Source: Clostridiales bacterium (GTDB taxonomy: Bacteria; Bacillota; Clostridia; Christensenellales; Borkfalkiaceae). Taken from it: a stretch of 64,000 nucleotides of DNA. Location of the stretch: positions 6,628 to 70,627 of the forward strand of contig SVHK01000001.1 of the NCBI GenBank assembly GCA_015055865.1, given 5' to 3'. Under the pieces are notes generated by a model. It was given only the letters and a program-made list of their open reading frames with translations. It did not search any database and was not told the origin of the DNA. Shown here piece after piece: positions 1 to 64,000 of the stretch. A program made the translations under genes and the position numbers. How positions within the stretch are numbered: position 1 is the first letter of the stretch; each line of letters opens with the position of its first letter.

Positions 1-1
1 C

Positions 2-367
2 GTTAGAATTTTAGGTGCGAGCCACGAGCCGGTTCAGCCCTATTTAATCGAGCCGAAAATGCACGAACTGCTTAATGAATACTTGAGTGATGAACGGAAT
101 ATTATTGAAAAGCTTGCATATTTCCATATCCGTTTTGAAGGTATCCACCCTTTCATTGACGGAAACGGAAGAACGGGCAGATTGCTCGTAAATTTAGAGC
201 TTATGAAAGCCGGCTATCCCCCCATTGATATTAAGTTTACGGATAGAAAACGATACTACGACGCATTTGAGTCCTATCACGTTAAAAACGATTTATCGGC
301 TATGAGTAATCTTTTTGCGGAATACGTAAATTCTCGATTAGACTATTATTTGAACATTTTAGATTAA
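2..367 (+). CDS. Fic/DOC family protein, C-terminal part (5' end outside window)
   Basis: The frame is open from nt 2. It contains the Fic active-site motif HPFIDGNGRTGR and is followed by a hairpin terminator. Confidence 0.8.
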   Translation, partial: VRILGASHEPVQPYLIEPKMHELLNEYLSDERNIIEKLAYFHIRFEGIHPFIDGNGRTGRLLVNLELMKAGYPPIDIKFTDRKRYYDAFESYHVKNDLSAMSNLFAEYVNSRLDYYLNILD

Positions 368-388
368 GCGTTTTGTGAATTTTATACC

Positions 389-417
389 ACCGCCCCCGAT
401 TTTCAATCGGGGGCGGT
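389..417. terminator. Bidirectional hairpin terminator between convergent genes
   Basis: A 13-bp perfect stem accgcccccgatt / aatcgggggcggt with a 3-nt loop. Confidence 0.7.
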
Positions 418-444
418 TGCCGTACGAGAGCAAAGCTCGCTTTT

Positions 445-1737
445 TTAGAATTTTACGTTACAGCTAAAGTCCGTGCTTTTTGCCGAGTTCGGGACTCGGC
501 CGACTTCCACGTTGTCGCAAGCGCGTTGGCGGAGTTCTTTCACGGGGTTGGGCGCGACTTCGTATCTATAGTCCTTGCCGTATCTTCTGATATGGCTGTC
601 AATGACGAAGTGCGACGGTACGCAGGACACGGGGTCGTTGATAAGGGCTTGGTATTTGAAGAAATCCGCGTCCTTAGGTAAGTCTTCGAGTTTGGTATAG
701 TCTTCCCTATCGCCCGTAAATTGGACGGTCGTGCCCAAGATATTTCTAACGTATTCGATATTTTCGTGCAAGCTCAAGGGCGCGGGGAAATCGCCGTCGG
801 GAATTACTTCGCACCAGTCTTTTTTCTCGTATTTTTTAAGGAGTTCGACGGCTTTATGCAAGTGCGAAATTTCCATTTCCAAGTTTTGTTCCCAAAGCGT
901 TTTCACGTACGGGTTGGTTTCGGTCATATAGCACGACCAATACAAATAACATTCGACGTACTCGTGCCACAAGAGCATTTCCAACCACGTTGCGTTCGCG
1001 TCCATTAGCGAACCGTACTGCGTTACGTGTTCTTCTTCGACGAGCGCGATTTCCTGGTACAATTTTCTTGCCAAGTCGTTCGTTGCAAACGGCGTGATAT
1101 TCATATAATAGTTCATCGTTTGCTGTTCCGCCGCCGTAATTATCATCGTCGTAAGCACCGTTTGTTTATCCGCTACTTTCGAGTCGATACAGCGTTTTAC
1201 GTTATCCATCGGGAATCTGTGGTGCGCTATCGTCGGTCTGCCGGGCATTATTTCCGTGTATCTACCGACCAATCTTTCCGCGACTACGCCTTGCTCCATT
1301 TCAAGCTGGTTAGCGTAGCGGTACAAGTGGTCGAAGTCTTCAAGTAGCGCAAAGTCTAACGCTTTTTTGACGTAGCAATCTGGTTCACGTTTGGCGAGTT
1401 CCGCCGTCAAGTCAACGGCTAACTGTTCGTAGCCAATGGTATGCTCCAAAGCCGTTTCGTTGCAGGGTTTTAAGAGCGAGATTTTGAGCTGTTGTTGTTT
1501 CTCCACCGCGCGCGTTAAAGAAAGTTCGCGACGAAGGTCGGTATCGCAAGTATGGCGTTGGAATTGGTGGGAAAACCAGTTCGCTTCAAATTCCGTGCCG
1601 TTCATTAGGATAATTCGCGTTTTCGTATACGGGTCAACTTCGTATTTGTTATACGATTTGGGGTATTGTTCTTTCCAGTTTTGGAAACCGTCGGTTACGG
1701 GCGTGGGTTTTTGTGTGAACGGGTTAAACGTTTTCAT
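445..1737 (-). CDS. Ferritin-like (di-iron ExxH-type) domain protein, function unknown
   Basis: A 430-aa ORF with helical segments carrying EEEH and DFDH carboxylate/His motifs. The call rests on motif resemblance only. Confidence 0.55.
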   Translation of the reverse strand: MKTFNPFTQKPTPVTDGFQNWKEQYPKSYNKYEVDPYTKTRIILMNGTEFEANWFSHQFQRHTCDTDLRRELSLTRAVEKQQQLKISLLKPCNETALEHTIGYEQLAVDLTAELAKREPDCYVKKALDFALLEDFDHLYRYANQLEMEQGVVAERLVGRYTEIMPGRPTIAHHRFPMDNVKRCIDSKVADKQTVLTTMIITAAEQQTMNYYMNITPFATNDLARKLYQEIALVEEEHVTQYGSLMDANATWLEMLLWHEYVECYLYWSCYMTETNPYVKTLWEQNLEMEISHLHKAVELLKKYEKKDWCEVIPDGDFPAPLSLHENIEYVRNILGTTVQFTGDREDYTKLEDLPKDADFFKYQALINDPVSCVPSHFVIDSHIRRYGKDYRYEVAPNPVKELRQRACDNVEVGRVPNSAKSTDFSCNVKF

Positions 1738-1893
1738 TCTTTTTGCTCCTTTTTGCGAATTTTAATTCGGCTTACTTCTTTAGCTTATGCAATTTTTTTT
1801 ATTTTTTGTGTTTTTTTTCGTTTTTACCCGTTTTTCAAGAAATATTCACGCTTTTACAACCTTTTTATCGCATTACTTTGTTATAGTATCTAT

Positions 1894-2021
1894 CGAACGG
1901 ACGGGTCTTCCTTCCCCACTCCGTTCGGTTCTAACCTATCCGAGCAGGGGGCTCCACTCCCCACTCGGACACCTCCTAAATGAGGAGAGCGTATGCCGTT
2001 GGGCATACGCTCTCGTTTTTT
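1894..2021 (+). ncRNA. Candidate small RNA with C-rich loops and an intrinsic terminator
   Basis: An extended -10 (tgtTATAGT, 1879-1887) lies upstream. Hairpins are 1894-1927 (8 bp) and 1940-1968 (5 bp), with loops CUUCCUUCCCCAC and GCUCCACUCCCCA. A 13-bp terminator stem (1985-2014) is followed by T6 on the plus strand only. No plus-strand CDS is present here. Confidence 0.35.
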
Positions 2022-2033
2022 ATTCGGTTCGTT

Positions 2034-3470
2034 TTATTTAAAAAGTTCTGCAATCGCTAAAGTGATTTCCTTGTCCTTTTCGAACGATTGCGCGGAAGTT
2101 TTCGCGCCGTCTTCTGGTAATATCCCCCTACCGTGAATACAGTTACCGCTTTTCGGCCAAGTAATTTTCGCGGTAGTGAGTTTGATTGCGTCGGTATTGA
2201 AAAGCCCGAACGGGAACGTCGATTGCATAATCCCCTTGCCGTACGTTTTCGCCACGCCGTAGTTTTCTATTAAACAAATATCTGCGTAGGAAATCGCGCC
2301 GTAGTCGAGCATACAACCGATTAGACATTCGGACGCCGACGCCGTTCCGTCGTTAGCCAAAACTTTGATTTGGCTTTCCGAAGTGAAATACTTCGCGTAA
2401 ACGGAAGTTTTGGAATAGAACTGTTCCCTTTGTCCTTCCCGATACTGAGCGACCGCGATTAAACTCTTGCCCGTACTTCCCTTACAAAAATAGGACGCAA
2501 TTTCCTGCAAAATATCCATATATCCGCCACCGTTGTCGCGCAAATCTAAAACGAGATTGGTTTTTCCGTCCGTTTTAAACTGTTCCATTGCGCGAGTGAA
2601 CTCCGTCCCCGCGCTACCGTTGAACTGCGTTAAGCGGATATACGCGGTTTTATCGTCTAAACAAGATAACGGGTCGCCCTTTTCTTGCCATTCCGTCGCC
2701 TGTGCGCCCGTGAACGCGTAGGCGGTCGTATTCGTACGGTAAAACACGTAGTTTTCCACGAACGTGTCTTTATAAATCTCGACCGTTTCTATCTGTTCAC
2801 CGCGCCGTACTTTAATAAGGAACTTCTCGCCCTTCGTCCGTTCCTGTACGAACGCGTAGAACGCGCCGTATTTTTCCGAGTCGATTAACCATTCGTCAAT
2901 CAGTCCGTACCCGACGATATAATCCCCTTCGCGAATCCCGACCTTTTCAGCCGGCGAGTTACCCGATACCCTGCGTACGAGCATTATGGGATTCCCTGCG
3001 CTATCTTCCGTTAAGAAAGTAAGCCCTATTCCGCTCCATTCCCCCGTCGCTTCCGTAAGTGCCGACGCGTACTCGTCGGGGGTCATATATTGCGAATAGC
3101 TATCGAGCAAATCTTCGTTGATAGCGTCGAAGAGTACGCCGTAAAATTCTTCGTCCGTGATTTCTTCGTAATATTTGTCTTGGATTGCGTTTTTAATCTT
3201 TTGGAGCGTTCGCATCTCGCTATCGAACTGCAATGCACTCGCCAAATACCCAGCGAAAAACAACGCGATTGCCAACGCTACCGCTCCGAATTTTTTCCAA
3301 CCACCCCTTTTGCGTTTAGGTTGTTCGGTGGGGGCAGGGTCGGTTTGAACTTCGTTTGTCTTTGTTTTTTGGTCCGTTTCGTCTTGAATAGTTTTATCAA
3401 ACTCGTCGTTAAAATTTCTATCGTCTTGCAAGTTATACTCCTTTACGAAAAAAACGCGCCTTACGTTCAA
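2034..3470 (-). CDS. S41 family C-terminal processing peptidase with N-terminal TM anchor and PDZ
   Basis: It has an LVLDLRDNGGGY motif, a DGTASASE catalytic-Ser region, a PDZ-like GDYIV segment and an N-terminal hydrophobic helix. Confidence 0.9.
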   Translation of the reverse strand: MNVRRVFFVKEYNLQDDRNFNDEFDKTIQDETDQKTKTNEVQTDPAPTEQPKRKRGGWKKFGAVALAIALFFAGYLASALQFDSEMRTLQKIKNAIQDKYYEEITDEEFYGVLFDAINEDLLDSYSQYMTPDEYASALTEATGEWSGIGLTFLTEDSAGNPIMLVRRVSGNSPAEKVGIREGDYIVGYGLIDEWLIDSEKYGAFYAFVQERTKGEKFLIKVRRGEQIETVEIYKDTFVENYVFYRTNTTAYAFTGAQATEWQEKGDPLSCLDDKTAYIRLTQFNGSAGTEFTRAMEQFKTDGKTNLVLDLRDNGGGYMDILQEIASYFCKGSTGKSLIAVAQYREGQREQFYSKTSVYAKYFTSESQIKVLANDGTASASECLIGCMLDYGAISYADICLIENYGVAKTYGKGIMQSTFPFGLFNTDAIKLTTAKITWPKSGNCIHGRGILPEDGAKTSAQSFEKDKEITLAIAELFK

Positions 3471-3518
3471 CGCGTCTTTCGTAGTATTTAGCTATTTTGC
3501 TGTTTTTCTTTATTTTTC

Positions 3519-4535
3519 TTATTTCCCAAGCAACTTATACAGTATCGTCAACACTCTAAACGAAACCGCGTCTGGGAATAAACGGATATTCAATCCCGTA
3601 GCGCGCTCGATTTTATCCAAACGATACAATAAAGTGTTTCTGTGCATATAAAGATTTCTCGACGTTTCGCTCACGTTCAAGCTACACCGCAAAAATTCTT
3701 CCGCTGTTCCGACCATTTCTTCGTCGTCTAATATTTCTTTAGAATTATCGTCCATTAGCTCGGTTAAATATTCCGCAAGCTTGCTATCGGGTACTTCTTC
3801 CAGCATCTTCACGAGCATATATTCCCGATAGGTATGCACGTTCCCTTTATCCTCAAACACTTCCGCATACCGCAACGCACCCGATGCCTGCATATACGAC
3901 GAAAAAGCGTATTTTAAACCTTTTACCGTCGTACCTACCCCTACGCTTACGTCAATCCCCAACTCTTCTTTTAACGACTGCGTTAAAAATTCTGCGTAGT
4001 CTAACGCCGAGTGATACTCTTCTTCCTCCGCGCCTAAAAATTTGACGAGTGCGCAGTTGGTTTCGTCCATTTTTACGACCGTATCCAAGCTATTTCCGCC
4101 GTATTGCGCGATTAAGGCAATCGCTTCGTCCGTCATTTTCGGGATACGAATAGCCAACACGAAACACGACGCGCTCGCCACCGAAAACTTCGTTTCGAAT
4201 TTTTGCAAAGACGAAGAAGTACAATCGCCTAAAAGAATTTTTTTCAAATATTCGGTTTTAGACAAATCGAATTCTTTTTCCACGAAGCGTTCCAAATAAG
4301 CAGGAAGTAGTAAGGCGTATTTTTTCGCTTGTTCTATCTCTCCGCCCAAAACGCCGACGTAGCCGACGCGCTTGAATAAAAATCTGAAAAATACGTGCGT
4401 ACCGTCGTCCGTAATCCCTTCGAATTGTCTATCGCATACGGGAATATCGATTGGACGAGTGTCTTCTCTATAATATAAAAATTCAACGCCGAGATCGTTT
4501 GCGACCCGTTTCGCAATTTTATCAAGTTCTTGCAT
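3519..4535 (-). CDS. PucR/CdaR-family transcriptional regulator
   Basis: It carries the C-terminal PucR-type HTH (SRNLYMHRNTLLYRLDKIERATGLNIR). Confidence 0.8.
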   Translation of the reverse strand: MQELDKIAKRVANDLGVEFLYYREDTRPIDIPVCDRQFEGITDDGTHVFFRFLFKRVGYVGVLGGEIEQAKKYALLLPAYLERFVEKEFDLSKTEYLKKILLGDCTSSSLQKFETKFSVASASCFVLAIRIPKMTDEAIALIAQYGGNSLDTVVKMDETNCALVKFLGAEEEEYHSALDYAEFLTQSLKEELGIDVSVGVGTTVKGLKYAFSSYMQASGALRYAEVFEDKGNVHTYREYMLVKMLEEVPDSKLAEYLTELMDDNSKEILDDEEMVGTAEEFLRCSLNVSETSRNLYMHRNTLLYRLDKIERATGLNIRLFPDAVSFRVLTILYKLLGK

Positions 4536-4738
4536 TTTTACTCCTTAGTAAGTTCATTTTCCGCCTATTTTTATTTCTTTATAACATCCCACCATTTTAT
4601 TATACCGCAAAATAAAAAAAATTTCAAGAGATTTTCCTTGCACAACAATTTTTTCATAAAAAACCTTCAATTTTTTTGGCAAATAAAAAAATTTTTTCAA
4701 CTTTTTTCCTAAAACGCGAAAAAGGATTGAAATTAATA

Positions 4739-4767
4739 TTGACATACGCGCAAAAAAGTGTTATAAT
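4739..4767 (+). promoter_or_regulatory. Consensus sigma-A promoter (TTGACA-17-TGtTATAAT)
   Basis: TTGACA lies at 4739-4744 and TATAAT at 4762-4767, with an extended -10 TG at 4759-4760. An AGGAG RBS sits at 4833-4837 before the ATG at 4846. Confidence 0.65.
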
Positions 4768-4845
4768 ACTATATACAAATAGTATAATGTAAAAGTAGGA
4801 TTTCTTAAAAATTCAAAAACAAAAAAACTTATAGGAGATTTTATT

Positions 4846-6498
4846 ATGAGTAACAAGTGTGTTCCCTCCGATGTTGAAGTCGAAGTTACCGCGACCGAAC
4901 CCGTTGTTGAAGAAGTCGTTGTAGCCGAAGAAACTCCCGTTGCGGAAGAAGTAGTCGTTGACGCAATCGTTGCAACCGAAACCGTTGAAACGCAAGTCGT
5001 CGAAGAAGGCAAGAAGGCTAAAAAATGCAAGAAAGAAAAGAAAGCTAAAAAAGAAAAGCCTTGCAAGAAAGAAAAGCCTAAGAAGGAAAAGAAAGTTAAG
5101 GAATGCAAATGCAAGAAGGAAAAGAAGTCTTGCAACTGTTTCTATTCCGTATTCTCCCTTTTACTTACTATTGCCACCGTTGTGTTGGTATTCGTATTAC
5201 CTGCATACGTTATCGGTAAAGGCAATAAACTTGTCGAAGGCGTTTCCCTTTTGGACGGCGCGCTTGGCGTACTTAAACTCAGCGACGTAACCGTTGCAAA
5301 CTCCGGTGTAGTTGCGCTCGTATATTCCGCGTTCTTATTGACCGTACCCGTTGCGCTCCTTACGTCCGTTGGTTTGACGTTTGCTTGTTTCGTATCTAAC
5401 AAAAACGCAAAATATTACGTTCGTGCAAACGCAATCGTAAACCTTGTCGTATTCTTCTTCGTTTCGATGGTTTCGATGTGCGCTTACAGATACCTTACCA
5501 ATAAGCCGAACGCAATTGAACTTGCTTCTCTTATTATTGCAGGTGTAAACGGCGTTGCTTATATCGCAATTAACGTTAAAGACTATAAGAAGGCTACGTT
5601 CCTTCCCACCGTACTTTGCGGTTTGTCTTTCGCTAACGTGCTTTACTATCTCTACGCTACCGTATACATGAACAAGAAGTTGACGATTGCTATTATGGGT
5701 CGTTCCCTTCTCCACACGGCTATGTATCTTGGTATCATTGCGTTCGTTTCGTTGATTTTCTTCTATTCTCTCGTTCGTATGAGCAAGAGCAAGACGACGG
5801 CCGTTGACCTTCTCGTTTACGTTGCAAACGCTATCTTTACCGTTGGCGTTATGTTCTTCGGCTTCTGCCTTATTACCGGTATGAGACCTTATGCGTTATC
5901 TCTTATCGCATCGCTCGTTATCGCAGTCGTTCAAATCGTAATTTGCGCAGTTTCCATCAACTACGGCAAGTTGATTGCAAAAGTTGAAGCACAAGTTCCC
6001 GTAGTAGAAGAAGTTGCAGAACCCGTAGTAGAAGAAGTAGTTGTAGAAGAAGTCGTAGAACCCGTAGCAGAAGAAGTTGCAGAACCCGTAGAAGAAGTTC
6101 TTGAAGCTGAAGCAGTAGAAGAAGTCGTTGAAGAAGACCTTCCCGAAGCTAACTTCGTTGAAGAAGAAGTTCAACCCGTTGAAGAAATTCCTATGGCTCC
6201 CAGATTCGCATCGAGCTATATGAGAGCAAGAGAAACCGCTCCCGCTCCTACCGCAACTCCTGCAGTTAGCGCATATGACTGGTTTATCGAATCTCTTAAC
6301 CCTGAAGAAAAGAATGAATTCGTTGAACTCTTCATCTTCAAGTATATCGGCGGTACGGCTAACCTTCCCGAATACGTACCCGGTGGAGATAACTATCAAT
6401 TCTTCCGTTCCTTCTTCGTAAATCTTGGTAAATATAGAAACCGCATCTCCGATACGCTTATCGAAAAGATGTATCAATTTATGACTAAGAAATACTAA
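4846..6498 (+). CDS. Polytopic membrane protein with acidic V/E repeats and a K/C-rich basic block; function unknown
   Basis: A 550-aa ORF with a good RBS and promoter. The order is an N-terminal acidic block (VVEEVVVAEE...), a basic block (KKAKKCKKEKKAKKEKPCKKEK...), about 9-10 hydrophobic helices, a second acidic block (VEEVAEPVVEEVVVEE...) and a C-terminal globular tail of about 100 aa. Confidence 0.75.
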   Translation: MSNKCVPSDVEVEVTATEPVVEEVVVAEETPVAEEVVVDAIVATETVETQVVEEGKKAKKCKKEKKAKKEKPCKKEKPKKEKKVKECKCKKEKKSCNCFYSVFSLLLTIATVVLVFVLPAYVIGKGNKLVEGVSLLDGALGVLKLSDVTVANSGVVALVYSAFLLTVPVALLTSVGLTFACFVSNKNAKYYVRANAIVNLVVFFFVSMVSMCAYRYLTNKPNAIELASLIIAGVNGVAYIAINVKDYKKATFLPTVLCGLSFANVLYYLYATVYMNKKLTIAIMGRSLLHTAMYLGIIAFVSLIFFYSLVRMSKSKTTAVDLLVYVANAIFTVGVMFFGFCLITGMRPYALSLIASLVIAVVQIVICAVSINYGKLIAKVEAQVPVVEEVAEPVVEEVVVEEVVEPVAEEVAEPVEEVLEAEAVEEVVEEDLPEANFVEEEVQPVEEIPMAPRFASSYMRARETAPAPTATPAVSAYDWFIESLNPEEKNEFVELFIFKYIGGTANLPEYVPGGDNYQFFRSFFVNLGKYRNRISDTLIEKMYQFMTKKY

Positions 6499-6521
6499 GA
6501 ATTAAAACTCCTATTGAAAAT

Positions 6522-6560
6522 ATCTCGCCGTGATAATCACGGCGAGATTTATTTTATTTT
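6522..6560 (+). terminator. Intrinsic terminator
   Basis: A 12-bp stem atctcgccgtga / tcacggcgagat followed by a T-rich tract. Confidence 0.65.
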
Positions 6561-6574
6561 TATTATCTTTAATC

Positions 6575-6614
6575 ACAAACGGGCTTGCAAGAATTTTCTT
6601 GCAAGCCCGTTTGT
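6575..6614. terminator. Second long hairpin between convergent operons
   Basis: A 17-bp stem acaaacgggcttgcaag / cttgcaagcccgtttgt. Confidence 0.45.
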
Positions 6615-6692
6615 TTATCTCGTTTAATTTAATGCTTTTACGTAAAAAGACTAATTCTCAAATGTTCCATACGTTCGAAATTTTTTATTTAA

Positions 6693-7061
6693 TCATCTCA
6701 CTTTAATTGTTACCAAAATCTCGCCCTTCTCGTTCGTCGTTCTACTTTCGCATACGCTATCGACTAAGAACAACCCCCTGCCGTGTTCGGCGTAAACGTC
6801 CGAACAAAAACTCTTTTCGGGGGGCGTAAACGCAACGGACGACGATACCTTTATTTTAATCAATCCGTCCGTTACTTCGCTTTCAAACGTAGCCACGCCC
6901 TTGCTATGCTTTAAGGCGTTGGAAACTAATTCGCTTACGACGAGTTTGGAATCGAATACGTTATCGTAAGCCACTTCCCGTTCTTCTAAAAATTCGCAAA
7001 GACGGTCGATTGCGTCTTGCAAATCGGTTAAATTTTTTACGACGACTAACACCGTCTTCAC
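6693..7061 (-). CDS. Anti-sigma factor Ser kinase (SpoIIAB/RsbW-like, HATPase_c)
   Basis: It has an N-box ELVSNALKH and a G-box EHGRGLFLV, and lies immediately downstream of the sigma gene. Confidence 0.75.
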   Translation of the reverse strand: MKTVLVVVKNLTDLQDAIDRLCEFLEEREVAYDNVFDSKLVVSELVSNALKHSKGVATFESEVTDGLIKIKVSSSVAFTPPEKSFCSDVYAEHGRGLFLVDSVCESRTTNEKGEILVTIKVR

Positions 7062-7070
7062 CCCCCTTTT

Positions 7071-7802
7071 TTAATCTTCTTGCGGTAAATTCTCCCGCAA
7101 CTTCGCCAACAATTTCCGTTCCAATCTCGACACGAACATTTGCGAAACGCCTAAACGGTTCGCCGTTTCGCTTTGCGAAAATTGGTCTACAAACCGATAC
7201 TTGACGAGCCGTTTTTCCGTATCCGTCAAACCCGACATCGCAGAGCGAAGCATCTCCTTCGTTTCAAACTTTTCGAAACCGTTTTCGTCCGACGCCACGA
7301 CGGAATAAAGAGATTGCTCTCCGTCCTCCCCCGTAACCATACCGTCTAACGACACCGTACCCGCAACTTCAAGCGCGCGCACGACGATTTCTTGAGAAAG
7401 TTTCAAGCCGTCTGCAATCTCTTTGACGCTCGGTTTTACCCCGTTCGCGCTTTCGTACTCGGCGGTAAACTTCCTTATCGCCATACCGACTTCGCCTAAC
7501 TTCCTAGGAAGTTTTATGAGCCTTGACTTATCGCGGAAATAATTTTTAATTTTTCCTGCAATCGTCGGCGTAATATAAGTAGAAAACTGTACGCCGTGCG
7601 TGGGGTCGAAACTTTCAATCCCCAACAACAACGCGTACGTCGCCTCCTGTTTCAAATCGTCGTACTCCACGCCCCTACCTACGAACTTTTTCGCAAGTAT
7701 ATCGGCTATATACATATACTTTTCCGCGATTTGATTGCGAATTTCGACGTCGCCGGTCTTTTTATATTGTATAAAAAGCTCGTTCGTTTGTTCTTCCGTC
7801 AT
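7071..7802 (-). CDS. Sigma-70 family factor of the SigB/SigF/SigG group
   Basis: Regions 2-4 are recognisable (FSTYITPTIAGKIKNYFRD; C-terminal HTH SQSETANRLGVSQMFVSRLERK). The ATG at 7802 is preferred over the TTG at 7832 of the ORF track. Confidence 0.85.
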   Translation of the reverse strand: MTEEQTNELFIQYKKTGDVEIRNQIAEKYMYIADILAKKFVGRGVEYDDLKQEATYALLLGIESFDPTHGVQFSTYITPTIAGKIKNYFRDKSRLIKLPRKLGEVGMAIRKFTAEYESANGVKPSVKEIADGLKLSQEIVVRALEVAGTVSLDGMVTGEDGEQSLYSVVASDENGFEKFETKEMLRSAMSGLTDTEKRLVKYRFVDQFSQSETANRLGVSQMFVSRLERKLLAKLRENLPQED

Positions 7803-7809
7803 AATCCAA

Positions 7810-8166
7810 TTACGCCCCAAAGCTAATCGCAATTACGCGACCCTTTTCGTTTTTTCTAAAATCCACTCGCCCCAACAACGCGTTTAAAAGCGCGTAGGAA
7901 ATCTCGTCCTCAAACCCGTCTTGAACTTCACCCGTTTGATTTACGCCTACTATCTCGCAAGAAAGCATTTCACTCACGGTAAAACTAAGTTCCGCATTTA
8001 AAAACCCGTTTCTTTTCAAAATCAACAAACTTTCCGTCACGCAAACTTTAAAATCTTCCGTTGAATCGACGTCAAAATCGGCAAGCGCGCAAAGTCCGCC
8101 CGTCGTCAAACGTACGGTGGTAAAATATTCACTCTCCAAAGGGAAACTAATTTTAAACTTTTCCAT
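7810..8166 (-). CDS. SpoIIAB-like protein lacking the kinase N/G boxes (putative pseudo-kinase anti-sigma partner)
   Basis: It sits in the spoIIAB position between the STAS and sigma genes. The segment FKVCVTESLLILKRNGF aligns by eye with SpoIIAB IKTVVSEAVTNAIIHGY, but the Mg-binding Asn and the DxGxG motif are absent. Confidence 0.45.
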   Translation of the reverse strand: MEKFKISFPLESEYFTTVRLTTGGLCALADFDVDSTEDFKVCVTESLLILKRNGFLNAELSFTVSEMLSCEIVGVNQTGEVQDGFEDEISYALLNALLGRVDFRKNEKGRVIAISFGA

Positions 8167-8169
8167 AGC

Positions 8170-8478
8170 TTATTTAATCTCCATAATCGTATCCAGCGAG
8201 CAAATTACAAATAATTTTTTCACTTTCGGTTGTAAGCCGACAAGCGTCATTTTCTTCCCGTCCGTCTTTGCTTTCTTGAGAATTTTTACAAACGTGCCAA
8301 GCGTCGTACTGTCGATAAAATCAAGTTCTTCGCAATTAAAAAGCAAATCGCTCGGCGCTTTGTCGTATTCTTCGCAAACGTCGTTATAGAAATTTTCCGC
8401 ATTCCCCGCATCAATATCGCCCGTAAGCGTAAAGACGAGTTTATTCTCGTTCAAGCCTTGAAAGTTTACTTCTTTCAT
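8170..8478 (-). CDS. STAS-domain anti-anti-sigma factor (SpoIIAA/RsbV-like)
   Basis: A 102-aa protein with the typical DFIDSTTLG phosphorylatable-Ser region. It is the first gene of the module. Confidence 0.85.
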   Translation of the reverse strand: MKEVNFQGLNENKLVFTLTGDIDAGNAENFYNDVCEEYDKAPSDLLFNCEELDFIDSTTLGTFVKILKKAKTDGKKMTLVGLQPKVKKLFVICSLDTIMEIK

Positions 8479-8579
8479 AATATTTTCTCCTAAGCTATTT
8501 CTAATTTATATAGTCATCTTTATTATATATGTAAAGCAACGGACGGATTTTTAAACGCTCCGTCCGAATTTTACGCTTT

Positions 8580-9521
8580 TCATATTGTCAAAATCAAATT
8601 GAACGCCAAGCCGACAAACACGGAAACTAAATATGCGAAAAATACCATCGCAACGTTGCGTTTCCACTTCTCGGTATTTTTCAGCAATACCACAAACCCC
8701 AGCCCTGCGTTCGCGCAAAGCCCTGCAAGACACGAACCGAACGAAATACCGCCAAGCAAAAAACTTTGCGTAATCACAACCGACGACGCGCAATTTGGAA
8801 TTAACCCGATTAACGCGGTAATAAACGGTTGCAAAAAGACGTTCTTTTGCATAAACGCGTAAAAAGCGTCTTCCCCTACCCACTCAATCGCCCAACCGAG
8901 CAAGAAATTAATTAAAAACACGAACCCTGCCACCTTCAAAGCGTGTAAAAGGGGGACGAACAAATACGTGTAAACGGGTCTTGTGCCGTCGTGCGGTTTA
9001 CCGCAAGCGGTACATTCGCTCGTTTCGTTGATATCTTCTAAATAATTTTTTATAAAAATATCGCGGACGGTTTTGGGATTAGAAATCTCGTACGCGGGTC
9101 TTGAACGCAGTTCTTGGTTTTTACCCGTTTTTTTCAAGAAAAAATCCACCGTATACCCGACGATAATACCGATAAAAATCTTACTGACAATCAACGGCAA
9201 TAACCACACCGCGCCCGCGCCGTCGGAAAGTAAAATAATAAACGCCTCGTCGCTCGTCGATAAGAAAATAGCAAACAACGTACCCACGGTAATATATTTT
9301 TGCTCAAATAACTTCGCCGCCATTACCGAAAATCCGCATTGGGGAATCAATCCCGTAACCGAACCGATTAACGGCGCGCCTTTACCTTGTAAGCGTTTAG
9401 AACGCGAAAAATCCGTCTTATTTTCCAACAGTTCGATGACGATATAAATAATCACGAGCCAAGGCAACAGCGCTAACGTATCGAAAAAAGCGTGTTCAAG
9501 CGCGTGCAAAATTTCGTGCAT
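8580..9521 (-). CDS. Putative 10-TM metal exporter/permease (ArsP_2-like)
   Basis: It has duplicated motifs GLIPQCGFSV and GLIPNCASSV in a polytopic protein. Its start overlaps the tsaD stop (TAATG). Confidence 0.55.
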   Translation of the reverse strand: MHEILHALEHAFFDTLALLPWLVIIYIVIELLENKTDFSRSKRLQGKGAPLIGSVTGLIPQCGFSVMAAKLFEQKYITVGTLFAIFLSTSDEAFIILLSDGAGAVWLLPLIVSKIFIGIIVGYTVDFFLKKTGKNQELRSRPAYEISNPKTVRDIFIKNYLEDINETSECTACGKPHDGTRPVYTYLFVPLLHALKVAGFVFLINFLLGWAIEWVGEDAFYAFMQKNVFLQPFITALIGLIPNCASSVVITQSFLLGGISFGSCLAGLCANAGLGFVVLLKNTEKWKRNVAMVFFAYLVSVFVGLAFNLILTI

Positions 9522-10615
9522 TATTCTACCCCCTTCTTGATTTTAGGCATACCTGTCCCTGTGCTTTCAAGGGTTTTCGTCAAAGGAATAGACGCTTTTG
9601 CATTCAAACTCATATCCGCAAAATTCCCTAATTTAAACTGTATAACCCCTTCCGAAGCAATCATCGCCGCGTTGTCGGTACAATAGCGTTTTTCGGGTAA
9701 AACGAGCTTAAATCCGCGTTGCTTGCATTGTTTTTGCAAGCTTTCACGAAGATAGGTATTCGCCGCAACCCCACCGCCGACGGTAATGGTGTCCACTCCT
9801 TTTTCTTCCCCTGCGTCGAGCGTTTTTTGAACGAGTACGTCCACCGCCGATTGTTGGAAAGACGACGCTACGTCCGATTTGGAATATTCTTCACCCTTTT
9901 GTTCTTTCGTATGGCAATAATTAATGACCGCGGTTTTCAATCCGCTGTACGAAAAATTATATCCACCGCCACCTTTGAACATTTTTGGAAACGAAATATT
10001 CGCAGTCCCTTCTAAAGCGCACTTTTCAATATTCGGACCACCGGGGTATTTCAAACCCAAAACTCTTGCAACTTTATCAAACGCCTCGCCTGCCGCGTCG
10101 TCGAGCGTCGAGCCGAGAATTTCAAACTCCGCTTCCGACTTCGCGTACAAAATCGCGGTATGACCACCGCTACAAAGTAACGTGACGAACGGGGGTTTTA
10201 ACGTAGGAGAATCCAAATACGCCGCCGCCAAATGACCGCGAATGTGATTGACGGCTATAAGCGGTTTATTAAGCGCGTAAGCAAACGCTTTCGCGAAGGA
10301 CACGCCTACGAGCAACGCGCCTAAAAGCCCTGCGCCGTACGTAACCGCTACCCCGTCTATATCCGCGTAAGTAATTCCCGCGTTTTTAATCGCGCGTTCC
10401 ACCACCGTCGCCACTTCGTCGGTGTGAACTCTAGACGCGATTTCGGGTACGACTCCGCCGTAGAGCGCTTGAATACTTGCCGACGACGCGATTTCGTCCG
10501 ACAAAATTTTCCTACCCTGAACGACGGCGGCCGCCGTTTCGTCGCAAGACGTTTCAATCCCTAAAATAATCGGGTCTTTTTTAGTTGTGTCAATCGTTTT
10601 TAAAGGTGTGTACAT
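9521..10615 (-). CDS. tsaD: tRNA N6-adenosine threonylcarbamoyltransferase
   Basis: It carries the N-terminal ILGIETSCDETAAAVV motif and Kae1/Gcp family signatures throughout. Confidence 0.95.
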   Translation of the reverse strand: MYTPLKTIDTTKKDPIILGIETSCDETAAAVVQGRKILSDEIASSASIQALYGGVVPEIASRVHTDEVATVVERAIKNAGITYADIDGVAVTYGAGLLGALLVGVSFAKAFAYALNKPLIAVNHIRGHLAAAYLDSPTLKPPFVTLLCSGGHTAILYAKSEAEFEILGSTLDDAAGEAFDKVARVLGLKYPGGPNIEKCALEGTANISFPKMFKGGGGYNFSYSGLKTAVINYCHTKEQKGEEYSKSDVASSFQQSAVDVLVQKTLDAGEEKGVDTITVGGGVAANTYLRESLQKQCKQRGFKLVLPEKRYCTDNAAMIASEGVIQFKLGNFADMSLNAKASIPLTKTLESTGTGMPKIKKGVE

Positions 10616-10640
10616 AATAGATAATAATCGCTAATGATTG

Positions 10641-10673
10641 ATATAAAATACGGCGGAGTAATCACTCCGCCGT
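10641..10673 (-). terminator. Intrinsic terminator after prfB
   Basis: A 10-bp stem acggcggagt / actccgccgt followed on the minus strand by AUUUUAUAU. Confidence 0.55.
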
Positions 10674-10698
10674 TTCGTTTATTTTTATACGGCGAATT

Positions 10699-11796
10699 TT
10701 AAGTCTTTTTCAAATAGTCGATGATAAAGCCGTGGATATCACCGTCCATAACGCTTTGAACGTCGCCCTTTTCAAACCCCGTTCTATGGTCTTTCGCCAT
10801 CGTGTACGGGCAGAATACGTAGGAACGAATTTGCGCGCCCCACTCGATTTTTTTCACGTCGCCTTTGAGCGCGTCCGCTTCCGCTTGCCGTTCTTGGATT
10901 TTTCTTTCCAAGAGTTTAGAACGGAGCATTTGGAAACAAAACTCTTTATTTTGCAACTGCGAACGTTCGTTTTGGCATTGTACCACAATCCCCGTCGGGA
11001 AGTGCGTAATTCTAACCGCCGACGCAACTTTGTTTACGTTTTGACCACCTGCGCCACCCGAATGGTAAATATCAATACGAATATCGTCGTCGTTGATTTC
11101 TACTTCGGTATCGTCTTCAACTTCGGGCATAACTTCAAGCGAGCAAAAAGACGTTTGACGACGCTTGTTCGCGTCGAAAGGCGAGATACGAACGAGCCGA
11201 TGCACACCCATCTCCGCTTTCAAGAACCCGTAAGCGTTTTCGCCTTCGACTCTGAAATCGACGCTTTTATAGCCTGCGCCGTCGCCGGCTTCTCTATCGA
11301 GTTCGATGACTTTAAACCCCATCTTTTCGCAATATCGGCAATACATTCTATAAAGCATCGAACACCAATCGCAAGCTTCCGTACCGCCTGCGCCGGCGTG
11401 TAAAGCGAGCATCGCGTTGTGCGAATCGTAAGGCCCTTTCAAAATCGCGCGGATACGCATATCTTCAATATCTTTTTCCGCCACCGAAAGCATCTCGTCA
11501 AGCTCCGCAATCAAACTCTCGTCGCCCGTTTCTTCGATTAAATCGATAACGTCCCCAGCGTCCGAAAGAGCGGTTGCGCCCTTTTCGTAAGCGGTAATTT
11601 TATTTCGGATTAAAGCAAGCTCTTTGCCGATTTTAGTGGATTTCTCTATATCCTGCCAAACGTCGGGGTTTTCTTGTTCTTTTTCAAGCTCGGCAAGGCG
11701 CACCTTTTGGTTTTCGATATCGAGCGCGTAACCCGCTTCTTTAAGCGTTTCACGCATTCCGTTAATTTTAAATCTGTAATCGTCTGCTTTGAACAT
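10699..11796 (-). CDS. prfB: Peptide chain release factor 2 (single uninterrupted frame)
   Basis: It has the SPF tripeptide (RISPFDA) and the GGQ motif (SGGAGGQNVNKV), and shows the secA-prfB synteny typical of Bacillota. Confidence 0.95.
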   Translation of the reverse strand: MFKADDYRFKINGMRETLKEAGYALDIENQKVRLAELEKEQENPDVWQDIEKSTKIGKELALIRNKITAYEKGATALSDAGDVIDLIEETGDESLIAELDEMLSVAEKDIEDMRIRAILKGPYDSHNAMLALHAGAGGTEACDWCSMLYRMYCRYCEKMGFKVIELDREAGDGAGYKSVDFRVEGENAYGFLKAEMGVHRLVRISPFDANKRRQTSFCSLEVMPEVEDDTEVEINDDDIRIDIYHSGGAGGQNVNKVASAVRITHFPTGIVVQCQNERSQLQNKEFCFQMLRSKLLERKIQERQAEADALKGDVKKIEWGAQIRSYVFCPYTMAKDHRTGFEKGDVQSVMDGDIHGFIIDYLKKT

Positions 11797-11810
11797 ATTT
11801 TTCCTTAATT

Positions 11811-14741
11811 TTATTTGTTCTCGTCTTTATTTTCCGTTGCTTGCGCGTTTTTTTGTTGAGAAGACATTTGGCTCAAAGGCACGGGCATCATACGACGAAC
11901 AGGACGTCTTACGGGTTGCGCGCTTTGATTAGCTTGCACAGGTTGCGCAGGCTGAGGTTGAGCAGGCGCTTGGCGTACTTCCACCTTCACCTTCAAAAGT
12001 ACGGAAATGGTCGTTCTTTGGATACGTTCTACCATTTCGTCGAACATATCGAACCCTTCTTGCTTGTACGAAATAACGGGGTCGACTTGCCCGTAAGCGC
12101 GAAGACCGATACCCTTTCTAAGTTGGTCCATCGCGTCGATATGGTCAATCCAATTTCTATCAACCGTCATCAAAAGCACTCGTCTTTCAACGTCGTGGAA
12201 GTCCACGCCTATTTCTTTGAGTTCTTCAATCTTCTTTTCGTATTCTTTAATCGCCTTATTCGTAATCTTGCGAATAGCGGTTTCGTAATCCCACTTCGTC
12301 AATCTTTCACGGGTAACGTAATTCGTCCCTTCAGGCAAAATCTTCGTTTCAAGAGCTTGATTGAGCTCCACTTCGCTCCAAAGTTCGGGCATATCTTCCA
12401 CGTTGACCGCACTACGCACCGTTTCTATTACGAAATCGGGGATATATTTAAGGACTTGTTCGTGTACGTTCTCGCCCTTAAGCACTTTCATACGTTCCGC
12501 GTACATAACTTCACGTTGCTTATTCATAACGTCGTCGTATTGAAGTACGTTTTTACGGATACCGAAGTTTCTACCTTCAATCGTTCTTTGCGCGTTTTCA
12601 ATGCCGTGCGAAAGCATCTTGGATTGCAAACAGGTATCTTCGTCGATTTTGAAAGCCGTATAAAGCGCTTTCATTCTTTCGCCACCGAAACGTTTTACCA
12701 AATCGTCTTCAAGCGAAAGGAAGAATACGGACATACCGATGTCCCCTTGACGACCTGCACGACCGCGGAGCTGGTTGTCGATACGACGGGATTCGTGACG
12801 TTCCGTACCGATAATGCAAAGACCGCCCGCCGCAATAACGTCCGTCTTTTCCTTATCCGTTTGTTCTTTATAATACGCGTAAACTTTTTCGTATCTATCA
12901 CGAAGAACTTGAATATCGTCGGGGATATCCGTGATATACGTGCTCATCGCCAAATCGATGTCTTCCGGCTTCGCGCCTTCTTCACGCAAACGTTTCTTCG
13001 CAAGGTATTCGGGGTTACCACCGAGCAAAATGTCCGTACCACGTCCAGCCATATTGGTAGAGATGGTAACCGCGCCAAGACGACCTGCTTGCGCAACGAT
13101 TTCCGCTTCGCGTTCGTGGTTTTTCGCGTTCAAAATGTTATGTTTAACGCCGTTACGTTTCAAAAGACGGGAAATTTCTTCCGATTTATCAACGGACGAA
13201 GTCCCGACCAAAATAGGTTGACCGCTTTCGTGTCTTTCCACGATTTCGTTGACAATCGCGCGTTTCTTGCCGTCCACCGTCGAATATACCATATCAGGCA
13301 AATCTACACGTTGAATAGGCTTATTCGTGGGAATTTCCACAACGTCGAGCGAGTAAATCGTTCTAAATTCCGCTTCTTCCGTCTTCGCCGTACCAGTCAT
13401 ACCGGAAAGCTTAGAGTATAAACGGAAATAGTTTTGGAAAGTAATGGTTGCATAGGTCTTATTTTCACTTCTAACTTCCACGCCTTCTTTCGCTTCAATC
13501 GCTTGGTGCAACCCGTCCGAATACCGACGGCCAATCATCAAACGGCCGGTAAATTCGTCAACGATAACGACTTCGCCGTCGTTCACGATATAGTCTTCGT
13601 CGAGTTTGAAAAGCTTATGCGCTTTGAGCGCTTGTTGAATATGGTGGTTCAAGTCCGCGTGCGCGATTTCCGCAATATTGTCGATATGGAAGAAACGTTC
13701 TGCCTTTTGCGCACCGCTGTCGGTAAGCTCAACCGTCTTGTCCTTTCTGGAAATGATATAATCCCAATCTTTGCTTGCCGCAAGCGACTTCTTCCCTTCA
13801 GGCGCGTTCAACTGAGCAATTGCTCTCTTTTCCGCTTGTTCCGCTTCGTAGTTCGCTTGTTCTTCCAAGGTCATCTTGGTATAGTCAACCGTTTCTTCTT
13901 CGTCGTCTTCTTCAACGACTACTTTTTTCTTATTCTTCTTTTTACTTTCGCGAAGTTGCTTGTACGCTTCGTCTTCTTGTTCTTTAAGCTCGTCGTCAAA
14001 ACCTCCCGAAAGCGTGCGAACGAATCTATCCACTTGCACGTACAAATCGGACGATTTCTCGCCCTTACCGGAAATAATAAGCGGAGTTCTCGCTTCGTCA
14101 ATCAAAATGGAGTCGACTTCGTCCACAATCGCGAACGTCAAATCGCGTTGTACCATTTTAGTTAAATCCGTTTTAAGATTATCACGAAGATAATCGAAAC
14201 CGAACTCGTTATTCGTACCGTAAACGATGTCGCACTTATATGCTTCACGCTTTTCGTCGTCTTCCATACCGGGTACGACGACGCCGACGGTCAAGCCCAT
14301 AAACTTATGCACTTTCCCCATCCATTCTGCGTCACGTTTCGCCAAGTAATCGTTAACGGTTACGACGTGAACGCTCTTACCCGTAAGCGCGTTCAAATAC
14401 GCAGGTAACGTGGAAACGAGCGTTTTACCTTCACCCGTTCTCATTTCGGCAATACGGCCTTGGTGCAAACAAATACCACCGATAATTTGCACTCTAAAGT
14501 GTTTCATTTTAAGTACGCGCCAAGCCGCCTCACGGAGCGCAGCAAAAGCGTCGTAAAGAATATCGTCGAGCGTTTCGCCGTTTGCCAAACGGTCTTTTAA
14601 AACTTGCGTTTGCCCTTTAAGCTCGTCGTCGCTCATCTCGGCGTACTTGCTTTCTAACGCCTCAACCTTATCCGCCATCACACCGAGCTTTTTCAAGCTC
14701 CTTCTCGCATCGCTACCCATTAAATAACTAATTAATCCCAT
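11811..14741 (-). CDS. secA: Preprotein translocase ATPase SecA
   Basis: The Walker A motif MRTGEGKTL, DEAD-like DEVDSILIDEARTPLIIS and IRA/HSD regions are all recognisable. The protein is 976 aa. Confidence 0.97.
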   Translation of the reverse strand: MGLISYLMGSDARRSLKKLGVMADKVEALESKYAEMSDDELKGQTQVLKDRLANGETLDDILYDAFAALREAAWRVLKMKHFRVQIIGGICLHQGRIAEMRTGEGKTLVSTLPAYLNALTGKSVHVVTVNDYLAKRDAEWMGKVHKFMGLTVGVVVPGMEDDEKREAYKCDIVYGTNNEFGFDYLRDNLKTDLTKMVQRDLTFAIVDEVDSILIDEARTPLIISGKGEKSSDLYVQVDRFVRTLSGGFDDELKEQEDEAYKQLRESKKKNKKKVVVEEDDEEETVDYTKMTLEEQANYEAEQAEKRAIAQLNAPEGKKSLAASKDWDYIISRKDKTVELTDSGAQKAERFFHIDNIAEIAHADLNHHIQQALKAHKLFKLDEDYIVNDGEVVIVDEFTGRLMIGRRYSDGLHQAIEAKEGVEVRSENKTYATITFQNYFRLYSKLSGMTGTAKTEEAEFRTIYSLDVVEIPTNKPIQRVDLPDMVYSTVDGKKRAIVNEIVERHESGQPILVGTSSVDKSEEISRLLKRNGVKHNILNAKNHEREAEIVAQAGRLGAVTISTNMAGRGTDILLGGNPEYLAKKRLREEGAKPEDIDLAMSTYITDIPDDIQVLRDRYEKVYAYYKEQTDKEKTDVIAAGGLCIIGTERHESRRIDNQLRGRAGRQGDIGMSVFFLSLEDDLVKRFGGERMKALYTAFKIDEDTCLQSKMLSHGIENAQRTIEGRNFGIRKNVLQYDDVMNKQREVMYAERMKVLKGENVHEQVLKYIPDFVIETVRSAVNVEDMPELWSEVELNQALETKILPEGTNYVTRERLTKWDYETAIRKITNKAIKEYEKKIEELKEIGVDFHDVERRVLLMTVDRNWIDHIDAMDQLRKGIGLRAYGQVDPVISYKQEGFDMFDEMVERIQRTTISVLLKVKVEVRQAPAQPQPAQPVQANQSAQPVRRPVRRMMPVPLSQMSSQQKNAQATENKDENK

Positions 14742-15054
14742 TGAATAACTCCAACCGTTTATTTCTACGGCTTTTCGCCGTTTTTATACCATTTATAATT
14801 GTACTATATTTTGCTCGAAAATGAAAGCGTTTTTTACGGGTTTTGAACAAAAAATCCGTCGATTTGTCCCGAAAAGAGCTATTTTCTTTACAATATAATT
14901 ATAATTCCTTTTTAGATAGTTTAATTATAACCTTTATCCTTAAAATTTAAACAAAAAAACGCAGTCCAAAGCTATCCCTTGAACTCGCGTATTTAAAATT
15001 TGTATTTACTTTTTATTCTTTTCGCTAAAGAATACTTTATAGCAAAACACAACG

Positions 15055-15298
15055 GAAACGCAACACAGTATTGCGACTGTTACAACGTCCAGCCGTCGTT
15101 AATTGGATAGCCGTACGCAAGCTAAGAAACGCAGAGCTTGACGTAGAAATGTGACGGTTATACAAGTAAGCCCGTCGCTTGGATAGAGAAGCAAGCAGTT
15201 CAAGAAGAGCGAGCATTTCCAACGGGAGCGTACTAGCCGTACGTGACCTAGGAAACGCGGAGCTCGACGTAGAAATGCGTAGCTTATATATTCAAGCC
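15055..15298. repeat. Modular intergenic repeat, locus A (two divergent M2-type units plus an M2 tail)
   Basis: It shares ...gagcgagcattt-c--a-gggagcgtac-loop-gtacg-gacc-a-gaaacgcggagctcgacg-ag-a-tgcg... with loci B and C. It lies between the comFC stop and the secA start. Confidence 0.7.
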
Positions 15299-15306
15299 TA
15301 ATATAA

Positions 15307-16029
15307 TTACAGTCTTTCTTTCAAGGACGACGCCGTTAAAAAAATTACCGCTCTCGCTCCTGCATTTTTGAGCACTCTTGCGCATTCGCTACCCGTTGCG
15401 CCCGTCGTCATAATATCGTCAATCAACAAAATATCCCTGTCTTTAACGGTTTTACGTTTATGTACCCGATACGCACCCGAAACGTTTTCCACCCGTTCTT
15501 TGCCAGAAAGATTTTTTTGTTGAACGTTTTCACGAGTTTTATGCAACACGTCAAAATCGCATTCCAACCCTAATTTATCCGCAACGACTTTCGCTAGTTC
15601 TTCCGATTGATTATATCCACGCGCAACTATTTTCTCTTCCGTCAACGGCACGCAGGTTACGAGTAAGTCATTGATTTGAATTTCCGAACGCAGATAGTTA
15701 GCCATTTCCTCCCCGAAAAAGTTGGATAAATACCTATCCCCGTTTTTCAAACGGTTAATTAAAGACGCCGTTAACCCTTCGTACGTGAACGGCGAAAAAC
15801 TCATCGTAAAATTGGGCAAATTTTGTTTACAAGCCAAACATACCCCACTCGCACGGGTTTTTCTGCCACACTTAGGGCAAACGTGTTCGGAATTTTTTAT
15901 CAACGCCTTTTCGCAGTCCGCGCAAAGCCGTTGTTCGGGATAGTTAAACACTTCCACCCCACAACTATCGCAGGTATGCCCGAACCTAGCGAAAAAGGTT
16001 CGGAGCTTTTCTCCAAACCTTTTCATCAT
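15307..16029 (-). CDS. comFC: ComF family protein (double zinc ribbon plus phosphoribosyltransferase domain)
   Basis: It has N-terminal CxxC pairs and the PRTase motif ILLIDDIMTTGAT. Confidence 0.85.
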   Translation of the reverse strand: MMKRFGEKLRTFFARFGHTCDSCGVEVFNYPEQRLCADCEKALIKNSEHVCPKCGRKTRASGVCLACKQNLPNFTMSFSPFTYEGLTASLINRLKNGDRYLSNFFGEEMANYLRSEIQINDLLVTCVPLTEEKIVARGYNQSEELAKVVADKLGLECDFDVLHKTRENVQQKNLSGKERVENVSGAYRVHKRKTVKDRDILLIDDIMTTGATGSECARVLKNAGARAVIFLTASSLKERL

Positions 16030-16988
16030 TCTTCTTTTCCTTTTTTAAGTTCGTAACGCACCAACGCGTAAGATAAAGCTACGCCAACCGCCAATAACCC
16101 CAGCCCCAACGCTACGTCAAGCGCAGGTACGCCGTTTGCAAACCAATCCACGTACACCGCTAAAATATCCGCATTGAAAAACATCGACAAAATCGAGCCA
16201 AGCGACAATCCGACAATCATTGAGTAGGCGGTATGCCTTGCTTTATTAAATAATATGGTAAGGATTTTCGAAAAAGTAAACAATCCCGTCAAAAAACCTA
16301 CGCCGAGCGAAATATAATTCAAAAATACAAGCGGATATTTCGTCCAAAACGCGAAACTTACGCTGTTCATTAAATCGTTAAACCAGCCGAGCGACATCAA
16401 TAACGCGCTCGCGCTTAACCCCGGTACGATTTGCGTCATAGCAAGCAAATACCCAACCGGCAAGCAAAGCAAAGTGCGGAAAGAAACGCTCGTAAATTTA
16501 TTATAATCCACAACGGGATTCAACGAAAGGGGCATCGGCGTTCTCGATAACCGCCACGCCGAGAACACGCCGAGCGCAACGGGCAACAATACGCCGAGAA
16601 CGAATAACCCTATCCGCAAAGGCGTGATTTTCGCGCCTTTTAATTCCACCGATACCGCTGGAAACGCGCCTATCATTAATCCGGCGAACAAACAAACGAC
16701 GGCAAACGGCAAAATTTCAAGCAAACTCTTTACGCCTAAAAATCCTACTACTAACCCTAACAACATTCCCAATCCAATTGGCAATAAGAACTTAAAACAA
16801 CGCTTAAAGTCCTTAAATAAGTTGCCAATAGCGTAAAGGAATTGGTCGTACAGCTTAAAAATAATCGCGACCGTCGAACCGCTAATTCCCGGTACGATGA
16901 CGGCTAAGCCGATAAATACGCCGAGCAACGCGCTTTTTCCCCAAGTTTTTTTCGTATATTTAATTAAAGCGATTTCGTATTCGGACAT
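16026..16988 (-). CDS. DUF368 family membrane protein (putative undecaprenyl-phosphate translocase family)
   Basis: It has duplicated PGISGST / VPGLSAS motifs in a polytopic protein. Confidence 0.8.
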   Translation of the reverse strand: MSEYEIALIKYTKKTWGKSALLGVFIGLAVIVPGISGSTVAIIFKLYDQFLYAIGNLFKDFKRCFKFLLPIGLGMLLGLVVGFLGVKSLLEILPFAVVCLFAGLMIGAFPAVSVELKGAKITPLRIGLFVLGVLLPVALGVFSAWRLSRTPMPLSLNPVVDYNKFTSVSFRTLLCLPVGYLLAMTQIVPGLSASALLMSLGWFNDLMNSVSFAFWTKYPLVFLNYISLGVGFLTGLFTFSKILTILFNKARHTAYSMIVGLSLGSILSMFFNADILAVYVDWFANGVPALDVALGLGLLAVGVALSYALVRYELKKGKEE

Positions 16989-17090
16989 TCCAAGCCCCTT
17001 TTTATTTTTTGGTTTTATCGTAGAGAACGTTGATTTTAGCCAAAATTTATTTTTAGCGATTAAACGACATAACGTCTATTTTTCGTTCGG

Positions 17091-17639
17091 CTAATCCCTG
17101 CCCCCATCGGATAAGGTCTTTTTTTGCCTTATATACCGCAACAACACCCCCGCCAACCAAATAGATGCAAGCGCAAACGCAAACCCTGCGCACGCGCCAA
17201 GACAGTCCATTAAAACGTCGGCAAGCTCTTGCGTGCGACCAGCCGTAAAGGTCTGTAAGTACTCGTCGAAAACCGCCACGCCGAAACACAACGGCAGGGG
17301 TATGGCAAAGAAATATTTGATTTTCGTATAGGAACGCACGCACCAAGTTACGAGCGCGCAAAGCAAAGCAAACTCCGCGAAATGCGCCAAGCTTCTCACC
17401 AATTTATGTAGAATATAAAAATCTTCTTGTTCCGTTTTACCGCCGAGCGAAAGGTCTGGTTTAAACGTTTCGAGTACGTCTTGCACGCCTTCCGTTACCT
17501 GCGAACTTTGTTGTCCCGATTGCGTCGAGTCTTTCAGCGAATTAGAAAAAATCCACGCTATCATCAATATGCACAGTAAAGTCAAAATTATGCGAACGCA
17601 CCAAATTTTCAGTTTTTCATTAAATTCTATTTTTCTCAT
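17091..17639 (-). CDS. VanZ-like family membrane protein
   Basis: It has 4-5 TM helices and a C-terminal DEYLQTFTAGRTQELADVLMDCLGA motif typical of VanZ-like proteins. Confidence 0.75.
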   Translation of the reverse strand: MRKIEFNEKLKIWCVRIILTLLCILMIAWIFSNSLKDSTQSGQQSSQVTEGVQDVLETFKPDLSLGGKTEQEDFYILHKLVRSLAHFAEFALLCALVTWCVRSYTKIKYFFAIPLPLCFGVAVFDEYLQTFTAGRTQELADVLMDCLGACAGFAFALASIWLAGVLLRYIRQKKTLSDGGRD

Positions 17640-17825
17640 ACTATTATATTATACTTCAAAAATCCCGAACGGTCAAGGGATATTTAAAAATTCCCAATTA
17701 TTTTTTTGCTTTTTTGGAAATTATTGAATGTTTCGACCTTTTTTACTGTTTTTACGCAAAATCTGTCATCTTTTTTCCCCCTTCCGCGCATATAATTTAA
17801 TAAATAACTTCACGGCGGTATACTT

Positions 17826-18866
17826 ATGAACTATTTCAAAAAAACTTGCATCTTACGACAACTGCGCCAAGGCTTTTCCTGCGACGGAAAAACGCTTTCG
17901 GGGCTCGTCAAAATCGAACAGTACGGCAAAAATATTTCCGCGGAAGTTTCCATTCTAAACTTCGCGCCCCTGTCCGCTGGGGAATACTATTGTTTACTCT
18001 CCGATGCGTTCTCGCACACCGAGCTTTTGCCGTTGCGCGGTAAAAGTCTTTTCAATATCATTTCAGGGTTAGATATCTCCACCGGTTTTTGCGCGATTAT
18101 TTGTTTCGTGAAAGACGAAGTTTTACCCATTGCCTACGGCGTAAATGGTAAGGAAGATTACGAATGGCGAAAAATTCTTGAAACCGCCTTCCCTACCCCC
18201 ACCAAAAAGGCGGGAGCAGGGGCGCGTTTAACAGGCGAAAGCGCGATTATGGAATATCAAACCCAACCGCCTACGTCGAAGTTTAAAGAAAAAGAGCAAG
18301 AACGAGAACGAATTACTCCGCAAGAAAAATCCCAAAAATATAACGACGAATTACTTGCGGAAAAAGACTATTATAGAGCGGAGGAAGGCGATGAACGAGA
18401 GCGCGATTACGAGAATTGCTCGAATGCACAAATTGAAAGTGGAACTGAAAAAGAAAACGGGAAAAATGGGCGCGACGCTCAAGAAGATGACGATGCTGAA
18501 AACGTACTCCACCCGTTTGAAGTTGACTCGGACGGATACTATCGTGCGGTAAAAAGCGAAATCGACGAACTGTTCGCGCGCTATCCCAAAGACGATACGC
18601 TAAACGGCGTATTTTCTTGTAGTGAATGGGTACGGATTAAAGGCGAAAAAGGTTCGCCCCAATATCTCGTAGGCGTGGTATATGAAAATTTAAAAGCCAA
18701 GTACGTATGCTACGCGCTCCCCGCCGATGACGGAGAAAGTCCGCCTGAAGAAATCAAGGACGTTTGCACGTTCGTACCCTTATCCGCGTTTAACGATTGC
18801 GTTGGATTTTTCGTTATCTTCCAAAGCGCTTCAACGGGCGAATGTATCCGTCCTGAAAGCGTATGA
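17826..18866 (+). CDS. Hypothetical two-domain protein with an acidic low-complexity linker
   Basis: A 346-aa ORF with an ATG start. No family was recognised. The central region is E/D/K/R-rich (about residues 150-225). Confidence 0.6.
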   Translation: MNYFKKTCILRQLRQGFSCDGKTLSGLVKIEQYGKNISAEVSILNFAPLSAGEYYCLLSDAFSHTELLPLRGKSLFNIISGLDISTGFCAIICFVKDEVLPIAYGVNGKEDYEWRKILETAFPTPTKKAGAGARLTGESAIMEYQTQPPTSKFKEKEQERERITPQEKSQKYNDELLAEKDYYRAEEGDERERDYENCSNAQIESGTEKENGKNGRDAQEDDDAENVLHPFEVDSDGYYRAVKSEIDELFARYPKDDTLNGVFSCSEWVRIKGEKGSPQYLVGVVYENLKAKYVCYALPADDGESPPEEIKDVCTFVPLSAFNDCVGFFVIFQSASTGECIRPESV

Positions 18867-18928
18867 CAACGTCGCTAAAAATATTTTATTTATTTTTTAT
18901 ATTTTCTTTCACGATTTTTTTAAAACAC

Positions 18929-18957
18929 TTGACGAAATAGGCAAAAATATTTATAAT
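18929..18957 (+). promoter_or_regulatory. Sigma-A promoter of nagB (TTGACG-17-TATAAT)
   Basis: The -35 lies at 18929-18934 and the -10 at 18952-18957. A GGGAG RBS sits at 18984-18988. Confidence 0.6.
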
Positions 18958-18993
18958 ATAAATAAGAAATTTAAAATTATTTTGGGAGTCATT

Positions 18994-19716
18994 ATGAAAA
19001 TTATCGTCACGGAAAATTACGATGAAATGAGCAAAAAAGCAGCGGAAATCATTATCGACGTTATCAAAAACAACCCCAACGCAGTGCTTGGTCTTGCGAC
19101 GGGTTCTAGCCCTATCGGTACGTATCGTAATATGATTAACGACCATAAAGAAAACGGCACGTCGTATAAGAACGTTTCCACCGTCAATCTCGACGAATAC
19201 GTTTCTTTAGACAAAGACCACGATCAAAGCTACGCTTACTTTATGCGTAAAAATCTCTTCGACGAACTTGATATCGACCAAACCAACACCCACCTTCCCT
19301 GTGGCACGGCAAAAGACCTTGCAAAGGAATGCGACCGCTACAACGGAATACTTGCAAAACTCGTTCCCGACGTTCAAGTACTCGGTATCGGCTCGAACGG
19401 ACATATCGGTTTCAACGAACCGGGTACGCCGTTGGATTCCGTAACGCACGTCGTTGACCTTACCGAAAGCACGATTAAAGACAATTCCCGTCTTTTTGCG
19501 TCCGTGGACGAAGTCCCCAAACAAGCGCTTTCGATGGGCATTAAAAATATTATGCAAGCAAAATCCATCGTGATGGTCGTTTCGGGTAAAAATAAGGCGG
19601 AAGCTGTCAAAGGTATGGTAAACGGCGAAATTACGCCCGAACTTCCTGCGTCCGTTCTTCAACTCCACCCGTTCGTAACGCTCGTTTGCGACAAGGGCGC
19701 TGCAAGTTTGCTTTAA
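18994..19716 (+). CDS. nagB: Glucosamine-6-phosphate deaminase
   Basis: MKIIVTENYDEMS...LGLATGSSP...NLDEY are classic NagB motifs. The start was moved to the ATG at 18994, which has an RBS. Confidence 0.93.
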   Translation: MKIIVTENYDEMSKKAAEIIIDVIKNNPNAVLGLATGSSPIGTYRNMINDHKENGTSYKNVSTVNLDEYVSLDKDHDQSYAYFMRKNLFDELDIDQTNTHLPCGTAKDLAKECDRYNGILAKLVPDVQVLGIGSNGHIGFNEPGTPLDSVTHVVDLTESTIKDNSRLFASVDEVPKQALSMGIKNIMQAKSIVMVVSGKNKAEAVKGMVNGEITPELPASVLQLHPFVTLVCDKGAASLL

Positions 19717-19746
19717 TAACTTTTCAACTTATAATCGATAACGAAA

Positions 19747-19775
19747 TACGGCGTTTGCAATTCGCAAACGCCGTA
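19747..19775. terminator. Bidirectional terminator (nagB / trmO)
   Basis: A 12-bp stem tacggcgtttgc / gcaaacgccgta with a T-run on the plus side. Confidence 0.65.
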
Positions 19776-19779
19776 TCTT

Positions 19780-20463
19780 TTAATTTTTTTCTATTTTTAC
19801 AATCGTTAAAACGCCGTTTAAAACTTTAAAACGTACGTTCCATTGAGCAAATTTCATTCCGTATTCCCTACCGTCGTCTTGATACGAAGGTCTTGGGTCG
19901 TCGGCTAAACAATCAAGCAAACCCTGCCATTTTTCTTTCGGCAAAAGCTTCGCCCACTTTTCGTCAAACTTCACTTCCAAACGATGATTTTCCACTTCGT
20001 CCGCATACCCCCCGACTGCGTCTAAAACGCAATCTGCGTGGGGCAGGTACGGTTTAATATCTAAAATCGGCGTACCGTCCAACAAGTCTGCGCCTTCGAC
20101 GATAAGCACGACTCCGTCCGTTTCGCTCTCTTGAATTTCAACAAGTTTCACGCAAGAAAGCCCTAAAGGATTAGGTCTAAACGGGGAACGGGACGCAAAT
20201 ACGCCCACGCGCTCGTTTCCACCCAATCTCGGCGGACGAACGGTCGGAGAAAATTCGCTCGAATGCGATTTTGAGAAATCAAAAATCAACCAAATATGCG
20301 AAAACCCGTCCAAACGTCGAAAGGCGTCTTTCACTCGGTATTCGGGGAAAAACACGACTCTACCCACCAATCCGCGCGCCCTACCGCTTTGACGGGGTAT
20401 ACCGAATTTTTCTTTAAAATCGGTTTGAATATACGCAATGGGTTTCACGAAAAATCCGTCCAT
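19780..20463 (-). CDS. trmO: tRNA (t6A37-N6)-methyltransferase TrmO/TsaA (YaeB family)
   Basis: It has the FGIPRQSG and SRSPFRPNPLGLS motifs. An AGGAG RBS lies 7 nt upstream of the ATG. Confidence 0.88.
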   Translation of the reverse strand: MDGFFVKPIAYIQTDFKEKFGIPRQSGRARGLVGRVVFFPEYRVKDAFRRLDGFSHIWLIFDFSKSHSSEFSPTVRPPRLGGNERVGVFASRSPFRPNPLGLSCVKLVEIQESETDGVVLIVEGADLLDGTPILDIKPYLPHADCVLDAVGGYADEVENHRLEVKFDEKWAKLLPKEKWQGLLDCLADDPRPSYQDDGREYGMKFAQWNVRFKVLNGVLTIVKIEKN

Positions 20464-20472
20464 CGAACGCTC

Positions 20473-20628
20473 CTAAATTTTTTCTATGAGTGATTTGATT
20501 AGCTCCACGACGATTAAAACGAAATTTTCCGTCGCCAAGTACGCCGTTTCAAACGAGCCCGTCGCAAAAAGATTTATTATAAATATAAATATCGATACAA
20601 ACAATACGATTAAAGAAAGAGTTATCAT
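20473..20628 (-). CDS. Possible 51-aa hydrophobic small protein / upstream ORF of trmO
   Basis: An ATG..TAG ORF (MITLSLIVLFVSIFIFIINLFATGSFETAYLATENFVLIVVELIKSLIEKI) is the first ORF after a consensus promoter. It has no clear SD. Its stop codon overlaps the trmO SD (TAGGAG). Confidence 0.25.
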   Translation of the reverse strand: MITLSLIVLFVSIFIFIINLFATGSFETAYLATENFVLIVVELIKSLIEKI

Positions 20629-20658
20629 AATAATAGGACTTAATTTTTAATGCAATCA

Positions 20659-20687
20659 ATTATATCCCTTTCTTCTGTACTTGTCAA
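20659..20687 (-). promoter_or_regulatory. Consensus sigma-A promoter (TTGACA-17-TATAAT)
   Basis: On the minus strand TTGACA lies at 20687-20682 and TATAAT at 20664-20659. Confidence 0.65.
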
Positions 20688-20704
20688 GCGTTGAAAAGCA
20701 ATTT

Positions 20705-20929
20705 TTAATTATTTTTCCCTTTATACGCAAAGCGTTCCACGATTTGTCCGTTTACTTCCACGCTTTCTAAAAACATTGTTTTGGGTCTAACCCAGACCCC
20801 GTTATCGCCGTACTCGGCGCGGTAAACGACCATTTCTTCAAGCGTTTCGCTGTTGTTTGCCACTGCAATTACGGTATATTCCTTCCCTTTATAATGTTTG
20901 TACCGTCCGCCTATCACCAATTCACGCAT
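20705..20929 (-). CDS. DUF1653 domain protein
   Basis: A 74-aa protein with YKHYKGKEYTV...SETLEEMVVYRAEYG...WVRPKTMF, the typical DUF1653 pattern. Confidence 0.8.
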   Translation of the reverse strand: MRELVIGGRYKHYKGKEYTVIAVANNSETLEEMVVYRAEYGDNGVWVRPKTMFLESVEVNGQIVERFAYKGKNN

Positions 20930-20941
20930 ACCTGTCCCCCA

Positions 20942-22258
20942 CTAATCTTTACTCGCCTTTCTTAACGCTTTAGGAATATGATTTTTAATCACGCCGTTCA
21001 CAGCTTTTCCAAGCCCAATAGGATAGCTATCCACACATACGGCGCACCAACCGTTTTTAACGTCATACTCTATCGTTTCCCCGCGCAAAAATTTCTCCAA
21101 TCGATTATCGGTCAACGAAAGGGATACGCAACGCTTACTATTTAGGCTATCCGTTGCCATCACGAGCGAGTGCGACGGTTCAAATCTACCGTTTATCATC
21201 TCGCCAAGCCGTACACCAACGCGCAAAACGTTTAAGCCTTTCCAATCAAACACCCCGTCGGGTAAAGCGTACAAAACGCCTTTTATTTCATAAAGTCTTT
21301 TCGCAAACGGCGAAAGGAAAAAGTCTTTTTCAAATTCTCTATACGCCTTTTCCGCGCCTTTCGAGACGTTTTCCTTTATTTCTTTTAAACTTAATTCCAA
21401 GCCGTCCTCACGCTCAAAAAGCGCGGCGAAATGTCCTTCCCCCCGAACGCGGTGGGGATATAATTTTTCTTGTTTTAAAAGCTTCATATCGGGAAAAGTG
21501 GACAAAAAGTCCAATACCTGCCCCTCGTCTTCTTCGTAGGAAAACGTACAAGTCGAATAAACGAGCCGACCGCCTTTTTTGAGCATTTTTCTTGCGCAAG
21601 CAAGAATTTCCTTTTGTCTATTCGCGCAAAGCGCAACGTTCTCTTCGCTCCATTCCCCTAACGCTTCGTCCGCGTTTTTACGGAACATACCTTCGCCCGA
21701 ACACGGCGCGTCCACGAGTATTTTATCAAAATATCCTTCAAACGTTTCCGCAAGTTTAAAGGGCATTTCACTAACGACTACGGCGTTTTTTATCCCCATT
21801 CTTTCCACGTTTTGCGAAAGTATTTTAGCCCTTGAAAAAATAGGTTCGTTTAAGACGATTATCCCTTCGCCTTGCATCTTAGACGCAAGTTGCGTTCCCT
21901 TTCCGCCGGGCGCGGAACACAAATCAAGCACGAGCTCCCCCTTTTTTACGTCAAGCAAAGGCGCGGCGACCATCGCAGACGGTTCTTGCGAATACAGTAC
22001 ACCCGCAAAATGATAAGGCGACGCGCCTATTTTTTCTTCTTGAATATAGTAACCGCTTTGCTCCCACGCAATCGGCTCTAACTTAAAAGGAGAAATCTTT
22101 TCAAACGTTTCCGCCAAGCATTTTAACGTATTTACCCTTACGCCTTTGTAGGGTTTTTCTTGATATACGGCAAAAAAGGACTCCCACTCCGACTTCGGGA
22201 GTTGTCTTTTCATTCTTTCTATAAATTTTTCGTCGAGCTTTGTCGTTGCCGTACTCAT
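20942..22258 (-). CDS. RsmB/RsmF-family 16S rRNA m5C methyltransferase (NOL1/NOP2/Sun)
   Basis: It has the SAM motif DLCSAPGGKGT and catalytic motifs DAPCSGEGMFRK and STCT. Confidence 0.85.
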   Translation of the reverse strand: MSTATTKLDEKFIERMKRQLPKSEWESFFAVYQEKPYKGVRVNTLKCLAETFEKISPFKLEPIAWEQSGYYIQEEKIGASPYHFAGVLYSQEPSAMVAAPLLDVKKGELVLDLCSAPGGKGTQLASKMQGEGIIVLNEPIFSRAKILSQNVERMGIKNAVVVSEMPFKLAETFEGYFDKILVDAPCSGEGMFRKNADEALGEWSEENVALCANRQKEILACARKMLKKGGRLVYSTCTFSYEEDEGQVLDFLSTFPDMKLLKQEKLYPHRVRGEGHFAALFEREDGLELSLKEIKENVSKGAEKAYREFEKDFFLSPFAKRLYEIKGVLYALPDGVFDWKGLNVLRVGVRLGEMINGRFEPSHSLVMATDSLNSKRCVSLSLTDNRLEKFLRGETIEYDVKNGWCAVCVDSYPIGLGKAVNGVIKNHIPKALRKASKD

Positions 22259-22283
22259 TCAACGCGTACCTGCCTATTTGATT

Positions 22284-23237
22284 TTAATTAAATATAGAGA
22301 TAAATTCGTCTAAGGAAACCGCTCTTGCCTTATTCTCAAGCGCCGATTTCATTCTTTGCCCCGTTTCCCCGTCTTGATAAACGTAAATATCACATTCTTC
22401 GGCGCGGAAAGAATAGAACCCTGCCTGCGCAAAAAGTTTTACAATCAAATCTTTTGCGATTGGCGTATCAAGGGTAATAGCGTGCGAAAAGCAAACTCTT
22501 TTGCCCTTAAACTTGCCGTCTTTTGCCCGTTTCCGTTTCTCCCTATCCACGAAATTATGGAAGAGCACGCGCGCCTTTTCGCGTTCTTCTTTTTTGCGTT
22601 TTACTTCTTCTAAATACTTATCAAAGGCTACGGACGAGCCTTGCGTAATTTCGTAGTTTTCAATTTTGCCAAGCGAAATTTCGTACTTTTCAAGCAACCC
22701 TAAAAAATCGGTGTTTTCATCCTTACACATCGCTTCCGCGATTCGCATCGTAGCGTAGGCGTCGTCCATCGCTTTATGGGCGACGAAATCCACCGATAAA
22801 TTTTCCGCAATTTTCCCAAGCGCGAACTGACGAGAAAACTCGTTAATCTTGTTCATATAAATAAATTGCGTATCCGCAAACGAAAAATTGAAAGAGTCTA
22901 AGGAAAAACGATTGCTTTCCAAATTGAGATATTTCACGTCGTTCATCGTCGCGTGTCCGGCGACAAGCGTATCGCTATCTTCAAGCAATCCGCGAATTTT
23001 TTCCACGACTTGCGGAAAGGTCGGATATTTTTTAAATTCGCCGTAGGTATAGGGTAAAACGAGCCCCTGCTCGCCCTTTCTATCGGTCAAATGAAAACTT
23101 CCTTGCGGATTGATAAGCAAATCCCGCTTGTCCAAAATATTAAATTTATCGTCCGTCAGGCAATACCCAAACGCGCAAATCTTTGCGGATTTCTTGGTTA
23201 CCCCTGCGCATTCAATATCAAAAAATAAATATTTCAT
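22284..23237 (-). CDS. DEDDh 3'-5' exonuclease domain protein
   Basis: It has Exo I FFDIECAG and Exo III HKAMDDAYAT, plus a C-terminal extra domain. Confidence 0.75.
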   Translation of the reverse strand: MKYLFFDIECAGVTKKSAKICAFGYCLTDDKFNILDKRDLLINPQGSFHLTDRKGEQGLVLPYTYGEFKKYPTFPQVVEKIRGLLEDSDTLVAGHATMNDVKYLNLESNRFSLDSFNFSFADTQFIYMNKINEFSRQFALGKIAENLSVDFVAHKAMDDAYATMRIAEAMCKDENTDFLGLLEKYEISLGKIENYEITQGSSVAFDKYLEEVKRKKEEREKARVLFHNFVDREKRKRAKDGKFKGKRVCFSHAITLDTPIAKDLIVKLFAQAGFYSFRAEECDIYVYQDGETGQRMKSALENKARAVSLDEFISIFN

Positions 23238-23277
23238 AACTATTTTATTATAACATAATCTTATAAAAATCGCAAAT

Positions 23278-23302
23278 AAAACCGCGGTAAATCCGCGGTT
23301 TT
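23278..23302 (-). terminator. Hairpin terminator
   Basis: A 10-bp stem aaaaccgcgg / ccgcggtttt. Confidence 0.5.
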
Positions 23303-23305
23303 ATC

Positions 23306-24313
23306 TTATTCTTTTGCGCTATATTCCGTTTTATATTCGCCGTTTTGAAAAACGGTTATCACGATGTCCCCGTGCCAATCCGTTCGATAGGTATCCACGT
23401 TTGACGAGCCCAATATAGACAACGTTTCGCCGTTCGGGTGTCCGTAATAATTATTCTTTCCACAGGAAATAACTGCCGTTTTTACGTTCAAATAATTTAA
23501 AATATCCGTATTCGCGCCGTCTTTTGCACCGTGATGGGGAAACTTTAAAAGTTCTACGCTGTTTAAATAAATTCCTTTTTCATTAAAAAGCCCTAACTCG
23601 TCTTCTTCGCACAATTTTTGCAAGACGGTTTCGTTCGTATCACCGCAAAACATAGCCGTAAACCCGTTATATTCTAAAAGCGTTATCGTCGAAAGCGCGT
23701 TACCGGAAAACGACTCGTTTCCACCGCTTTCCGCGCTATAAGGAAAAAGCACGCTAAATTGATAAGAATATTCTTGCATAGACGAAGTAACGCTTGCGTA
23801 GCGTTTCGCTATTTTCGTTTTTACACCGTTTTTAGCAAGCTCTTCGCCAAATTCTTCAAAAGCCGAATTGGTCTGACTCTCCGTTTCAAGGTAAGGCAAA
23901 AAGACTTCCCCTATTTCTTTATATTGAACGACTTCTTTTAGCGAACCGCAATGGTCTATATCCGTATGCGTGAGCAATACGTAATCGATTTTCTTTATTT
24001 TTAAAGCGTTCAAATACCGCAAAATCGTTTGCGCGCCGTCCACGTCCCCACCGTCAATCAACATCACTTGACCGTCGGGCAGTTCTATCAGCGTGGCGTC
24101 GGCTTGTCCCACGTCCAAAAAATGAATACGGAGTTCGCCGTCCCGGCGCTCGGCAACTTTAGGTAAAGCAAAATAGTATTTCCAGCTTTCTTCGGGTACA
24201 AACAAGGAAAACACCGACAAACTCACCACAAGCAAAACGAATAGAGCAAGAAATATTACACCCCGTCGCCGTCGACTTTCTCCCCTTTTACGTTTTTCGT
24301 CAATATAACCCAT
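23306..24313 (-). CDS. MBL-fold metallo-hydrolase related to the ComEC/Rec2 C-terminal domain, membrane anchored
   Basis: It has the motifs HFLDVGQADATLIELPDGQVMLIDGG and LLTHTDIDHCG, and an N-terminal TM helix. Confidence 0.8.
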   Translation of the reverse strand: MGYIDEKRKRGESRRRRGVIFLALFVLLVVSLSVFSLFVPEESWKYYFALPKVAERRDGELRIHFLDVGQADATLIELPDGQVMLIDGGDVDGAQTILRYLNALKIKKIDYVLLTHTDIDHCGSLKEVVQYKEIGEVFLPYLETESQTNSAFEEFGEELAKNGVKTKIAKRYASVTSSMQEYSYQFSVLFPYSAESGGNESFSGNALSTITLLEYNGFTAMFCGDTNETVLQKLCEEDELGLFNEKGIYLNSVELLKFPHHGAKDGANTDILNYLNVKTAVISCGKNNYYGHPNGETLSILGSSNVDTYRTDWHGDIVITVFQNGEYKTEYSAKE

Positions 24314-24325
24314 CGTCCCGTCCCT

Positions 24326-24982
24326 TTAACTTTGAGCTTCTTCTCGGATGCCGTTACAAATTTTTTGCATTTTTTCTTCCAAGCCAAATAACACGTCCGC
24401 GCAATCTTTAAGCTCCGCGCGATATTTCTCTTTCAAATCCGCGTTTACTTTATAGGATACTTCGTGTTCCAAACTCGCCCACATATTCATCGAAATCGTA
24501 CGCAGTTGTATCTCTACGGGTGCGGTCGTTTGCAAAGTTGAAAGACATACCGGTACTTCGACTATTAAGTGCAAGCTTCTATACCCGTTGGCTTTTGGAT
24601 TTTTTAAATAATCTTTTTCGTATAACAACCGAACGTCCGGTTGGTTTAAAAACACGTTCGCGATTTTATAAATATCTTCGATATAACTACATACCACTCT
24701 TACGCCCGCAAGGTCGGTAAGTTTCGTTAAATTTTCTTTGGTTTGCGCGTAACCGCGGCGGCCTAATTTTTCAAACGCGCTCTCCACCGATTTCAAGCGG
24801 TTTTCGATATGGTGTATCGGGTCGTGTCCCTGCAGACTCGCAAACTCCGCGTCCAGCACTTCAAAACGCGTACACGCGGTTTTCATCGCGCCAAAATATA
24901 ACGGCTTTAAACGATTATATTCGTTTATGAACGCTCTCGTCGGCGTAGTTGTTTGGAACTCCGTTTCTTTTTCAATCGTCAT
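24326..24982 (-). CDS. Small alarmone synthetase (RelA/SpoT-domain GTP pyrophosphokinase, RelQ/RelP-like)
   Basis: It has the motifs GVRVVC, GYRSLHLIV and EIQLRTISMNMWASLEH. Confidence 0.85.
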   Translation of the reverse strand: MTIEKETEFQTTTPTRAFINEYNRLKPLYFGAMKTACTRFEVLDAEFASLQGHDPIHHIENRLKSVESAFEKLGRRGYAQTKENLTKLTDLAGVRVVCSYIEDIYKIANVFLNQPDVRLLYEKDYLKNPKANGYRSLHLIVEVPVCLSTLQTTAPVEIQLRTISMNMWASLEHEVSYKVNADLKEKYRAELKDCADVLFGLEEKMQKICNGIREEAQS

Positions 24983-25054
24983 AATTTTCCCCTTTTCTTT
25001 ATTATATCATAAACCGCTAAAAAATGCAAACTCTTAACGAGTTTTCTTATTTAT

Positions 25055-25089
25055 CAAAAAAAGAAAAAACCGATTTAATCGGTTTTTTC
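25055..25089 (-). terminator. Intrinsic terminator after the pyridoxal kinase gene
   Basis: A 12-bp stem gaaaaaaccgat / atcggttttttc followed by a U-run on the minus strand. Confidence 0.6.
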
Positions 25090-25094
25090 TCCGT

Positions 25095-25928
25095 TTATTT
25101 GAGTTTCTCTATAAGTTTAGGCAAAGCGTTTTCAAATCTCGCGCCGTACCAATGCGTAGGGTCGTTTTGCGTATCAAGAATACACTCTACCGTGTAATCG
25201 GCGGAAATTTTCGCCGACTCAAACGCCGACTTACCTTTCGTCAACGCACCCACGAACGCCGATGCGTAAATATCGCCCGTACCGTGACAACCTTTGGCAA
25301 TTTTGTTATGTTCGTAATAAAACTTTTCACCGTTTTTATAAACGACTACGCCCGTTTTATCAGAAGTATAGCCAATCCCCGTCAAGACGATGGTCGCACC
25401 GTTTGAACAAAGCGCGGAAAGTTTTTCCAAAACGCCGTCCACATATTTCTCGTCGTAACTTTCTAAATAAGTTTCGCCCGTCAAAAGGCACGCTTCCGTC
25501 AAATTCGGCAACAGGAAGTCCGCGCGTGCGCAAAGTTCTTTCATCTTTTCCACGAACGCAAGGTCAAACCCAACGTAAAGCTTGCCGTTGTCCGCCATCG
25601 CAGGGTCAACAATCACTTTTCCGTCCGATTCTAAGCAAGTTTGCGCTAAAGATTTTACGTAGTCGATTTGTTTCGCGCTCCCCAAATAGCCCGTATAGAG
25701 CGCCGAAAACTTAATATTTTCTTGTTGCCAATGCTTTTCAATGAGTGGCATATCTTCCGTTAAATCGCGGAACGTATAGCCTTTAAATCCGCCCGTATGC
25801 GTCGAAAGTACCGCCGACGGCAACGCGCAAGTTTCTATTCCGCACGCCGAAATTATCGGCAAGGCAACGGTCAACGAACATTGCCCCACGCAGGAGATAT
25901 CCTGTACCGTTAAGACACGCTTATTCAT
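25095..25928 (-). CDS. pdxK: Pyridoxamine/pyridoxal kinase
   Basis: The N-terminus VLTVQDISCVGQCSLTVALPIISACG and the C-terminal GTGDIYASAF motif are typical of the PdxK/PdxY ribokinase fold. Confidence 0.85.
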   Translation of the reverse strand: MNKRVLTVQDISCVGQCSLTVALPIISACGIETCALPSAVLSTHTGGFKGYTFRDLTEDMPLIEKHWQQENIKFSALYTGYLGSAKQIDYVKSLAQTCLESDGKVIVDPAMADNGKLYVGFDLAFVEKMKELCARADFLLPNLTEACLLTGETYLESYDEKYVDGVLEKLSALCSNGATIVLTGIGYTSDKTGVVVYKNGEKFYYEHNKIAKGCHGTGDIYASAFVGALTKGKSAFESAKISADYTVECILDTQNDPTHWYGARFENALPKLIEKLK

Positions 25929-25983
25929 GATTTTTACTCCTTTTTTATAAAAATGTTAGAAATTCAACAACTTTAGCCGTTCT

Positions 25984-26011
25984 AAAAGGCGTTGAACTTT
26001 CAACGCCTTTT
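25984..26011. terminator. Palindromic hairpin after the LRR gene
   Basis: A 12-bp stem aaaaggcgttga / tcaacgcctttt. Confidence 0.5.
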
Positions 26012-26018
26012 GCTTTTG

Positions 26019-29000
26019 TTAGTTATTTGCTTTTTTTACGGCGGACTTTGCTAACTTATAATCGTTATAATCAAGCTTACCGTCTTCGTTCAAATCTTCA
26101 AGCTCTAACAAGTACTTATTCGATTGACCAAGACTTGCGCCTTCGTGCCAAGCCGCGTCCCAAGCCTCGCCACTCAAATCAAAGTGATAATAAATGAACA
26201 TATTACCGTCCAAATCGATACCGCATCTCCCAAAAGCATTCGAAGCAATCGAAGTAACGCCGACCTTTATCGAACCGTCAGCCACGATTTTTTCATCGTA
26301 AGGAAGATATACAAATTCCAAATTAGTACAACCCGCAAACGCTTTCATACCAATCGTAACTTTTTCGGGTTTATTAAAATCAAGCTCAAACGTGAACGCC
26401 AATTCTTTCAGTTTTACACAGTTTTCAAACGCACTGTTCCCGATTCTAACGCCGCGACTAAATTCCATAATTTCTTCGTCGTTGTCGTTGAGTACGGTCA
26501 ATTCAGGACAATCACTAAACGCATACGAATTGATTACGGAAATAGATTTCGGCATTCTAAACGCTGTCAACTTATCACATTCCGCAACCGCATAGTTCTC
26601 AATCGTTTCAACCGTATCGGGAAGAACTAACGTCGTAAGGTACTTACTTTCTCGGAACGTTTCTTTTAAAATTTCCTTTAATTCACGCGCGCTCGTTACA
26701 TTGTTTTTATCCGCAGGAATATTGGAAATCTCAAGCACCGTAGCATTCGAACCTAAGAATGCTTTTTCGCCTATCGATTCTACGCCTTCCAATCTTACGA
26801 CGATAGGCGTATTTACCACATCGGGCGAAGTAGAAGGAGCTAAGAATGCAAATCTAAACGCCCCGAATCCAATACTACGAACGACCAACGCTCCGTTTTT
26901 ATTACCTTGCGTTGCGATGCGTTCCAACGCCGAGCAGTAAAGGAATACGTTTTCTTCTAAAACGTCAACGGACGCAGGAAGTTCGAGTTCTTTCAAGTTC
27001 TTACAATTCGCAAACGCCGAGTCGCCAATCTCCTTCAATTCCCAAGCGACGCCTTGAACGGTAACGAATTCAACTCTTTCAAGGTTTTCGCAATTCATAA
27101 ACGTTTCGTTGTCTAAAACTTTAACGGTCGAAGGAATAACGATTTGAGTCAAACCTACGCAATCGATGAACGCCCAGTTTAAAATTTGTTGCGCGCTTGT
27201 CAACGTTACGCTAAACGCTTCGGGCATCTTATAGCTTTCCTTTGCGTGTTTACCAGAAGTATCGATACCAAAAATCCAACCGAAATGTTGTTCGCCGGAT
27301 TTCGCCGTCTTAGACTTACCAACGAACGGCAAGCTAATACTCTCAATCGCCGTACAGCCTTGGAACGCGCCGAAATCAATCATCTCAACGTTTTCAGGCA
27401 CGAGAACGGAAGTAATCGCGGTACAATCTTTAAATGCGTCCGCCGAAATCTCGTTCACGTTGTTACCAAGCGTAATCTTTTCAAGATATACACAACCTTC
27501 GAATGCGCTTTGCGCAATAACGCTTTCGCCTTGCGCACCGTCTAAAAGAACGATTTCTACCAATCTATTCGGCATTTTTTCGTTCGAACCGAAGATATAT
27601 CCGATTGTTTCGTCTTCTTCCATTTCGTTTATACCGCTATCGCGACCAACGAACGGCAAGGTCAAGCTAAGAGTTTCTCTAACGTATTGACCAAGTTCCC
27701 AATCGTATTCATCGTTGAACCCTTCTTCAAAACAACCTTCAAACGCGGATTTACCAATCGAAAGAATTGTTTTAGCTAAGTAGTTCTTCTCGCCGTTTTC
27801 GCCATATCTGATTTCTTTTAACGACGAACAACCTTTAAACGCTTCCATTCCAATCGCCGTAACTTCGGGAATAGTCAACTTGACGATATCCGAACAATTT
27901 TCAAACGCCTTATCGCCAATTTTCGTACCGCGTAAAACGATAACCGTAGCCAAACTTTCGGGTATATTCGCATTTCCTATACTACCGTTAAATACGTAGC
28001 CGAAATTAGTATTCTCGCCGTTTTCCTTTTCGCCGATGAACGGCAACGTTAAGCTTTCCAAGGAATCGCATCCAGCAAACGCCATCACGCCCATTTCCGT
28101 TACGGTTTCGGCATTGTAAACCACTTCTTTTAAGCTTGCGCAACCGTTAAACGCGCTTTCGCCAATCTTCTTCACGTCGCCACTCAACGTAATCGTTTCA
28201 AGATTGTTGCTACCGCTAAACGCGTAAGGAGCAATCACCGTCGATTTAACGATAGAAACTTCTTTCAAGCTTTGAGGTACGTCTTCGTTCTCATCAGCGA
28301 ATACGTAACCGAAATTCGTATATTCTCCGTTTTCCTTTTCACCGATGAACGGCAAGGTAATTTTTGCAAACTTAACGCTTTCAAACGCTTTCGCGCCGAT
28401 TTCTTTAATCGCGCTGAAATCGTTGATATTCGCATTTTCACCAATGCGAATAGACGCAAGCGATACGCAACGCGCAAACGCGTTTTCTTCAATCGTTTCT
28501 ACCGTTGTAGGCAACGTGATTTCTTGAACACCGCCAATCCCCGCAAACGCGTTAGCCGGAATAACTTTAGTCGTTTTCAAAACGGTAACGTATTTCAAGC
28601 TCGTCGGAACGTCTCTATTCGAACCGAAAATATACCCGAACTCTCTACCGTCGTTTTCCGTCGAACCGATATATGCAACGGTTAAACTATTGAGTTTTTT
28701 ACAACCCTTAAACGCCATATACCCAACGGTTTCGACCGTTTCGGGCAATACCACGTTCTCAAGCGCGGTACAATCTTTAAACGCGCTATCGCCAATCGAA
28801 AGTACGCCGTCAAGTTTCACGCTCTTTAACGCGGAACAGCCTTCAAACGCTCTTTCGCCGATATATTTAACCAAGTCAAGATTTTCTACTTCAACGAGCT
28901 TAGCGCAATTTTCAAACGCCGACGCGCCGATGAAAACGATGCTTTCGGGCAATTTAATTTTAAAGTTATGAGTAATTGCCAATTCTTCGCAAGCGGAACT

Positions 29001-30167
29001 AAGTACGCCCGTTACGGGATATTCCGTACCCTTCACTTTCGCCGGAATTTCAAAATAGTTTCTCGTATCGCCGTCGCCAACGATAAGTTTGGAAAGGGAA
29101 TACGTACCGTCACCATTGGGCAGGAATTCATAGGTGTACGTACCGCATTTTTCCACTTTACAACAACCGTACTCGTCGAAAGTATGTCCTACTTTTTCTT
29201 TTATTTGATAGCTGGAATCTTGCTTACCGCAATTTTCACAAATCTTATGTCTAGTCCAACCGTCTTCAACGCAAGTAGCTTGTTTCGCCTCCACCGTCTT
29301 AGTGAAGCTATGGTCGAGCAACGGCAACGCTTCAACGATTTCCGTCTTACAGGTCGAGCAGGTTTGTGTTTTTTGACCCTTTACCGTACAGGTCGATTGC
29401 GTAACTTCCGTCCAACCTGTTTCGCTTAACGTATGTTGTACGGGAATAGTTTCGTGTCCTTCCACCCAAACTCCGCAATCGGGACATTGACGACCGGGCG
29501 TATAACCTACGGTGTTCGTCAAGCAACACATCTCAACGCCTTCGTCTAACTTTTCGGGCGTATTGGGATGCTTAGGCGCGGTCATTTGATACTCGCTATT
29601 CTTCGCTCCACAACGGGTACATTCCTTGTGCTCGGTATAGCCTTCCGTTTCACAACTTGCCGAAACCGCGGGGCGAAGAACGTATGTAGGATTCGAATCG
29701 TCCCAAGAATGGTGTCCAACGGCTGGAATCTTTTCTTTTTGTACGCTATCACATTCCGTACAAACGAGCGTTCTCGACCCGTCCACCGTACACGTCGCGT
29801 TCACGCGCTTAGAGAAATCTTCTTCGTACGTATGATAACCTCTCGCAGTAATAGGCGTCGTGTACGCAACTTGAGAGCAAACTTTACATTTCGTCGTCTT
29901 TACGCCGTCTTCAAGGCAAGTTGCTTTTTTGGTAACGGTAGTTTGACCGGGCGTATGAGGCAATTTTTCCACTTCCGCTTCTTGGACCTCACGGCATCTT
30001 GCGCACTTACGCGTTTTTACACCTTCTTTTGAACAGGTAGATTGCGTAACTACCGTCCAATCACTCCAATCGTGGTTACAATCTTCCGTCAATGCAAAAA
30101 TCCCTGCGCCCAGCGCAACGACCATCGAAAGAATCCATATCACAATCGCAAGTCTTCTTTTTTTCAT
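26019..30167 (-). CDS. Large cell-surface leucine-rich-repeat (BspA-type LRR_5) protein with N-terminal Cys-rich tandem modules and a C-terminal dockerin/EF-hand-like segment
   Basis: A 1382-aa protein with an N-terminal signal/TM (LAIVIWILSMVVALGAGIFAL). It has about 7 modules of the pattern TCxxxGxxxxxCxxC...H. Many LRR units follow (IG.SAF.GC..L..I.LP). The C-terminus is DLNEDGKLDYNDYKL. Confidence 0.85.
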   Translation of the reverse strand: MKKRRLAIVIWILSMVVALGAGIFALTEDCNHDWSDWTVVTQSTCSKEGVKTRKCARCREVQEAEVEKLPHTPGQTTVTKKATCLEDGVKTTKCKVCSQVAYTTPITARGYHTYEEDFSKRVNATCTVDGSRTLVCTECDSVQKEKIPAVGHHSWDDSNPTYVLRPAVSASCETEGYTEHKECTRCGAKNSEYQMTAPKHPNTPEKLDEGVEMCCLTNTVGYTPGRQCPDCGVWVEGHETIPVQHTLSETGWTEVTQSTCTVKGQKTQTCSTCKTEIVEALPLLDHSFTKTVEAKQATCVEDGWTRHKICENCGKQDSSYQIKEKVGHTFDEYGCCKVEKCGTYTYEFLPNGDGTYSLSKLIVGDGDTRNYFEIPAKVKGTEYPVTGVLSSACEELAITHNFKIKLPESIVFIGASAFENCAKLVEVENLDLVKYIGERAFEGCSALKSVKLDGVLSIGDSAFKDCTALENVVLPETVETVGYMAFKGCKKLNSLTVAYIGSTENDGREFGYIFGSNRDVPTSLKYVTVLKTTKVIPANAFAGIGGVQEITLPTTVETIEENAFARCVSLASIRIGENANINDFSAIKEIGAKAFESVKFAKITLPFIGEKENGEYTNFGYVFADENEDVPQSLKEVSIVKSTVIAPYAFSGSNNLETITLSGDVKKIGESAFNGCASLKEVVYNAETVTEMGVMAFAGCDSLESLTLPFIGEKENGENTNFGYVFNGSIGNANIPESLATVIVLRGTKIGDKAFENCSDIVKLTIPEVTAIGMEAFKGCSSLKEIRYGENGEKNYLAKTILSIGKSAFEGCFEEGFNDEYDWELGQYVRETLSLTLPFVGRDSGINEMEEDETIGYIFGSNEKMPNRLVEIVLLDGAQGESVIAQSAFEGCVYLEKITLGNNVNEISADAFKDCTAITSVLVPENVEMIDFGAFQGCTAIESISLPFVGKSKTAKSGEQHFGWIFGIDTSGKHAKESYKMPEAFSVTLTSAQQILNWAFIDCVGLTQIVIPSTVKVLDNETFMNCENLERVEFVTVQGVAWELKEIGDSAFANCKNLKELELPASVDVLEENVFLYCSALERIATQGNKNGALVVRSIGFGAFRFAFLAPSTSPDVVNTPIVVRLEGVESIGEKAFLGSNATVLEISNIPADKNNVTSARELKEILKETFRESKYLTTLVLPDTVETIENYAVAECDKLTAFRMPKSISVINSYAFSDCPELTVLNDNDEEIMEFSRGVRIGNSAFENCVKLKELAFTFELDFNKPEKVTIGMKAFAGCTNLEFVYLPYDEKIVADGSIKVGVTSIASNAFGRCGIDLDGNMFIYYHFDLSGEAWDAAWHEGASLGQSNKYLLELEDLNEDGKLDYNDYKLAKSAVKKANN

Positions 30168-30493
30168 AAAATCCTCCTGCCTATTGAAAACGTCCGTCGC
30201 GTTATCTTACGCGTTAAAAACCGACTTTCAAAATAACTTTATTGCTAAAACGACGATAAAAAATTGCCCCGAAAAGCAAATTCTACGCCATCGTATTTTA
30301 CCATAGATATATTTTATCATCTTTGCTCTCGATTGTCAATAGTTTTTCTTTTATATTTGCCCTATATTTTAATATATTTTTCTTTTTTATGTCGCGCACG
30401 CGTAAGAGATTGATTTAGATACTTATTTTTGCTTTGAATAAGCGAACTCTTTCTTTTTGCGCAATTACAGGATAAAAAATAATATTTCCGTGC

Positions 30494-30539
30494 CAAAAAA
30501 ACTAAAAGCCGTAACGATAAATTTATCGCCACGGCTTTT
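30494..30539 (-). terminator. Intrinsic terminator after dtd
   Basis: A stem aaaagccgt / acggctttt encloses a smaller palindrome, and a U7 run follows on the minus strand. Confidence 0.6.
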
Positions 30540-30556
30540 AGTTTTTCAATTAAATT

Positions 30557-31000
30557 CTAATCTTCTTTTTCAAGCAAAATAGTTACCGGTCCATCGTTGT
30601 GTTGTTTTATTTGCATATCCGCGCCAAAGACGCCCTTTTTAACGGTTACGCCCAATTCTTTCAAGGCGTTTACGCTATATTCGTACAATAATTCGGCTTT
30701 CTCGGGGCGTTCCGCAAGCGTAAAAGACGGACGATACCCTTTCGTCGCGTCGCCGTACAAAGTAAATTGGGAAACGAGCAAAATTTCTCCGCCTACGTCT
30801 TGGACGGATAGATTCATTTTTCCGTCCCCGTCTTCAAAAATCCGAAGCCCTGCAATTTTTTTCATCAACCAATCCGCTTGTTTTTCGCTATCGCCCGTTT
30901 TTATACCCAAGAAAACGGTTAACCCGAACGGGATTTCGCTAATCATTTCGCCGTCTACTTCCAGACGGGTATTTTTTACTCTTTGTACCACTGCGCGCAT
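30557..31000 (-). CDS. dtd: D-aminoacyl-tRNA deacylase
   Basis: It has the motifs MRAVVQRV and SQFTLYGD, and is 147 aa. Confidence 0.93.
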   Translation of the reverse strand: MRAVVQRVKNTRLEVDGEMISEIPFGLTVFLGIKTGDSEKQADWLMKKIAGLRIFEDGDGKMNLSVQDVGGEILLVSQFTLYGDATKGYRPSFTLAERPEKAELLYEYSVNALKELGVTVKKGVFGADMQIKQHNDGPVTILLEKED

Positions 31001-31095
31001 ACCTGTACCCCACCTTTGAATTACGCGACAAAACGCAGGATACCTTCCATATCCTGCATTTATCGAATTTTTGTTTTAAATAAAAAATCTAAAGC

Positions 31096-31659
31096 TTATA
31101 CTCTGCTCATGTATTCGCCCGTTCTCGTGTCGATACGAATGGTTTCGCCTTCTTCAACGAACATAGGGACTTGAATGGTAGCTCCCGTTTCAACCTTAGC
31201 GTTCTTCATAACGTTGGTTGCGGTGTTACCCTTTACGCCGGGTTCAGCTTCGATAACTTTAAGCTCAACGAAGTTTTCAGGTTCAACGGAGAACGCTTTA
31301 CCGTAAAGGAACTTAACGGTAACGGTATCGTTTTCCTTGATATACTTAAGCGCTTCTTCCACTTGGTCGAACGTAAGCATTTCTTGGTTGTATTCTTCGT
31401 CCATAAACACGTAGAATTCGCCGTCGTAATAGGAATACGTCATCTTCTTCGTTTCAACTTGCGCCGTTTCGAGTTTTGCCGTAGGGTTGAACGTTTCGTT
31501 AGACAAAACTTGTCCCGTAACTACGTTTTTAAGAGTCGCTCTAACGAACGCCGCGCCTTTACCGGGCTTAACGTGTTGGAAATCGGTAACGGTATAAACC
31601 CCACTCTTGTATTCGAAAGTTGCGCCCTTACGAATATCGCCTGCTAACATTTGTGCCAT
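31096..31659 (-). CDS. efp: Elongation factor P
   Basis: It has the [10 protein letters not shown] loop and is 187 aa. It shows pepP-efp synteny. Confidence 0.96.
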
Positions 31660-31723
31660 ACAATTTATCTCCTTGTATTGTATTTTATCTTAATTTATAT
31701 TTTCTCGTTTGCTTTTCCGCCTG

Positions 31724-32785
31724 TCAAGGCTCTAAAATAACGAGTTTTTTATCCGTTTTACTCATAAAACTTTGAACGCGACCGTTTTCAAAGCGTACCG
31801 TGTCCTCTATTCTAATTCCGTACTCGCCGGCAACGTAAACGCCGGGCTCGTCCGAAAAGACCATTCCGTTTTCAATCGCCGTTTCGCCTTTAGGACTGAT
31901 TGCAGGAGCTTCGTGTACGTTTAACCCAATACCATGTCCTAAGGAATGCGTGAAAAGCTCGCCGTAACCTTGCTCTTTAAGATAATCCCTTGCAATGGCG
32001 TCGATTTCCTTTCCCGTCATACCTGCCTTAGCCGTTTCCTGCACGAGAAGATGTGCTTTCAACACCGCGTCGTACGCTTTTTTGAATTCTTCGTGCTTTT
32101 TATCGTCGCCGAACAAGAACGTTCGCGTAATATCCGAACAATACCCGTCCACCTTACAACCGAAATCCATCAAAATTTCGTCGCCGTATTTAAGTTTGGT
32201 ATCCCCCGTTTCGTGATGGGGTACGGACGCGTGCGCGCCAAACGCTACGATCGTCGAGAACGAAACCCCTTGCGCGCCGAGTTTGCGCATATTGAACTCC
32301 AACTCCGTCGCAAGTTCCGTTTCAGTCATACCTTCTTTAATTTTCGGCAAAGTCGCCAAAAACGCGTTTTCCGCAATCTCGCAAGCCACTTGGATGCGAC
32401 CAATTTCCCATTCGTTTTTTACGGAAGTCGCCGTCGCGAGCGCCTTGTCGATATTCTCAAGTTTCACACCCGCCTTTTCAAGAGCGAGATATTCGCTATG
32501 TGAAGTTCGATTAAAAGAAATCCCAACCGTTTGATAGGTCGCCAAGCGTTCCAACACTTCTTTTTGCGTATACAAAACGGGGGTCACGTCCGAGCCTAAA
32601 AAGAACTTTTCCGCCGCTTCGATATAACGTCTATCGGTATAAAAGGTGATTCCCGTTTTATCCGCGACGACGCAACCGTTTTCCGCTTCGAAACCCGTCA
32701 AATAACGGAGCAAATGCTCTGAAGACGCGTAAACCGCTTTCACGAGCGCAAGCTCAAGTACTTTTTTTCCGTTCGTAACGACCAT
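31724..32785 (-). CDS. M24 family Xaa-Pro aminopeptidase
   Basis: It has the metal-ligand motifs DFGCKVDGYCSDITRT, HSLGHGIGLNVHE and IEDTV. Confidence 0.88.
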   Translation of the reverse strand: MVVTNGKKVLELALVKAVYASSEHLLRYLTGFEAENGCVVADKTGITFYTDRRYIEAAEKFFLGSDVTPVLYTQKEVLERLATYQTVGISFNRTSHSEYLALEKAGVKLENIDKALATATSVKNEWEIGRIQVACEIAENAFLATLPKIKEGMTETELATELEFNMRKLGAQGVSFSTIVAFGAHASVPHHETGDTKLKYGDEILMDFGCKVDGYCSDITRTFLFGDDKKHEEFKKAYDAVLKAHLLVQETAKAGMTGKEIDAIARDYLKEQGYGELFTHSLGHGIGLNVHEAPAISPKGETAIENGMVFSDEPGVYVAGEYGIRIEDTVRFENGRVQSFMSKTDKKLVILEP

Positions 32786-32919
32786 TGAACACTCCTTGTT
32801 TCCTAAAGAAAAACTATTGAACGACTATATTGTAGCAAAAAAAACGCTTTTCGTCAACCGAACGCAAGCGAACTTGCGCAAAAAATCTCTTTTCTCTCCC
32901 ACTTTTTTATCCGTTTATC

Positions 32920-33768
32920 TCATTTGAGCGAAAAATAAATTTTTTTCATTTCCGTTGCGTCGTCCGTTTGCGTACCTGCGGATTCGCTCACGATATACGG
33001 CTCCAACTTCAAATCTTTGAGCGCGATTGCAAACGGTTCGAACTCAGGACCGTAAACGTCGTCGGCAAAGGTAAGATGCTTAATTTCGCCTTTTGCTGAA
33101 TACATAATTTTAGAAAAATGCACGTGAAAGTTCTTCATTCTTTCATACCCTAATTTCTCTATCATATATTCCAAGCGATTTTTATAATCGGCAACCGTTT
33201 TCAACGAACCTTGTTCGCGCGCGTTGATATGCCCAAAATCCACGCAAGGAGTATACACGGTATCGATTAAACAAAACCGCGTTACTTCTTCTATCGTACC
33301 GATTTGCGCGAGTTTCCCCATCGTTTCCGGACAAAAAATCATATCTTCCAACGCGTTCATATAAATATAATCGCGCAAAATCTTCAATCTTTCTATCGTC
33401 AATTCGCAAGCGCTCTCTCTCGTCGCTTTACCTTGCGCCGCAGGATGAAAGACGACCCGTTTTCCGCCCATCAATTTACACGCTTTCGCGCTATCCAACA
33501 CGTAGCCGTAGGATTTTGTCGCCATCTCGTCGTCGGGATTGGCAAAGTTGATAAAATACGGCGCGTGCGCCGAAATTTCTATCTCGGCGCTTGCAAACGC
33601 TTCTCCTATCGAAATCGCTTTCTCTTCGGACATTCTTACGCCACGACCGAAAGAATATTCAAAACAATCCAAGCCGTGTCTTTTAACGAACTCGGCGGAT
33701 TGTTCGCTGTGCTTATACCCTTCCGCATAAAATTTTTCACAATTTCCACTAGGCCCGAATTTAATCAT
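32920..33768 (-). CDS. Endonuclease IV-like TIM-barrel (AP endonuclease family 2) protein
   Basis: It has the motifs SAHAPYFINFANP, VVFHPA, PETMGK and DFGHINA, which resemble Nfo metal-site motifs. Confidence 0.6.
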   Translation of the reverse strand: MIKFGPSGNCEKFYAEGYKHSEQSAEFVKRHGLDCFEYSFGRGVRMSEEKAISIGEAFASAEIEISAHAPYFINFANPDDEMATKSYGYVLDSAKACKLMGGKRVVFHPAAQGKATRESACELTIERLKILRDYIYMNALEDMIFCPETMGKLAQIGTIEEVTRFCLIDTVYTPCVDFGHINAREQGSLKTVADYKNRLEYMIEKLGYERMKNFHVHFSKIMYSAKGEIKHLTFADDVYGPEFEPFAIALKDLKLEPYIVSESAGTQTDDATEMKKIYFSLK

Positions 33769-34616
33769 TTTCTTTGTACCCCTTTAAGGTCTTTTTCTAA
33801 TTGTTCTTTCAATTCTTTTTCGCTTGAAAACTTTTGAATATCGCGCAATCTTCTAACGAACCGTATGCGCAGTTTTTCTCCATACAGACTACCCGTGTAC
33901 GAGATTAAATGCGTTTCCGTCGTTAAATCTTCATTGTTAAAAGTCGGTCTTGCGCCGTAATTGGTTATGCCTTTATATTCACTTCCGTCCACGGTAACAC
34001 GGGTTTCGTAAACGCCTTGTTTAAGCGGAAATTTATTTTCAGGATAATAAATATTCGCGGTTGGAAACCCGATTTTCGAACCAACTCCCCTGTCTTTCAC
34101 GACTACGCCGTCTAAAAAGAACTCGAATCCGAGCAACGCGTTGGCTTTTTCCATCTCGCCGTTTTGCAAACAGTTTTTAATCAAACTGACGCCGACTTTG
34201 TCCTTGCCGTCGTATAAAATTTCTTCGACGAACAAAGTTTTTCCTAAATTTTTTATAGTTTCAGGCGACCCACACGCACCTTTTCCAAACCGAAAATCTT
34301 TTCCGCATACGAACGTTTTTACGTCGCATTCCTTCTCTAAATACGCAATAAATTCTTCGGGCGACAAATCCTTGATTTTTTCAAATTCCAACGAAAGAAT
34401 AAAATCCACGCCTGAAAGAAAAAAAACGCTTTCCTTTTCTTCGTCCGTGAACAAACTCTTGCCTTGTTTCCCACCCGAAATAGTCATTATTCCAACGGTA
34501 CGCCCCGTCTCTTTCGCGCGCCGTATTAAATTTTTATGCCCTATATGCGCGCCGTCGAAACCGCCGAGCGCCATCGCGGTATCGCAAATAGGTTTTTTGG
34601 TCAATCGCTTTAACAT
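33765..34616 (-). CDS. ribF: Bifunctional riboflavin kinase / FMN adenylyltransferase
   Basis: It has the motifs GGFDGAHIGHKNLI and GFPTANI, and shows truB-ribF synteny. Confidence 0.88.
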   Translation of the reverse strand: MLKRLTKKPICDTAMALGGFDGAHIGHKNLIRRAKETGRTVGIMTISGGKQGKSLFTDEEKESVFFLSGVDFILSLEFEKIKDLSPEEFIAYLEKECDVKTFVCGKDFRFGKGACGSPETIKNLGKTLFVEEILYDGKDKVGVSLIKNCLQNGEMEKANALLGFEFFLDGVVVKDRGVGSKIGFPTANIYYPENKFPLKQGVYETRVTVDGSEYKGITNYGARPTFNNEDLTTETHLISYTGSLYGEKLRIRFVRRLRDIQKFSSEKELKEQLEKDLKGVQRK

Positions 34617-35482
34617 AATTTCGTCTTAATTTTCGCTTTCCCGCTCTTAACTTCGGCAATCCCGTAGAAAAGCTCGTCCTTATAAAATTTATAAAGCCCG
34701 TCCTTTTCGTCCGTTTCTATTTGTACGCCGTCGAAAATTTTATACGCGTTCTTCGCCGTTAAAACCAAAACGGGGTACGGCAAAACGTCCTGCGTAGGAA
34801 TCACCGCTTGCGCGATGTTTTCTTGAGTCAAGCTCTCTAAATCAATCGCGTTATCGAGCGTAAATATTCCGCTTTGCGTTCTTCTCAATCCGCTCATAAG
34901 CCCGAGCGTACCGCACGCAGAAGCAATATCCCTTGCAAGCGAACGGATATACGTTCCCCCACCACAAGTAATTTTTAAATTATACGCATTCTCCGTTTCT
35001 TTAGATTTTCCTAAAAGCTCGATACCATGTACGATTATTCTTTTAGGCGGAAGTTCAAAGTCCACCCCTGCCCTTGCCAAATCGTACCCACGTTTTCCGT
35101 TCACGTTCTTCGCGCTATATTTAGGCGGAACTTGGTCGAGCCAACCAATAAACTTCGGTAAAACGTCTAAAATTTCTTGTTCAGTGGGGACGTGTCCGCC
35201 TTTGACGATTACGCCCGTTGAATCGAGCGTATCCGCCGTTTCCCCGAACGTAAATTCCGCGACGTACGTTTTTTGTTTTTCTAAAAAATAATCGAACAAC
35301 CGCGTCGCGTTCCCCACGCCGACGGGCAAAACTCCGCTCGCCAAAGGGTCAAGCGTACCCATGTGCCCACAAGGTACGCCCGACAACCATTTGATTTTAT
35401 TTACGACGGACGACGACGTCACCGCCGTCCTTTTATCGATATTGATAAAACCGAAGTCTTTTACGCGAATTTCTCTCTTCAC
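34610..35482 (-). CDS. truB: tRNA pseudouridine-55 synthase
   Basis: It carries the catalytic motif GHMGTLDPLASGVLPVGVG. Confidence 0.92.
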   Translation of the reverse strand: MKREIRVKDFGFINIDKRTAVTSSSVVNKIKWLSGVPCGHMGTLDPLASGVLPVGVGNATRLFDYFLEKQKTYVAEFTFGETADTLDSTGVIVKGGHVPTEQEILDVLPKFIGWLDQVPPKYSAKNVNGKRGYDLARAGVDFELPPKRIIVHGIELLGKSKETENAYNLKITCGGGTYIRSLARDIASACGTLGLMSGLRRTQSGIFTLDNAIDLESLTQENIAQAVIPTQDVLPYPVLVLTAKNAYKIFDGVQIETDEKDGLYKFYKDELFYGIAEVKSGKAKIKTKLC

Positions 35483-35498
35483 AAAACACCTTTTTGCC

Positions 35499-37937
35499 TT
35501 AGCGCAATTCTACGCCGAGCTTGAATTTCAAATTGTTAAGAATTTTCTTCACGAACCCGTCCAAAGTTTCGGGTGTGAACGCCTTTTCCGCTTGTGCGTC
35601 GGGGGTAAAGGTAAGCGTGAACGCCATACTCTTTTTTCCTTCGGGAACTTGCCCACCGCGGTAAACGTCAAAAAGCACCGCCTTGGTTACGTATTTACAG
35701 GAATGCATAAGCACTTCTTCAATCTCCGCGCAGGTGTATTTTTCGTCCGCAATCAACGCAAGGTCGCGATTTACCGCAGGGAACTTAGGTAAGTTGGTAT
35801 AGCGGATTTTATCATCTAATACGCTCGCAAGCGCCGTTAAATTGAGTTCGCCAAGATATACTTTTTTATCCAAACCAAGCGAAAGGGCGATAGCAGGGTC
35901 GAGTTCTCCAAGTTCCCCTACTTCTTTGTTGTCTAAAAGCACTTTTGCGGACACGCCGGGGTGTAAATAGCTTTTTTCCGCGCGTTCGTACGTAAAGTTT
36001 ACGTGGAAAATTTCGGAAATTTTCTCGATTGCGCCTTTCATATCGAAGAAATCGTTTTTACCGCCCCAAATTCCCAAAACGAGTTTCTTTTCTTCTTTGG
36101 GTTGCGTTGCGACGGGCAACTCGTTGGGCTCGTACACGTTCGCAATTTCGAACTCTCTGCCTTCGTCGTTACCGCGACGGATATTGCGTACCGCGTTTAA
36201 GAGCATAGACGGAGCAAGGAAAGTACGCATTACGGACAATTCTTCGCTAATCGGATTTAAAATTTTCACCGCTTGACGCTCTTTCGCGTCTTGGGGAAGT
36301 TTCATTAAATCAAAATCTTTGGGAGAATAGAACGAATAGTTATAGGCTTCGTAAAAACCTTGTCCGCAAAGCGTTTGTTTTAAATGCAGTTCGCGTTTTT
36401 GTTCGTCCGTCAATCCGCCGCCCGTAACGCTCGCTTTCTCCAAGAACGTGGGCGTAACGTGCTCGTAGCCGTACATACGGATAATTTCTTCCGCAATATC
36501 GGGGTAACCGTCCACGTCGTCGCGATAGCCGGGAATAACCACTTTCAGTTGGTCGCCGTCAATTTCGGGTTTGAAATTTAAACGGGTTAAAATAGACAAA
36601 ATTTCCGCGTTCGGTACTTCAATCCCAAGCAACGCGTTGATTTTTCGTACGCTCGCCGTCATTTTTCTTTCTTCGAGCGGAACCGCGCACGCGTCCGCTT
36701 GCATTTTCGTTACTTTACCGCAACCGAGTTCTTCGATTAAATGCAACGCTCTAGCCATACCACGCGCGTTGGTATAAGCGTCCACACCCTTTTCAAAGCG
36801 CGACGATGAATCGGACGATTGGCCTAACGCCCTTGAAGTTTTTCTCACGCTATCTCTTGCAAATTTTGCGGATTCGAAGTATACGTTTTTGGTCTTATTA
36901 GTAACTCCGCTATAAAGTCCGCCCATAATCCCTGCAAGCGCGACGGGTTTTTCCGCGTCGCAAATCACGAGATTGTCTTTCGTGAGCGTAAATTCCTTTT
37001 CGTCGAGCGTAACGATTTTTTCGCCGTCGTTCGCGCGACGAACGATAATTTTTCCGCCCGCAAGTTCGTCCGCGTCGAACGCGTGCATCGGTTGTCCCAT
37101 TTCCAAAAGCACGAAGTTGGTAATATCCACTACGGGGGAGATGGAACGAATACCCGAAAGCGCCAAACGCTTTCTCATCCAAGCCGGCGTTTGCGCGTTC
37201 GTAATATTTTCAACGTAACGTCCAACGTAACGGGGGCAAAGGTCGGGCGCGGATACTTCCACGCTAATCTCTTTCGCCGAAGTTTCGGTTTCCGTGAAAG
37301 AATAATTCGGCTCTTTTAATGGCTGTTTCAACACCGCCGCCACTTCTCTTGCCAATCCTAAAATACATTGACAATCGGGGCGGTTTGCGGTAATGGACAC
37401 GTCGAAAATCCAATCGTCAAGACCGACGACTTGCTTAATATCCGTACCAACGGGTACGTCTTTTGCCAAATCCAATAACCCGTCCACTTCCGCGCCGGGA
37501 TAGAAATCGTCGTTAATCCCGAGCTCTTCGCCCGAACAGAGCATACCGAACGATTCCACACCGCGCAGTTTGCCTTTCTTGATTTTTTTAATGCCGTCGG
37601 GATTCTTTTCGAGCATTCTCTCGTCGCTTTCCACGACCGTCGAATTGTCGAGCGCGCAAGGGGTTTTCATACCCACGTACACGTTCGACGCGCCCGTAAC
37701 GATTTGAAGTTCCCGACCGTATTCTTCTCCACAATCCACTACGCAAATTTGCATATGGTCGCTATCGGGATGAGGCGTTAAGGATTTAACTTCACCTACT
37801 ACAACTCTATTAATTTTTTCGCCTAAATAAGAAAGTTCTTCCACTTCGAAACCGCAAGAAAAGAGCTTATCGGCAAGCTCCTCAGCGGAAACGGTAATAT
37901 CTACGTAATCTTTCAACCAACTTAAAGGTGCTTTCAT
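35499..37937 (-). CDS. pheT: Phenylalanine--tRNA ligase beta subunit
   Basis: An 812-aa protein with the N-terminal tRNA-binding domain MKAPLSWLKDYV, B3/4, B5 and FDX-ACB regions. It lies downstream of pheS. Confidence 0.96.
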   Translation of the reverse strand: MKAPLSWLKDYVDITVSAEELADKLFSCGFEVEELSYLGEKINRVVVGEVKSLTPHPDSDHMQICVVDCGEEYGRELQIVTGASNVYVGMKTPCALDNSTVVESDERMLEKNPDGIKKIKKGKLRGVESFGMLCSGEELGINDDFYPGAEVDGLLDLAKDVPVGTDIKQVVGLDDWIFDVSITANRPDCQCILGLAREVAAVLKQPLKEPNYSFTETETSAKEISVEVSAPDLCPRYVGRYVENITNAQTPAWMRKRLALSGIRSISPVVDITNFVLLEMGQPMHAFDADELAGGKIIVRRANDGEKIVTLDEKEFTLTKDNLVICDAEKPVALAGIMGGLYSGVTNKTKNVYFESAKFARDSVRKTSRALGQSSDSSSRFEKGVDAYTNARGMARALHLIEELGCGKVTKMQADACAVPLEERKMTASVRKINALLGIEVPNAEILSILTRLNFKPEIDGDQLKVVIPGYRDDVDGYPDIAEEIIRMYGYEHVTPTFLEKASVTGGGLTDEQKRELHLKQTLCGQGFYEAYNYSFYSPKDFDLMKLPQDAKERQAVKILNPISEELSVMRTFLAPSMLLNAVRNIRRGNDEGREFEIANVYEPNELPVATQPKEEKKLVLGIWGGKNDFFDMKGAIEKISEIFHVNFTYERAEKSYLHPGVSAKVLLDNKEVGELGELDPAIALSLGLDKKVYLGELNLTALASVLDDKIRYTNLPKFPAVNRDLALIADEKYTCAEIEEVLMHSCKYVTKAVLFDVYRGGQVPEGKKSMAFTLTFTPDAQAEKAFTPETLDGFVKKILNNLKFKLGVELR

Positions 37938-38068
37938 TTATTTCTCCTAATTTTCTAATTGCGACTTTTCGTCGCTCTACGCCTAACGGCGCGTAAACGC
38001 AATCGAAGATTGCTTTTTTATCTCTTCTTTCGTGGACTTTTTCCACTCCAACAGGACTTTTATTCCAT

Positions 38069-39079
38069 TTACTCAAATTGACTTATAAACCTAATATCGT
38101 TTTCGAATAAGGTTTTAATGTTGTTGATACCGTATTTAAGCATTGCGATACGCTCAACGCCCATACCGAACGCAAAACCCGTATATTCGTCGGGGTTTAC
38201 GCCACAGTTTTCAAGCACGTGGCGATTGACCATTCCCGCGCCGAGTACTTCAATCCAACCCGTACCCTTGCACAAACGACAACCCTTGCCACCGCATTCC
38301 GAACAACTCAAATCGACTTCTACGCTCGGTTCGGTAAACGGGAAATAAGACGGGCGCAAACGCACTTTGGTCGTTTCCGAGAACATTTTACGCGCAAACT
38401 CCGCAAGCATACCTTGCAAGTCGCAAAGCGTTATCCCCTTATCCACGACGAGTCCTTCCATTTGATGGAACATCGGCGAATGGGTCGCGTCGTCGTCCGA
38501 ACGGAATACTCTGCCGGGCGACAAAATTTTAATCGGGGGAGATTGTTTTTCCATCACTCGAATTTGCCCAGCCGAAGTTTGGGTGCGGAGCAAAAGATTT
38601 TCGGCGAGATAGAAAGTATCTTGCATATCCCTTGCCGGGTGGTCTTTCGGCGTGTTCAACGCGGTAAAGTTATAGTAATCCGTTTCGATTTCAGGGCCTT
38701 CGAAAACCTTAAAACCCATTCCTGCGAAAATGTCGATTAATTCGTTTTTAACGAGCGTAATCGGATGCAACGCGCCGTTTTTGCGATTTTTACCGGGCAT
38801 AGAAATGTCGATACGTTCCTTTTCGTACTTCGCTTGCATTTCCTTTTCGCGTACGACGATAGCGCGCAATTCGAACTTCTCTTCCATTGCTTGCTTGAAC
38901 TCGTTGACGATTTTACCAAACGCAGGTTTTTCTTCTTTAGGCAAATCTTTCATTCCGCCCATAATCGTCTTAAGCTCTGCTTGAAACTTGAGTTTTAATT
39001 GATACAACTCAGTTCCCGTCGCGGTTTTTTCCATTGCGAGCTCGATTTCGCTACGCAAGTTTTCAATTTTTTCTTTCAT
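38069..39079 (-). CDS. pheS: Phenylalanine--tRNA ligase alpha subunit
   Basis: Class II motifs are present ([46 protein letters not shown]). An AAGGAG RBS is present. Confidence 0.96.
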
Positions 39080-39132
39080 ATTTCGTAAATTCTCCTTAAG
39101 AATTTATTTATTTTTTGTAATTGTTTATGGTG

Positions 39133-39500
39133 GTATTACTCGTCAACTGAGCAACGTCCCGTTGCATCGAGTCTTTCTATCTTTCCGCTACGCTTGGGTG
39201 TTACCTACTCGTCAACCAACCAAGCCTGTGCTTGGCGTTAGATACGAGCAAGACAAGAAGAGCGAGCATTTTCGCAGGGAGCGTACTTAGGCGTACGCGA
39301 CCAAAACGCACGCAGTTGCGACAATTATACGATTAAGCGTTATAGCCGTGCTTGGCGTTAGATACGAGCAAGACAAGGAAAGCGAGCATTTTCGCAGGGA
39401 GCGTACTAAATCGTACGCGACCAAGAAAACGCGGAGCTTGACGCAGTATTGCGAAGTATATAACGTCAAGCGTTATAATTGCGACGGTTATACGATTAAA
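39133..39500. repeat. Modular intergenic repeat, locus B (M1 unit followed by two M2 units at a 120-nt period)
   Basis: M1 spans 39133-39225, M2 39230-39345 and M2 39350-39500. The two M2 copies share gcttggcgttagatacgagcaagacaag-a-agcgagcattttcgcagggagcgtac. The locus lies between the T-box terminator and the pheS RBS. Confidence 0.85.
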
Positions 39501-39504
39501 CATA

Positions 39505-39770
39505 TAAAAGCCCTGCGAGAAAAAACCTTTCCTCGCAGGGCGTTAAACCGCTGTACCACCTACGTTCGTACGATAAACCGTACCTTATTTTCGCAATTAC
39601 GTCGCGTAATACGTTCCTTCCTACTTGCTTAAAAAATAAGTTTCAAAAGGACAGCTCCAAAGCGAAACGGCGTTTTTCCTTTCCACACGCGATTTTCAGC
39701 CCACGACCGCGCTCTCTTTCGAAGAAAATCAACGAAAAACCCAACTTTTTCATAGCCTTTATTCGATTGT
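39505..39770 (-). promoter_or_regulatory. T-box leader (tRNA-sensing riboswitch) of pheST
   Basis: On the minus strand it has an AGAGAG box, the T-box sequence GUAGGUGGUACAGCGG (39564-39548) and the terminator CCCUGCGAG...CUCGCAGGG plus CUUUU (39540-39505). A UUC triplet is present in the stem I 3' side. Confidence 0.75.
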
Positions 39771-39776
39771 AAATTT

Positions 39777-39805
39777 ATTATACCTTTTTTTAAAAATTAA
39801 GTCAA
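39777..39805 (-). promoter_or_regulatory. Sigma-A promoter of the pheS T-box leader (TTGACT-17-TATAAT)
   Basis: On the minus strand the -35 lies at 39805-39800 and the -10 at 39782-39777. Confidence 0.65.
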
Positions 39806-39827
39806 CCGTTTTTTTAATTAAACCCCG

Positions 39828-40478
39828 TTATTTTTCAGCGTTCGCTTTCAAAATATCTCGGATTTCTTTCAAAAGAAGAACGTTTTCGTTCGCTTTTTCT
39901 TCCGCCAATCTTTTTTCTTCTTCCAAAGCCTTTGCTTCTTGCATTTCCTTTTCCGCTTTCTTGATTTCCGCGTCTTTCACGTCTTGCAAATATTTCGCTT
40001 TCGCTTCCGCTTTGCTCATTCCTTGCATTCTATATTCAAAAATAATTTTCTTGCGTCTATAAATCACCATTTGTTCGTCCGCAAACTTATCTTGCGCCGC
40101 CGCGATTTTATTAATAATCCGAACGATGGAAAAGAGCACGAACGCAATCAATAAAAAGTTAATAATCGAACTGATAAACGAGCCCCAATCGATATAAATG
40201 GAGTTCGCTAAGTCAATCACTTTCGCGCCCGTTTCGTCAAGCGTATAGGCGGGAGAAAGCATCGTAACCGCACCTTCCAAACCGTCTTTACCAATTAAAA
40301 TCGCAATCAACCAATTAATAACCGGCTTTAAAATAAAATTACTCATTCCGTTGACAATCGCCGTAAACGCACCGCCAACGATAACGCCGACGGACATATC
40401 CAACACGTTCCCGCGCGTAATAAATTTTTTAAATTCCGCAAAAAACAACTTCACTTTTTCGCCTTTCACTTTCGCCAT
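39828..40478 (-). CDS. mscL: Large-conductance mechanosensitive channel with a long charged C-terminal extension
   Basis: The N-terminus FKKFITRGNVLDMSVGVIVGGAFTAIVN is canonical MscL. The protein is 216 aa versus the usual 130-150 or so, with a K/E/A-rich tail. Confidence 0.85.
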   Translation of the reverse strand: MAKVKGEKVKLFFAEFKKFITRGNVLDMSVGVIVGGAFTAIVNGMSNFILKPVINWLIAILIGKDGLEGAVTMLSPAYTLDETGAKVIDLANSIYIDWGSFISSIINFLLIAFVLFSIVRIINKIAAAQDKFADEQMVIYRRKKIIFEYRMQGMSKAEAKAKYLQDVKDAEIKKAEKEMQEAKALEEEKRLAEEKANENVLLLKEIRDILKANAEK

Positions 40479-40586
40479 TTATCTTTCTCCTTCGTTTTTT
40501 ATTATTTATTATTTTATCATATATATCCTAAAAAGTCAAGCCCGTAAACCCGGCGCGACGGACGAAAGATTTTCCATTTTCGTTAA

Positions 40587-40622
40587 GAAAAACGCAAATT
40601 CGACTTTTGGGACGAATTTGCG
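40587..40622 (-). terminator. Intrinsic terminator after nth
   Basis: A 10-bp stem cgcaaattcg / cgaatttgcg followed by U5 on the minus strand. Confidence 0.65.
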
Positions 40623-40630
40623 AATATCGT

Positions 40631-41263
40631 TTATTTTTTACTTTTCAAAAAGTCGCAATACTCTTGCAACGTACATTCTTTACAATTAGGTTTTTGCGAA
40701 TGACACACCTTTCTTCCGTGATAAATTATCCAATGATGCGCTTTCGCCCAATCGGAGGCAGGAATCGCTTTATTCAAACCCTTTTCCACTTCCAACGGCG
40801 TTTTGCCTTTGGCAAGCCCTAAACGGTTGCTCACTCTAAAAACGTGCGTATCCACGGCAATCGCCTGACCGCCAAACGCCACCGAATACACTACGTTCGC
40901 CGTCTTTTTCCCCACACCGGCAAGGCTCATTAATTCTTCTATCGTTTTCGGGACTTCGCCGTTAAACTTCTCTAAAATATCCCTGCTTGCAGAGAGTATA
41001 TGCTCCGCTTTCATACGGTAAAATCCGCAAGAAAAGATATACTTTTCAAGCTCGGCTTGCGAAAGCGTAACCATCTTTTCAGGCGTAGAATAATTTTCGA
41101 ACAACACCGCCGTTACTTTATTCACTCGCTCGTCCGTGCATTGCGCCGATAAAATTACGGCAACGAGCAATTCATAGGGAGTCGTATAGCGTAACGCAGG
41201 TTTCGCGTCTGGATATAATCTTTCAAGTTCGGCAAGCGCCTTTTTCTTATCCGTCCTTTTCAT
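40631..41263 (-). CDS. nth: Endonuclease III
   Basis: It has the HhH-GPD motifs LVAVILSAQCTDERVN and GVGKKTANVV, and the C-terminal 4Fe-4S cluster CxxxxxxCxxCxxxxxC. Confidence 0.93.
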   Translation of the reverse strand: MKRTDKKKALAELERLYPDAKPALRYTTPYELLVAVILSAQCTDERVNKVTAVLFENYSTPEKMVTLSQAELEKYIFSCGFYRMKAEHILSASRDILEKFNGEVPKTIEELMSLAGVGKKTANVVYSVAFGGQAIAVDTHVFRVSNRLGLAKGKTPLEVEKGLNKAIPASDWAKAHHWIIYHGRKVCHSQKPNCKECTLQEYCDFLKSKK

Positions 41264-41309
41264 ACGTTTATTATACCACGCCGACGAAATTTTTGCAAGC
41301 TTTTAAAGA

Positions 41310-41576
41310 CTACCTAAACGGAAAAATAAGCACTTTCCCGTTCATAAAATCCATTTTGTAGAACCCTTTAAAAGTCGAATATCTCGCCGTTAAAATAACG
41401 GCTTTCGCTCTTGTAAAAATCCGTTCGTCAAACCGCACGCAAAGTCCGCAACCGAGTTTCGCTTCTTTGGGCGTAGGCATCGTTTCCGCGCTTACGCCGT
41501 ATTTTTTCAATCTCGCCGAGCAATCGAGCGCTTGCGCTCGCGAACGAAATATAGCAAGTATCGTCATTTTAGTCAT
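41310..41576 (-). CDS. DUF3343 domain protein (putative S/Se carrier-like)
   Basis: An 88-aa protein with the pattern IFRSRAQALDCSARLKKYGVSAETMPTPKE...GCGLCVRF. It lies divergent from a class V aminotransferase. Confidence 0.65.
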   Translation of the reverse strand: MTKMTILAIFRSRAQALDCSARLKKYGVSAETMPTPKEAKLGCGLCVRFDERIFTRAKAVILTARYSTFKGFYKMDFMNGKVLIFPFR

Positions 41577-41635
41577 ACCACCCGTATCTTTAGAATACTA
41601 TATTTTATGACTTTCATTCAAAACGGGTGCTATTT

Positions 41636-42775
41636 ATGATTTATTTTGACAACGCCGCCACGGGAGGCACAAAACCCGAAACCGTTTTAACCGCCGTCAA
41701 GGGCGCGATTTCGCTTTGCGCTAACCCCGGTAGGAGCGGACACAAACTCTCGCTTGCCTGCGCGCAAACCGTTCAAAATTGCAGAACGGTACTCTCGGAA
41801 TATTTCGACGGCTACGGATTCGAACGCACGGTTTTTACGAAAAATTGCAGTGAAGCGCTCAATCTTGCCCTGTTCGGGCTATTAAAAAAGGGCGACCACG
41901 TCGTTACCACCACGCTCGAACACAATTCCGTACTCCGTCCTTTGGAAGTTTTACGCCAACGGGGAATAATCACCTACGACGTTTGCCCGCTCGTCAACGG
42001 CGAAATCTCGCCCAAGCAAATTTTACGGCTCGTCAAACCCCATACCCGTATGGTCGTTTTAACGACCGCGTCCAACGTAACGGGAAAGAGCGTACCCGTG
42101 TACGAGATTAAACAAGTTTTACCCGAAAACGTCCTGCTTATTTGCGACGGTGCGCAAGGGGGCGGACATTTACCGATTTCAATGAAAAAATGGGGCGTCG
42201 ACGCGCTTGCGCTCGCCGGTCATAAGGGGCTAATGGGCATACAGGGTAGCGGTGCGTTGCTCCTTTCCGAGCGTTGCGACGTTGAGCCGTTACTTTACGG
42301 CGGTACGGGGTCGAGTAGTTTTTCGCTCGATATGCCCGACTTTTTGCCCGACAGATTAGAAGTCGGCACACTATCTTTTCCTGCTATCGTTGCGCTCTAC
42401 GAAGGCGTGCAATACTTAATGACGGACGGAAAAAAGGCGAACGAAAAAACGTACGCCTTGACGAAATATTTATGCGAAAAACTTCACGCAAATCCGCATT
42501 ATAAAATATATTCCGCCCCAAATTTATGCGGTATCGTCGCGTTTGCAAACAGGAATTTGCAATCGGAAATCGTATCCCATCTTCTTTCGGACGTCTATTC
42601 GATTGCGGTACGGGGCGGACTGCATTGCGCTCCGCTTACCCATAAAGCGCTCGGAACGGGCGAGAACGGACTCGTTCGCGTGTCTTTTTCGCATTTCAAT
42701 ACCTACGCGGAAATCGACGAATTACTCGTCGCGCTTGACAAAATCGCAACCGCTAACGCCGACGGACTTATTTGA
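41636..42775 (+). CDS. Class V aminotransferase / cysteine desulfurase family protein
   Basis: It has YFDNAAT at the N-terminus and the PLP-Lys region AGHKGLMGIQGSG. The ATG at 41636 is preferred over the GTG at 41627. Confidence 0.85.
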   Translation: MIYFDNAATGGTKPETVLTAVKGAISLCANPGRSGHKLSLACAQTVQNCRTVLSEYFDGYGFERTVFTKNCSEALNLALFGLLKKGDHVVTTTLEHNSVLRPLEVLRQRGIITYDVCPLVNGEISPKQILRLVKPHTRMVVLTTASNVTGKSVPVYEIKQVLPENVLLICDGAQGGGHLPISMKKWGVDALALAGHKGLMGIQGSGALLLSERCDVEPLLYGGTGSSSFSLDMPDFLPDRLEVGTLSFPAIVALYEGVQYLMTDGKKANEKTYALTKYLCEKLHANPHYKIYSAPNLCGIVAFANRNLQSEIVSHLLSDVYSIAVRGGLHCAPLTHKALGTGENGLVRVSFSHFNTYAEIDELLVALDKIATANADGLI

Positions 42776-43099
42776 CTATATATTTTTAAGTTTTTTAACA
42801 ATCTCTTGCAATTTTTTTCTTTGGAAATCGTTCAACATCGGCGAAAACTGCGCGTAAAACTCGTCGATTTGCGCGTTTGAAAGTCTACCTTGCCGTTTCG
42901 CCTGCTCCGCTTCTTTCAAAATCCCTGCAAGCATCTGCGCGTTAGTTTTACCGTTATAATCCCCTGCGACCTGTTTAATCAAGTCTTCAATCGAACTCTC
43001 GTCAAATTTCGTTTGACTCGTCCCTGCCCCTGCCGTTTGTTTGTTTTCAGTTGCGTTTTCTTTTGGCGTATAGTCTTTAAAACTTCTCATAATTATCAC
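42776..43099 (-). CDS. Hypothetical small helical protein
   Basis: A 107-aa ORF with no recognised family. Confidence 0.5.
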   Translation of the reverse strand: MIIMRSFKDYTPKENATENKQTAGAGTSQTKFDESSIEDLIKQVAGDYNGKTNAQMLAGILKEAEQAKRQGRLSNAQIDEFYAQFSPMLNDFQRKKLQEIVKKLKNI

Positions 43100-43227
43100 T
43101 CCTTCAAACTTAAGATTAAGCCCCTTGTAGGGGCGCTCTTGCCCCTATTCAATTTAGAAAAAAGTTAATTTCTACATTATATTCTTCTCTTTCAAATTTC
43201 GTTCAAACAAAAAAAAGGAATCATTTT

Positions 43228-43539
43228 ATGGAACTTATTTGTTTATTTTGTTTATACTATCTCTCGCAAAACCCACAATTCTCGGAAAGCGTAAAACCAT
43301 TAATGTCCACGCTTAAAAACTCTGAACAAATGCTTAAATTTATCAACGATTTATCCAAGTTTTCGGCGTATTTTTCTTCGGGTGCTCAGCCCAACGACGC
43401 TCCGCCCAATCCACCGCCTAAGCCAAACGAGAAAAAAGAACAAGCTCCCAACGAAAAGAAAGAAAACCATTCCCCAACCGAAAAAATCGCAGACGAATTT
43501 ATCGAACAAGTGTTAGGCAATTATTTTAAGAATAGATAA
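43228..43539 (+). CDS. Hypothetical protein with a Pro/Lys-rich linker
   Basis: A 103-aa ORF followed by a strong terminator. No family was recognised. Confidence 0.45.
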   Translation: MELICLFCLYYLSQNPQFSESVKPLMSTLKNSEQMLKFINDLSKFSAYFSSGAQPNDAPPNPPPKPNEKKEQAPNEKKENHSPTEKIADEFIEQVLGNYFKNR

Positions 43540-43541
43540 AG

Positions 43542-43587
43542 CACCCGTCCTTGCTATCTACAGTCGGCAAGGACGGTGTCATTTTTT
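43542..43587 (+). terminator. Intrinsic terminator
   Basis: A stem cacccgtccttgc / gcaaggacggtg followed by T6. Confidence 0.7.
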
Positions 43588-43606
43588 GTTTTGCGCGCTC
43601 AATTCC

Positions 43607-43636
43607 TTGACTTTTATTATAAAAAAATGTTATAAT
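43607..43636 (+). promoter_or_regulatory. Sigma-A promoter (TTGACT-18-TGtTATAAT)
   Basis: The -35 lies at 43607-43612 and the extended -10 at 43628-43636. Confidence 0.55.
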
Positions 43637-43668
43637 ATTGTTACAGTATTAAACAAAGGAAAAGATTT

Positions 43669-44985
43669 ATGAAAGAAAAATTATCCATTTCTAAAAAGCT
43701 TTCTAAAAGAAAATACAAGCCCTGTCCGAAAATTATTACGTCCATTTATAAATTTATTATGGTCGATATTATCGGCAGAAAATACAAACCTAAGTTCAAC
43801 ATTATCGACGACGTAAACGATTGCGATGGGCCTTGTTTCGTTATTTTCAATCACTTATCCCGTCTTGACCATATCTACGTTTGTGGCGCAACCTATCCAA
43901 GAGTTACGAATATGATGGCGGCGCGCAACGAGTTTTATCGCAGTAAATTCTCGTTCGTTTTTGGTCTGAATAAAGTTATTCCTAAAAAGAACTACTCGCC
44001 CGACAGACTTGCTTTGCACGGCGTTAGCGAAGTTATTAAAGCAGGCGGTTGCGTAACGTTTGCGCCCGAAGGGTTGGCAAGCGATTACGGTGGAAATAAG
44101 CCCATCGTACCGGGGACAAGTAAAATGTTCAAGCATTTCAAAGTACCCGTCTATTTATGTTATTTGGAAGGACAATATTTGCAAAACACCAAGGTATGTT
44201 TGGACGAACGCTACGGCGAAACGAGCGCAACAATGTCTATTTTGTTCACAAAAGAAGATATTGAAAGATTGTCCGTAGAAGAAATGGACGACATTATCAA
44301 CGAAAAATTCCGTCGAAATGAATACGCTTGGAACGCGGAAAAGAAAATTAAGTGGGAAACGAAAGGCAGAATTTGCCATCGCTTGGAAGATTTTTGTTAT
44401 AAATGCCCCAAATGCGGTCAAGAGTTCACGATGAAAGGCGAAGGGGATAAAATCACCTGCTTAGCTTGTGGTAACGGCGCGACGATGGACGATTATTATC
44501 AATTCCACCCGTTTGAAAACGCAGTCATTCCCGAATCCCCGTTTGAGTGGGTAGAACAAGAACGTATGGATATCATTAAAGAAATCCGTGAAAACCCCGA
44601 TTACTTCTTCGAAGACGAATGTACTATCGGGAATTTGGACGAATACAAACTCGTCGGTAAAAATAAAACGAGCTTTATCGTAGGCGAAGGTAAAATCCGT
44701 ATCGACCACAAAGGTATGCACTACAAAGGAACGCGCAACGGCGAGCCGTACGAATTTACGGCGGATTACAAGAATTTGTACACGCTTATTACTGCCATTG
44801 ATACGAGTTTCTTCAACTTTTATCTTAAAGGCGAATACTTTGACGTATTCCCCAAACACCAAACGGTTGGAAAAATTCTTTTATTGGTCGAAGAAATGCA
44901 CCGCTATCACGTGAATTTCTACAAGAACTTCAAGTGGAACGATTATATGTATGAAGGTTTAGAACTGGGTATCGACAATAAATAA
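43669..44985 (+). CDS. PlsC-type (lysophospholipid) acyltransferase domain protein with a C-terminal zinc-ribbon domain
   Basis: It has the HX4D motif NHLSRLD, an FAPEG motif and a CPKCG...CLACG ribbon. Confidence 0.75.
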   Translation: MKEKLSISKKLSKRKYKPCPKIITSIYKFIMVDIIGRKYKPKFNIIDDVNDCDGPCFVIFNHLSRLDHIYVCGATYPRVTNMMAARNEFYRSKFSFVFGLNKVIPKKNYSPDRLALHGVSEVIKAGGCVTFAPEGLASDYGGNKPIVPGTSKMFKHFKVPVYLCYLEGQYLQNTKVCLDERYGETSATMSILFTKEDIERLSVEEMDDIINEKFRRNEYAWNAEKKIKWETKGRICHRLEDFCYKCPKCGQEFTMKGEGDKITCLACGNGATMDDYYQFHPFENAVIPESPFEWVEQERMDIIKEIRENPDYFFEDECTIGNLDEYKLVGKNKTSFIVGEGKIRIDHKGMHYKGTRNGEPYEFTADYKNLYTLITAIDTSFFNFYLKGEYFDVFPKHQTVGKILLLVEEMHRYHVNFYKNFKWNDYMYEGLELGIDNK

Positions 44986-44999
44986 ATTTAAAAAAATTA

Positions 45000-45035
45000 C
45001 CCCTTTGCGGTAAAAACCGCAAAGGGGATTTTTTT
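45000..45035 (+). terminator. Intrinsic terminator
   Basis: An 11-bp stem cccctttgcgg / ccgcaaagggg followed by T7. Confidence 0.8.
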
Positions 45036-45171
45036 GGCGTAGGAAGAGTATATTGGCTTACGCCAAAGTGTCGTTCGCAACCAACTCTGCTATTCTTTCC
45101 TACTCTTGCAACTTTGCTCACTCGCGCGAACCCCCGTTAATTCGGGCTTTCTTTTACGCTCTTCCTGCGCC

Positions 45172-45198
45172 AAAGAAAAAACAGCACTTCCGTGCTGT
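45172..45198 (-). terminator. Intrinsic terminator ending the tRNA-Ser transcription unit
   Basis: On the minus strand ACAGCAC GGAA GUGCUGU is followed by UUUUUUC. The stem can extend to about 27 bp through the flanking inverted tRNA 3'-end copies (45159-45218). Confidence 0.6.
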
Positions 45199-45201
45199 TT
45201 C

Positions 45202-45357
45202 CTTTGGCGCAGGAAGAGGGATTCGCGCCTTTAGCGACGCGCCCCGCTCCGCCATTCTCAATGGCGTCCTTTGCCGTTAACTTTTTTGTCATACTTACTT
45301 TCGTCGGCAAAGCGTTTTGCTCTCGCAAAACGGCTCCCACCCTCGAATCCCTCTTCT
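45202..45357 (-). other. tRNA-Ser-derived trailer: a displaced copy of the tRNA 3' end closing a roughly 150-nt hairpin-rich domain
   Basis: 45202-45225 is identical to 45407-45430 (a 24-nt direct repeat covering CCA, acceptor and half the T-arm). An inverted copy at 45344-45357 can pair with 45213-45225 (13 bp). Internal hairpins are CGUUUUGC-GAGA-GCAAAACG, UUUGCCG/CGGCAAA and CGCCAU/AUGGCG. Confidence 0.5.
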
Positions 45358-45409
45358 TTTTCGGTGTACATAAAGAAATAGGAACGGAAACCATCCGCTC
45401 CTATTTCTT

Positions 45410-45498
45410 TGGCGCAGGAAGAGGGATTCGAACCCCCGTGGGCTTTCACCCAAACGGTTTTCAAGACCGCCTCGTTATGACCGCTTCGATATTCCTGC
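45410..45498 (-). tRNA. tRNA-Ser (anticodon UGA), CCA encoded
   Basis: A manual cloverleaf gives acceptor GCAGGAA/UUCCUGC, a 3-bp D stem, anticodon stem GCGGU/ACCGU with loop CUUGAAA, long variable arm UGGG-UGAAAG-CCCA, T-arm GGGGG-UUCGAAU-CCCUC and discriminator G followed by CCA. Confidence 0.92.
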
Positions 45499-45519
45499 TT
45501 CTTGTTTAATTGTGTTTAT

Positions 45520-45648
45520 TCCCAAACGGTTTGACGCTCGCTATCTCTCGCTATTCCGTCGCTTTCGCTCCTTTCAAGACTCGCCTCACTTTGACCGCTT
45601 CGGTCTATTTCGGCGTATGCCGAATTATTCCTGCTTCTTGTTTAATTG
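45520..45648 (-). pseudogene. Degenerate duplicate of the tRNA-Ser 5' flank and 5' half, interrupted by two insertions, located in the tRNA leader
   Basis: 23 nt (attcctgcttcttgtttaattgt) are repeated at 45490-45512 and 45626-45648. The copy retains GCAGGAAUA..CGAAGCGGUCA..GAGGCGaGUCUUGAAA..AACCGUUUGGG, with inserts of about 23 nt and about 40 nt. It lacks the T-arm and 3' acceptor. Confidence 0.55.
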
Positions 45649-45677
45649 TAACGCATTTTCAAACGCTCTACCTTTTT

Positions 45678-45706
45678 ATTATACCCCTTTTTTATGGAAA
45701 TGTCAA
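45678..45706 (-). promoter_or_regulatory. Consensus sigma-A promoter (TTGACA-17-TATAAT) of the tRNA-Ser unit
   Basis: On the minus strand the -35 lies at 45706-45701 and the -10 at 45683-45678. Confidence 0.65.
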
Positions 45707-45724
45707 TGATTATCCCTATCTTTA

Positions 45725-45760
45725 TAAAAAAACGGTAAACTCTTTTTTAAAAGTTTGCCG
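45725..45760 (-). terminator. Intrinsic terminator after uvrA
   Basis: A stem cggtaaact / agtttgccg followed by U7 on the minus strand. Confidence 0.7.
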
Positions 45761-45788
45761 TTTTTAATTCTTTTTTACTATTTCGACA

Positions 45789-48614
45789 TTACTCTACGGA
45801 ATTGAAAAGCCGTTTTAAGAATTGCCCCGTGTAGCTGTCTTCACATTCCGCGATTTGTTCAGGCGTACCCGTTGCAACGATTGTACCCCCACCACTACCC
45901 CCTTCAGGGCCTAAATCAATTACGTAATCCGCCGTCTTAATAACGTCCAAATTATGTTCAATGACGATTACCGTATTTCCTGCCGAACGGAGCTTTAATA
46001 AGATTTTCAAAAGTTTATCGACGTCGTAAGTGTGCAAACCCGTCGTCGGCTCGTCCAAAATATACACCGTCTTGCCCGTCGAACGTTTGGAAAGTTCGGT
46101 CGCAAGTTTCACTCTTTGCGCTTCACCGCCCGAAAGGGTCGTCGAGCTTTGACCCAGCTTGATATATCCAAGCCCCACTTCGTTCAAAGTCTTGATTTTA
46201 TTATAAATACTTGGCACGGGTGCAAAGAATTCGCACGCTTCTTCGACCGTCATATCGAGTACGTCGAAAATACTCTTGCCCTTGTACTTAACTTCGAGCG
46301 TTTCACGGTTATACCGTTTCCCCGCGCACACTTCGCAAGGCACGAAAATATCGGGTAAGAAGTGCATTTCAATTTTTATAATACCGTCGCCGAAACAGTG
46401 TTCACACCTACCCCCTGCCACGTTGAACGAGAACCTGCCCGGCTTATAACCGCGTTCTTGCGCGTCGGGAGTCATTGCAAACAAATCGCGTATCGCGTTG
46501 AATACGCCCGTATAGGTTGCAGGGTTACTTCTCGGCGTTCTGCCAATCGGGGACTGGTCAATCGCAATTACTTTATCAAAATGCTCCACCCCGTCAATGC
46601 GCGCGTATTTCCCAAGCGGTTGACGTGCGCCGTTGAGTTCGTTGGCGAGCGTAGGATATAAAATCTCGTTGACCAAACTCGATTTACCGCTACCCGACAC
46701 CCCCGTTACCGCAGTAATTAACCCTGCCGGGAACTCCACGTCGATATTTTTCAAATTATTTTGTTGACAACCGCAAACTTTCAACCACCTGCCGTCGGGT
46801 TTTGCTCGAAGCGCAGGTATTTCAATTTTTCGTCTACCGGCAAGATAATCGCCCGTAATCGAATTCGGCTCAGCCATTACGTCCACTCGCGTACCGCTTA
46901 CGACGATTTCCCCGCCGTGTACCCCTGCTTTCGGACCGATATCGACGATATAGTCCGCTTCTTTAATGGTATCTTCGTCGTGTTCGACGACAATTAACGT
47001 ATTTCCTAAATCCCGAAGTCCTTTCAAGGACTGAATGAGTTTCTCGTTATCGCGTTGATGAAGTCCGATACTCGGCTCGTCCAAAATATAGAGTACGCCC
47101 GTGAGTGCGCTACCGATTTGCGTCGCCAAACGAATACGTTGGCTCTCCCCACCCGAAAGCGTATTGGCAGTACGGGTCAAGGTCAAATAATTAAGCCCAA
47201 CGTTCCTTAAAAAGCCTAAACGGTTGCGAATTTCTTTAATAATGGCGTCGGCAATCAAATGCTCGGTCGGCGTAAACTCCGCCGTAATTTTATCGATAAA
47301 CGCGTATAAATCGTCAATGGACAGTTCGCACGTTTCCCAAATATTTTTACCGCCGACGGTAACCGACAACGCTTCCCTTTTTAAACGTTTTCCGTGACAG
47401 CAAACACAGGGTGCGGAGCGCATCAACCGTTCGATTTCGTATTTGACTCCGTCCGACGTACTCGTCGCATAACGGCGTTGTAAGTTATTCACGTACCCTT
47501 CCCATTGTTTTTTAAAACTACCGCTAAACGAACGGGTCTTGTACGACATATCCAACTTTTCTTTCGCTCCGTACATCAACACGTCGTACACTTCTTGGCT
47601 CAACTCCTGCACGGGTACGTCGAGCGAAAAGTCGTACGCTTTAGCAAGCGCGGAAAGTTCCATCAACGCCATTGATTGCGACCCTAAACTCCAGCCCGTC
47701 ACTTTCATCGCGCCTTCGCGAAGCGTTTTTGTTTTATCCGGACAAATCAAATCGGGGTCAACCACCTGTTTAAAGCCCAAGCCGTAACATTCGGGACAAG
47801 CGCCGTAGGGGGTATTGAACGAAAACATTCTCGGTTCAATTTCTTCAAGCGAAATACCGCAATCGGGGCAGGCGTAATTGACGGAATACAACTCTTCCTT
47901 ACCGTCGCAATCGATAACGACAAGTCCGCTGGCAAGTTTCAACGCCGTTTCCAAACTGTCCGTCAAACGTTTTTGAATGGTCGGTTTCACAACCAAACGG
48001 TCAACAACGACGGAAATATCGTGTTTAATATTCTTTTCAAGCTTGATTTCTTCTTGCAAATCGTAAACGATACCGTCAATCTTTACCCGACCATAACCGC
48101 TCTTTTTAAACCCGTTCAACTCCTTGACGTACTCGCCCTTTCTACCGCGAACGACGGGCGCGTTAATCAAAATTTTGCTTCCTTCGGGCATTGCCATTAC
48201 TTTGTCCGCAATCTCGTCCACCGTTTGACGGCGGATTTCCTTACCGCAGTTAGGACAATGGGGTACGCCGATTCTTGCGAATAACAAACGGAAATAATCG
48301 TAAATTTCCGTAACCGTCCCAACGGTAGAACGGGGGTTGTGCGAAGTGGTTTTTTGGTCGATAGAAATGGCAGGCGAAAGCCCGTCGATACTCTCGACGT
48401 CCGGTTTTTCCATTTGGCCTAAAAACTGACGGGCGTAGGACGACAAACTCTCTACGTACCGCCTTTGCCCTTCGGCAAAAATAGTATCGAACGCGAGCGT
48501 GGATTTACCGCTACCCGAAAGCCCCGTGAACACGGTTAACGTGTTGCGGGGGATTGTCAAATCGACGTTTTTAAGATTATTTTGTTTTGCGCCTTTTATT
48601 ACGATTTCTTCCAT
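45789..48614 (-). CDS. uvrA: Excinuclease ABC subunit A
   Basis: A 941-aa protein with two ABC ATPase modules ([18 protein letters not shown]), LSGGE signatures and zinc-finger CxxC pairs. Confidence 0.97.
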
Positions 48615-48628
48615 ATTTAACCTAAAAT

Positions 48629-50602
48629 TTATTTCATCGCTTTGCGTAATACTTGCTTTAATTCCGCAATTTTTTCACGAATTTCGATTGCGCGTTCAAA
48701 GTCAAGCTGACCGCTTGCAACTTTCATCAACGCTTTGAGTTTCTCTATCTCGTCGGGAATTTCCTTTAATGGTATATCGTCTATATTCGAGCGTTTTTTC
48801 GTGATATTCAACGCCGATTTGATTTGTTTGACGATAGTTTTAGGCACAATCCCGTGCGCCTTGTTGTATTCGTCTTGTACTTTCCTTCTTCGATTAGTTT
48901 CGTCAATCGCCCGACGCATACTGTCCGTAACCACGTCCGCGTACATAATAACCCTGCCTTCGCTGTTTCGCGCCGCGCGACCTATCGTTTGAATGAGCGA
49001 CGTTTCGCTACGCAAAAAACCTTCCTTGTCCGCGTCGAGAATCGCTACCAGCTTGACTTCAGGCAAGTCCAACCCTTCGCGGAGCAAATTAATTCCGCAA
49101 AGTACGTCGAAATCCCCGTTGCGAAGTCCGTTGATAATATCTACTCTCTCTAACGTGTCGATATCGCTATGCATATACTTTACTTTCACCGAACGTTCTT
49201 TCAAGTAATCCGTCAATTCTTCGGACATTTTCTTGGTTAAGGTCGTAATCAAAACCCTGCCCCCGTCGTTTACGACTTTATGCACTTCCGAAAGCAAGTC
49301 GTCTATCTGCCCGCGCGTCGGTTTTACGGTAATTTCGGGGTCTAACAGCCCCGTAGGACGAATAAGTTGTTCCACTTTTTGCCCCGCCTCGTTTAATTCG
49401 TAGGGGGCAGGTGTGGCGGAAACGCAAATCATTTGCGGTACGCGCGCGTCGAATTCGTCAAAGGTAAGCGGTCTGTTATCGAACGCCGATTTCATTCTAA
49501 AGCCGTATTCGACGAGATTTTTCTTTCTGGATAAGTCCCCGTGATACATTGCACGGATTTGCGGAATAGTCATGTGGCTCTCGTCGATAAACACTAAAAA
49601 TTCACCGCTGGGGAAATAATCGAGCAAAGTAAAAGACGGTTCGCCGGGACTACGCCCGTCGAAATATCTGCTGTAATTTTCGATACCGCTACAATACCCG
49701 ATTTCTCGCATCATTTCCAAATCGTGTTCACAGCGTTGTTTCAAGCGTTGCGATTCTAAAATTTTTCCGTCCTCTTCAAACGCGCGCACTTCCCCTTTCA
49801 AGTCTTCTTCTATCATCGCAATCGCCGACTTGAGTTTTTCCGTACCGACGGCGTATTGACTCGCAGGGAAAATCGCCACGTGCGAAAGCTCGTTGATTTT
49901 TTTGCCCGTCAACGCTTCCACTTCGTAAATCCTATCGATTTCGTCGCCGAAAAATTCCACGCGAATAGCAACTTCGGAGTTTGATGCAGGAAAAATTTCT
50001 ACGCTATCCCCACGCACGCGAAAAGTCGAACGTTTAAAATCGACGTCGTTTCTCGCGTATTGGAGTTCTATCAACTTTCTAAGCAACGCGTTGCGCTCCC
50101 ACTCCATACCCGGTCGCAAAGAAATGGACAAGCGAAAATACTCTTCAGGCGCGCCAAGCCCGTAAATGCAGGACACCGAAGCGACCACGATAACGTCCTT
50201 TCTTTCCATCAACGCACCCGTCGCGCTGTTGCGGAGTTTGTCTATTTCGTCGTTTAAACTTAAATCCTTTTCAATATACGTATCGGTTGACGGAATATAG
50301 CTTTCGGGCTGATAATAATCGTAGTAAGACACGAAATACTCAACCCTGTTATCGGGAAAGAACTCTTTGAACTCGTTACAAAGCTGAGCCGCAAGCGTTT
50401 TATTATGCGCTATCACGAGCGTGGGTCGACCGACGTTTTTAATGACGTTCGCCATCGTGAACGTCTTACCACTACCCGTAACCCCGACGAGTACCTGCGT
50501 TCGAATCCCGTCAAGCACCCCTTCGGTCAATTTTTCAATCGCTTGCGGTTGGTCGCCCGTAGGCTGAAAGGGCGATACTAATTTAAATTGAATTGTTTCC
50601 AT
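48629..50602 (-). CDS. uvrB: Excinuclease ABC subunit B
   Basis: It has the Walker A motif [10 protein letters not shown], helicase motifs and a C-terminal UVR domain. An AAGGGGGA RBS is present. Confidence 0.97.
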
Positions 50603-50619
50603 TTTTTATCCCCCTTAAC

Positions 50620-50862
50620 GAAGTATTGCGACCAAGCTCGTGCTTAATCGGAGAACCGAGCAACAACGTCCCGTTGTATCGAGTTTTTCTATCTTTCTTT
50701 TGCGGTTTGATTGTTCGCACTCGTAACTGACCAAAGCAGTGTTTAATCGGAGAACCGAGCAAGACAAGGAAAGCGAGCATTTTCGCAGGGAGCGTACTAA
50801 ATCGTACGTGACCAAGAAAACGCGGAGCTCGACGCAGTATTGCGACGGTTATACGATTAAGC
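50620..50862. repeat. Modular intergenic repeat, locus C (M2 tail, variant M1, variant M2)
   Basis: It shares the M1 core gagcaacaacgtcccgttgtatcgag..ttctatcttt and the M2 core gagcaagacaaggaaagcgagcattttcgcagggagcgtactaaatcgtacg with loci B and D. It starts 18 nt upstream of the uvrB ATG. Confidence 0.85.
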
Positions 50863-50865
50863 AAC

Positions 50866-50879
50866 CGAACATTCGTTTG
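50866..50879. promoter_or_regulatory. LexA/DinR (Cheo) box upstream of uvrB
   Basis: CGAACATTCGTTTG compared with the consensus CGAAC-N4-GTTCG has one mismatch. It lies 12 nt downstream of the -10 of the uvrB promoter. Confidence 0.6.
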
Positions 50880-50891
50880 CTTTCAAAAAAT

Positions 50892-50920
50892 ATTATACCA
50901 CATTTTTAATAAAAAGTAAA
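50892..50920 (-). promoter_or_regulatory. Sigma-A promoter of uvrBA (TTTACT-17-TGgTATAAT)
   Basis: On the minus strand the -35 lies at 50920-50915 and the -10 at 50897-50892, with an extended TG. Confidence 0.55.
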
Positions 50921-51061
50921 CGATTTGAGTAAAAATTTTTGCTATTTTTCAACAATCGGTCTTACAAATAATACTACACCCATTTTTTTTTTGCGTTTTT
51001 AGCGTTATACGCTATGATTTTTTTTTTAAATGTGTTATAATAAATATAATAAGGAGTTTTT

Positions 51062-51934
51062 ATGCCTGCAGTTTACGCACATCAACGGTTTGGCGAACTC
51101 GTTTTCGAGAATTTGCCACCCCAATTAAAAATCGCTTTCGAGCCGTATAGAGAGAGTTTTTCGCTCGGTTTTGAAGGGCCTGACATTCTTTTTTATCACA
51201 AACCCTTCAAATCCAACGAACCGAAATCCAAAGGTATGCGGATTCATTTAATTTCCGCTTTACCCTTTTTTACGCGTTCGGCAAAACTTATTCAAGAGCA
51301 ACGAACGCAAAACAAGCTCTCTACACCTTTGTCGGCGTACGTAGCAGGTTTTATTTGTCATTTTTGCTTAGACAACGCTTGCCACCCCGCCGTGTACGAG
51401 TTGGAATTTACGGGCGTTTCGCACGGTTTAATCGAATCGGAATTCGACAAATATTTATTGCTTAAAGACAACGAAAAAGCGTTTGGTTACAACCCTGCCC
51501 GTCGCATTTTAGACAAAAACGGCTCGGCGAAAGCGTCCGCAAGCGTACTTGACGTACAAGAAAAAGAAATCAAACGCGCGATTAGAACAATCCGCTTTAT
51601 CAACGGCGCGTTCGTATGTAGATATAAACTTATACATAAAATTATTCATTTATTTTTACGGCTTTTGAAAAAGGACGAGAGTTTTGGAAGCATGCTCATT
51701 CATCATACCGACGACGAAAAATGTCAAAAAATCGCGCCGAAAATGCTGGAAGAACTTGAAAACGCGGTACTTCCGACCGTAAATCTTATTCAAGACTACT
51801 TTAATAACGTTGAAATAACCGCCCAAACGGGCGTTATAAACGAAACGTTCGATAAAAACTATACTGGAGGAATTTTAGATGAACACCACCAACCAATCCG
51901 CCGAGAAATCGGCAAAACGCTTGACCCCACTTGA
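51062..51934 (+). CDS. Zinc-dependent phospholipase C-like family protein
   Basis: The N-terminal MPAVYAHQRFG and later His-rich motifs resemble the bacterial PLC-like Zn hydrolase family. The call rests on resemblance only. Confidence 0.5.
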   Translation: MPAVYAHQRFGELVFENLPPQLKIAFEPYRESFSLGFEGPDILFYHKPFKSNEPKSKGMRIHLISALPFFTRSAKLIQEQRTQNKLSTPLSAYVAGFICHFCLDNACHPAVYELEFTGVSHGLIESEFDKYLLLKDNEKAFGYNPARRILDKNGSAKASASVLDVQEKEIKRAIRTIRFINGAFVCRYKLIHKIIHLFLRLLKKDESFGSMLIHHTDDEKCQKIAPKMLEELENAVLPTVNLIQDYFNNVEITAQTGVINETFDKNYTGGILDEHHQPIRREIGKTLDPT

Positions 51935-53222
51935 GAAGAAGTGGGTATTGTACGACGTAGGTAATTCCGCGTTCGTACTGTTTGCGTCCACGATTATCCC
52001 CATTTATTTCGCGTCCCTTGCAGGGAACGATTCTTCGGGCGTGGCAACGTCCATTTGGGGCGCGGTATCCGCAATCGTCGCGTTAATTTCCCTTTTCGTA
52101 TGCCCTATTTTCGGCACGATGGCGGACTTTAGCGGTAAAAAGAAGTTCTTTTTAATCTTCGCTACCATCGGTATTTGTGGTTGCGTTCTGCAATCCATAC
52201 CGGGAATGACCGCGCTATTGTTTGCAATCGTGTATATTATTACCGATTCGAGCTTATCGTCTTCCTGCGTATTCTACGATTCGATGCTTTCGGACGTAAC
52301 CACGGAAGACAGACTCCATAACGTATCCGCGAACGGGTACGCGTGGGGGTATATCGGTAGTTGTATCCCGTTCCTTATTTGTTTGGTGCTCGTGCTCGTC
52401 GTTCCCAACTCCGTGATGACGATGCAATGGCGTATGACCCTTTCCTTCCTTATCACGGCAGGTTGGTGGCTTGCGTTCACGTTACCGATTGCAAAGAGCT
52501 ACAAGCAAACGCATTTCTTGGCTAAGCCTGAACACCCTATTAAAGATACGTTCGTTCGCTTAGGTCAAATCTTTAAAGAAATCAAGACGAACAAAAAAGC
52601 GTTCTTGTTCCTTATCGCGTTCTTCCTTTACATCAACGGCGCGTATACCATTATTAAAATGGCGACCATTTACGGTCAAGACGTATTGAACCTTGACCAA
52701 AACCAACTTCTTCTCGCGCTCTTATTAACGCAAATTATCGCGTTCCCGAGCGCAATTATCATCGGTCGTCTTTCCAAAAAATTCGAAGATAAATATCTTA
52801 TCACCGTTTGTATTTGCGGTTACGTTGCAGTATCCCTTTTCGCCTTGTTCTTAAAAGTACAATGGCAATTCTGGCTTTTAGCAGTCGTCGTAGGCATGTT
52901 CCAAGGCGGTATTCAATCGCTCTCTCGTTCCTACTTCACAAGCATTATCCCCAGCGAAAAATCAGGCGAATACTTCGGTATTTACGACATCTTCGGCAAG
53001 GGCGCGGGTACGCTCGGTCCGGCGCTCGTCAGCGGTTGCGTTATAATCGTCAACGCGATTACCGAAGCGGTGCCTTCGTTCGTTAACGTTACGGCGGTTA
53101 TGAACCTTGACTTGTTACCCATTCCACTCTTAACGATTGCAGGCGCGATTGTGTTCTACTTCGTTGCAAAGCTTCCCACGAACAAGGAACTTCCTAAAAC
53201 GGAAGAAACAACCGAAGAATAA
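51879..53222 (+). CDS. MFS transporter (UMF1/Atg22-like)
   Basis: It has 12 predicted TM helices and an N-terminal KKWVLYDVGNSAF motif. A GGAGGA RBS lies 7 nt before the ATG. It overlaps the upstream gene by 56 nt. Confidence 0.8.
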   Translation: MNTTNQSAEKSAKRLTPLEKKWVLYDVGNSAFVLFASTIIPIYFASLAGNDSSGVATSIWGAVSAIVALISLFVCPIFGTMADFSGKKKFFLIFATIGICGCVLQSIPGMTALLFAIVYIITDSSLSSSCVFYDSMLSDVTTEDRLHNVSANGYAWGYIGSCIPFLICLVLVLVVPNSVMTMQWRMTLSFLITAGWWLAFTLPIAKSYKQTHFLAKPEHPIKDTFVRLGQIFKEIKTNKKAFLFLIAFFLYINGAYTIIKMATIYGQDVLNLDQNQLLLALLLTQIIAFPSAIIIGRLSKKFEDKYLITVCICGYVAVSLFALFLKVQWQFWLLAVVVGMFQGGIQSLSRSYFTSIIPSEKSGEYFGIYDIFGKGAGTLGPALVSGCVIIVNAITEAVPSFVNVTAVMNLDLLPIPLLTIAGAIVFYFVAKLPTNKELPKTEETTEE

Positions 53223-53239
53223 TTCTTTTGAAAACTTAA

Positions 53240-53276
53240 AAAACTCCGACTTTACGAACCGTAAAGTCGGAGTTTT
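53240..53276. terminator. Bidirectional terminator (MFS / ddl)
   Basis: A stem of about 17 bp, aaaactccgactttacg / cgtaaagtcggagtttt. Confidence 0.7.
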
Positions 53277-53277
53277 G

Positions 53278-54408
53278 TTATTTGTTTCTCGTAAATTTAA
53301 CGTCCTTTAAAATCCCCGTTTGGGGCAAAAGTTTTTCTTTTTCTTCCGCCTTGCGCAACCCTTCTTCAATCAAATCGGTAAAGAACGCTTTCGCGTCCAC
53401 AAGTCGTTCACAAAACAGATAATAAGCAAGCGAGCCGGGAACGGTATTTACTTCGCTCAAATACACTTCGTCGTCTTTGACGAGATAATCCATACGCACA
53501 ACCCCGAACAAATCGCATTTTTTATACACGGTCTTGGTATAAGCTTTTATTCTTTGGGTCAAAATTTTGCCTAAATTCCCACCCCGACCGCGTTTTCCAC
53601 GCAACTGCCTACCGTCTTTTAAGTACTTATCCGAGAAAGAATAAACCCCGTCGTCGCTGGACGCAATTTCCGGCTCGGATACCACGATTTCGCCGTTTAA
53701 CGTATAGACCGCGCAGTTGACGTCTAATTTTCCGTCCAAATATTTTTCGATAACCGCCTTATCGTCTAATTCAAACGCAAGTAGCAGGGCGTTTTCCAGC
53801 TCTTCTTCCGTCTTTGCGAGCGTTATTCCTATCGACGAGCCTTGCTTTGCCGGTTTTACCACGACGGGATAGCCCAACCGTTTTCCAACGTTTTTAATTA
53901 AAAATTTTCCACGCCGAACAAAATCCTTTTCTTCTACGCGCACAAAATCAAGATGCGGAATATTCAATCCCCTTAACACGATTTTCGTAAACGCTTTATC
54001 CATAAACGCACCCGACCCCGTCAAGCACGGCGACGCAAACGGTATTTCATTCAACTGCGCCAACGCGGAAACGCCACCGCCTTCCCCCAAACCGCCGTGA
54101 CAACAATTCAGCGCGACGTCGATTGTTCCACACGGTTTTAAAAGAGTTTGTTTCTTGCCCTTTTTAACGAGTTTATAAAGCTCTTTTTCAACGAAAACTA
54201 CCTTATCGAATCTTTCCACGTCCACGTCTTTAAAATCGTTTAAATCCACGCTATTATCCGTAGAATAAATCCCCCCGTCTAAGTGCATATACAAAGGAAT
54301 TGGCTCGTATTTTTCCCTATCTAAAAGGCTTAAAACGAACAATCCCGTTAAAATTGAAATCTCTCGTTCAGAAGATTTACCGCCAAAAAATACCGCTACT
54401 TTTTTCAT
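53278..54408 (-). CDS. ddl: D-alanine--D-alanine ligase
   Basis: MKKVAVFFGGKSSEREIS and ATP-grasp motifs are present. The start was set at the ATG at 54408, which has a GGAGGTG RBS; the ORF track starts 54 nt further upstream. Confidence 0.92.
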   Translation of the reverse strand: MKKVAVFFGGKSSEREISILTGLFVLSLLDREKYEPIPLYMHLDGGIYSTDNSVDLNDFKDVDVERFDKVVFVEKELYKLVKKGKKQTLLKPCGTIDVALNCCHGGLGEGGGVSALAQLNEIPFASPCLTGSGAFMDKAFTKIVLRGLNIPHLDFVRVEEKDFVRRGKFLIKNVGKRLGYPVVVKPAKQGSSIGITLAKTEEELENALLLAFELDDKAVIEKYLDGKLDVNCAVYTLNGEIVVSEPEIASSDDGVYSFSDKYLKDGRQLRGKRGRGGNLGKILTQRIKAYTKTVYKKCDLFGVVRMDYLVKDDEVYLSEVNTVPGSLAYYLFCERLVDAKAFFTDLIEEGLRKAEEKEKLLPQTGILKDVKFTRNK

Positions 54409-54458
54409 AATAAAAACACCTCCGCAAAAATACTTTTTGCTTTGGTGTTTCTTTTGTG

Positions 54459-54525
54459 GCAACGTTCCGTTGCATCAACTTTTTTTCTATCTTTTCGTTA
54501 CGCTAAAGCGTTGCTTATTCGTCAA
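54459..54525. repeat. Degenerate M1-type repeat unit, locus E (murF-ddl spacer)
   Basis: gcaacgttccgttgcatcaac-ttttttctatcttttcgttacgct---gcgttgcttattcgtcaa aligns with M1 of locus B (39151-39215) by eye. Confidence 0.55.
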
Positions 54526-54538
54526 TTTCTTAACGGGA

Positions 54539-56152
54539 TTAATAAGCGTCGGGTAAATCGTTTAAAAACAACACGGCGTCGCCTTCTTCAAGCAAATCGC
54601 CAAGCAAGGGCTTCGCCTTTTCCAAAGTCGGTACGATTTGAAGTTTTTCCATATCGCCGTTTGCCGTTTGATAACCGTTACTTACCGATTTCACGAGCGT
54701 TTCGCCGATTAAAATCACTTTATCCAGCTCGGCTTTAGCGAGCAATTCGCCCAACTCAGCGTTGAGTTTTTCTTCCAAAATACCGCCTTCGACTATCCCC
54801 GGCGTAACGACGATTTTCTTTTTATCAAAGCGTTTTAACGCTTGCACCGCTTCGCGCGCGCTACGCTCGTTACAGTTATACGCGTCGTCTAAAATATACA
54901 CGCCCGCGCTTTCAATGAGTTGTAATCTATGCGGAACGGGTTTGATTTTTTCAACGCCCGAAAGGATTTGTTCCTTAGTTAAACCGAGCCGTTCGGCAAG
55001 CGCAATCGCAAGCGAAATATTTTCCACGGCGGAAGAGCCGAGCATCGATGTTTCCACGTCGATTTTTTCGCCGTTTTGCATCGTATAGACGAAACGGGTC
55101 TTATCCTTTTCAAACACGACGCCTTCGCTTGCGCCGTTTACGAACACGCACTTTTCTTTTTCCGATTCCGATAAAACGGGTGAAATTTTTTCTTTCAACG
55201 CGCCACCGCAAACGACGGTATTTTTCGTACCCTTAACGATTTCGCATTTCGCTTTAATCAAATTTTCTTCCGTTTTAAACGTTTCGATATGTTGCGCACA
55301 AACGCCGACGAAAATCGCGTAATCGGGTTTGACGAGCTCGCAAAGCTCCGCGACGTCGCCCACCCGTCTTGCGCCCATTTCCGCAATAAATATTTCCGTT
55401 TCTTCTACGTTCAAACAGTTGACGGTTTTTGCTACGCCCGCCGGCGTGTTATACGATTCGGGAGTCATTATGACCGAATATTTCTCCGAAAGCAAAGTAT
55501 ATAAAATATTTTTTACGCTGGTTTTACCGTAACTTCCAACGATTCCGATGCGCGTAGCTTTCGCTTTGTCTAATACCCGCCCTGCGCACTCAACGTGTTT
55601 GCGATTGTTCGCTTTCTCGAACGGAGAAATAATTTTATTCGTAACCATCAATAAAAAGGGCAACGCGAACGGCATTAACGTAAACGGTAAGAATTGAAAA
55701 AGATCGTATACGTCGTTAGAGATTACCTGCGCCAAAAAGACGAGTAAGGATAATACTACGTAGTTTACGCACGCGGTTACGAATACGTACCCAACGGAAA
55801 GACGTTTAAAACGGTTCGTCACGTTTACGGGTACTTTTAACGCGTATTTTTTATCGACGATACAATACGTAAGCGAAAAAATCATATACGTAATCAATCC
55901 AAAAATAATGGAAACTTCCGCGCCGAAAGGAGAAAATACCGCGCTTACGAACGCCACGCTGAAAAACATAGAAATCGCCCAAAGACTTAAACGGGAAAGA
56001 TACATATTATCTTTCCGTTTGAGCCAGCGCAAAAACGCGTTATTGTGGTAACCGCATTGTTGCAAAATGCCGAGCGATTTAAAAGTCGCTACGTAAAAAA
56101 GACAAGTCAATGCGATACTCGTCGCTATTCTCGTACCCACGTCAATCATCAT
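54539..56152 (-). CDS. murF: Mur ligase (UDP-MurNAc-tripeptide--D-Ala-D-Ala ligase-like) with an N-terminal membrane domain of about 180 aa
   Basis: It has the P-loop GIVGSYGKTSVKN, Mur ligase middle and C-terminal domains (DDAYNCN) and adjacency to ddl. The first 180 residues or so form about 5 hydrophobic helices. Confidence 0.75.
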   Translation of the reverse strand: MMIDVGTRIATSIALTCLFYVATFKSLGILQQCGYHNNAFLRWLKRKDNMYLSRLSLWAISMFFSVAFVSAVFSPFGAEVSIIFGLITYMIFSLTYCIVDKKYALKVPVNVTNRFKRLSVGYVFVTACVNYVVLSLLVFLAQVISNDVYDLFQFLPFTLMPFALPFLLMVTNKIISPFEKANNRKHVECAGRVLDKAKATRIGIVGSYGKTSVKNILYTLLSEKYSVIMTPESYNTPAGVAKTVNCLNVEETEIFIAEMGARRVGDVAELCELVKPDYAIFVGVCAQHIETFKTEENLIKAKCEIVKGTKNTVVCGGALKEKISPVLSESEKEKCVFVNGASEGVVFEKDKTRFVYTMQNGEKIDVETSMLGSSAVENISLAIALAERLGLTKEQILSGVEKIKPVPHRLQLIESAGVYILDDAYNCNERSAREAVQALKRFDKKKIVVTPGIVEGGILEEKLNAELGELLAKAELDKVILIGETLVKSVSNGYQTANGDMEKLQIVPTLEKAKPLLGDLLEEGDAVLFLNDLPDAY

Positions 56153-56838
56153 AAAAACTCCTCAACCAACAAATTAAAGGCAAGCGGACGTTCTAAAAAC
56201 GCGAAATGTCCGCCGTCTATCAATTTTAATTTTCCATTCGGCAAAACGTTCAAATACGCTCTTGCTTCCGCAATCGGCGTCGTTTTATCCTGTTTGCCTT
56301 CTATAATCAAAACGGGATTTTCCACTCGGCTCGCTACGCCGAGCAAATCTTCGTTGACTATTTTTTTATAACTTTCTTTCATCAAGGGTGACAACGCCCG
56401 ATACTCCGCACTCCCAAACTTTCTTTCCGCAAATTTCGGCGCGAATTTTTTGACGAAACGGTAAGTTTTGACTTTGAGCTTATACTTCAGTCCCCGTTTC
56501 AAAATCACGCCGGCAGGCCCTGTTAAAACGATTTTATCAAATACCTGCCCGTCGCTTTCCGCCATTTTGAGCGCGACTCTACACCCGAACGAATGAGCAA
56601 TTACGCTCGGTCTTTCAAGGCGTAAATCCCTTATTACTTTTTTCGTCCATACCGCGTAATCTCCGACGGAAAAAGGCTCGGTCAATTCTCCGCTTTTCCC
56701 AAACCCCAAAAAGTCCAACGCAGTTACTTTATAGAACTTTGAAAAATACTCGATTTGCGAAGAAAAACTTTCTTTTGACGACATATACCCGTGCAAAAAC
56801 AATAAATCTTTGCCTTCACCCTTTTGTAAAACCGCCAC
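56149..56838 (-). CDS. Alpha/beta hydrolase
   Basis: It has LLFLHGY and the nucleophile elbow AHSFGC. It overlaps murF by 4 nt. Confidence 0.8.
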   Translation of the reverse strand: MAVLQKGEGKDLLFLHGYMSSKESFSSQIEYFSKFYKVTALDFLGFGKSGELTEPFSVGDYAVWTKKVIRDLRLERPSVIAHSFGCRVALKMAESDGQVFDKIVLTGPAGVILKRGLKYKLKVKTYRFVKKFAPKFAERKFGSAEYRALSPLMKESYKKIVNEDLLGVASRVENPVLIIEGKQDKTTPIAEARAYLNVLPNGKLKLIDGGHFAFLERPLAFNLLVEEFL

Positions 56839-56868
56839 GTCCGTTCGCTTTTCCGTCGCAAATCCCCC

Positions 56869-57306
56869 CTAAAACGTTTTTTTCATCAACAGCGCGTTCT
56901 CGCCGTCGGGATAATAATTTTTTCTCAATCCGTATTCTTCAAAACCGAAAGAACGGTACAAACTCTTAGCCGTTTCGTTGCTTACGCGCACTTCTAAAAA
57001 TACGTTACACGCCTTTAACGCAACCGCCGTGTTTAGCATTTCTTGCATCAGTTTTCGCCCGTACCCCCGACCGCGGTGGTTGGGCGCAACCGCTATATTG
57101 AGAACTTCGGAATCTTCAAAAATAACCGATTGGCAAGCGTAAGCGACTATCTTGGAGTTTTCTTCGATTAAATAGGTCTTATAAATCGGCAAGGATAAAC
57201 AACTCAATAAGTCCTTTTCCGACCACGGGTCGGAAAAACAAACCCGTTCCACTTGCGCTATCTTTGAAATATCCGTTTCTTGCCAAGCCCTTACGTTCGC
57301 CGTCAT
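56869..57306 (-). CDS. rimI: Ribosomal-protein-alanine N-acetyltransferase (GNAT)
   Basis: It has the motif NIAVAPNHRGRGYGRKLM and shows tsaE-tsaB-rimI synteny. Confidence 0.85.
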   Translation of the reverse strand: MTANVRAWQETDISKIAQVERVCFSDPWSEKDLLSCLSLPIYKTYLIEENSKIVAYACQSVIFEDSEVLNIAVAPNHRGRGYGRKLMQEMLNTAVALKACNVFLEVRVSNETAKSLYRSFGFEEYGLRKNYYPDGENALLMKKTF

Positions 57307-57929
57307 TTTAAATTCAACTCCGCCGAACTTTTTCTAACGTATAAAGCCGTCAACTCGCCGAATTTTTCTTTGCTTGCAAGACTTTGCACGGCGTTCACCA
57401 ACCCTTGCACGGGGTCGCAACGCTCTACTTCCGTTTTTTCGCTAATAGGCAAAGCCGAACAAGAGCATAAAGAATAGCCTTGCTCTTTCAAGCTCAAAAC
57501 TTGGGTTTCGGTGATATATTCGGGCGGATAAACGACGGTTTCGCCATCGTAACCGCAAACGTAATAAGCGTCGTGCAAGGCGTCCACCAAACAAAGCTTT
57601 TTACCCCTTTCCCTTACGCTATTATATGCGGATACGTCGAAAGAAGTGATAGGCAAAGCAGGTTTATTTAACGCAAGGCAAAAACCTTTTATCGCGGAAA
57701 TACCAATCCGTATCCCCGTGAACGAGCCTGCGCCTACTACCGCCGAAAAGAAATCGAAGTCGCTTAACGTCCAACCCGTTTTCGTCAGTAAATTATCAAT
57801 CGCGTTCATCAACGTTACGGAATGGCGCATCGAGCAGTTTTCAATAAACTCGCTCTCCACCACCCCGTCCTTGCAAGCGACGACGGTTAAATATTCATTA
57901 CTCGTATCTACGGCTAAAAAATTTTTCAA
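57303..57929 (-). CDS. tsaB: tRNA t6A biosynthesis protein TsaB
   Basis: It has LAVDTSNEYLTV and GAGSFTGIRIG motifs. Confidence 0.9.
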   Translation of the reverse strand: MKNFLAVDTSNEYLTVVACKDGVVESEFIENCSMRHSVTLMNAIDNLLTKTGWTLSDFDFFSAVVGAGSFTGIRIGISAIKGFCLALNKPALPITSFDVSAYNSVRERGKKLCLVDALHDAYYVCGYDGETVVYPPEYITETQVLSLKEQGYSLCSCSALPISEKTEVERCDPVQGLVNAVQSLASKEKFGELTALYVRKSSAELNLK

Positions 57930-58327
57930 TATTCTATCTCTCTCGTGTTTTCGTCAATTTTTTTAATGATTACCCTTTTCACGCGTTTGGGCAACAACGG
58001 CGCGATGTTTTGCGACCATTCTACCAAACAAATTCCGCCCATATCGAAATAATCGGCGAGCCCCAAGCTCTCCGCTTGTTCAACGCTCTCGATTCTGTAA
58101 CAATCGTAGTGAAAAAGCACCCCGTCGTAATCGTTCATATACGCGTACGTGGGGCTGGTAACTTCTTCTTGCACCCCCAACCCTTTGGCGATACCTTTGG
58201 CGAAATGCGTTTTGCCTGCGCCCATATCGCCGTCTAAAAGCACGACGTCGTAGGGTTTAAGCGTCTTTGCGTAACCTTCGGCAAACTTTTCCGTTTCCGC
58301 TTGTGAGTTTGAAATAAATACCGCCAT
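57926..58327 (-). CDS. tsaE: tRNA t6A biosynthesis ATPase TsaE
   Basis: It has the Walker A motif GDMGAGKTHFAKGI and a SPTY motif. Confidence 0.9.
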   Translation of the reverse strand: MAVFISNSQAETEKFAEGYAKTLKPYDVVLLDGDMGAGKTHFAKGIAKGLGVQEEVTSPTYAYMNDYDGVLFHYDCYRIESVEQAESLGLADYFDMGGICLVEWSQNIAPLLPKRVKRVIIKKIDENTREIEY

Positions 58328-58890
58328 TACAATTTAAGTCCTTTAATAAAGTTGGATAATCGCTTGTATAAAAGCAAAGTCAAAACGCTGATTGCGAGCG
58401 TTTTGATAAGGTTGAACGCTAAAATAAACAAAAACGTATCCTTAAATACCGCTTCTGCGCCTGCGCCCATATACAGCGGAAAATTAATAAACCGATTGGT
58501 TATAAGCGAAACGAACGTACCGAGCAAACAACCGCCTAAAAGCGCAGGAATAACGTATTTTAACCCTTTTTTATAGCGATATAAAATAGACGGTAGCAAG
58601 ATATACGCGCTAGTCACGAACATATTCGCAAGCTCGCCCACGCCCCCCGTACTCCCCGTCGGAATACGGATAAGCTCTTTTAATACGCAAACGATAACCC
58701 CTTCGATAGGACCTAATAAAAAGCCGATTAATAGAATAAAGGTGTTCCCAAAATCAAGCTTTAAAAAAGGCGTTGCCGGAAAAATGGGAAAATCAATTAA
58801 GCTTACTACGTAAGCAAGCGCGGTAAAAACCGCCATTAAAGTGATGCGTTTGGTCGTAAAAATTCTTTTACTCTTTTTTTCTCCGTTCAT
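58327..58890 (-). CDS. ribU: ECF-type riboflavin transporter S component (RibU/FmnP-like)
   Basis: A 187-aa protein with 5-6 TM helices, preceded by an FMN riboswitch. Confidence 0.8.
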   Translation of the reverse strand: MNGEKKSKRIFTTKRITLMAVFTALAYVVSLIDFPIFPATPFLKLDFGNTFILLIGFLLGPIEGVIVCVLKELIRIPTGSTGGVGELANMFVTSAYILLPSILYRYKKGLKYVIPALLGGCLLGTFVSLITNRFINFPLYMGAGAEAVFKDTFLFILAFNLIKTLAISVLTLLLYKRLSNFIKGLKL

Positions 58891-58941
58891 AAAAACACTC
58901 CGAATATTTATTGCAAATACCCCTTGCGTTCTTTACGAACG

Positions 58942-59060
58942 TTCTTTTCTCATCCGGACTATACCGTCGGTTTTGGAATTTCACCAAATCGGGAAACGTT
59001 TAAAACACGTTTCTTCGCAGACTTTACTGCCGGTGGGGAATTACGCCCCGCCCCAAAGAA
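58942..59060 (-). promoter_or_regulatory. FMN riboswitch (RFN element)
   Basis: On the minus strand it reads GGGGCGGGGCGUAAUUCCCCACCGGCAGUAAAGUCUGCGAAG...CCGAUUUGGUGAAAUUCCAAAACCGACGGUAUAGUCCGGAUGAGAAAAGAA, which matches the conserved RFN core blocks. Confidence 0.87.
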
Positions 59061-59074
59061 TATTTACGATATTT

Positions 59075-59103
59075 ATTATACTATCAACGCTTTAAGAAGT
59101 CAA
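59075..59103 (-). promoter_or_regulatory. Sigma-A promoter of the FMN riboswitch/ribU unit (TTGACT-17-TATAAT)
   Basis: On the minus strand the -35 lies at 59103-59098 and the -10 at 59080-59075. Confidence 0.65.
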
Positions 59104-59123
59104 GCACTCTTACGCATATTACA

Positions 59124-59467
59124 AAAAACAACCCTATAGTCGCTCTTCCTGTAGGGAATTGCGACAACTAAATAAATCCTTACGGATTTGTGATATTCGT
59201 CTAACGACGAGTGATATTGCCTTTCGGCAGTTATATTCGCCTGACGGCGAGTTAAGGATTTATTTAATATAACTTTGGCGTAGCCAAAATATAACTGCTT
59301 GTAAAACAAGCAATACAACTTTTAGCCACAAGGCTAAAAATATAACTTATTAAACTTAATCTTTTGTGGATAAGAAAAGCCCACCATATTTCGCTTTTTG
59401 CGAAGTATAGTGGGCTATACTTTTGTTATGAACTAAAAATCCCTAAGAGCGACTAAGGGTTGTTTTT
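59124..59467. repeat. Inverted-repeat-bounded element containing a tandem array of mini-hairpins (MITE-like element or structured RNA)
   Basis: The terminal inverted repeats are aaaaacaaccct(a)tagtcgctctt (59124-59147) and aagagcgactaagggttgttttt (59445-59467). Inside are 3 units of GTGATAT plus hairpin (59190-59250), 4 units of ATAYAAC plus hairpin (59267-59375) and a 17-bp terminator-like hairpin (59378-59416). Confidence 0.6.
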
Positions 59468-59494
59468 CTTTTTTTAATTTGAGAGCATAAGCCT

Positions 59495-59822
59495 GCTTGG
59501 CGTTAGATACGAGCAACAACGTCCCGTTGTATCGAGTCTTTCTATCTTTCCGCTACGCTTGGGTGTTGCCTTCTCGTCAACCAAGCTCTTGCTTGGCGTT
59601 AGCTACGAGCAACAACGTCCCGTTGTATCGAGCCTTTCTATCTTTCCGCTACGCTTGGGAGTTGCCTTCTCGTCAACCAATTAAACTCGTGCTTGGCGTT
59701 AGATACGAGTAAGACAAGGCGTATTGAGTACGCCGACGGGAGTTTACTTTATCGTAAACGAGCTAGGCGCACGGAAATACAACGCAGTATTACGAAGTAT
59801 ATAACGCCAAGAGAACGTCAAG
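59495..59822. repeat. Modular intergenic repeat, locus D (two M1 units at a 96-nt period plus a divergent M2-like unit)
   Basis: M1 at 59495-59586 and M1 at 59591-59680 differ at 3 of the first 90 positions. A third unit starts with the same gcttggcgttagatacgag arm at 59691. The locus lies directly downstream of the histidine kinase stop. Confidence 0.85.
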
Positions 59823-59824
59823 AG

Positions 59825-61291
59825 TTAGTTAAAATAGACGTAAAAGGTCGAACCTTCCCCCACCTTACTATCCACACCGAAATTGAAGTTGTGTTTTTCT
59901 AAAATACTTTTGACGATGGAAAGCCCTAAACCCGTACCGTTCACGGGTCGTTTATGCGTTTCGCCCGAACGGTAATACCTATCCCAAATAGTAGAAAGTT
60001 CTTCTTTTTTTATACCTTTACCCGTATCGCGGACGGAGAACTTAACGGTGGAATTTTCACGTTTTAAGCTGATATATACCTTTTTATCGTCGCCCGTGTA
60101 GTTGACGGCGTTCCCGATTAAATTGTATAAAACTTGACCGATTTTTATTTCGTCCGCTTGAATGAATAAGCCGTCGTCAATGTCAAGCAAAAAGGTATAC
60201 CCTTTGTTTTCAACAAGGTAAACGAACCTGTCTAACACGTCGTATAAATAACTCGACACGTCGAATTTTGTTATTTTTAAAGCATCTAACCCCGAACGGA
60301 TTTTGGACAAATCCAACACGTCGGAAACGAGCGAAGTAAGCCTATCTGCTTCGTCTTCGATAACTTGTGCGTGCTTATTGCGTTTTTCGGGATTATCGCC
60401 CGAAATTTCGCGTATCATCGACGCGTACGCCTTAATCATCGTCAACGGCGTTTTGAAATCGTGCGAAACGTTCGCAATCAATTCCTTTTGCATTTTATCC
60501 GCCTTTGAAATTTCGTCGCGCGCAAAATTTAGCGTACCTGCTAATTCAACGATTTCGTCGCCGTACGCCCCGTCACTGAAATCGACTTCATAATCCCCCC
60601 TTGCAAACCGCCGAGTTTTTTCAGTGAGCATCGTCAAGGGTTTGACGAGCGCGCCCGAAATCGCGCTGGATACCGCAAAAGAAAGAATAAATACGAGCAA
60701 CGCAATCAAAATCATTCGAACGGTCATTTGCCCCATAACGCCGTGTAAAAACTGTAAATCGGTATTCACGTAAAGGTAAATGGGTTGTCCGTCGTAAAAA
60801 CCAAGCGACGCGCCGTAGACGTATTCGCGCGAAGCAGAATATACGACTGATTTACCGCCGTTTTGTTTGAGTTTTTCAAGCAAAATACGCGCTTCTTGTG
60901 CGTAGTCGCTACGGAAAGTATCACCGCCGTCATCGGAGATTCCGCCGTTGGGCGAATATACTTTTCCGTCCGCGCCGAGAATACAAACGTTGACGTCGTT
61001 AGAAGAACTTAAGTAACGAATGAACTCGCTGAACTGTTCGCTTTCTAAATCGTACAAGGAAGTGCGCGCCAAAACCGTTTCGATTTGCTTACCCTTTTCA
61101 ACGAGCGTTTTTTCCGTTTGACGTTCGTAAGTTTCACGAATGAGATAGCTTTGCGAAAAGGAAACTAAAAGTACGATTAAAAAAGAAAAAAGCGCGAACG
61201 CCGACCAAAGCAAAAAGTAAATACTTCCGCTTTTTTGTTTCGCTCGCGTCGCGCCTCGCTTAATTTTCGCTCTGAATTTTCCGTTCGCCAT
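59825..61291 (-). CDS. Sensor histidine kinase (TM-sensor-TM-HAMP-HisKA-HATPase_c)
   Basis: It has the H-box VSHDFKTPLTMI, N-box LIGNAVNYT and G-boxes DTGKGI / GTGLGLSIV. Confidence 0.9.
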   Translation of the reverse strand: MANGKFRAKIKRGATRAKQKSGSIYFLLWSAFALFSFLIVLLVSFSQSYLIRETYERQTEKTLVEKGKQIETVLARTSLYDLESEQFSEFIRYLSSSNDVNVCILGADGKVYSPNGGISDDGGDTFRSDYAQEARILLEKLKQNGGKSVVYSASREYVYGASLGFYDGQPIYLYVNTDLQFLHGVMGQMTVRMILIALLVFILSFAVSSAISGALVKPLTMLTEKTRRFARGDYEVDFSDGAYGDEIVELAGTLNFARDEISKADKMQKELIANVSHDFKTPLTMIKAYASMIREISGDNPEKRNKHAQVIEDEADRLTSLVSDVLDLSKIRSGLDALKITKFDVSSYLYDVLDRFVYLVENKGYTFLLDIDDGLFIQADEIKIGQVLYNLIGNAVNYTGDDKKVYISLKRENSTVKFSVRDTGKGIKKEELSTIWDRYYRSGETHKRPVNGTGLGLSIVKSILEKHNFNFGVDSKVGEGSTFYVYFN

Positions 61292-61302
61292 TTTTCTTAA
61301 GT

Positions 61303-61974
61303 TTATTCTTCGAATTTATAACCTAAACCCCGTAAGGTTACGATAAATTTACGGTAGTCTTTCAAATTTCCGCGTAACATTTTGATATGCGTATCGACCG
61401 TTCTGTCGTCGCCGTAGAAATCAAACCCCCACACGTCGTAAAGAAGTTTTTCTCTCGTCAAAGCAATCCCTTTGTTTCGAACGAGATAGAATAAAAGCTC
61501 GTATTCCTTAGGGGTAAGTTCGGCTTTTACGCCGTCCACGTACACGTTCCTGCCTGCCATATCGATTTCCAAGCCTTCAAACTTCAAAATCTCGTTCCCG
61601 TTCAACGTCGGCTTAGACGCTCTACGTTTGGTAACCGCGTTAATACGCGCCATCACTTCCTTAGGCGAAAAAGGTTTGGTAACGTAATCGTCCACCCCCA
61701 ATTCGAACGCGAAAAGCTTATCGTATTCTTCCCCCCTTGCAGAGAGCATAATTACGGGCAAATCCTTACTCTTTTTAATCTCTTTAACTGCGGAAAACCC
61801 GTCTAATTTCGGCATCATTACGTCCATTAGAATAAGGTCGTAGTCCCGTTCTTTACAAAGTTTAACCGCATCCATACCGTTGGACGCTTCTTCCGCTTCG
61901 TTTCCTTCGAATTCGACGTATTCGCGTAAAACGCCCCGAATCATTTCTTCATCGTCAACGATTAAAATTTTCAT
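61303..61974 (-). CDS. OmpR/PhoB-type response regulator
   Basis: It has the MKILIVDDEE receiver domain and a winged-helix C-terminus (LTPKEYELLFYL...RGLGYKF). The ATG at 61974 has a GGAGAAAG RBS. Confidence 0.9.
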   Translation of the reverse strand: MKILIVDDEEMIRGVLREYVEFEGNEAEEASNGMDAVKLCKERDYDLILMDVMMPKLDGFSAVKEIKKSKDLPVIMLSARGEEYDKLFAFELGVDDYVTKPFSPKEVMARINAVTKRRASKPTLNGNEILKFEGLEIDMAGRNVYVDGVKAELTPKEYELLFYLVRNKGIALTREKLLYDVWGFDFYGDDRTVDTHIKMLRGNLKDYRKFIVTLRGLGYKFEE

Positions 61975-62133
61975 TCTCTTTCTCCAATCGCGCAGAAATT
62001 TCGACAAACAACCGAACTTTCCGCCGTTTTATCCTTTTTGACGGCGAAAATACGTCGTCATTATTTTAAATATACCCCTTTTTTGTATCGTTTAGACCAA
62101 AAAAGCGTGAAAGATAGATGAAATCTTTATATT

Positions 62134-62162
62134 ATTATACCAAATCTTGAAAAAATTGTCAA
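62134..62162 (-). promoter_or_regulatory. Consensus sigma-A promoter (TTGACA-17-TATAAT) of the two-component operon
   Basis: On the minus strand the -35 lies at 62162-62157 and the -10 at 62139-62134. Confidence 0.65.
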
Positions 62163-62171
62163 CGGGCAGGG

Positions 62172-62537
62172 TTATTCGTATTCTTCGTAACTACGCCTGT
62201 TTTGATAAATATGCTCGTTTTCGTCGTAATAACCGTTCGGGGCTTGCGTTTCACAAGACTTTGCACGGCAAGTTTGATTTCCGCGCCGTTTACCCGAAGG
62301 AACACGCGCAAGCCCTACGTTGACCAAAATCACGTCATCGCCGATTTTGACGATGTTTTTCAGTTCAATGAAAAAATCCGTGCGTTTAGCGCCAAATCCG
62401 CGTTGACCGGGTACGACGAAACCTAAAATCCTGTTTTCAGGATAGCAAAACACCATATCGCAAACCCTACCGAGCTTTCTGCCGTCGGCTACGTTAATAA
62501 CTTCTTTCGTGCGAAGTTCGGAGAAACTCATTTCCAT
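62172..62537 (-). CDS. YlmC/YmxH family PRC-barrel protein (sporulation-associated family)
   Basis: It has SELRTKEVINVADGRKLGRVCDMVF...GFVVPG, the typical YlmC/YmxH N-terminus, plus a C-terminal tail of about 45 aa. Confidence 0.8.
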   Translation of the reverse strand: MEMSFSELRTKEVINVADGRKLGRVCDMVFCYPENRILGFVVPGQRGFGAKRTDFFIELKNIVKIGDDVILVNVGLARVPSGKRRGNQTCRAKSCETQAPNGYYDENEHIYQNRRSYEEYE

Positions 62538-62585
62538 ATCTCGCGCTCCTTATTCGGATAGTTACTATTATTATATGCCGAAAGC

Positions 62586-62621
62586 AAAAAAAAGTATCGC
62601 TTGAACCCAAGCGATACTTTT
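62586..62621 (-). terminator. Intrinsic terminator
   Basis: A 14-bp stem aaaagtatcgcttg / caagcgatactttt with U8 on the minus strand. Confidence 0.7.
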
Positions 62622-62624
62622 TAA

Positions 62625-63482
62625 TTACCATTTTTTAACTTTCATTGCCTTAATCACGATAGGCTTAACGGGTACTGCGTAGTCCGTTTCAGAACTTCCC
62701 GCAAACTCGTCTTCTTCGTTAATCGTTACTTTTACGGTCGGCGCAAAATCCGTCGCGTCGCCGACTTCGTCGATATACGCTTTTACCGCAGATTGCAAAT
62801 CTTCTAAGTTTTCAACGCTATCGTTGTCCTTAAGCGTAGCAAACGTACAATATCCGCCCGCATTCGTTGCCGTCGTAGACATTGCAATCGAGAACATACT
62901 CGTCGCGCTATTGTAAGCGTAATCTTTCATATCCGCGCCACCGCCGGACTTTTCTACGAATACCGATTCCTTGCTTGCCGTCGTACCTTTATCGGTATAA
63001 CGCATCGTCAACGCGCCGAAAGAATTTTTAATCGTACCGTTTTCTACACGGAAACTGTTAGAAGAAAATTCACCGTAAAGCGTGTAAGTCGATTTCGTTC
63101 TTTCACTATCAAACCAAACGGTCGAAGTCAAATTCAAGGCTTTCGCCGCGGTCAAGTACGACTTATAAACGAGTCCGCCTTGTTCGTCTTTTTCAGAATC
63201 GAAAGAGTACACGCCCGTGTACCAAACGGTATCTTGATAATCGTGTACGCAAAGTCCGTCGTAATACTTACCGTCAACGAGTTCAAGGAAATGCGTTACC
63301 GTTGCAGGGGTAAGCTTTCTATTCATTTTATAGGTAAGCTCGTAGTCCTTTCCGTCGAAAGAAAGAGTCATCGACACTTCGGGGTGGGAAGTTTCACACG
63401 CGGAAAGCGTCGTAACGCACGCGAACGTACTCGTTACCGCTAAACCTAAACAAAGTAATTTTTTCATCATATTGCGCGCCAT
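62625..63482 (-). CDS. Lipoprotein with a divergent cyclophilin-type peptidyl-prolyl isomerase-like domain
   Basis: It has a signal peptide with the lipobox LSAC. TPATVTHFLELVDGKYYDGLCVHD resembles the cyclophilin motif. The ATG at 63482 has an AGGAGAAAA RBS. Confidence 0.55.
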   Translation of the reverse strand: MARNMMKKLLCLGLAVTSTFACVTTLSACETSHPEVSMTLSFDGKDYELTYKMNRKLTPATVTHFLELVDGKYYDGLCVHDYQDTVWYTGVYSFDSEKDEQGGLVYKSYLTAAKALNLTSTVWFDSERTKSTYTLYGEFSSNSFRVENGTIKNSFGALTMRYTDKGTTASKESVFVEKSGGGADMKDYAYNSATSMFSIAMSTTATNAGGYCTFATLKDNDSVENLEDLQSAVKAYIDEVGDATDFAPTVKVTINEEDEFAGSSETDYAVPVKPIVIKAMKVKKW

Positions 63483-63605
63483 AGTATTTTCTCCTATCAG
63501 CTTTATTATTGTTTTCACTTAATTATTTTACCTTATTACTTGGCGTTCCGTCAAGTACTTTTACAAGGTTTTATCAAGGATTTTACGTAAAACCCGTTTT
63601 TTTGG

Positions 63606-64000
63606 TTACGCCGTAAAGTATTCGGGACTATAATCTTTAAAATACCCTTCGTCGTCCAACGTAAATTCAACCGTGACTTCCGCGCCACCACGCAAAACTT
63701 TAAAGATTACTTTATCGCCTTTCCTTGCGTTAAAGAGAAATTCGACCATTTCAAACGTTCTATTCACCGTCTTTTCCGCTAAATCGCCGAGTTTAATGGA
63801 TTTAATTACGTCGTTTACTTGGAATTTTCCGACCGCAAGTGAATTTTCACTCACTTCCACGACTTGTACCGACTCTTTAACTACGACTTTGCCTTCTTCG
63901 TTAAATTCCGCTTTCGACGACGACGCGCCCACGCTTACGCCGAACATAATCCGTTTCATCGTTCCGTTGTTTGCGATAACGTTATCAACGACGTATTTTA
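63606..64000 (-). CDS. C-terminal PDZ-containing part of a probable HtrA/DegP-like serine protease (5' end outside window)
   Basis: The frame stays open to the window edge upstream of the listed Met. The PDZ-like segment is GDVIKSI...GDKVIFKVLRGG. The protease domain itself is not visible. Confidence 0.5.
   Translation of the reverse strand, partial: KYVVDNVIANNGTMKRIMFGVSVGASSSKAEFNEEGKVVVKESVQVVEVSENSLAVGKFQVNDVIKSIKLGDLAEKTVNRTFEMVEFLFNARKGDKVIFKVLRGGAEVTVEFTLDDEGYFKDYSPEYFTA

Follow-up and report, generated by a model that had tools for sequence, protein, structure and literature searches.

Several bacterial systems pair an enzyme with a hairpin that it acts on: RAYT acts on REP elements, TnpA on the ends of IS608, and IntI on attC sites. 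REP and BIME elements, found in Enterobacteria and Pseudomonas, are mobilized by RAYT, a Y1 HUH enzyme. The leader of pheS in a Clostridiales bacterium contains an array of repeat units that resembles these systems in some respects and differs from each of them in others. The array lies within a 64,000-nt stretch of one contig, referred to here as the window. Its units are of two kinds, designated M1 and M2. M2 is a single imperfect hairpin, self-complementary over its length of about 125 nt, and its ends come together at the foot. The apex of this hairpin is nearly invariant, reading GGGAGCGTACT, three or four variable bases, and then CGTACG(T/C)GACC.

The behavior of M2 is closest to that of REP/BIME elements, BOX/ERIC-type repeats, and attC sites. 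Like REP/BIME elements, M2 units are high-copy extragenic palindromes within transcription units, often only a few bases from stop codons (five loci in 64 kb, and a stop codon at the foot of 23 of 64 elements), they form mosaic arrays, and their conserved hairpin is presumably read by a trans-acting enzyme. However, M2 is about 125 nt long, compared with 20 to 40 nt for REP, and its apex is flanked by GGGA...GACC and has no GTAG head. Only the apex of the long hairpin is conserved in M2, whereas the whole stem is conserved in REP. Tandem M2 units are direct rather than alternating, and the hosts are Clostridia and other nonproteobacterial lineages. The likeness to BOX (boxA-boxB-boxC), ERIC, and Correia elements lies in a modular design with common terminal arms and exchangeable interiors, and in units of 100 to 150 nt that fold as long hairpins in untranslated regions and are cotranscribed. 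We know of no sequence relation of M1 or M2 to any of these elements, and M2 differs from them in its strongly single orientation and in an invariant 25-nt apex that is kept over very different GC contents, probably in more than one phylum. When M2 is compared with MITEs, including ERIC, Correia, and RUP elements, terminal inverted repeats are present, comprising the whole unit, but the junctions that were inspected showed neither a TA target duplication nor any other direct duplication.

The attC sites, such as the Vibrio VCRs of about 125 nt, are similar to M2 in length and in keeping structure with little conservation of stem sequence. In both, one strand folds better, the foot touches or overlaps the stop codon of the gene before it, and the orientation is fixed with respect to replication; folding and excision of attC hairpins are controlled by orientation relative to replication (PMC5371416). 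However, attC sites have conserved boxes at the foot (RYYYAAC ... GTTRRRY) and a variable apex, the reverse of M2, and M2 units are dispersed beside housekeeping genes or run head to tail without cassettes or open reading frames. Assignment to attC was rejected because of this difference in the conserved region and because the boxes are in the wrong order: in the window copies the 5' arm carries GTTAGAT and the 3' arm its partner ATATAAC, which is reversed whichever strand is read. The GTT/AAC triplets of the M2 copies in this genome are absent from other M2 subfamilies. The ends of IS200/IS605 elements and PATEs share with M2 an imperfect hairpin of about 22 to 26 nt with mismatches as the likely recognition element, as well as a strand-specific, single-stranded DNA logic. 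In IS200/IS605 elements these hairpins are subterminal and found at both ends, in contrast to the single central one in M2. The single central hairpin, the lack of tnpA, tnpB, or any recurrent protein among 531 flanking open reading frames, and a folding strand that is the C-rich strand and leading-strand template led us to reject an IS200/IS605 PATE.

The pheS leader and its repeat array

The pheS leader has the features of the T-box class upstream of the array, with a stem I and specifier, a terminator, and an aminoacyl-tRNA synthetase gene downstream (Table 1). The T-box is a full-length match to RF00230 with 71.5 bits (E 2.9e-15), which is below the gathering score of 93. Its specifier position reads UUC followed by a purine, and this is kept in four relatives. 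About 425 nt of extra sequence separates the T-box terminator from the ribosome binding site (RBS) and start codon of pheS. No promoter-like site was found between the terminator and pheS when both strands were scanned. Therefore, pheS expression relies on read-through transcripts that carry the array, in agreement with a sequence-only reading of this stretch, which had held that every read-through pheST transcript must include it. Folding of the entire leader gives -155 kcal/mol (z = -5.8) and leaves the terminator hairpin intact.

The interval from 39133 to 39501 is made up of a single M1 unit, a pair of M2 units with a spacing of 120 nt, and an orphan M2 arm. The sequence-only reading had described this gap as filled by modular hairpin-forming repeats, and its coordinates and 120-nt period were correct. 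It had extended the second M2 unit to 39500; the unit itself is real, but its outer part (39478-39501) is a separate, orphan arm. In the pheS direction the order is orphan M2 3' arm, complete M2 (B2), internally deleted M2 (B1), and M1. The orphan arm begins about 6 nt past the T-tract of the terminator. B2 folds on the + strand at -53.5 kcal/mol (z = -7.9), and the M1 unit is flanked by the direct repeat TACTCGTCAAC. The apex loops of the two M2 units read TTAGGC and TAAATC on the mRNA strand with the stem unchanged, which confirms the earlier observation of a varying loop on a retained stem. The gcgtac/gtacgc hairpin that had been ascribed to M2 is also present, but as the apex of the hairpin of about 125 nt rather than as a short hairpin within the unit. 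Every repeat unit begins with GCTTGG and finishes with CCAAGC. Thus, although sequences of the form CCAAGC-nnnn-GCTTGG do occur between units, where junction hairpins had been proposed, they are a by-product of the unit ends.

Table 1. Features of the pheS leader, units of its array, and further repeat loci in the window
Feature	Position	Strand	Basis or detail
pheS coding sequence	38069-39079	-	ATG at 39079
pheS RBS	39092-39097	-	AAGGAG
M1 unit	39133-39228	+	mini-hairpin GCAACGTCCCGTTGC at 39151-39165; conserved TTTCTATCTTTC at 39174-39185
M2 unit B1, 3'-arm deletion	39222-39341	+	covariance model, 49 bits; apex 39277-39302
M2 unit B2	39342-39478	+	covariance model, 132 bits; apex 39397-39422
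Orphan M2 3'-arm fragment, locus-C arm type	39478-39501	+	compared with 3' arm at 50840-50866
T-box intrinsic terminator	39510-39541	-	14-bp stem and T-tract
T-box leader (RF00230), UUC (Phe) specifier context	39533-39762	-	Rfam covariance match
Promoter-like site, pheS leader	39777-39805	-	TTGACT, 17-nt spacer, TATAAT; sigma-70-like
Locus A: partial M2 and full M2 (15169-15304)	15100-15304	+	repeat search, covariance model
Locus C: M1 (50630-50732) and M2 (50733-50869)	50630-50869	+	repeat search, covariance model
Locus E: diverged M1-like core	54460-54525	+	spacer between two minus-strand genes (intra-operon)
Locus D: two M1 (96-nt period) and one M2 (59683-59819)	59487-59819	+	M2, 101 bits

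The modules recur at four further loci in the window, in line with the sequence-only reading, and the M2 family extends far beyond this genome. The five window loci share the + strand, and each array sits within an untranslated region or transcription unit of a minus-strand gene. Two are in 3' untranslated regions: locus A lies between a stop codon at 15307 and a terminator at 14985-14963, and locus D between a histidine kinase stop codon (59825) and, at about 59380-59430, a hairpin that carries a T-run. Two are in 5' untranslated regions, that of pheS and that of uvrB (locus C), the latter running from a promoter at 50920-50892 to the start codon at 50602. Locus E is in an intra-operon spacer. 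No + strand promoter was found upstream of the array at any of the five loci. The + strand of the window is C-rich with negative GC skew throughout, and most genes are on the minus strand.

M1 shares the 5' arm of M2 (GCTTGGCGTTAGATACGAGCAA) and has a different 3' arm. This sharing of an arm, together with the exchange of modules between strains, bears out the mix-and-match architecture that had been proposed. A 34-nt core of M1 is nearly invariant, reading (A/G)CAACGT(C/T)CCGTTG(T/C)ATCGAG, two variable bases, and TTTCTATCTTTC. The mini-hairpin in this core is GCAACG-TCC-CGTTGC at pheS and ACAACG...CGTTGT at 50664, 59517, and 59613. The compensatory change read from Gcaacg/cgttgC and Acaacg/cgttgT is thus present in the sequence, but it is one event among three closely related copies and is weak by itself. 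M1 as a whole had no folding advantage over shuffled sequences (z = -0.4 to -1.8), and it is as plausible that M1 is a double-stranded protein-binding site as that it is a structure. In a collection of species-representative genomes the core was found only in one sheep-colon Clostridia metagenome-assembled genome (MAG), RGIG5595, which has seven M1 cores over two contigs. These cores are sense to the neighboring genes, on the G-rich strand, and combined with different modules; thus, the orientation of M1 is not universal. The core pattern had no matches in the metagenome collection.

M2 as a structured family

The folding of M2 is far outside that of shuffled sequence, with + strand z-scores of -5.4 to -7.9 for the window copies (about -5 to -8). 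The apex was present in more than 120 metagenome stretches among the matches listed, many of them human-gut contigs. The arms that flank the apex are unrelated in sequence across the metagenome copies yet always complementary. A covariance model built from 25 copies found five + strand copies and no others in the window; one of them is the diverged locus-D copy, which was outside the model seed. In all, the model recovered 135 copies in 100 sources, with copy GC contents of 0.40 to 0.74.

In the M2 alignment, 93% of cells were standard pairs, compared with 60.6% after shuffling and 24 to 43% with slid partners, and changes on both sides of the pair were found in 30 of 34 pairs, including two pairs of the apex helix; these figures are somewhat inflated because the alignment was fitted to the covariance model. 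An independent analysis with MAFFT and RNAalifold gave compensatory changes in 24 of the 34 pairs. The covariation of M2 is overwhelming and well beyond chance. The modules also matched no Rfam family, in line with the sequence-only reading: a scan of the window against Rfam 15 at gathering thresholds and a scan of positions 38900 to 40000 at E<=10 returned only the T-box and three chance-level matches (E 4 to 6). Searches by sequence string and by topic yielded no description of the element in the searchable literature, the coverage of which is incomplete. A comparison of the array with 72,556 plasmids and 50,697 phages (blastn) gave no match, and neither the M1 nor the M2 pattern was found in viral contigs. 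Coding repeats were rejected because the unit lengths found in other genomes (107, 137, 142, and 152 nt) are not multiples of three and the variation is hairpin-symmetric.

On a contig with 74% GC, the gene beside an M2 copy has as its closest named relative, at 78% identity, a protein from a Chloroflexota MAG. Therefore, the M2 family probably extends beyond Bacillota, to judge from this neighbor. Other contigs have several M2 copies per 10 kb, tandem arrays with periods of 107 to 152 nt, nearly identical composites of about 384 nt beside at least five different genes in human-gut contigs, and some copies with nested insertions of another small hairpin. The composites, tandem arrays, and nested insertions point to recent amplification. 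All-against-all clustering of 531 open reading frames within 3 kb of M2 copies revealed no recurrent protein family, and no linked transposase, tnpA, or tnpB was found among them.

In the wider family, the + form of M2 faces a convergent gene on its 3' side in about four-fifths of cases. Placement relative to stop codons was assessed with 64 nonredundant elements that had enough flanking sequence, considering open reading frames of at least 100 amino acids. The stop codon of the converging reading frame lies 45 to 54 nt from the apex, which is the foot of the hairpin, in 23 of the 64 elements, versus 4 of 64 on the other side. In most of the stop-adjacent copies the stop codon is within the basal helix, and in one human-gut subfamily the element itself provides 'C TGA' to at least six different genes. 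To judge from their C termini, the neighbors are unremarkable genes that in many cases are highly expressed, among them groEL, efp, rpsU, rpsR, rplF, pnp, and pyrG.

Strand asymmetry

The + form of M2 was more stable than its complement in 85 of 92 nonredundant copies, with means of -56.1 and -46.8 kcal/mol, respectively. It also folded better with DNA energy parameters in the four window M2 copies for which these were applied. Three conserved noncanonical features, present in the + form only, account for this difference: a G.T wobble that closes the apex helix GCGTAC/GTACG(T/C) in 116 of 135 copies, with G-C in the other 19; a tandem G.A pair flanking the apex helix (GGGA...GACC); and a second tandem G.A in the conserved CAAGGAA/TTGAC internal loop. 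A K-turn was rejected because there is no 3-nt bulge beside the G.A pairs. The remaining M2 helices vary freely via compensatory change. Within these variable helices G.T pairs were more frequent than A.C (121 versus 80), a count that the model-fitted alignment slightly biases in favor of G.U, and purine-purine mismatches in M2 were more frequent than pyrimidine-pyrimidine mismatches (139 versus 54). This bias in wobble pairs and mismatches is not a mutational skew because the surrounding + strand is C-rich.

The strand that is optimized for folding is the + strand of the window, which is antisense to pheS and to all neighboring genes and is, by GC skew, the leading-strand template. On the mRNA strand the G.A and G.T motifs turn into C.U and A.C bubbles, and the M2 complement folds at -37 to -43 kcal/mol per unit (z = -3.2 to -5.8). 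Because the better-folding strand is antisense to pheS, the conserved structure of M2 is unlikely to have been selected within the pheS mRNA. Gene strand is confounded with GC skew, and replication and transcription are not separable as the cause of the M2 orientation.

Comparison of relatives and strains

Relatives and strains were recovered by exact-protein look-ups. The gap between mscL and pheS is 748 nt here, compared with 321 to 341 nt in relatives whose PheS is 85 to 88% identical. These relatives have the promoter, a T-box with the same UUC context, the terminator, 10 to 25 nt, the RBS, and the ATG, with no array. Because they keep the framework of the leader without the array, the array is not part of pheS regulation and appears to be a late insertion. 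The proposal that the array is an integral part of pheS control is thus contradicted by relatives with the same layout. In a relative whose PheS is 93% identical an array is present, but its composition differs.

The strains that were compared are 90 to 95% identical to the window DNA. Next to pheS, two of them (L003 and L004) have half of another M2 subtype in place of the M1 unit, and both have two extra M2 units that start directly past the pheS stop codon. A 30-nt arm duplication is absent from L003. The array borders are also the exact points at which contigs of this organism repeatedly stop or switch partner. These comparisons of genome sequence indicate that the array is dispensable for T-box control and fast-evolving. 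The comparison at locus C yielded nothing but identical strains or a contig break, and exact-protein look-ups for loci A and E returned no records. The inspected junctions showed no target-site duplication, the compared relatives gave no exact empty site, and the strains and contigs compared included no clean pair of filled and empty alleles.

Possible explanations for the array

The explanation that we favor, with a probability of roughly 0.6, is that the array consists of nonautonomous, modular, hairpin-forming dispersed repeats that inserted in this lineage and are passengers in the pheS leader. The conserved apex and G.A loops would form a recognition surface for a trans-acting enzyme that is specific for folded single-stranded DNA. 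Copies would land at gene ends, in noncoding DNA that is transcribed, and the foot helix would often include the stop codon; they would also land beside existing units, producing arrays whose modules recombination would then shuffle. A uniform orientation could arise if copies persist preferentially where the folding strand is less exposed, a logic that has been demonstrated for attC sites (PMC5371416), or if insertion is strand specific. For pheS the array would most likely be a tolerated, structured spacer that is dispensable, with an effect on processing or stability of the read-through mRNA possible.

Some observations do not fit easily with repeats that are passengers. The mobilizing enzyme is pure inference, given that no transposase or other protein was linked to M2 among the 531 flanking open reading frames, and neither a target-site duplication nor a clean filled and empty allele pair accompanies the insertions. 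The folding strand is not the lagging-strand template, unlike the classical prediction for IS608-type elements. What this reading explains least well is the placement at stop codons and the conservation across hosts. Conservation of the 25-nt apex up to copies with 74% GC is more than a purely selfish element normally shows and hints at a host-linked function. The tight adjacency to stop codons could reflect a function in translation termination instead of a preference in insertion.

It is possible, though we regard it as rather unlikely, that M2 is a cis-acting RNA of untranslated regions that benefits the host. The mRNA hairpin, the complement of the + form, would then act like the REP elements of E. 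coli. It could block exonucleases, offer an RNase III site, or, where it lies only a few bases from a stop codon, stall terminating ribosomes and in that way tune the upstream gene; in the leaders of pheS and uvrB it could serve to stabilize the 5' end or to process it. This would be consistent with the location of all five window loci within transcription units in the same sense, with mRNA-sense hairpins that are still stable (energies and z-scores above), with a stop codon that touches or lies inside the foot helix in the majority of stop-adjacent copies, and with highly expressed housekeeping neighbors such as groEL, efp, rpsU, rpsR, rplF, and pnp. REPs within 15 nt of a stop codon have been reported to stall ribosomes and lower expression (PMC12306157), and thus a REP-like effect on termination is possible for stop-adjacent M2 copies. 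However, the conserved tandem G.A and G.T wobble are found on the antisense strand only, close relatives are without the element at the very same genes, and copy number and composition differ among strains. Another reading, in which the array is a second regulatory layer specific to pheS, for example a second sensor or a translation control acting on read-through pheST transcripts, could draw on the position of the array between the T-box terminator and the RBS, on every read-through transcript. The same modules at unrelated genes (uvrB, the histidine kinase gene, and others), the absence of the array from relatives that share the T-box and pheS, and a composition that varies among strains largely refute this, and we give it hardly any credence.

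A further account is a DNA-level function for the host, in which the hairpins or cruciforms would bind a chromosome-organizing or replication-linked protein and replication direction would determine the polarity. Binding of gyrase and IHF has been proposed for REP/BIME elements. The uniform orientation along a 45-kb part of one replichore, where GC skew is constant, the low share of G.T in the variable helices (just about 4% of pairs), and the better folding of the + form with DNA energy parameters as well would suit such a function. However, spacing in the genome is irregular, copies cluster at gene ends, presence differs between strains, the orientation follows transcription equally well, and we know of no protein that binds M2 units, all of which make this account very improbable. 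We consider it about as improbable that the units are independently expressed + strand RNAs, either antisense or small RNA genes, that serve as protein sponges or antisense regulators. The + strand does fold better and carries the motifs, the units are in tandem arrays, and the purine-rich loops of the + form include an ACAAGGA motif that resembles CsrA sites. Against this, no window array is preceded by a + strand promoter-like site, the 107 nonredundant M2 copies examined show no positioned -10 element upstream, just 19 of the 107 have a T-run at the 3' foot, and the 3' foot runs directly into the converging coding region.

Implications

If the array is a set of inserted passenger repeats, as we favor, the long spacer between the T-box and pheS is explained by repeat insertion rather than by extra regulation. 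The repeats also account for the breakage or chimerism of contigs of this organism at array sites, and an M2 model would help in repeat masking and in the assembly of gut metagenomes. Gut Clostridia contain M2 in abundance, and the family extends to environmental bacteria of high GC content. Its covariation support is as strong as that of a curated RNA family, and yet it is absent from Rfam.

A broader and more tentative possibility, which we hold open while thinking it more doubtful than not, is that M2 represents an undescribed class of structured elements, probably cross-phylum, in which folded single-stranded DNA (or an antisense or cDNA strand) would be read by a conserved enzyme. Placement to nearly the nucleotide at the stop codons of highly expressed genes would then reflect hairpin-guided mobility or the marking of gene ends, in a manner distinct from REP/RAYT, attC/IntI, and IS200/IS605. 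The invariant apex, the tandem G.A pairs, the strand asymmetry, and the stop-codon placement provide a tractable entry point to a new hairpin-recognizing enzyme or to a new layer of gene-end control in uncultured gut bacteria. If M2 does represent such a class, it would constitute a new hairpin-guided system for stop-codon-targeting mobility or for gene-end marking.

Repeats in the pheST operon and elsewhere in the window

The spacer between pheS and pheT is 132 nt long in the window, compared with 12 to 13 nt in relatives whose PheS is 85 to 88% identical. By eye, it is a succession of small hairpins, four or five in all and each about 15 nt long, with no relation to the M1 or M2 repeat units of the pheS leader. 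In the strain contigs L003 and L004, which share 90 to 95% DNA identity with the window, the spacer measures 284 nt and is made up of two M2 units.

A separate, periodic kind of repetition is found within a long open reading frame, where repeats of 12 to 27 nt (GAAGAAGTxGTAGAA-like) are especially evident at window positions 5974-6174. This reading frame probably encodes a low-complexity repeat protein.

Coordinates of features in the window and in the compared contigs
Feature	Location	Strand	Remarks
Long open reading frame	window 4846-6498	+	550 aa
pheS-pheT spacer	window 37938-38068		132 nt
FMN riboswitch	window 58938-59064	-	113 bits; upstream of ECF riboflavin transporter gene
Gut-1 RNA motif (RF01706)	window 59165-59241	+	53.2 bits
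Other arrays including M1 core, RGIG5595	L005 1330-1620, 3500-3730, 6250-6560; L006 3730-4010
Second small hairpin repeat in M2 copies	L045 ~1965-2010; L061 ~3435-3480; L012 ~10380-10420

Surroundings of array D

A segment of about 340 nt (window 59125-59467) encloses the Gut-1 RNA motif. Its ends are 23-nt inverted repeats (59125-59147 and 59445-59467) that are 78% complementary, and the strain contig L135 begins to diverge from the window exactly at one of these boundaries. Together, these two features suggest that Gut-1 is carried on a small mobile segment. The nearby pairing of an FMN riboswitch with a riboflavin transporter gene is an ordinary arrangement.

In the window, array D (two M1 units and one M2) adjoins the Gut-1 and riboflavin transporter region. 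In contig L134, this neighbor is replaced: from position 3297 onward, the array end (window ~59487) is followed without interruption by the sequence that precedes rpsP-khpA-rimM. Either this species has a further array upstream of rpsP, or L134 is a chimeric assembly joined at the repeat.

Arrays in other genomes

In the sheep-colon Clostridia metagenome-assembled genome RGIG5595, arrays holding the M1 core include reiterated 11-mers (GGCAACGTTCC) and units that terminate in GTCATTGCGAG. Downstream, immediately before start codons, comes a block in which copies of an ACTTCAC motif lie between small hairpins.

The 3' arms of some human-gut M2 copies are interrupted by a second small hairpin repeat of the CCCC...GGGGACCCC type, about 35 to 50 nt long. 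This is a nested insertion of one repeat family into another.

What the first reader, a model, noticed from the sequence alone, without database searches (positions are those of the whole stretch)
50620..50862. The same repeat family forms nearly the whole uvrB 5' UTR, between the LexA-box promoter and the RBS
**Location.**
- The uvrB promoter (TTTACT-17-TATAAT, 50920-50892) and a Cheo-type LexA box (50866-50879) lie about 265 nt upstream of the uvrB ATG.
- The interval between them is occupied by an M2 tail, an M1 variant and an M2 variant.

**Arm variant and closing helix.**
- In this locus the usual 5' arm gcttggcgttagatacgag is replaced by g(c/t)ttaatcggagaaccgag.
- In the M2 unit this variant arm (50741-50757) is complementary to the unit's own 3' end cggttatacgattaagc (50846-50862).
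- The pairing is 9 bp, then 1 bp, then 5 bp, separated by two single-nucleotide mismatches. This gives a long closing helix that the other arm type cannot form.

**Strand clue.**
- This helix and the inner hairpin gcgtac/gtacgt each contain a G-T pair.
- That pair is a legal G-U wobble only if the plus strand is the RNA.
- On the minus-sense uvrB mRNA it becomes a C-A mismatch.
- It is therefore unclear whether the functional strand is the mRNA sense or an antisense transcript.
Basis: partly seen in the sequence, partly recalled or inferred. Interest (0 to 1): 0.65.

Follow-up and report, generated by a model that had tools for sequence, protein, structure and literature searches.

The report
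Mobile hairpin repeats in uvrB leader
About 85% of the untranslated leader of the DNA-repair gene uvrB in this uncultured gut Clostridia bacterium is made of a strain-specific, hairpin-forming intergenic repeat family that close relatives lack at this site, so it looks like a passenger insertion rather than a dedicated uvrB control element.

Summary
A conserved promoter (TTTACT-17-TATAAT) and LexA box lie about 265 nt upstream of the uvrB ATG. The interval between them holds an M2 fragment, an M1 unit and an M2 unit of a repeat family.

- **Copies:** at least 8 loci in about 72 kb, and roughly 15-25 near-identical copies per genome.
- **Presence in relatives:** the promoter and LexA box are conserved in five relatives. 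The repeats are absent from three of them (UvrB 96%, 93% and 90% identical). The two 98% relatives carry different unit sets.
- **Structure:** M2 is a 120-nt rod with strong covariation (21 of 33 pairs compensatory). Each arm type has its own matching partner. M1 has no significant fold.
- **Strand clue:** Family-wide, wobble sites are balanced, 9 on the plus strand and 8 on the minus strand. The plus strand still folds better, because its internal loops are purine-purine (55 versus 2).
- **Orientation:** it follows the chromosome, not transcription. uvrB mRNA carries the minus form and the thiT leader carries the plus form.

Best reading: this is a REPIN/BIME/MITE-like repeat cotranscribed passively with uvrB. 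It is a new member of a known kind, of modest interest. No RNA data exist.

The parts
50915..50920 (-). uvrB promoter -35 hexamer (TTTACT)
   Evidence: Found by the consensus scan. Conserved in L012, L013, L014, L015 and L019.
50892..50897 (-). uvrB promoter -10 hexamer (TATAAT, with TG upstream)
   Evidence: Conserved in all five relatives.
50866..50879 (.). Cheo-type LexA (SOS) box, CGAACATTCGTTTG
   Evidence: It is the only zero-mismatch match in the window. It is conserved in all five relatives, and L014 carries a second box.
50741..50863 (+). Complete M2 unit with B-type arms: a 120-nt rod hairpin. The uvrB mRNA carries its reverse complement.
   Evidence: nhmmer E 5e-34. Fold of -46.0 kcal/mol (+, z -6.5) against -36.8 (-, z -4.4). 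Covariation.
50638..50740 (+). M1 unit with a B-type 5' arm. It has a small conserved hairpin (ACAACG-TCC-CGTTGT) and a pyrimidine tract, and no significant overall fold.
   Evidence: nhmmer E 1e-24. Fold z-scores of -1.2 and +0.9.
50620..50637 (+). Truncated M2 3' tail, which is the 5' fragment when read in the uvrB mRNA sense
   Evidence: It aligns with the start of the second M2 of L012.
50609..50616 (-). uvrB Shine-Dalgarno sequence (AAGGGGGA), 6 nt before the ATG
   Evidence: Read from the sequence. A local fold pairs it with UCUCC of the adjacent repeat arm, but no better than shuffled sequences do.
48629..50602 (-). uvrB coding sequence
   Evidence: NCBIfam NF003673, 1044 bits.
15052..15298 (+). 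Family array upstream of secA: M2 tail, partial M2 and complete M2 (C-type arms)
39131..39502 (+). Family array upstream of pheS: M1, M2, M2 and an M2 tail
54459..54526 (+). M1 fragment upstream of ddl
   Evidence: Absent from L013.
59495..59812 (+). Family array downstream of the histidine kinase gene: M1, M1, M2
   Evidence: The unit number varies between strains, and the array is absent from L013.

Best explanation
**What it is.** The uvrB leader has been colonised by a lineage-specific, non-coding, modular repeat family.
- M2 is a 120-nt rod hairpin.
- M1 is a 96-nt unit that shares the 5' arm with M2.
- There are also truncated tails.
- The family is of the REPIN/BIME/MITE/BOX kind.

**How it behaves.**
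- The units spread and are reshuffled at the DNA level, by insertion next to or into existing units and by unequal recombination.
- They do so in one fixed orientation along the chromosome.
- They settle only in intergenic DNA.

**What happened at uvrB.**
- They landed between the SOS operator and the ribosome-binding site.
- SOS control by LexA stays intact.
- The repeats are simply cotranscribed as the reverse complement of the better-folding strand.
- The leader grew from about 55 nt to about 283 nt.

**Shown versus inferred.**
- Shown: the repeat anatomy, the covariation, presence and absence among relatives, and the orientation rule.
- Inferred: transcription from the conserved promoter through the repeats, and the DNA-level mode of spread.
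- Inferred: any effect on uvrB is secondary, for example a stable 5'-proximal hairpin changing mRNA half-life, or weak pairing of the arm's UCUCC with the Shine-Dalgarno sequence.
For: **Multicopy and intergenic**
- There are five loci in the window and three more within 8 kb to its right.
- The depth of the M1 and M2 cores is 15-25 times the unique depth in runs dominated by this organism.

**Lineage-specific and unstable**
- The uvrB leader holds an M2 fragment, M1 and M2 in the window.
- It holds M2+M2 in L012 and a fragment, M2 (C arms) and M1 in L019. Both have 98% identical UvrB.
- It holds no repeat in L013 (96%), L014 (93%) or L015 (90%). All of these keep the promoter and LexA box.
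- The kinase-downstream array has 3, 1 or 0 units in different strains.
- The thiT leader has 2 or 3 units.
- The ddl-upstream fragment is absent from L013.

**Structure is maintained**
- 93% of cells are paired and 21 of 33 pairs show compensatory changes.
- The covariation score is 0.507, against 0.208 for shuffles (0 of 500 reach it) and at most 0.16 for slid partners.
- Compensatory hairpin changes, tandem arrays and arrays in opposite orientations at different genome positions are all described for REPINs (PMC3116915).

**Orientation follows the chromosome**
- All 8 loci, plus one in L014, have the same orientation.
- This holds although thiT lies on the other strand. There a TTGACT-17-TATAAT promoter (11/12) reads through the plus form of M2 into a TPP riboswitch-like aptamer.

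**No sign of an alternative**
- There is no alternative promoter or terminator inside the uvrB repeats.
- There is no Rfam family match.
Against: - No transposase (RAYT or other) lies in the window or its 18 kb of flanks.
- No target-site duplication is visible when the filled uvrB site is compared with the empty one.
- Conserved purine-purine internal loops and covarying helices point to selection on one folded strand. A pure junk model does not explain that.
- The better-folding strand is the one with the sequence of the nascent lagging strand (GC skew). This is the opposite of what the IS200/IS605 and RAYT single-strand mechanism would predict (my reading of established knowledge).
- No transcript data exist, so cotranscription is inferred.
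Confidence: 0.6

Rival explanations
1. M2 is a functional structured RNA or RNA motif whose active strand is the purine-rich window plus strand. It could bind a protein through its G-A loops. At uvrB it would act as an antisense transcript or would not be expressed. In the thiT leader it would be expressed in cis.
For: - The plus strand folds 1-12 kcal/mol better in every unit.
- Opposed bases in internal loops are 55 purine-purine against 2 pyrimidine-pyrimidine, and 77% of unpaired bases are purines.
- This purine excess runs against a pyrimidine-rich local plus strand.
- Tandem G-A/A-G next to the apex hairpin stays conserved while the flanking helices covary.
- A strong promoter reads the plus form in the thiT leader.
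Against: - No promoter drives the plus strand at uvrB.
- Presence, unit number and position vary between near-identical strains.
- The family occurs in 5' leaders in both orientations and in convergent and 3' intergenic regions.
- There is no terminator after the units.
- There is no Rfam match.
- Sheared G-A pairs stabilise single-stranded DNA hairpins as well, so the asymmetry does not prove an RNA.
Confidence: 0.17
2. The repeats are a dedicated post-transcriptional control device for uvrB, such as an mRNA stabiliser, a translational brake through SD pairing, or an attenuator. On this view they were selected at this locus.
For: - The repeats lie exactly between the operator and the SD.
- Three strains keep an array bounded by the same B-type outer arms.
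- The arm's UCUCC can pair with the GGGGG of the SD.
- A stable rod starts about 22 nt from the predicted TSS.
Against: - The repeats are absent from relatives with 96%, 93% and 90% identical UvrB, which keep the promoter and box with 55-100-nt leaders.
- The inner content differs in each strain that has them.
- The SD-pairing fold is no better than shuffled sequence (z -0.96).
- The whole-leader fold on the mRNA strand is not exceptional (z -0.76).
- There is no terminator-like site.
- The same units sit next to unrelated genes: secA, pheS, ddl, rpsP and thiT.
Confidence: 0.1
3. The elements are retro-mobilised or otherwise copied through an RNA or cDNA intermediate of the plus strand. This would explain why truncated copies are always 3' tails in the plus orientation.
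For: - All partial M2 copies are 3' parts in the plus orientation: 50620-50637, 15052-15172, 39478-39502, L019 9713-9737 and L021 3113-3142.
- The plus strand is purine-loaded.
Against: - No reverse transcriptase lies nearby.
- Tails occur at either end of arrays.
- Recombination between units explains the tails equally well.
- There is no poly-A or other priming signature.
Confidence: 0.05

Closest known systems
REPINs and REP/BIME arrays (RAYT-associated; Pseudomonas, Enterobacteria)
   Same: - Extragenic, with tens of copies or more.
- A hairpin of about 100-120 nt with frequent compensatory changes.
- Tandem clusters, and insertion next to or into existing units.
- Arrays whose orientation depends on genome position (PMC3116915).
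   Different: - No short conserved REP core with a GTAG-type 5' tetranucleotide. The arms vary while the internal loops are conserved.
- No RAYT gene was seen, although the genome is not available.
- The host is an uncultured Clostridia lineage.
- The better-folding strand lies on the unexpected replication strand.
Correia repeat-enclosed elements (CREE/NEMIS) of Neisseria
   Same: - Small non-autonomous repeats cotranscribed with neighbouring genes.
- One sits 5' of uvrB in N. gonorrhoeae and affects its transcription (PMC2649163).
- Presence differs between strains.
   Different: - CREE have fixed 26-bp terminal inverted repeats, a TA duplication, an IHF site and outward promoters.
- Here no outward promoter is predicted and no duplication was seen.
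- The uvrB promoter here is the ancestral SOS promoter upstream of the insertion.
BOX elements of Streptococcus pneumoniae, and MITEs in general
   Same: - Modular build: M1, M2 and tails here, boxA, boxB and boxC there.
- Intergenic, and able to form stable hairpins within mRNAs.
- Variable module number.
   Different: - No sequence relation.
- BOX elements and most MITEs occur in both chromosomal orientations, whereas this family was found in one orientation in 8 of 8 loci.
- No parent insertion sequence is known.
Cis-regulatory leader RNAs (riboswitches, attenuators)
   Same: Structured RNA lying between the promoter and the start codon.
   Different: - Not conserved with the gene across relatives.
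- Multicopy, and found next to unrelated genes.
- No expression platform or terminator.

Membership tests
REPIN / REP (RAYT-mobilised) | Two inverted halves form a hairpin of about 100 nt, and compensatory changes maintain it | tested here: met
   93% of cells are paired and 21 of 33 pairs are compensatory. Both controls are exceeded.
REPIN / REP (RAYT-mobilised) | Short, highly conserved REP core at both ends with a conserved 5' GTAG-like tetranucleotide | tested here: not met
   The arms are the most variable part, with at least five types. The invariant columns lie in internal loops and the apex, and no terminal GTAG is present.
REPIN / REP (RAYT-mobilised) | A cognate single-copy RAYT (Y1 HUH transposase) gene in the genome | not testable with these tools
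   The genome is absent from the searchable collections. No such gene lies in the 64 kb window or its 18 kb of flanks.
REPIN / REP (RAYT-mobilised) | Extragenic and multicopy | tested here: met
   Eight intergenic loci lie within about 72 kb. Core depth is 15-25 times the unique depth.
MITE | Terminal inverted repeats shared with a parent insertion sequence | tested here: inconclusive
   M2 ends are inverted repeats, but they vary and covary. No parent IS is available. M1 ends pair over only 4-11 bp.
MITE | Target-site duplication flanking the insertion | tested here: not met
   The uvrB site was compared between filled copies (window, L012, L019) and the empty copy (L013). The junction is gttcgttc^aatt, with no duplicated flank. 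The downstream flank has diverged, so this is a weak test.
Correia element (CREE) | 26-bp TIR, TA duplication, IHF site, and promoter elements at the ends | tested here: not met
   No promoter-like site lies inside the units and the termini are different. The analogy is in position only.
Gene-specific cis-regulatory leader RNA of uvrB | Conserved together with the gene in related genomes | tested here: not met
   Absent from L013, L014 and L015, and of different composition in L012 and L019.
Any Rfam 15 family | Match to a curated covariance model | tested here: not met
   No hit on any repeat at the gathering score across the whole window. No hit at E<=10 on 50550-51000.
LexA-regulated (SOS) promoter of Bacillota | GAAC-N4-GTTC-type box overlapping the promoter or TSS, conserved in relatives | tested here: met
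   CGAACATTCGTTTG lies 13 nt after the -10 and is the only perfect pattern hit in the window. It is conserved in five relatives. LexA binding itself was not tested.

The most novel reading that the evidence does not exclude
M2 may be a previously undescribed structured nucleic-acid element of uncultured gut Clostridia.
- Its active form would be the purine-rich strand, with conserved tandem G-A loops and covarying helices.
- It would either be the substrate of an unknown, replication-strand-specific mobilisation system that uses the strand opposite to that of IS200/IS605 and RAYT systems, or be a protein-binding RNA module that is functional when transcribed in the plus form, as in the thiT leader.
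Probability: 0.22. Interest if true: 0.6.

Novelty: new member of a known kind. Interest (0 to 1): 0.33.

Why it matters
- **Annotation.** A long, highly structured 5' UTR downstream of a LexA box can be a recent passenger insertion rather than a regulatory device. This matters when leaders are annotated in metagenome-assembled genomes.
- **Repeat biology.** The family is a clean case of a modular, covarying, orientation-locked repeat in a Clostridia lineage, where such elements are poorly catalogued. Arrays coincide with strain-level length variation and possible rearrangement breakpoints.
- **Possible new mechanism.** If the strand asymmetry reflects a mobilisation mechanism, it would differ from the known single-strand transposition model.
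- **uvrB.** The practical question is whether a 230-nt insertion between operator and SD changes SOS-induced expression.

Tried and rejected
- **Public collection scans.** I scanned genome contigs and metagenome contigs with the M1 core. Only chance hits came back (their low scores are shown).
- **Viral contigs, phage records and plasmid records.** No match, so nothing links the family to a phage or plasmid.
- **RNA runs.** None could be listed, so the TSS and the transcribed strand could not be tested.
- **Rfam.** No match at the gathering score or at the permissive threshold.
- **G-U versus A-C counting.**
  - The hairpin-half alignment gave 34 against 53.
  - The consensus helices gave 9 against 8 sites.
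  - The result is balanced, so I rejected this as a strand discriminator.
- **Whole-leader folds.** They are not exceptional: z -0.76 on the mRNA strand and -2.34 on the plus strand. The signal lies in single M2 units.
- **K-turn reading of the tandem G-A.** Rejected, because no 3-nt bulge adjoins the G-A pairs (read).
- **Integron attC reading.** Rejected, because the flanking genes are housekeeping genes and no R'/R'' core sites are present.
- **Internal promoter or terminator in the repeats.** None found.
- **Extending the window to the right.** Two look-ups failed because of start-codon choice. A third, with the corrected start of the response regulator, worked.
- **Extending the window to the left.** The 10 kb on that side holds no copies.

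Full report
**1. What is at the coordinates**

- uvrB (48629-50602, minus strand) and uvrA (45789-48614) are unambiguous.
- The 460-nt region between uvrB and a divergent PLPC-family gene holds one sigma-70-like site, TTTACT-17-TATAAT with an upstream TG, at 50920-50892 on the minus strand.
- Thirteen nucleotides after the -10 lies CGAACATTCGTTTG (50866-50879). It is the only perfect match to CGAACNNNNGTTYG in the window.
- Profile searches built from the window's own copies place an M1 unit at 50645-50739 and an M2 unit at 50742-50862.
- 50620-50637 is the 3' tail of a further M2 unit.
- The repeats therefore fill about 243 of the roughly 283 nt between the predicted start site and the ATG.
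- The Shine-Dalgarno sequence AAGGGGGA follows directly.

**2. The family**

- Copies lie at 15052-15298 (upstream of secA), 39131-39502 (upstream of pheS), 50620-50863, 54459-54526 (upstream of ddl) and 59495-59812 (downstream of a histidine kinase gene).
- A contig of the same strain reaches 8 kb beyond the right end of the window and adds three arrays:
  - ffh-rpsP;
  - the convergent rimM/thiT spacer;
  - the thiT leader.
- The 10 kb to the left of the window, and the first 15 kb of the window, hold none.
- In runs where this organism has a unique depth of 11-14, the M1 core reaches about 300 and the M2 core about 190-230 at 93% likeness or more. This means some 15-25 near-identical copies per genome equivalent.
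- Nothing similar exists in Rfam, phage records, plasmid records or viral contigs.
- The organism is an uncultured Clostridia bacterium of herbivore guts. Its UvrB is 88% identical to that of Candidatus Scatosoma pullicola.

**3. Comparison with relatives: the decisive result**

I fetched the uvrB neighbourhood from relatives by exact look-up of UvrB homologues. All keep the TTTACT-17-TATAAT promoter and the LexA box. The leader itself differs:

| Source | UvrB identity | Leader content |
|---|---|---|
| window | - | M2 fragment, M1, M2 |
| L012 | 98% | two M2 units |
| L019 | 98% | M2 fragment, M2 with C-type arms, M1 |
| L013 | 96% | about 55 nt, no repeat |
| L014 | 93% | short, no repeat |
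| L015 | 90% | short, no repeat |

The three filled leaders share only the outermost B-type arms. Other loci behave the same way:

- The kinase-downstream array has three units here, one in L019 and none in L013.
- The thiT leader has two or three units.
- The ddl fragment is missing from L013.

The repeats are therefore a recent and unstable addition to an ancestral SOS-controlled leader. They are not a conserved part of uvrB control.

**4. Structure**

- Single M2 units fold into a 120-nt rod on either strand, with z-scores of -3.5 to -9.4.
- On 15 distinct units, 93% of cells in 33 consensus pairs are standard pairs and 21 pairs show changes on both sides.
- The covariation score is 0.507, against 0.208 for shuffles (0 of 500 reach it) and at most 0.16 for slid partners.
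- The arms come in at least five types, each with its own complementary 3' end. The arms covary.
- M1 has only a small conserved hairpin and short closing pairs, and no significant overall fold.
- When both unit types are present, M1 always lies 5' of an M2 in the plus orientation, in five of five arrays.

**5. Which strand**

Position 50742 is C in all related contigs, and 50809 is C in about three quarters of copies.
- Across the family, wobble-compatible sites in the consensus helices number 9 for the plus strand and 8 for the minus strand.
- A looser hairpin-half alignment gives 34 against 53.
- A conserved A-C on the plus strand is a conserved G-U on the minus strand.
- Even so, the plus strand is 1-12 kcal/mol more stable in every unit. 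The cause is that opposed bases in symmetric internal loops are purine-purine on the plus strand (38 G-A, 13 A-G, 4 A-A) against two pyrimidine-pyrimidine, and that 77% of unpaired bases are purines.
- This purine excess stands against a locally pyrimidine-rich plus strand (GC skew -0.10 to -0.17).
- Tandem G-A/A-G next to the apex hairpin stays fixed while the neighbouring helices covary.
- One strand thus looks selected for folding. Sheared G-A pairs stabilise DNA hairpins as well as RNA (established knowledge), so this does not show that an RNA is the active form.

**6. Orientation**

- All eight loci of this genome, and one in L014, have the same chromosomal orientation.
- Most neighbouring genes are on the minus strand, but thiT is not.
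- In the thiT leader a TTGACT-17-TATAAT promoter (11 of 12) reads through two or three M2 units in the plus form. It continues into a TPP riboswitch-like aptamer (43.6 bits, E 3e-7, below the gathering score), a terminator-like hairpin and the thiT start.
- So uvrB mRNA carries the minus form and thiT mRNA carries the plus form.
- Orientation follows the chromosome, most simply the replichore, and not transcription. This speaks for a DNA-level process and against a single RNA-level function.
- By GC skew the minus strand is the leading strand. The better-folding strand therefore equals the nascent lagging strand, which is the opposite of what the IS200/IS605 single-strand model would predict. 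I cannot explain this.

**7. Effect on uvrB**

- No promoter-like or terminator-like site lies inside the repeats on the mRNA strand.
- The whole-leader fold is not exceptional.
- A local fold pairs the arm's UCUCC with the SD, but no better than shuffled sequence does.
- No RNA data exist.
- The most likely reading is passive cotranscription, with at most a secondary effect on mRNA stability or translation.

**8. Comparison with known elements, and verdict**

- The family behaves like REPINs/BIMEs in four respects: hairpins kept by compensatory change, tandem clusters, position-dependent array orientation, and extragenic location (PMC3116915).
- It also resembles modular BOX elements and MITEs.
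- A small repeat 5' of uvrB is known in Neisseria gonorrhoeae, where the Correia element supplies a promoter (PMC2649163).
- Membership in any of these families fails or cannot be tested: there is no conserved REP core, no duplication, no transposase in reach and no sequence similarity.
- I file it as a new member of a known kind, of modest interest.
- The purine-strand asymmetry and the orientation rule are the points worth following up.

Noticed in passing
window 59165-59475 (+): - A Gut-1 RNA hit (53.2 bits, above the gathering score) is the start of a larger plus-strand array of 7-8 short hairpins separated by ATATAAC/GTGATAT-like spacers.
- The fold z-score is -7.4.
- The array ends in a plus-strand terminator-like hairpin with a T-run, directly before the M1/M2 array.
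- The whole block is absent from relative L013.
   Followed up: partly
L002 840-1725, compared with window 58880-59840 and L021 3113-3360: - Contig L002 joins the ffh-downstream repeat array directly to the ribU side of the kinase-downstream array.
- This skips about 9 kb that includes rpsP and rimM.
- It is either a recombination between two arrays or an assembly chimera at the repeats.
   Followed up: partly
L022 9718-18023; L023 12150-16841: In two other strains the DNA after the kinase-downstream array is a different block: an ECF sigma factor plus several proteins without Pfam hits, on the opposite strand. The array therefore sits at a strain-specific breakpoint.
   Followed up: no
L021 5733-5830 (-): A TPP riboswitch-like aptamer lies upstream of thiT (yuaJ). 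At 43.6 bits it scores below Rfam's gathering score of 54.3. It lacks the P3 extension, and a terminator-like hairpin follows it.
   Followed up: partly
window 58938-59064 (-): An FMN riboswitch (113 bits) lies upstream of an ECF riboflavin transporter S-component gene.
   Followed up: no
window 39079-39828: The pheS upstream region holds the M1-M2-M2 array and a terminator of the upstream mscL gene. No T-box leader was detected by Rfam at the gathering score.
   Followed up: no
window 4846-6498 (+): A 550-aa ORF on the minority strand contains 12-nt-period repeats coding for an acidic, Val/Glu/Pro-rich sequence. It has no Pfam hit on record.
   Followed up: no
window 26019-30167 (-): A 1382-aa BspA-type leucine-rich-repeat protein. 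Its internal DNA repeats account for repeat families D5, D8, D12 and D16.
   Followed up: no
window 45159-45185 and 45397-45423: A 27-nt inverted repeat, 89% complementary, with arms 211 nt apart. The second arm overlaps the 3' end of tRNA-Ser(UGA) at 45410-45498 (-).
   Followed up: no
L014 9536-9990; L020 9590-10044: Relatives with 93% identical UvrB have a 118-aa ORF inserted upstream of the uvrB promoter. They also have two LexA-like boxes in a short leader.
   Followed up: no
window 50602-50866, run X19: One contig of a bovine metagenome joins 50602 to 50866, and also 50926 to 51028. This fits a relative that lacks the repeat block in the uvrB leader.
   Followed up: partly

Follow-up and report, generated by a model that had tools for sequence, protein, structure and literature searches.

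The 340-bp region at positions 59124-59467 of the window (the whole 64,000-nt stretch of Clostridiales DNA that was analysed) is very likely an orphan copy of a dyad-symmetric hairpin-array family of gut Clostridia, in which the Gut-1 RNA is the better conserved half. The plus strand of 59165-59241 matches the Gut-1 covariance model over its full length with 53.2 bits (E = 1.4e-8; gathering score 50), and the model alignment contains the three tandem hairpins on GUGAWAU linkers by which Gut-1 is recognised. The Gut-1 RNA motif (Rfam RF01706; Weinberg et al. 2010, PMC2864571) is classed by Rfam as an sRNA. It has been an Rfam orphan since 2010, listed “only from human gut” and without organism, function or partner, and no published function or partner was found in our literature search. 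The earlier note on this DNA did not recognise the left half of the element as this motif. The window shares with Gut-1 the tandem hairpins, the GUGAWAU joins and the gut-metagenome habitat, and the original seed sequences have the two-array layout in their flanks. However, the published motif is the conserved half alone, whereas the real unit, with extra modules on the 5' and 3' sides, is about two to four times as long, dyad-symmetric and multicopy, and is found at the 3' ends of operons. The Gut-1 motif is half of a larger dyad-symmetric element.

The window element is flanked by the end of the histidine-kinase operon (59825) on one side and by the ribU/FMN-riboswitch promoter (59103-59075) on the other, as described before. 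It is non-coding and folds on itself on either strand; the fold of a 363-nt stretch reaches −130 kcal/mol compared with −70 ± 4.8 kcal/mol in shuffles (z = −12.7). Within an outer inverted repeat, the region contains a nested inverted repeat of 14 bp and two mini-hairpin series on constant 7-nt linkers. The outer arms of about 23 nt that the earlier note reported were found at 59125-59147 and 59445-59467 (23 nt, 78% complementary, outermost 12 nt perfect), and in the minimum-free-energy fold the outer closing helix reaches ~28 bp in three segments on either strand. The left arm of this closing stem (59124-59147, an A-tract and AACCCTATAGTCGCTCTT, from the inverted-repeat search and the fold) is not a repeat in relatives: its outer half is locus-specific flank and its inner half overlaps a conserved 5' module. 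This module is a plus-strand hairpin, TAGTCGCTCTTCC-TGTA-GGGAATTGCGAC (59137-59165), kept in the window-type subfamily, with the compensatory variant GCCGAGTCCCT-ACA-AGGGATTCGGC. In the fold its TAGGGA is able to pair with the TCCCTA of a conserved 3' tail (..ACTTTTGTTATGAACTAAAAATCCCTAAG, 59423-59451, plus strand, from family comparison). The right arm of the closing stem (AAGAGCGACTAAGGGTTG and a T-tract, 59445-59476) is specific to this locus and species and is missing in the strain variant L004.

Between these ends lie two domains, a conserved unpaired segment and a large hairpin. Domain I (59169-59266, plus strand), obtained from the inverted-repeat search and from the consensus fold of 15 relatives, is closed by the nested pair 59169-59182/59253-59266, which is indeed 14 nt long and 100% complementary. 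Inside the nested stem are the hairpins H2 (59197-59210), H3 (59218-59229) and H4 (59237-59250), carried by the linkers GTGATAT (59190 and 59211) and GTTATAT (59230), to which the repeat search assigns a period of 20 × 3; the GTGATAT-plus-hairpin series proposed earlier is thereby borne out. Covariation, recommended as a check, was seen as compensatory pairs in H2 and H4 in the consensus fold of the 15-sequence subfamily alignment. A further local hairpin, H1 (AAATCC-TTAC-GGATTT, 59174-59189), had been overlooked; its 5' arm doubles as the 5' arm of the nested repeat, to which it is an alternative. Domain II (59267-59346, plus strand) is an inverted heptamer array with the hairpins H5 (59274-59288), H6 (59296-59312) and H7 (59320-59339) and the linkers ATATAAC (59267, 59289 and 59340) and ATACAAC (59313), spaced by 22, 24 and 27 nt. 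Across the window ATAYAAC occurs 24 times against 14.8 expected, a count attained in 0 of 100 shuffles. The earlier description of four ATAYAAC units at a spacing of 22-27 nt thus stands for the linkers, whereas the fourth hairpin (cttat...ataag) is weak and corresponds in relatives to a conserved sequence (ATCTTTTGTGGATAAG) and not to a covarying stem. It belongs to the conserved unpaired segment (..AATCTTTTGTGGATAAG.., 59347-59374, plus strand, from family comparison). GTTATAT is the reverse complement of ATATAAC, so both series are one heptamer in opposite orientations. The element is therefore dyad-symmetric, and the window copy holds seven heptamers in two complementary versions.

The large conserved hairpin (59372-59422, arms 59372-59394/59400-59422) is supported by its inverted repeat and by relatives, which show compensatory changes (GCCCACC/GGTGGGC vs GCACACT/AGTGTGC). 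It contains one G:T and one A:C on either strand, and is followed by TTTCTTATCC on the minus strand, where it is terminator-like, and by ACTTTTGTT on the plus strand. The inverted repeat that had been read as a minus-strand terminator is therefore present and terminator-like, but it is a conserved module of the element that changes in a compensatory manner. A large hairpin followed by GUGAUAUU is non-canonical as an intrinsic terminator.

Searching for the periodicity of the array, as the earlier note had suggested, led to a large family in gut Clostridia, so that the element is not unique to this locus. The first collection pattern, GTGAWAT × 3, gave mainly chance matches and tandem repeats and was tightened afterwards; of 119 genome loci among the matches listed, 100 proved to be genuine hairpin arrays, with Clostridia metagenome-assembled genomes (MAGs) as the sole source. 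The element is very common in genomes of Oscillospiraceae, Acutalibacteraceae, Christensenellaceae, Ruminococcus and Lachnospiraceae from human and animal guts; cultured carriers include Butyrivibrio crossotus and Roseburia sp. AF12-17LB. At least 11 MAGs contain it on two or more contigs and several loci have two elements, and copies of one MAG are strongly diverged with unrelated hairpins (L148 vs L158). A phage origin was rejected because viral contigs are almost without hairpin arrays: only one of 108 pattern matches in 2.9 million viral contigs was one.

The family has a common plan, in which a conserved GTGATAT array lies opposite an inverted ATATCAC array (4 and 3-4 linkers, respectively) and the linkers are separated by variable, near-perfect Watson-Crick hairpins. 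The loops of one half are rich in pyrimidines, those of the other GNA/GNRA-like (56 members). At one locus, L133, the opposite strand of the variable half also matches Gut-1. The combination of constant linker, variable stem and kept pairing that the earlier note pointed out holds family-wide, with 1034 Watson-Crick pairs compared with 10 G:T and 15 A:C in the stems of 56 members, in addition to the compensatory pairs in 15 sequences. The G:T and A:C counts give no G:U strand bias, and inference of the RNA strand from wobble pairs was consequently rejected. The heptamer of the variable half is ~90% invariant across several Clostridia families and its adjoining stems are free to vary. Variant heptamers tend to occur as complementary pairs across both halves of one element, a tendency that is uncorrected for shared ancestry.

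At this locus the element is a gain of this lineage; relatives carry an ordinary terminator at the corresponding position ahead of the ribU promoter. In four relatives whose RibU is 70-79% identical, the intergenic region between the HK/PRC genes and ribU contains no element; a plain terminator occupies the site in L326 and L331, and none was found in L329. Assemblies are rearranged beside the window element. A miniature inverted-repeat transposable element (MITE) with the 23-nt repeats as its termini, or a DNA switch that inverts between them, would fit the 297 bp flanked by inverted repeats, the empty orthologous site and these rearranged assemblies. It is nevertheless highly improbable and largely refuted. 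The repeat sequence occurs once in the window and is absent from the closest relatives (L172, L163 and L333-L345), which share the internal modules, so that the repeats are not common to the copies. L004 retains the left arm and the sequence as far as ~59433 but has no right arm, and the copies are not near-identical. The proposed check for target-site duplications showed none: the flanks are complementary (A-tract ... T-tract) and not direct. Strand-changing joints at the repeats were absent from four runs (three DNA metagenomes and one metatranscriptome), whose contigs drop rare variants. Thus, of the earlier suggestion of a mobile element, it holds that the element was gained, is dispersed and, as an orphan copy, lacks the gene that the unit has elsewhere, but the 23-nt repeats are not its ends. 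The long repeat is an extension, in this locus only, of the conserved closing helix and not a transposon end. Locus-specific outer stems with A/T tracts were found in the window, L345, L339, L340 and L335, and outer repeats exceeded the mismatched-flank control in L148, L154 and L197. As a family-wide trait the outer repeat was rejected, since only about 8-9 of 46 elements exceeded the 95th percentile of the controls with mismatched flanks. For genome annotation, hairpin arrays of this kind explain why assemblies break or are rearranged where they occur.

The element is present in RNA. Element contigs were found in five metatranscriptome runs, and at ≥99% identity their coverage is limited to 59154-59446 (all contigs are unstranded and DNA carry-over is possible). 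In the same assemblies ribU, the kinase gene and the neighbouring 96-nt repeats have zero coverage at ≥99% identity; the adjacent 96-nt repeat is abundant in DNA runs and almost absent from RNA runs. The coverage of the element by RNA-run contigs is comparable to that of the FMN riboswitch leader. Co-oriented genes, tRNA or rRNA operons end shortly before the family copies. The neighbouring gene is directed into the conserved half in 37 of 42 cases, and within the window-type subfamily all 11 cases have a co-oriented upstream gene. A tRNA gene lies 14-59 nt past the conserved half in 14 of 56 elements, and within 250 nt in 15 of 56, with constant relative orientation; Gut-1 matches share the strand with upstream tRNA and rRNA genes. 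The operon 3' ends marked in this way include rRNA, tRNA, rplL and groEL, and no shared functional theme was found among the neighbouring genes, whose functions are diverse. The window copy is atypical in that its conserved half faces the divergent ribU promoter and not the 3' end of a co-oriented gene. In our view the element is probably a transcribed 3'-end module.

The RNA coverage, similar to that of the riboswitch leader with zero for the flanking genes, would also suit a free-standing trans-acting sRNA, as which Gut-1 was first proposed, whose single-stranded heptamers sponge or scaffold some other RNA-binding protein or RNA, and for which the four-helix-bundle gene described below is an unrelated hitch-hiker. 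Rfam puts Gut-1 among the sRNAs, the structure of each copy is preserved through compensatory change, and the nested stem ends in a few wobble pairs that are compatible with the Gut-1 strand only. One locus, L172, shows a good promoter (TTGGCG-18-TATAAT) immediately before the 5' module. However, we found no convincing promoter for the window copy, and most copies are situated 12-100 nt behind a co-oriented gene, which leaves too little space for one. One RNA would have to hold the motif in two complementary versions, the stems lack a G:U strand bias, and the four-helix-bundle gene adjoins the element too precisely and too repeatedly for chance. We therefore consider such an sRNA unlikely.

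The sites at operon 3' ends, including those of rRNA, tRNA, rplL and groEL, would also be expected of a purely structural cis element, that is, a two-way terminator, insulator or 3'-end RNA stabiliser resembling REP/BIME or BOX, which requires no dedicated trans factor and keeps its heptamers solely through common descent or gene conversion. The terminator-like flanking hairpins with their A and T tracts, the locus-specific outer stems, the outer repeats above control in L148, L154 and L197 and the plain terminator of relatives at the position of the window element all agree with this explanation, and perfect palindromes fit the use of two strands. Against it stand the ~90% invariance of the heptamer in the variable half in spite of changing stems, and an architecture far more elaborate than termination requires; in this exclusive form we regard it as improbable.

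About one in ten elements carries a gene for a four-helix-bundle protein of 117-120 aa, assigned to the Avd-like family (TIGR02436/PF05635) with 110 bits. The closest solved relative is 2RLD, a PDB entry with five chains. This gene is directly preceded by a complete element in 6 of 6 protein clusters, which cover 5 of 5 independently sampled loci, and 7 of 8 gene copies within element-bearing loci abut the end of the variable half. Clustering of 842 ORFs revealed no further gene family tied to the element. None of the called genes beside the four-helix-bundle genes contains a reverse-transcriptase domain, and a four-helix-bundle gene was not found in the 64-kb window. An assignment of PF05635 as a HEPN domain found no support in the survey paper on HEPN domains. 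Comparison of L337 with L338 makes the gene appear as a cassette inserted beside the array, and the adjacency could simply mark a favoured insertion place of a mobile gene cassette. As a partner that binds the heptamers the four-helix-bundle protein is a tentative candidate, and its gene provides the first testable partner for the Gut-1 motif.

In four of the five gene-bearing loci sampled, the last heptamer touches a -35-like TTGAAA box with a TATAAT box ~17-19 nt downstream. This arrangement would be expected if the heptamers formed a duplex-DNA operator or iteron array for a regulator of the adjacent promoter, here that of ribU and elsewhere that of the four-helix-bundle gene. The heptamer spacing of 19-24 bp, about two helical turns, the presence of the heptamer in both orientations and the concerted variants across the halves are consistent with it. 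However, duplex binding leaves unexplained why the spacers are perfect palindromes kept by compensatory change, and most copies have no adjacent promoter. The window array stops more than 30 bp short of the ribU -35 box, and it does so on the opposite half of the element from that in gene-bearing copies. For iterons the phasing fits, but the structured spacers and the absence of a rep gene do not. We consider an operator or iteron array to be quite improbable.

The reading that we prefer, to which we give about even chances, is a non-coding 3'-end module whose linkers are putative multivalent sites for an oligomeric factor, most likely an Avd-like protein. In plus-strand order the 5' hairpin module is followed by a stem-closed domain of three hairpins on GUGAUAU-type linkers, by three or four mutually unrelated hairpins that the complementary heptamer (AUAUMAC) connects, by the large hairpin and by a 3' tail that returns to pair with the 5' module. 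Acting in cis, the stacked perfect hairpins, the long-range stem and the A/T tracts might constitute a two-way 3'-end, terminator or insulator module, into which transcription would run from both DNA strands. Transcription of both strands into the element could explain why it is dyad-symmetric and almost free of wobble pairs. An invariant heptamer between varying stems calls for sequence-specific reading. Constant heptamers, regularly spaced by arbitrary hairpins, would be multivalent recognition sites for a trans-acting oligomeric factor. Since GUGAUAU and AUAUCAC cannot both be read by one single-stranded-RNA reader, either duplex DNA would be recognised, or both strands used, or linkers paired with linkers. 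The best candidate factor is the Avd-like four-helix-bundle protein, the gene of which directly follows “complete” family members. The window copy, which has no such gene, would be served in trans, in analogy to orphan REP doublets that rely on a single RAYT gene.

It is possible, and we propose it with caution, that a stand-alone, probably pentameric Avd-like protein has its cognate nucleic acid in the Gut-1 arrays, the two forming an undescribed module of gut Clostridia. Such a module might comprise one small gene and many orphan arrays, with the window array served in trans. With arbitrary hairpins as spacers, each array might offer the oligomer's subunits a set of four or five identical heptamers, and hairpin units might be gained, lost and replaced faster than the gene changes. 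Through the tight coupling of the arrays to the equally enigmatic stand-alone Avd-like genes, a very abundant metagenome family, two old unknowns turn into one testable pair.

Several other models were tried and rejected. A “rod”, in which left and right linkers pair into a ladder of four-way junctions, is topologically incompatible with the nested stem favoured by the minimum-free-energy folds, and two of its three linker pairs mismatch in the window. Positional complementarity in the subfamily is 24 of 36 (~45% expected), and through the concerted heptamer variants the rod survives as a minor option. An internal promoter of canonical elements (T+TGAAAC -16- TGaTATTAT), plausible by eye, is missing in the window-type subfamily, which has GTT for GTG. 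Compared with known sites, namely the omega-protein heptad WATCACW of pSM19035, the integron attC core GTTRRRY/RYYYAAC, the lambda Int arm site, the DnaA box, parS, dif and Ter, the heptamer has only 4-6 bases in common or the wrong arrangement.

Among known systems, the REP/BIME sequences of enterobacteria and Pseudomonas are extragenic palindromic mosaics at operon 3' ends, with inverted units and short conserved linkers, and in REPIN-RAYT systems many orphan copies exist compared with few beside the one associated gene. Our element is likewise extragenic, lies at 3' ends of transcription units and has units in inverted orientation. However, REP elements conserve the sequence of their stems, whereas in our element freely varying stems alternate with fixed linkers, and RAYT is a Y1 (HUH) transposase in contrast to a four-helix-bundle protein of 117-120 aa. 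The BOX repeats of Streptococcus pneumoniae are modular non-coding A-Bn-C repeats with a variable number of internal modules. Both are modular, transcribed and strongly folded with paired ends, but BOX modules are sequence-conserved, ~45-60 nt long and without heptamer-hairpin periodicity or associated gene. Sponge sRNAs of the CsrB/RsmZ type present many copies of one single-stranded motif to a known cognate protein and have their own promoter and terminator. The window element has seven heptamers, although in two complementary versions, and no convincing promoter was found in the window; the protein sponge suggested earlier may still apply in the form of a protein-binding platform. TRAP, a ring-shaped 11-mer, reads triplets separated by 2-3-nt spacers in the trp leader RNA; as a working analogy only, a homo-oligomer would here too read short identical motifs irrespective of spacer sequence, although the spacers of the element are hairpins and binding is putative. 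Intervening sequences of 23S rRNA are stem-closed hairpin-loop insertions that can carry a PF05635 ORF, whereas our elements are not inside rRNA. In diversity-generating retroelements, Avd acts bound to a structured non-coding RNA (PMC10053308). The loci with a four-helix-bundle gene differ from these retroelements in having no reverse transcriptase and no template/variable repeat pair; the protein associated with the element nevertheless belongs to the Avd fold family.

The element at 59124-59467 lies between the 3' end of a minus-strand response-regulator/histidine-kinase operon, whose kinase gene ends at 59825, and the minus-strand promoter TTGACT-17-TATAAT (59103-59075) serving an ECF riboflavin S-component gene (ribU), where the earlier note had placed it. 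A canonical FMN riboswitch (58938-59064, minus strand, 113 bits) precedes ribU, which is followed by tsaE and a TsaD-family gene, likely tsaB. The observation of that note is real. A repeat finder recovered the outer 23-nt inverted repeat (arms 59125-59147 and 59445-59467; complementarity 78% overall and complete over the outer 12 nt), the nested inverted pair as a perfect 14-nt repeat, and a large 23-nt hairpin at 59372-59422. The constant 7-nt linkers (heptamers) had been positioned correctly, and both series of linker-spaced hairpins are present, but the first hairpin (59174-59189) had been overlooked and the last one listed for the second series is unsupported. Folding of 363 nt as a single strand gave −130 kcal/mol (z = −12.7) for the plus and −133 kcal/mol (z = −12.1) for the minus strand, with one shared architecture of a closing stem of ~28 bp, a stem-closed three-hairpin domain, three more hairpins and the large hairpin. 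ATATAAC, the second linker, is GTTATAT in reverse complement, so the element has dyad symmetry.

In Rfam, plus-strand positions 59165-59241 are identified as Gut-1 RNA (RF01706; 53.2 bits against a threshold of 50), a family introduced in 2010 on the basis of 43 sequences from human-gut metagenomes and given a single sentence of comment (PMC2864571). No later paper on Gut-1 was found in our literature search. The larger two-array pattern is already visible, undescribed, in its authors' own alignment with flanks: GUGAUAU hairpins are followed by a run of AUAUCAC hairpins, the nested repeat employs the 5' arm of the first hairpin, and one case has an outer repeat of differing sequence. When 185,579 species genomes were scanned for the exact pattern, at least 119 loci emerged. 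Among the loci listed, 100 of 119 are true hairpin arrays, every one from Bacillota/Clostridia MAGs of human and animal guts (Oscillospiraceae, Acutalibacteraceae, Christensenellaceae, Ruminococcus and Lachnospiraceae including Roseburia and Butyrivibrio crossotus); the nine non-Clostridia matches among them are chance matches or tandem repeats. Viral contigs are essentially free of the element, with one hairpin array in 108 pattern matches. Single-array variants, in which the inverted second array is absent, consist of four or five GTGATAT hairpins terminating in GTTNNGGAATATTCC (L193, L224 (Butyrivibrio crossotus), L147 and L203 (Christensenella MAGs)); in L193 the unit is tandemly duplicated and each copy scores 66.8 bits as Gut-1.

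Across 56 complete two-array elements, the conserved half, which is the Gut-1 half, typically contains four GTGATAT linkers (exact in 201 of 223) and is followed by the variable half with three to four ATATCAC/ATATAAC linkers. In 177 of 201 hairpins the first base is T and the last is A. The stems comprise 1034 Watson-Crick pairs versus 10 G:T and 15 A:C; one half has loops rich in pyrimidines, and the loops of the other half resemble GAA/GTAA/GCAA. Thus, each half looks alike when read outside-inwards on its own strand, which fits the finding that the "variable" half of locus L133 also scores as Gut-1 on the opposite strand (52 bits with the Rfam model). Variant heptamers tend to occur as complementary pairs across both halves of one element (GTTATAT/ATATAAC, odds ratio 14.7, p = 0.002; GTGTTAT/ATAACAC, odds ratio 8.6, p = 0.017; shared ancestry ignored in both). 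At least 11 MAGs supply two or more element contigs, and two elements occur together in several 8-kb loci. Hairpins are unrelated between copies of one MAG. The element's summed depth in DNA metagenomes exceeds that of the flanking genes 20- to 60-fold, and assembly breaks fall within it.

The element was gained in this lineage. Relatives with RibU 70-79% identical retain the order of kinase (or PRC-barrel gene) and ribU with only 250-310 intergenic nt, and at their ribU locus neither the array nor a 96-nt repeat that adjoins the element in the window was found. In two of them, 14 nt separate the ribU −35 box from an upstream plain terminator made of A-tract, stem and T-tract, which occupies the exact site of AAAAACAACCC...GGGTTGTTTTT in the window. 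In the relative L328, just 39 nt lie between the called genes for the kinase and RibU, and the riboswitch is therefore apparently absent from the locus. Three within-species contig variants have the stretch from ribU to ~59433 in common and diverge beyond, one of them (L004) without the right arm of the outer repeat. L002 and L004 code for the identical RibU protein, but in place of 59433-59830 of the window, to the right of the element, L002 shows an SRP54 (ffh) context and L004 has other small ORFs; the difference is either a strain-level rearrangement or an assembly chimera at the repeats.

The closest relatives of the window copy share the 5' module with a compensatory variant, the nested stem and arrays, the segment ATCTTTTGTGGATAAG, the large hairpin including compensatory changes, and the tail AAAATCCCTAAG. 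The 23-nt outer repeat was not found in them; their conserved outer feature is a short long-range pairing of TAGGGA with TCCCTA. By eye, about half of these subfamily loci (the window, L345, L339, L340 and L335) have a further locus-specific GC-rich stem with A-tract/T-tract, and among canonical elements outer repeats exceed a mismatched-flank control in L148, L154 and L197, with A/T tracts in L148 and L154. These observations fit insertion into or beside pre-existing two-way terminators, and they also fit selection for a closing helix; neither reading bears the signature of a transposon end. The mobile element bounded by terminal repeats that had been suggested earlier is wrong in detail and right in spirit: the window element is an orphan copy of a dispersed unit.

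Among the 56 elements, a tRNA gene ends 14-59 nt past the conserved half in 14 and within 250 nt in 15, always with tRNA, hairpin and Gut-1 on one strand; no tRNA gene was found on the variable-half side. In L152, a 23S-tRNA-tRNA-5S-tRNA operon ends in a tRNA gene that is immediately followed, on the operon's strand, by the element (2046-2853). Protein genes past the conserved half are directed into the element in 37 of 42 cases, and the opposite side is mixed. The element thus has a polarity and marks the 3' ends of transcription units. For the window-type subfamily, comprising 13 loci from metagenomes and two from Christensenellaceae MAGs, 11 of 11 upstream genes run in the same direction as the element, 12-213 nt away; by eye, most of these loci have just an A-rich spacer before the element, with no terminator hairpin. 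The neighbours (among them P-type ATPase, GDPD, AraC regulator, RecR, iPGM, GH35 enzyme, cysteine-synthase-like gene) have no common theme. The window copy is the exception: the divergent ribU promoter lies on the side of its conserved half, and the kinase operon reads into the variable half. In two loci the tRNA T-arm region recurs as an inverted copy across the element (18 nt in L133, upstream of the array; 13 nt in L171), giving long-range complementarity between the flanks.

Element contigs are present in five metatranscriptome runs from animal guts, where coverage at ≥99% identity is confined to 59154-59446. In the deepest RNA run the depth is 15-51 over the element and zero over ribU, the kinase gene and 59450-60300. 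The 96-nt repeat is a second dispersed intergenic family without Rfam match, present as 2.2 tandem units at 59494-59709 and, in incomplete form, at four more intergenic places in the window (39152-39251, 39349-39371, 50657-50697 and 54460-54525). In DNA runs its summed depth amounts to up to ~40% of that of the element, and in RNA runs it is nearly absent; its RNA/DNA ratio of 0.006, versus 0.13-0.16 for element and riboswitch, speaks against a simple carry-over of DNA. Contigs from RNA runs that belong to other copies extend 250-590 nt into the flanks, as expected from co-transcription with neighbours. All RNA runs are unstranded contigs, so coverage carries no strand information. Weak sequence hints favour the Gut-1 strand, namely wobble pairs at the nested-stem end, a good promoter in L172 and the lack of a terminator separating upstream genes from the element. 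The dyad symmetry, combined with the absence of any wobble bias, points to a role for both strands.

When all ORFs of element-bearing loci were clustered, the second most recurrent family was a protein of 117-120 amino acids that matches TIGR02436 "four helix bundle protein" (110 bits), has homologs with the precomputed Pfam assignment PF05635, and has the five-chain structure 2RLD as closest solved structure (E = 6e-32). Its gene starts 10-60 nt past the end of the variable half on the Gut-1 strand in seven of eight copies, the eighth being at a contig edge. Loci with the gene directly after a Gut-1-type two-array element are L130, L131, L138, L188, L190, L338, L344 and L346-L378. L337 and L338 represent one locus without and with the gene; in L338, a cassette of gene and promoter separates the last linker from the terminator. 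In a reverse test on six homologous protein clusters, chosen by contig number only and representing five different loci, a complete two-array element was located directly upstream of the gene in all five, preceded by rplL, groEL or the gene of an F5/8-type-C protein, a hexapeptide transferase or a TPM phosphatase. In four of the five, the last heptamer, ATATCAC or ATAACAC, abuts a TTGAAA −35-like box, followed by a spacer of ~17-19 nt, TATAAT, RBS and start codon. In L373 a TATAAT box directly follows the last heptamer, and in L375 no clear promoter was seen. With >7,600 clusters, many of them on contigs <2 kb, the protein family is very large; the gene is carried by about one element in ten, and the 64-kb window has none. 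At one locus, contigs with an identical protein differ in number and sequence of the variable hairpins (L356, L361, L364). Contigs L356, L358, L361, L362, L364 and L366 all represent this locus, with proteins that are identical or nearly so (clusters P0171 and P0205), and differ in the variable half, where three hairpin units, a single unit or an altered last hairpin (TCTGTACGAAAGTACAGA vs TCCGAGCATCGTTCGGA) are found. Hairpin units thus turn over faster than the gene.

We propose that hairpin stack, closing helix and A/T tracts could act as a two-way 3'-end, terminator or insulator module. The heptamers may be read by an oligomeric factor, as RNA, single-stranded DNA or duplex DNA, with the hairpins merely setting the spacing, which would explain constant linkers, free stem sequences and preserved pairing. 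The factor might be the four-helix-bundle protein, whose family is regarded as Avd-like in the DGR literature (PMC10053308), and orphan copies including that of the window would then be served in trans; this is the weakest point of the proposal, as the adjacency of gene and array could also reflect an insertion preference of a mobile gene cassette. The window element is an addition to a known but uncharacterised family, and the family-level findings on full architecture, genomic polarity, expression and coupling to the Avd-like gene raise its interest above that of an ordinary Rfam match.

Follow-up and report, generated by a model that had tools for sequence, protein, structure and literature searches.

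A tandem array of an ERIC-type hairpin element and a genus-restricted companion module at a histidine kinase stop codon in a gut Clostridia genome

In the window, the whole stretch of 64,000 nucleotides (64 kb) that was analyzed, a histidine kinase gene occupies positions 59825–61291 of the minus strand, with an OmpR-type regulator gene upstream. The protein carries the Pfam domains HAMP, HisKA, and HATPase_c, the domain match reaching residue 487 of 488, and the TAA stop codon of the gene (59825–59827) stands directly against a repeat array at 59494–59824. Read along the minus strand, the kinase gene is followed by one unit of a repeat that we call M2, two units of a second repeat, M1, a terminator-like hairpin (59416–59368), and the promoter of a riboflavin transporter with its FMN riboswitch (58938–59103, minus strand); in most of the sister-species loci examined, the latter two lie near the kinase stop codon. 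The hairpin on the minus strand (−26.6 kcal/mol, z −7.4) is followed by UUUUCUU and is probably the end of the kinase transcript. It is not part of the array but is carried by a separate plus-strand insertion of 343 nt (59125–59467) with 23-nt inverted arms at 59125–59147 and 59445–59467. The same insertion contains the Gut-1 RNA motif (RF01706; plus strand, 59165–59241, 53.2 bits in Rfam) and has three further copies in the genome as well as copies in congeners. The sequence-only reading had placed the array in a transcribed 3′ spacer ahead of this terminator; the placement is supported, with the amendment that the terminator belongs to a second inserted element. A series of further small hairpins, joined by linkers that resemble one another, also lies in the 343-nt element. 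Parts of this element are matched perfectly by contigs of a gut metatranscriptome, a run in which the flanking genes have no cover.

Three units, all on the plus strand, make up the array: two of M1, with lengths of 96 and 100 nt, and one of M2, with 133 nt. Tandem Repeats Finder (TRF) identified 59494–59709 as a repeat with a period of 96, 2.2 copies, and a score of 363. The first M1 unit (unit a, 59494–59589, 96 nt) is 97% identical to the second (unit b, 59590–59689, 100 nt; nhmmer score 101 bits): over the first 90–91 positions, only unit positions 14, 44, and 71 differ, and the last five positions are diverged. The spacing from the second unit to the third is 100 nt, not 96. The third unit (M2, 59690–59822) repeats the first 20 nt of the M1 units exactly and then continues as a different, longer hairpin, scoring 128 bits against R1, a covariance model built from this genome's M2 copies only. 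At its far end, an 11-nt tandem duplication of the M2 outer arm (59803–59824; TRF period 11) runs directly into the kinase TAA. The 20-nt arm occurs five times in the window, always on the plus strand, with zero occurrences expected by chance. The TRF result and the comparison of the units bear out the sequence-only description of two M1 units at a 96-nt period with three differences in the first 90 positions, followed by a third unit that starts with the common arm and then turns into other hairpins, both of which are present as quoted. A recent duplication or gene conversion, suggested there on the basis of similarity, agrees with the 97% identity of the M1 units and with an M1 copy ∼9 kb away (C50:75351) that is 100% identical to unit 1 over 89 nt.

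We compared the locus with those of congeners, whose kinases show ∼55% protein identity to the kinase here. The kinase adjoins the FMN riboswitch in seven of nine congener loci; in the remaining two, the riboswitch was not found in the fetched locus (one lies ∼3.5 kb away). The spacer between kinase and riboswitch is ∼50 to 90 nt in five of the seven, holding little beyond the promoter, and ∼190 and ∼360 nt in the other two, which contain unrelated sequence. Here it is ∼760 nt and made up of the array and the 343-nt element. The array is absent from all seven congener loci with a readable spacer and, judged by this sequence comparison, is an insertion that the kinase locus of the sister species does not have. 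Metagenome contigs tend to break inside the repeats, and joints with sides of 28 to 29 nt were excluded. One contig of a divergent strain in a bovine gut run, whose kinase gene diverges by ∼7%, also has M2 at the kinase stop codon; 14 nt at 59812 and 1 nt at 59828 are missing from this contig, giving another kinase C terminus or stop-codon context. The kinase in the window ends at the end of HATPase_c (...YVYFN*), and congener proteins (loci L002, L004, and L007) are 2 to ∼25 residues longer. It may be that the insertion took the place of the kinase's original C-terminal tail.

The M2 unit at 59690–59822 is predicted to fold as one long hairpin (−41.9 kcal/mol, z −4.7). Twenty M2 copies from this genome, each unit being 125 to 133 nt long, align as a single irregular hairpin of 36 pairs in which 91% of the cells are paired. 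Twenty-two of the pairs have changed on both sides, none of 500 shuffles was as good, and controls with slid alignments were ∼30% paired, demonstrating covariation of the M2 helix. The unit next to the kinase itself contributes a compensatory change from C–G to U–A in an inner helix (pair 23–107), and the outer helix, whose sequence comes in several versions, is complementary in each of them.

The tip of M2 resembles the core of the enterobacterial ERIC element, the target of the ERIC-PCR primers ERIC1R and ERIC2, whose sequences were confirmed by exact matches in Escherichia coli K-12. With filters off, R1 matched all nine K-12 loci that contain an ERIC2 primer site, at full length and with E values from 2e-5 to 1e-2, and found no other match in the 28.6 kb of those loci. 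It also matched a degenerate K-12 copy between metR and metE. The reverse search used R2, a covariance model built from ten E. coli copies only, whose alignment was fitted to the frame of R1: R2 scored 48.9 bits on the M2 unit at 59690–59817 (E value 4e-13), and the M2 units of the window received 57.4, 52.6, 48.9, and 48.5 bits against 17.4 bits for the best non-M2 match. Searching 59494–59824 against Rfam gave no match at the gathering score nor at E values up to 10, and no Rfam family covers the proteobacterial homologs. The profile matches establish family membership: M2, ∼125 nt long with a conserved tip, belongs by sequence to the ERIC/IRU miniature hairpin elements, as a distant relative in the Clostridia of the enterobacterial repeat.

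ERIC (also IRU or RU-1) has been described as a 127-bp MITE that is co-transcribed with neighboring genes (PMC2229807, PMC10969869, PMC3184786), and reviews give its range as Enterobacteriaceae and Vibrionaceae (PMC10969869). M2 shares with it the size and the single long imperfect hairpin, the conserved tip (of the type GGAG-CTTAC ... GTAAG-TGAC) with the ACAAGG and AACGCAGT blocks, the reciprocal covariance-model matches, and a copy number that varies between relatives. Both kinds sit in transcribed spacers (presumably so for the array here), preferably at or over stop codons and in one orientation. The outer arms differ in sequence between the subfamilies yet stay complementary. Unlike the enterobacterial elements, those studied here reside in an uncultured animal-gut lineage of Clostridia, form head-to-tail arrays, and are joined to a second module, M1; flanking duplications of TA or of 3 nt are not readable in this genome.

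M1 combines the first 23 nt of M2, its left arm, with a conserved 33-nt core that contains a small hairpin (CAACG-TCC-CGTTG) and a pyrimidine tract. There are 26 occurrences of the core in this genome; it was also found in 5 of 60 congeners, there sometimes without M2, while its pattern had no occurrence in 120 other genomes of the order; M1 is a genus-restricted companion module of M2. Copies of M1 at different loci are 96 to 100% identical, and the junction sequences from M1 to M2 recur between loci, which together argue for the spread of composite units or for gene conversion. Structural support for M1 itself is slight. The closing stems by which, in the sequence-only reading, each M1 unit can fold back on itself are present in the predicted fold, but the fold of the units does not surpass that of shuffles (z −1.3 and −2.1), and the stems show no covariation among M1 copies. 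On the mRNA strand, M1 exposes a GGA in a hairpin loop, and we considered a role as a CsrA sponge; the genome contains no CsrA gene, and the idea was rejected.

Profile searches of the 1.43-Mb assembly found 38 arrays, spread over 19 contigs, that together contain 32 M1 and 53 M2 units. On every contig, all repeat units lie on one strand, and in arrays containing both kinds, M1 is on the 5′ side of M2 in the sense of the window's plus strand. Of the 36 informative arrays, at least 33 run antisense to the genes beside them, and in 27 the stop codon of a convergent open reading frame (ORF) lies at most 31 nt from the M2-side end. The TAA often overlaps the end of the M2 element in this genome, and in many loci the array fills the entire spacer from a stop codon to the next start codon within an operon. 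The claim that the repeats always have one orientation thus survived the whole-genome count, the very test that had been named as able to refute it. The clear exception is an array on contig C23, and those on C29 and at C33:19922 are ambiguous. The C23 array (42526–42756) consists of three M1 cores only, at a period of ∼94 to 99 nt, and is co-oriented with both flanking genes.

These counts bear on the possibility that the kinase operon has in the array a cis-regulatory device of its own, acting through a choice between self-closed units and junction hairpins. Complementary segments for both folds exist, and the centroid fold of the plus strand includes the junction hairpin. The whole array, however, folds barely better than its shuffles (z −1.2 on the plus strand and −2.4 on the minus strand), and the lack of covariation in the M1 closing stems applies equally here, so that the mutually exclusive folds proposed in the sequence-only reading as built into the array did not hold up; the junction hairpin simply arises where a unit's tail abuts the complementary arm of its neighbor. 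Moreover, the same units adjoin dozens of unrelated genes, before or after them, and none of the seven readable congener spacers contains the array. We therefore attach only slight credence to a dedicated device: the array is an example of a widespread repeat family and not a dedicated regulatory switch.

The two strands of M2 are not equivalent. The plus strand, antisense to the abutting gene, folds better than its complement by 5.1 kcal/mol in 34 of 37 copies from this genome, and the corresponding antisense strand does so by 9.0 kcal/mol in 67 of 70 cross-phylum copies. In the paired columns of the cross-genome copies, G–U (G–T in the DNA) outnumbers A–C by 194 to 56, and the tip stem has at its base a G–U pair that 76 of 81 copies retain; the copies from this genome alone (G–T 34, A–C 25) are indecisive for the strand, whereas the cross-genome sets are clear. 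The unpaired stretches are purine-rich on the M2 plus strand. At stop codons, the mRNA accordingly carries the weaker-folding M2 strand. With the plus strand the better folder and one G–U pair nearly invariant, a pure mRNA-hairpin role does not account for the asymmetry.

The same asymmetry, G–U excess, and purine-rich unpaired stretches would be expected if the units were genes for small structured RNAs transcribed from the plus strand, antisense to the 3′ end of the kinase gene. Against this, no promoter-like site was found on the plus strand near the array, and arrays that fill the spacers from stop to start codon leave no room for a promoter. It is also implausible that 85 units in a 1.4-Mb genome should be separate RNA genes. 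One RNA run gave almost no cover of the array, the kinase gene being likewise uncovered, which makes the run uninformative on expression. On balance, we regard genes for small RNAs as quite unlikely.

The element extends well beyond this genome. Full-length R1 matches were found in 30 of 121 sampled genomes, representing 24 of 85 genera of the same order; in G058, a genome from a different family within the order, there are 64 copies, many of them in tandem at ∼124 nt. A scan for the conserved tip pattern matched Christensenellales and Clostridia metagenome-assembled genomes (MAGs), Pseudomonas, Halomonas, Salinicola, Chlorobium, Anaerophaga, Mucispirillum, Seleniivibrio, and others. R1 matched 81 of the copies from the pattern scan, mostly at full length, and the full-length matches include Gamma-, Beta-, and Deltaproteobacteria, Chlorobi, Bacteroidota, and Deferribacterota.

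The orientation at stop codons recurs in these relatives. Counting long ORFs that end at an element, we found 20 convergent and no co-directional cases in other genomes of the order, 17 and none among the Clostridia-type copies from the pattern scan, and 16 and 2 in other phyla, with three more elements having both; in Salinicola tamaricis, the counts were 7 and 4. The genes ending at M2 homologs are unrelated to one another. The placement of the weaker strand in the mRNA at stop codons agrees with Yersinia, whose ERICs, according to De Gregorio et al. 2005, reportedly have a preferred orientation next to stop codons. In the gut genome alone, an orientation linked to replication is inseparable from one following gene direction. 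A complete Salinicola genome has 21 copies, on both strands and along the chromosome, from which we conclude, assuming an origin near position 1, that the orientation does not follow replication.

The same copies help to weigh an action at the level of DNA, in which the plus strand would fold as single-stranded DNA and serve as a site linked to recombination or replication, as do the bottom strands of integron attC sites. As in attC, the better-folding strand is antisense to the gene, and the fixed orientation right at stop codons would fit. The units are nevertheless arranged in tandem without cassette ORFs and beside housekeeping genes, for which reasons an identity with integron attC sites was set aside, and the Salinicola copies occupy both strands in both halves of the chromosome (with the origin placed as above). 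We hold such a DNA-level site to be highly improbable. Terminal inverted repeats bound the Salinicola copies, with direct repeats of 3 nt on the flanks that read TAG, TAA, or TGA; about half of the copies end a real-looking ORF. In S. tamaricis (loci L182–L201), two subfamilies have different terminal repeats, GGCTTTGTACGAAAA... and GAGGGTGTTTACAAA..., and in either one the direct repeats on the flanks invariably read as a stop codon (TAG, TAA, or TGA).

In the gut genome, the outer arms of M2 are complementary, and a flanking target-site duplication was not readable either here or in G058. Searches for the transposase families Y1_Tnp (PF01797), DDE_Tnp_1, DDE_3, and rve found none in the assembly, which is 94.5% complete and of a kind (MAG) that often loses insertion-sequence copies, so that the absence weighs little; the Y1_Tnp search gave matches in control genomes. 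We infer mobility here only from presence and absence between species. The lack of a Y1_Tnp gene also speaks against a repeat of the REP/BIME or REPIN type mobilized by a RAYT transposase. Such repeats are, like the present ones, dispersed, clustered in arrays, extragenic, and hairpin-forming. They are, however, RAYT-associated palindromes of 20 to 40 nt, whereas the units here measure 96 to 133 nt, M2 is a single 125-nt hairpin with an ERIC core and the models built from ERIC and from M2 recognize each other's copies. We scarcely credit a REP-type origin.

Two other families offer parallels. BOX of Streptococcus pneumoniae (boxA-boxB(n)-boxC) is a modular intergenic repeat of a Firmicute with a tandem copy number that varies for one of the modules; no transposase is known for it, and it is transcribed together with neighboring genes, as the array presumably is, the likeness being one of organization. 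BOX is not known to have an ERIC-type core. In Neisseria, the Correia/NEMIS element, a MITE, folds upon co-transcription into a long RNA hairpin and changes how the mRNA is processed (PMC2229807). It differs from M2 in belonging to another sequence family and in its 24-bp terminal repeats, TA duplication, and cleavage by RNase III, and no stop-codon orientation rule is reported for it in the literature covered.

The account that we consider probable is that of an ERIC-type element with a companion module, inserted at a stop codon, expanded by recombination, and co-transcribed, with at most a modest effect on mRNA decay. The array would be noncoding, mobile-type repeat DNA that widened the spacer after the kinase gene. 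M2 would have inserted at the kinase stop codon with its weaker-folding strand in the mRNA, and the 23-nt arm shared by M1 and M2 could have served as the substrate for unequal recombination or slippage, yielding the 96-nt duplication. The shared arm would also permit gene conversion between loci and so the near-identical copies found elsewhere. The array would be co-transcribed with the operon of the response regulator and the kinase as a 3′ untranslated region, up to the hairpin at 59416–59368. We infer co-transcription, the mode of spread, and any effect on the mRNA, the last of which would concern decay or processing of the kinase mRNA by analogy with Yersinia. There, ERICs at the 3′ ends of genes lower the upstream mRNA through an RNase E site, and their orientation matters (PMC2229807, PMC10969869, PMC3184786). 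By the same analogy, the most likely role of the array is that of a co-transcribed passenger that perhaps affects mRNA decay, and it may equally be a tolerated passenger.

With this identification, ∼85 units in the 38 arrays of a 1.4-Mb genome, and with them much of the 760-nt spacer, gain a name as an ERIC-type element and its companion module. Naming the repeats prevents them from being read as locus-specific regulators. The reciprocal profile matches place close architectural relatives of ERIC in gut Clostridia and several other phyla, and the rule of stop codon and orientation in these relatives is the one reported for the ERICs of Yersinia. Strand selection and stop-codon orientation can now be compared between hosts with RNase E and hosts expected to use RNases Y and J. 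A wider reading would make the ERIC-type hairpin a pan-bacterial element that has preserved its asymmetric fold in hosts as distant as E. coli and Clostridia, takes up one fixed orientation at stop codons, grows in Christensenellales-like gut bacteria into expandable arrays with partner modules such as M1, and could tune the decay of neighboring cistrons; at this breadth, we think it rather unlikely, if worth stating.

Partner modules are not confined to M1. Four loci of G058 (L254, L255, L258, and L262, at ∼1450–1500) contain another conserved accessory module beside the ERIC-like units, ctgtcatttcgaccgagcg...gagcggagaaa, which suggests that lineage-specific partner modules are a recurrent feature of this order.
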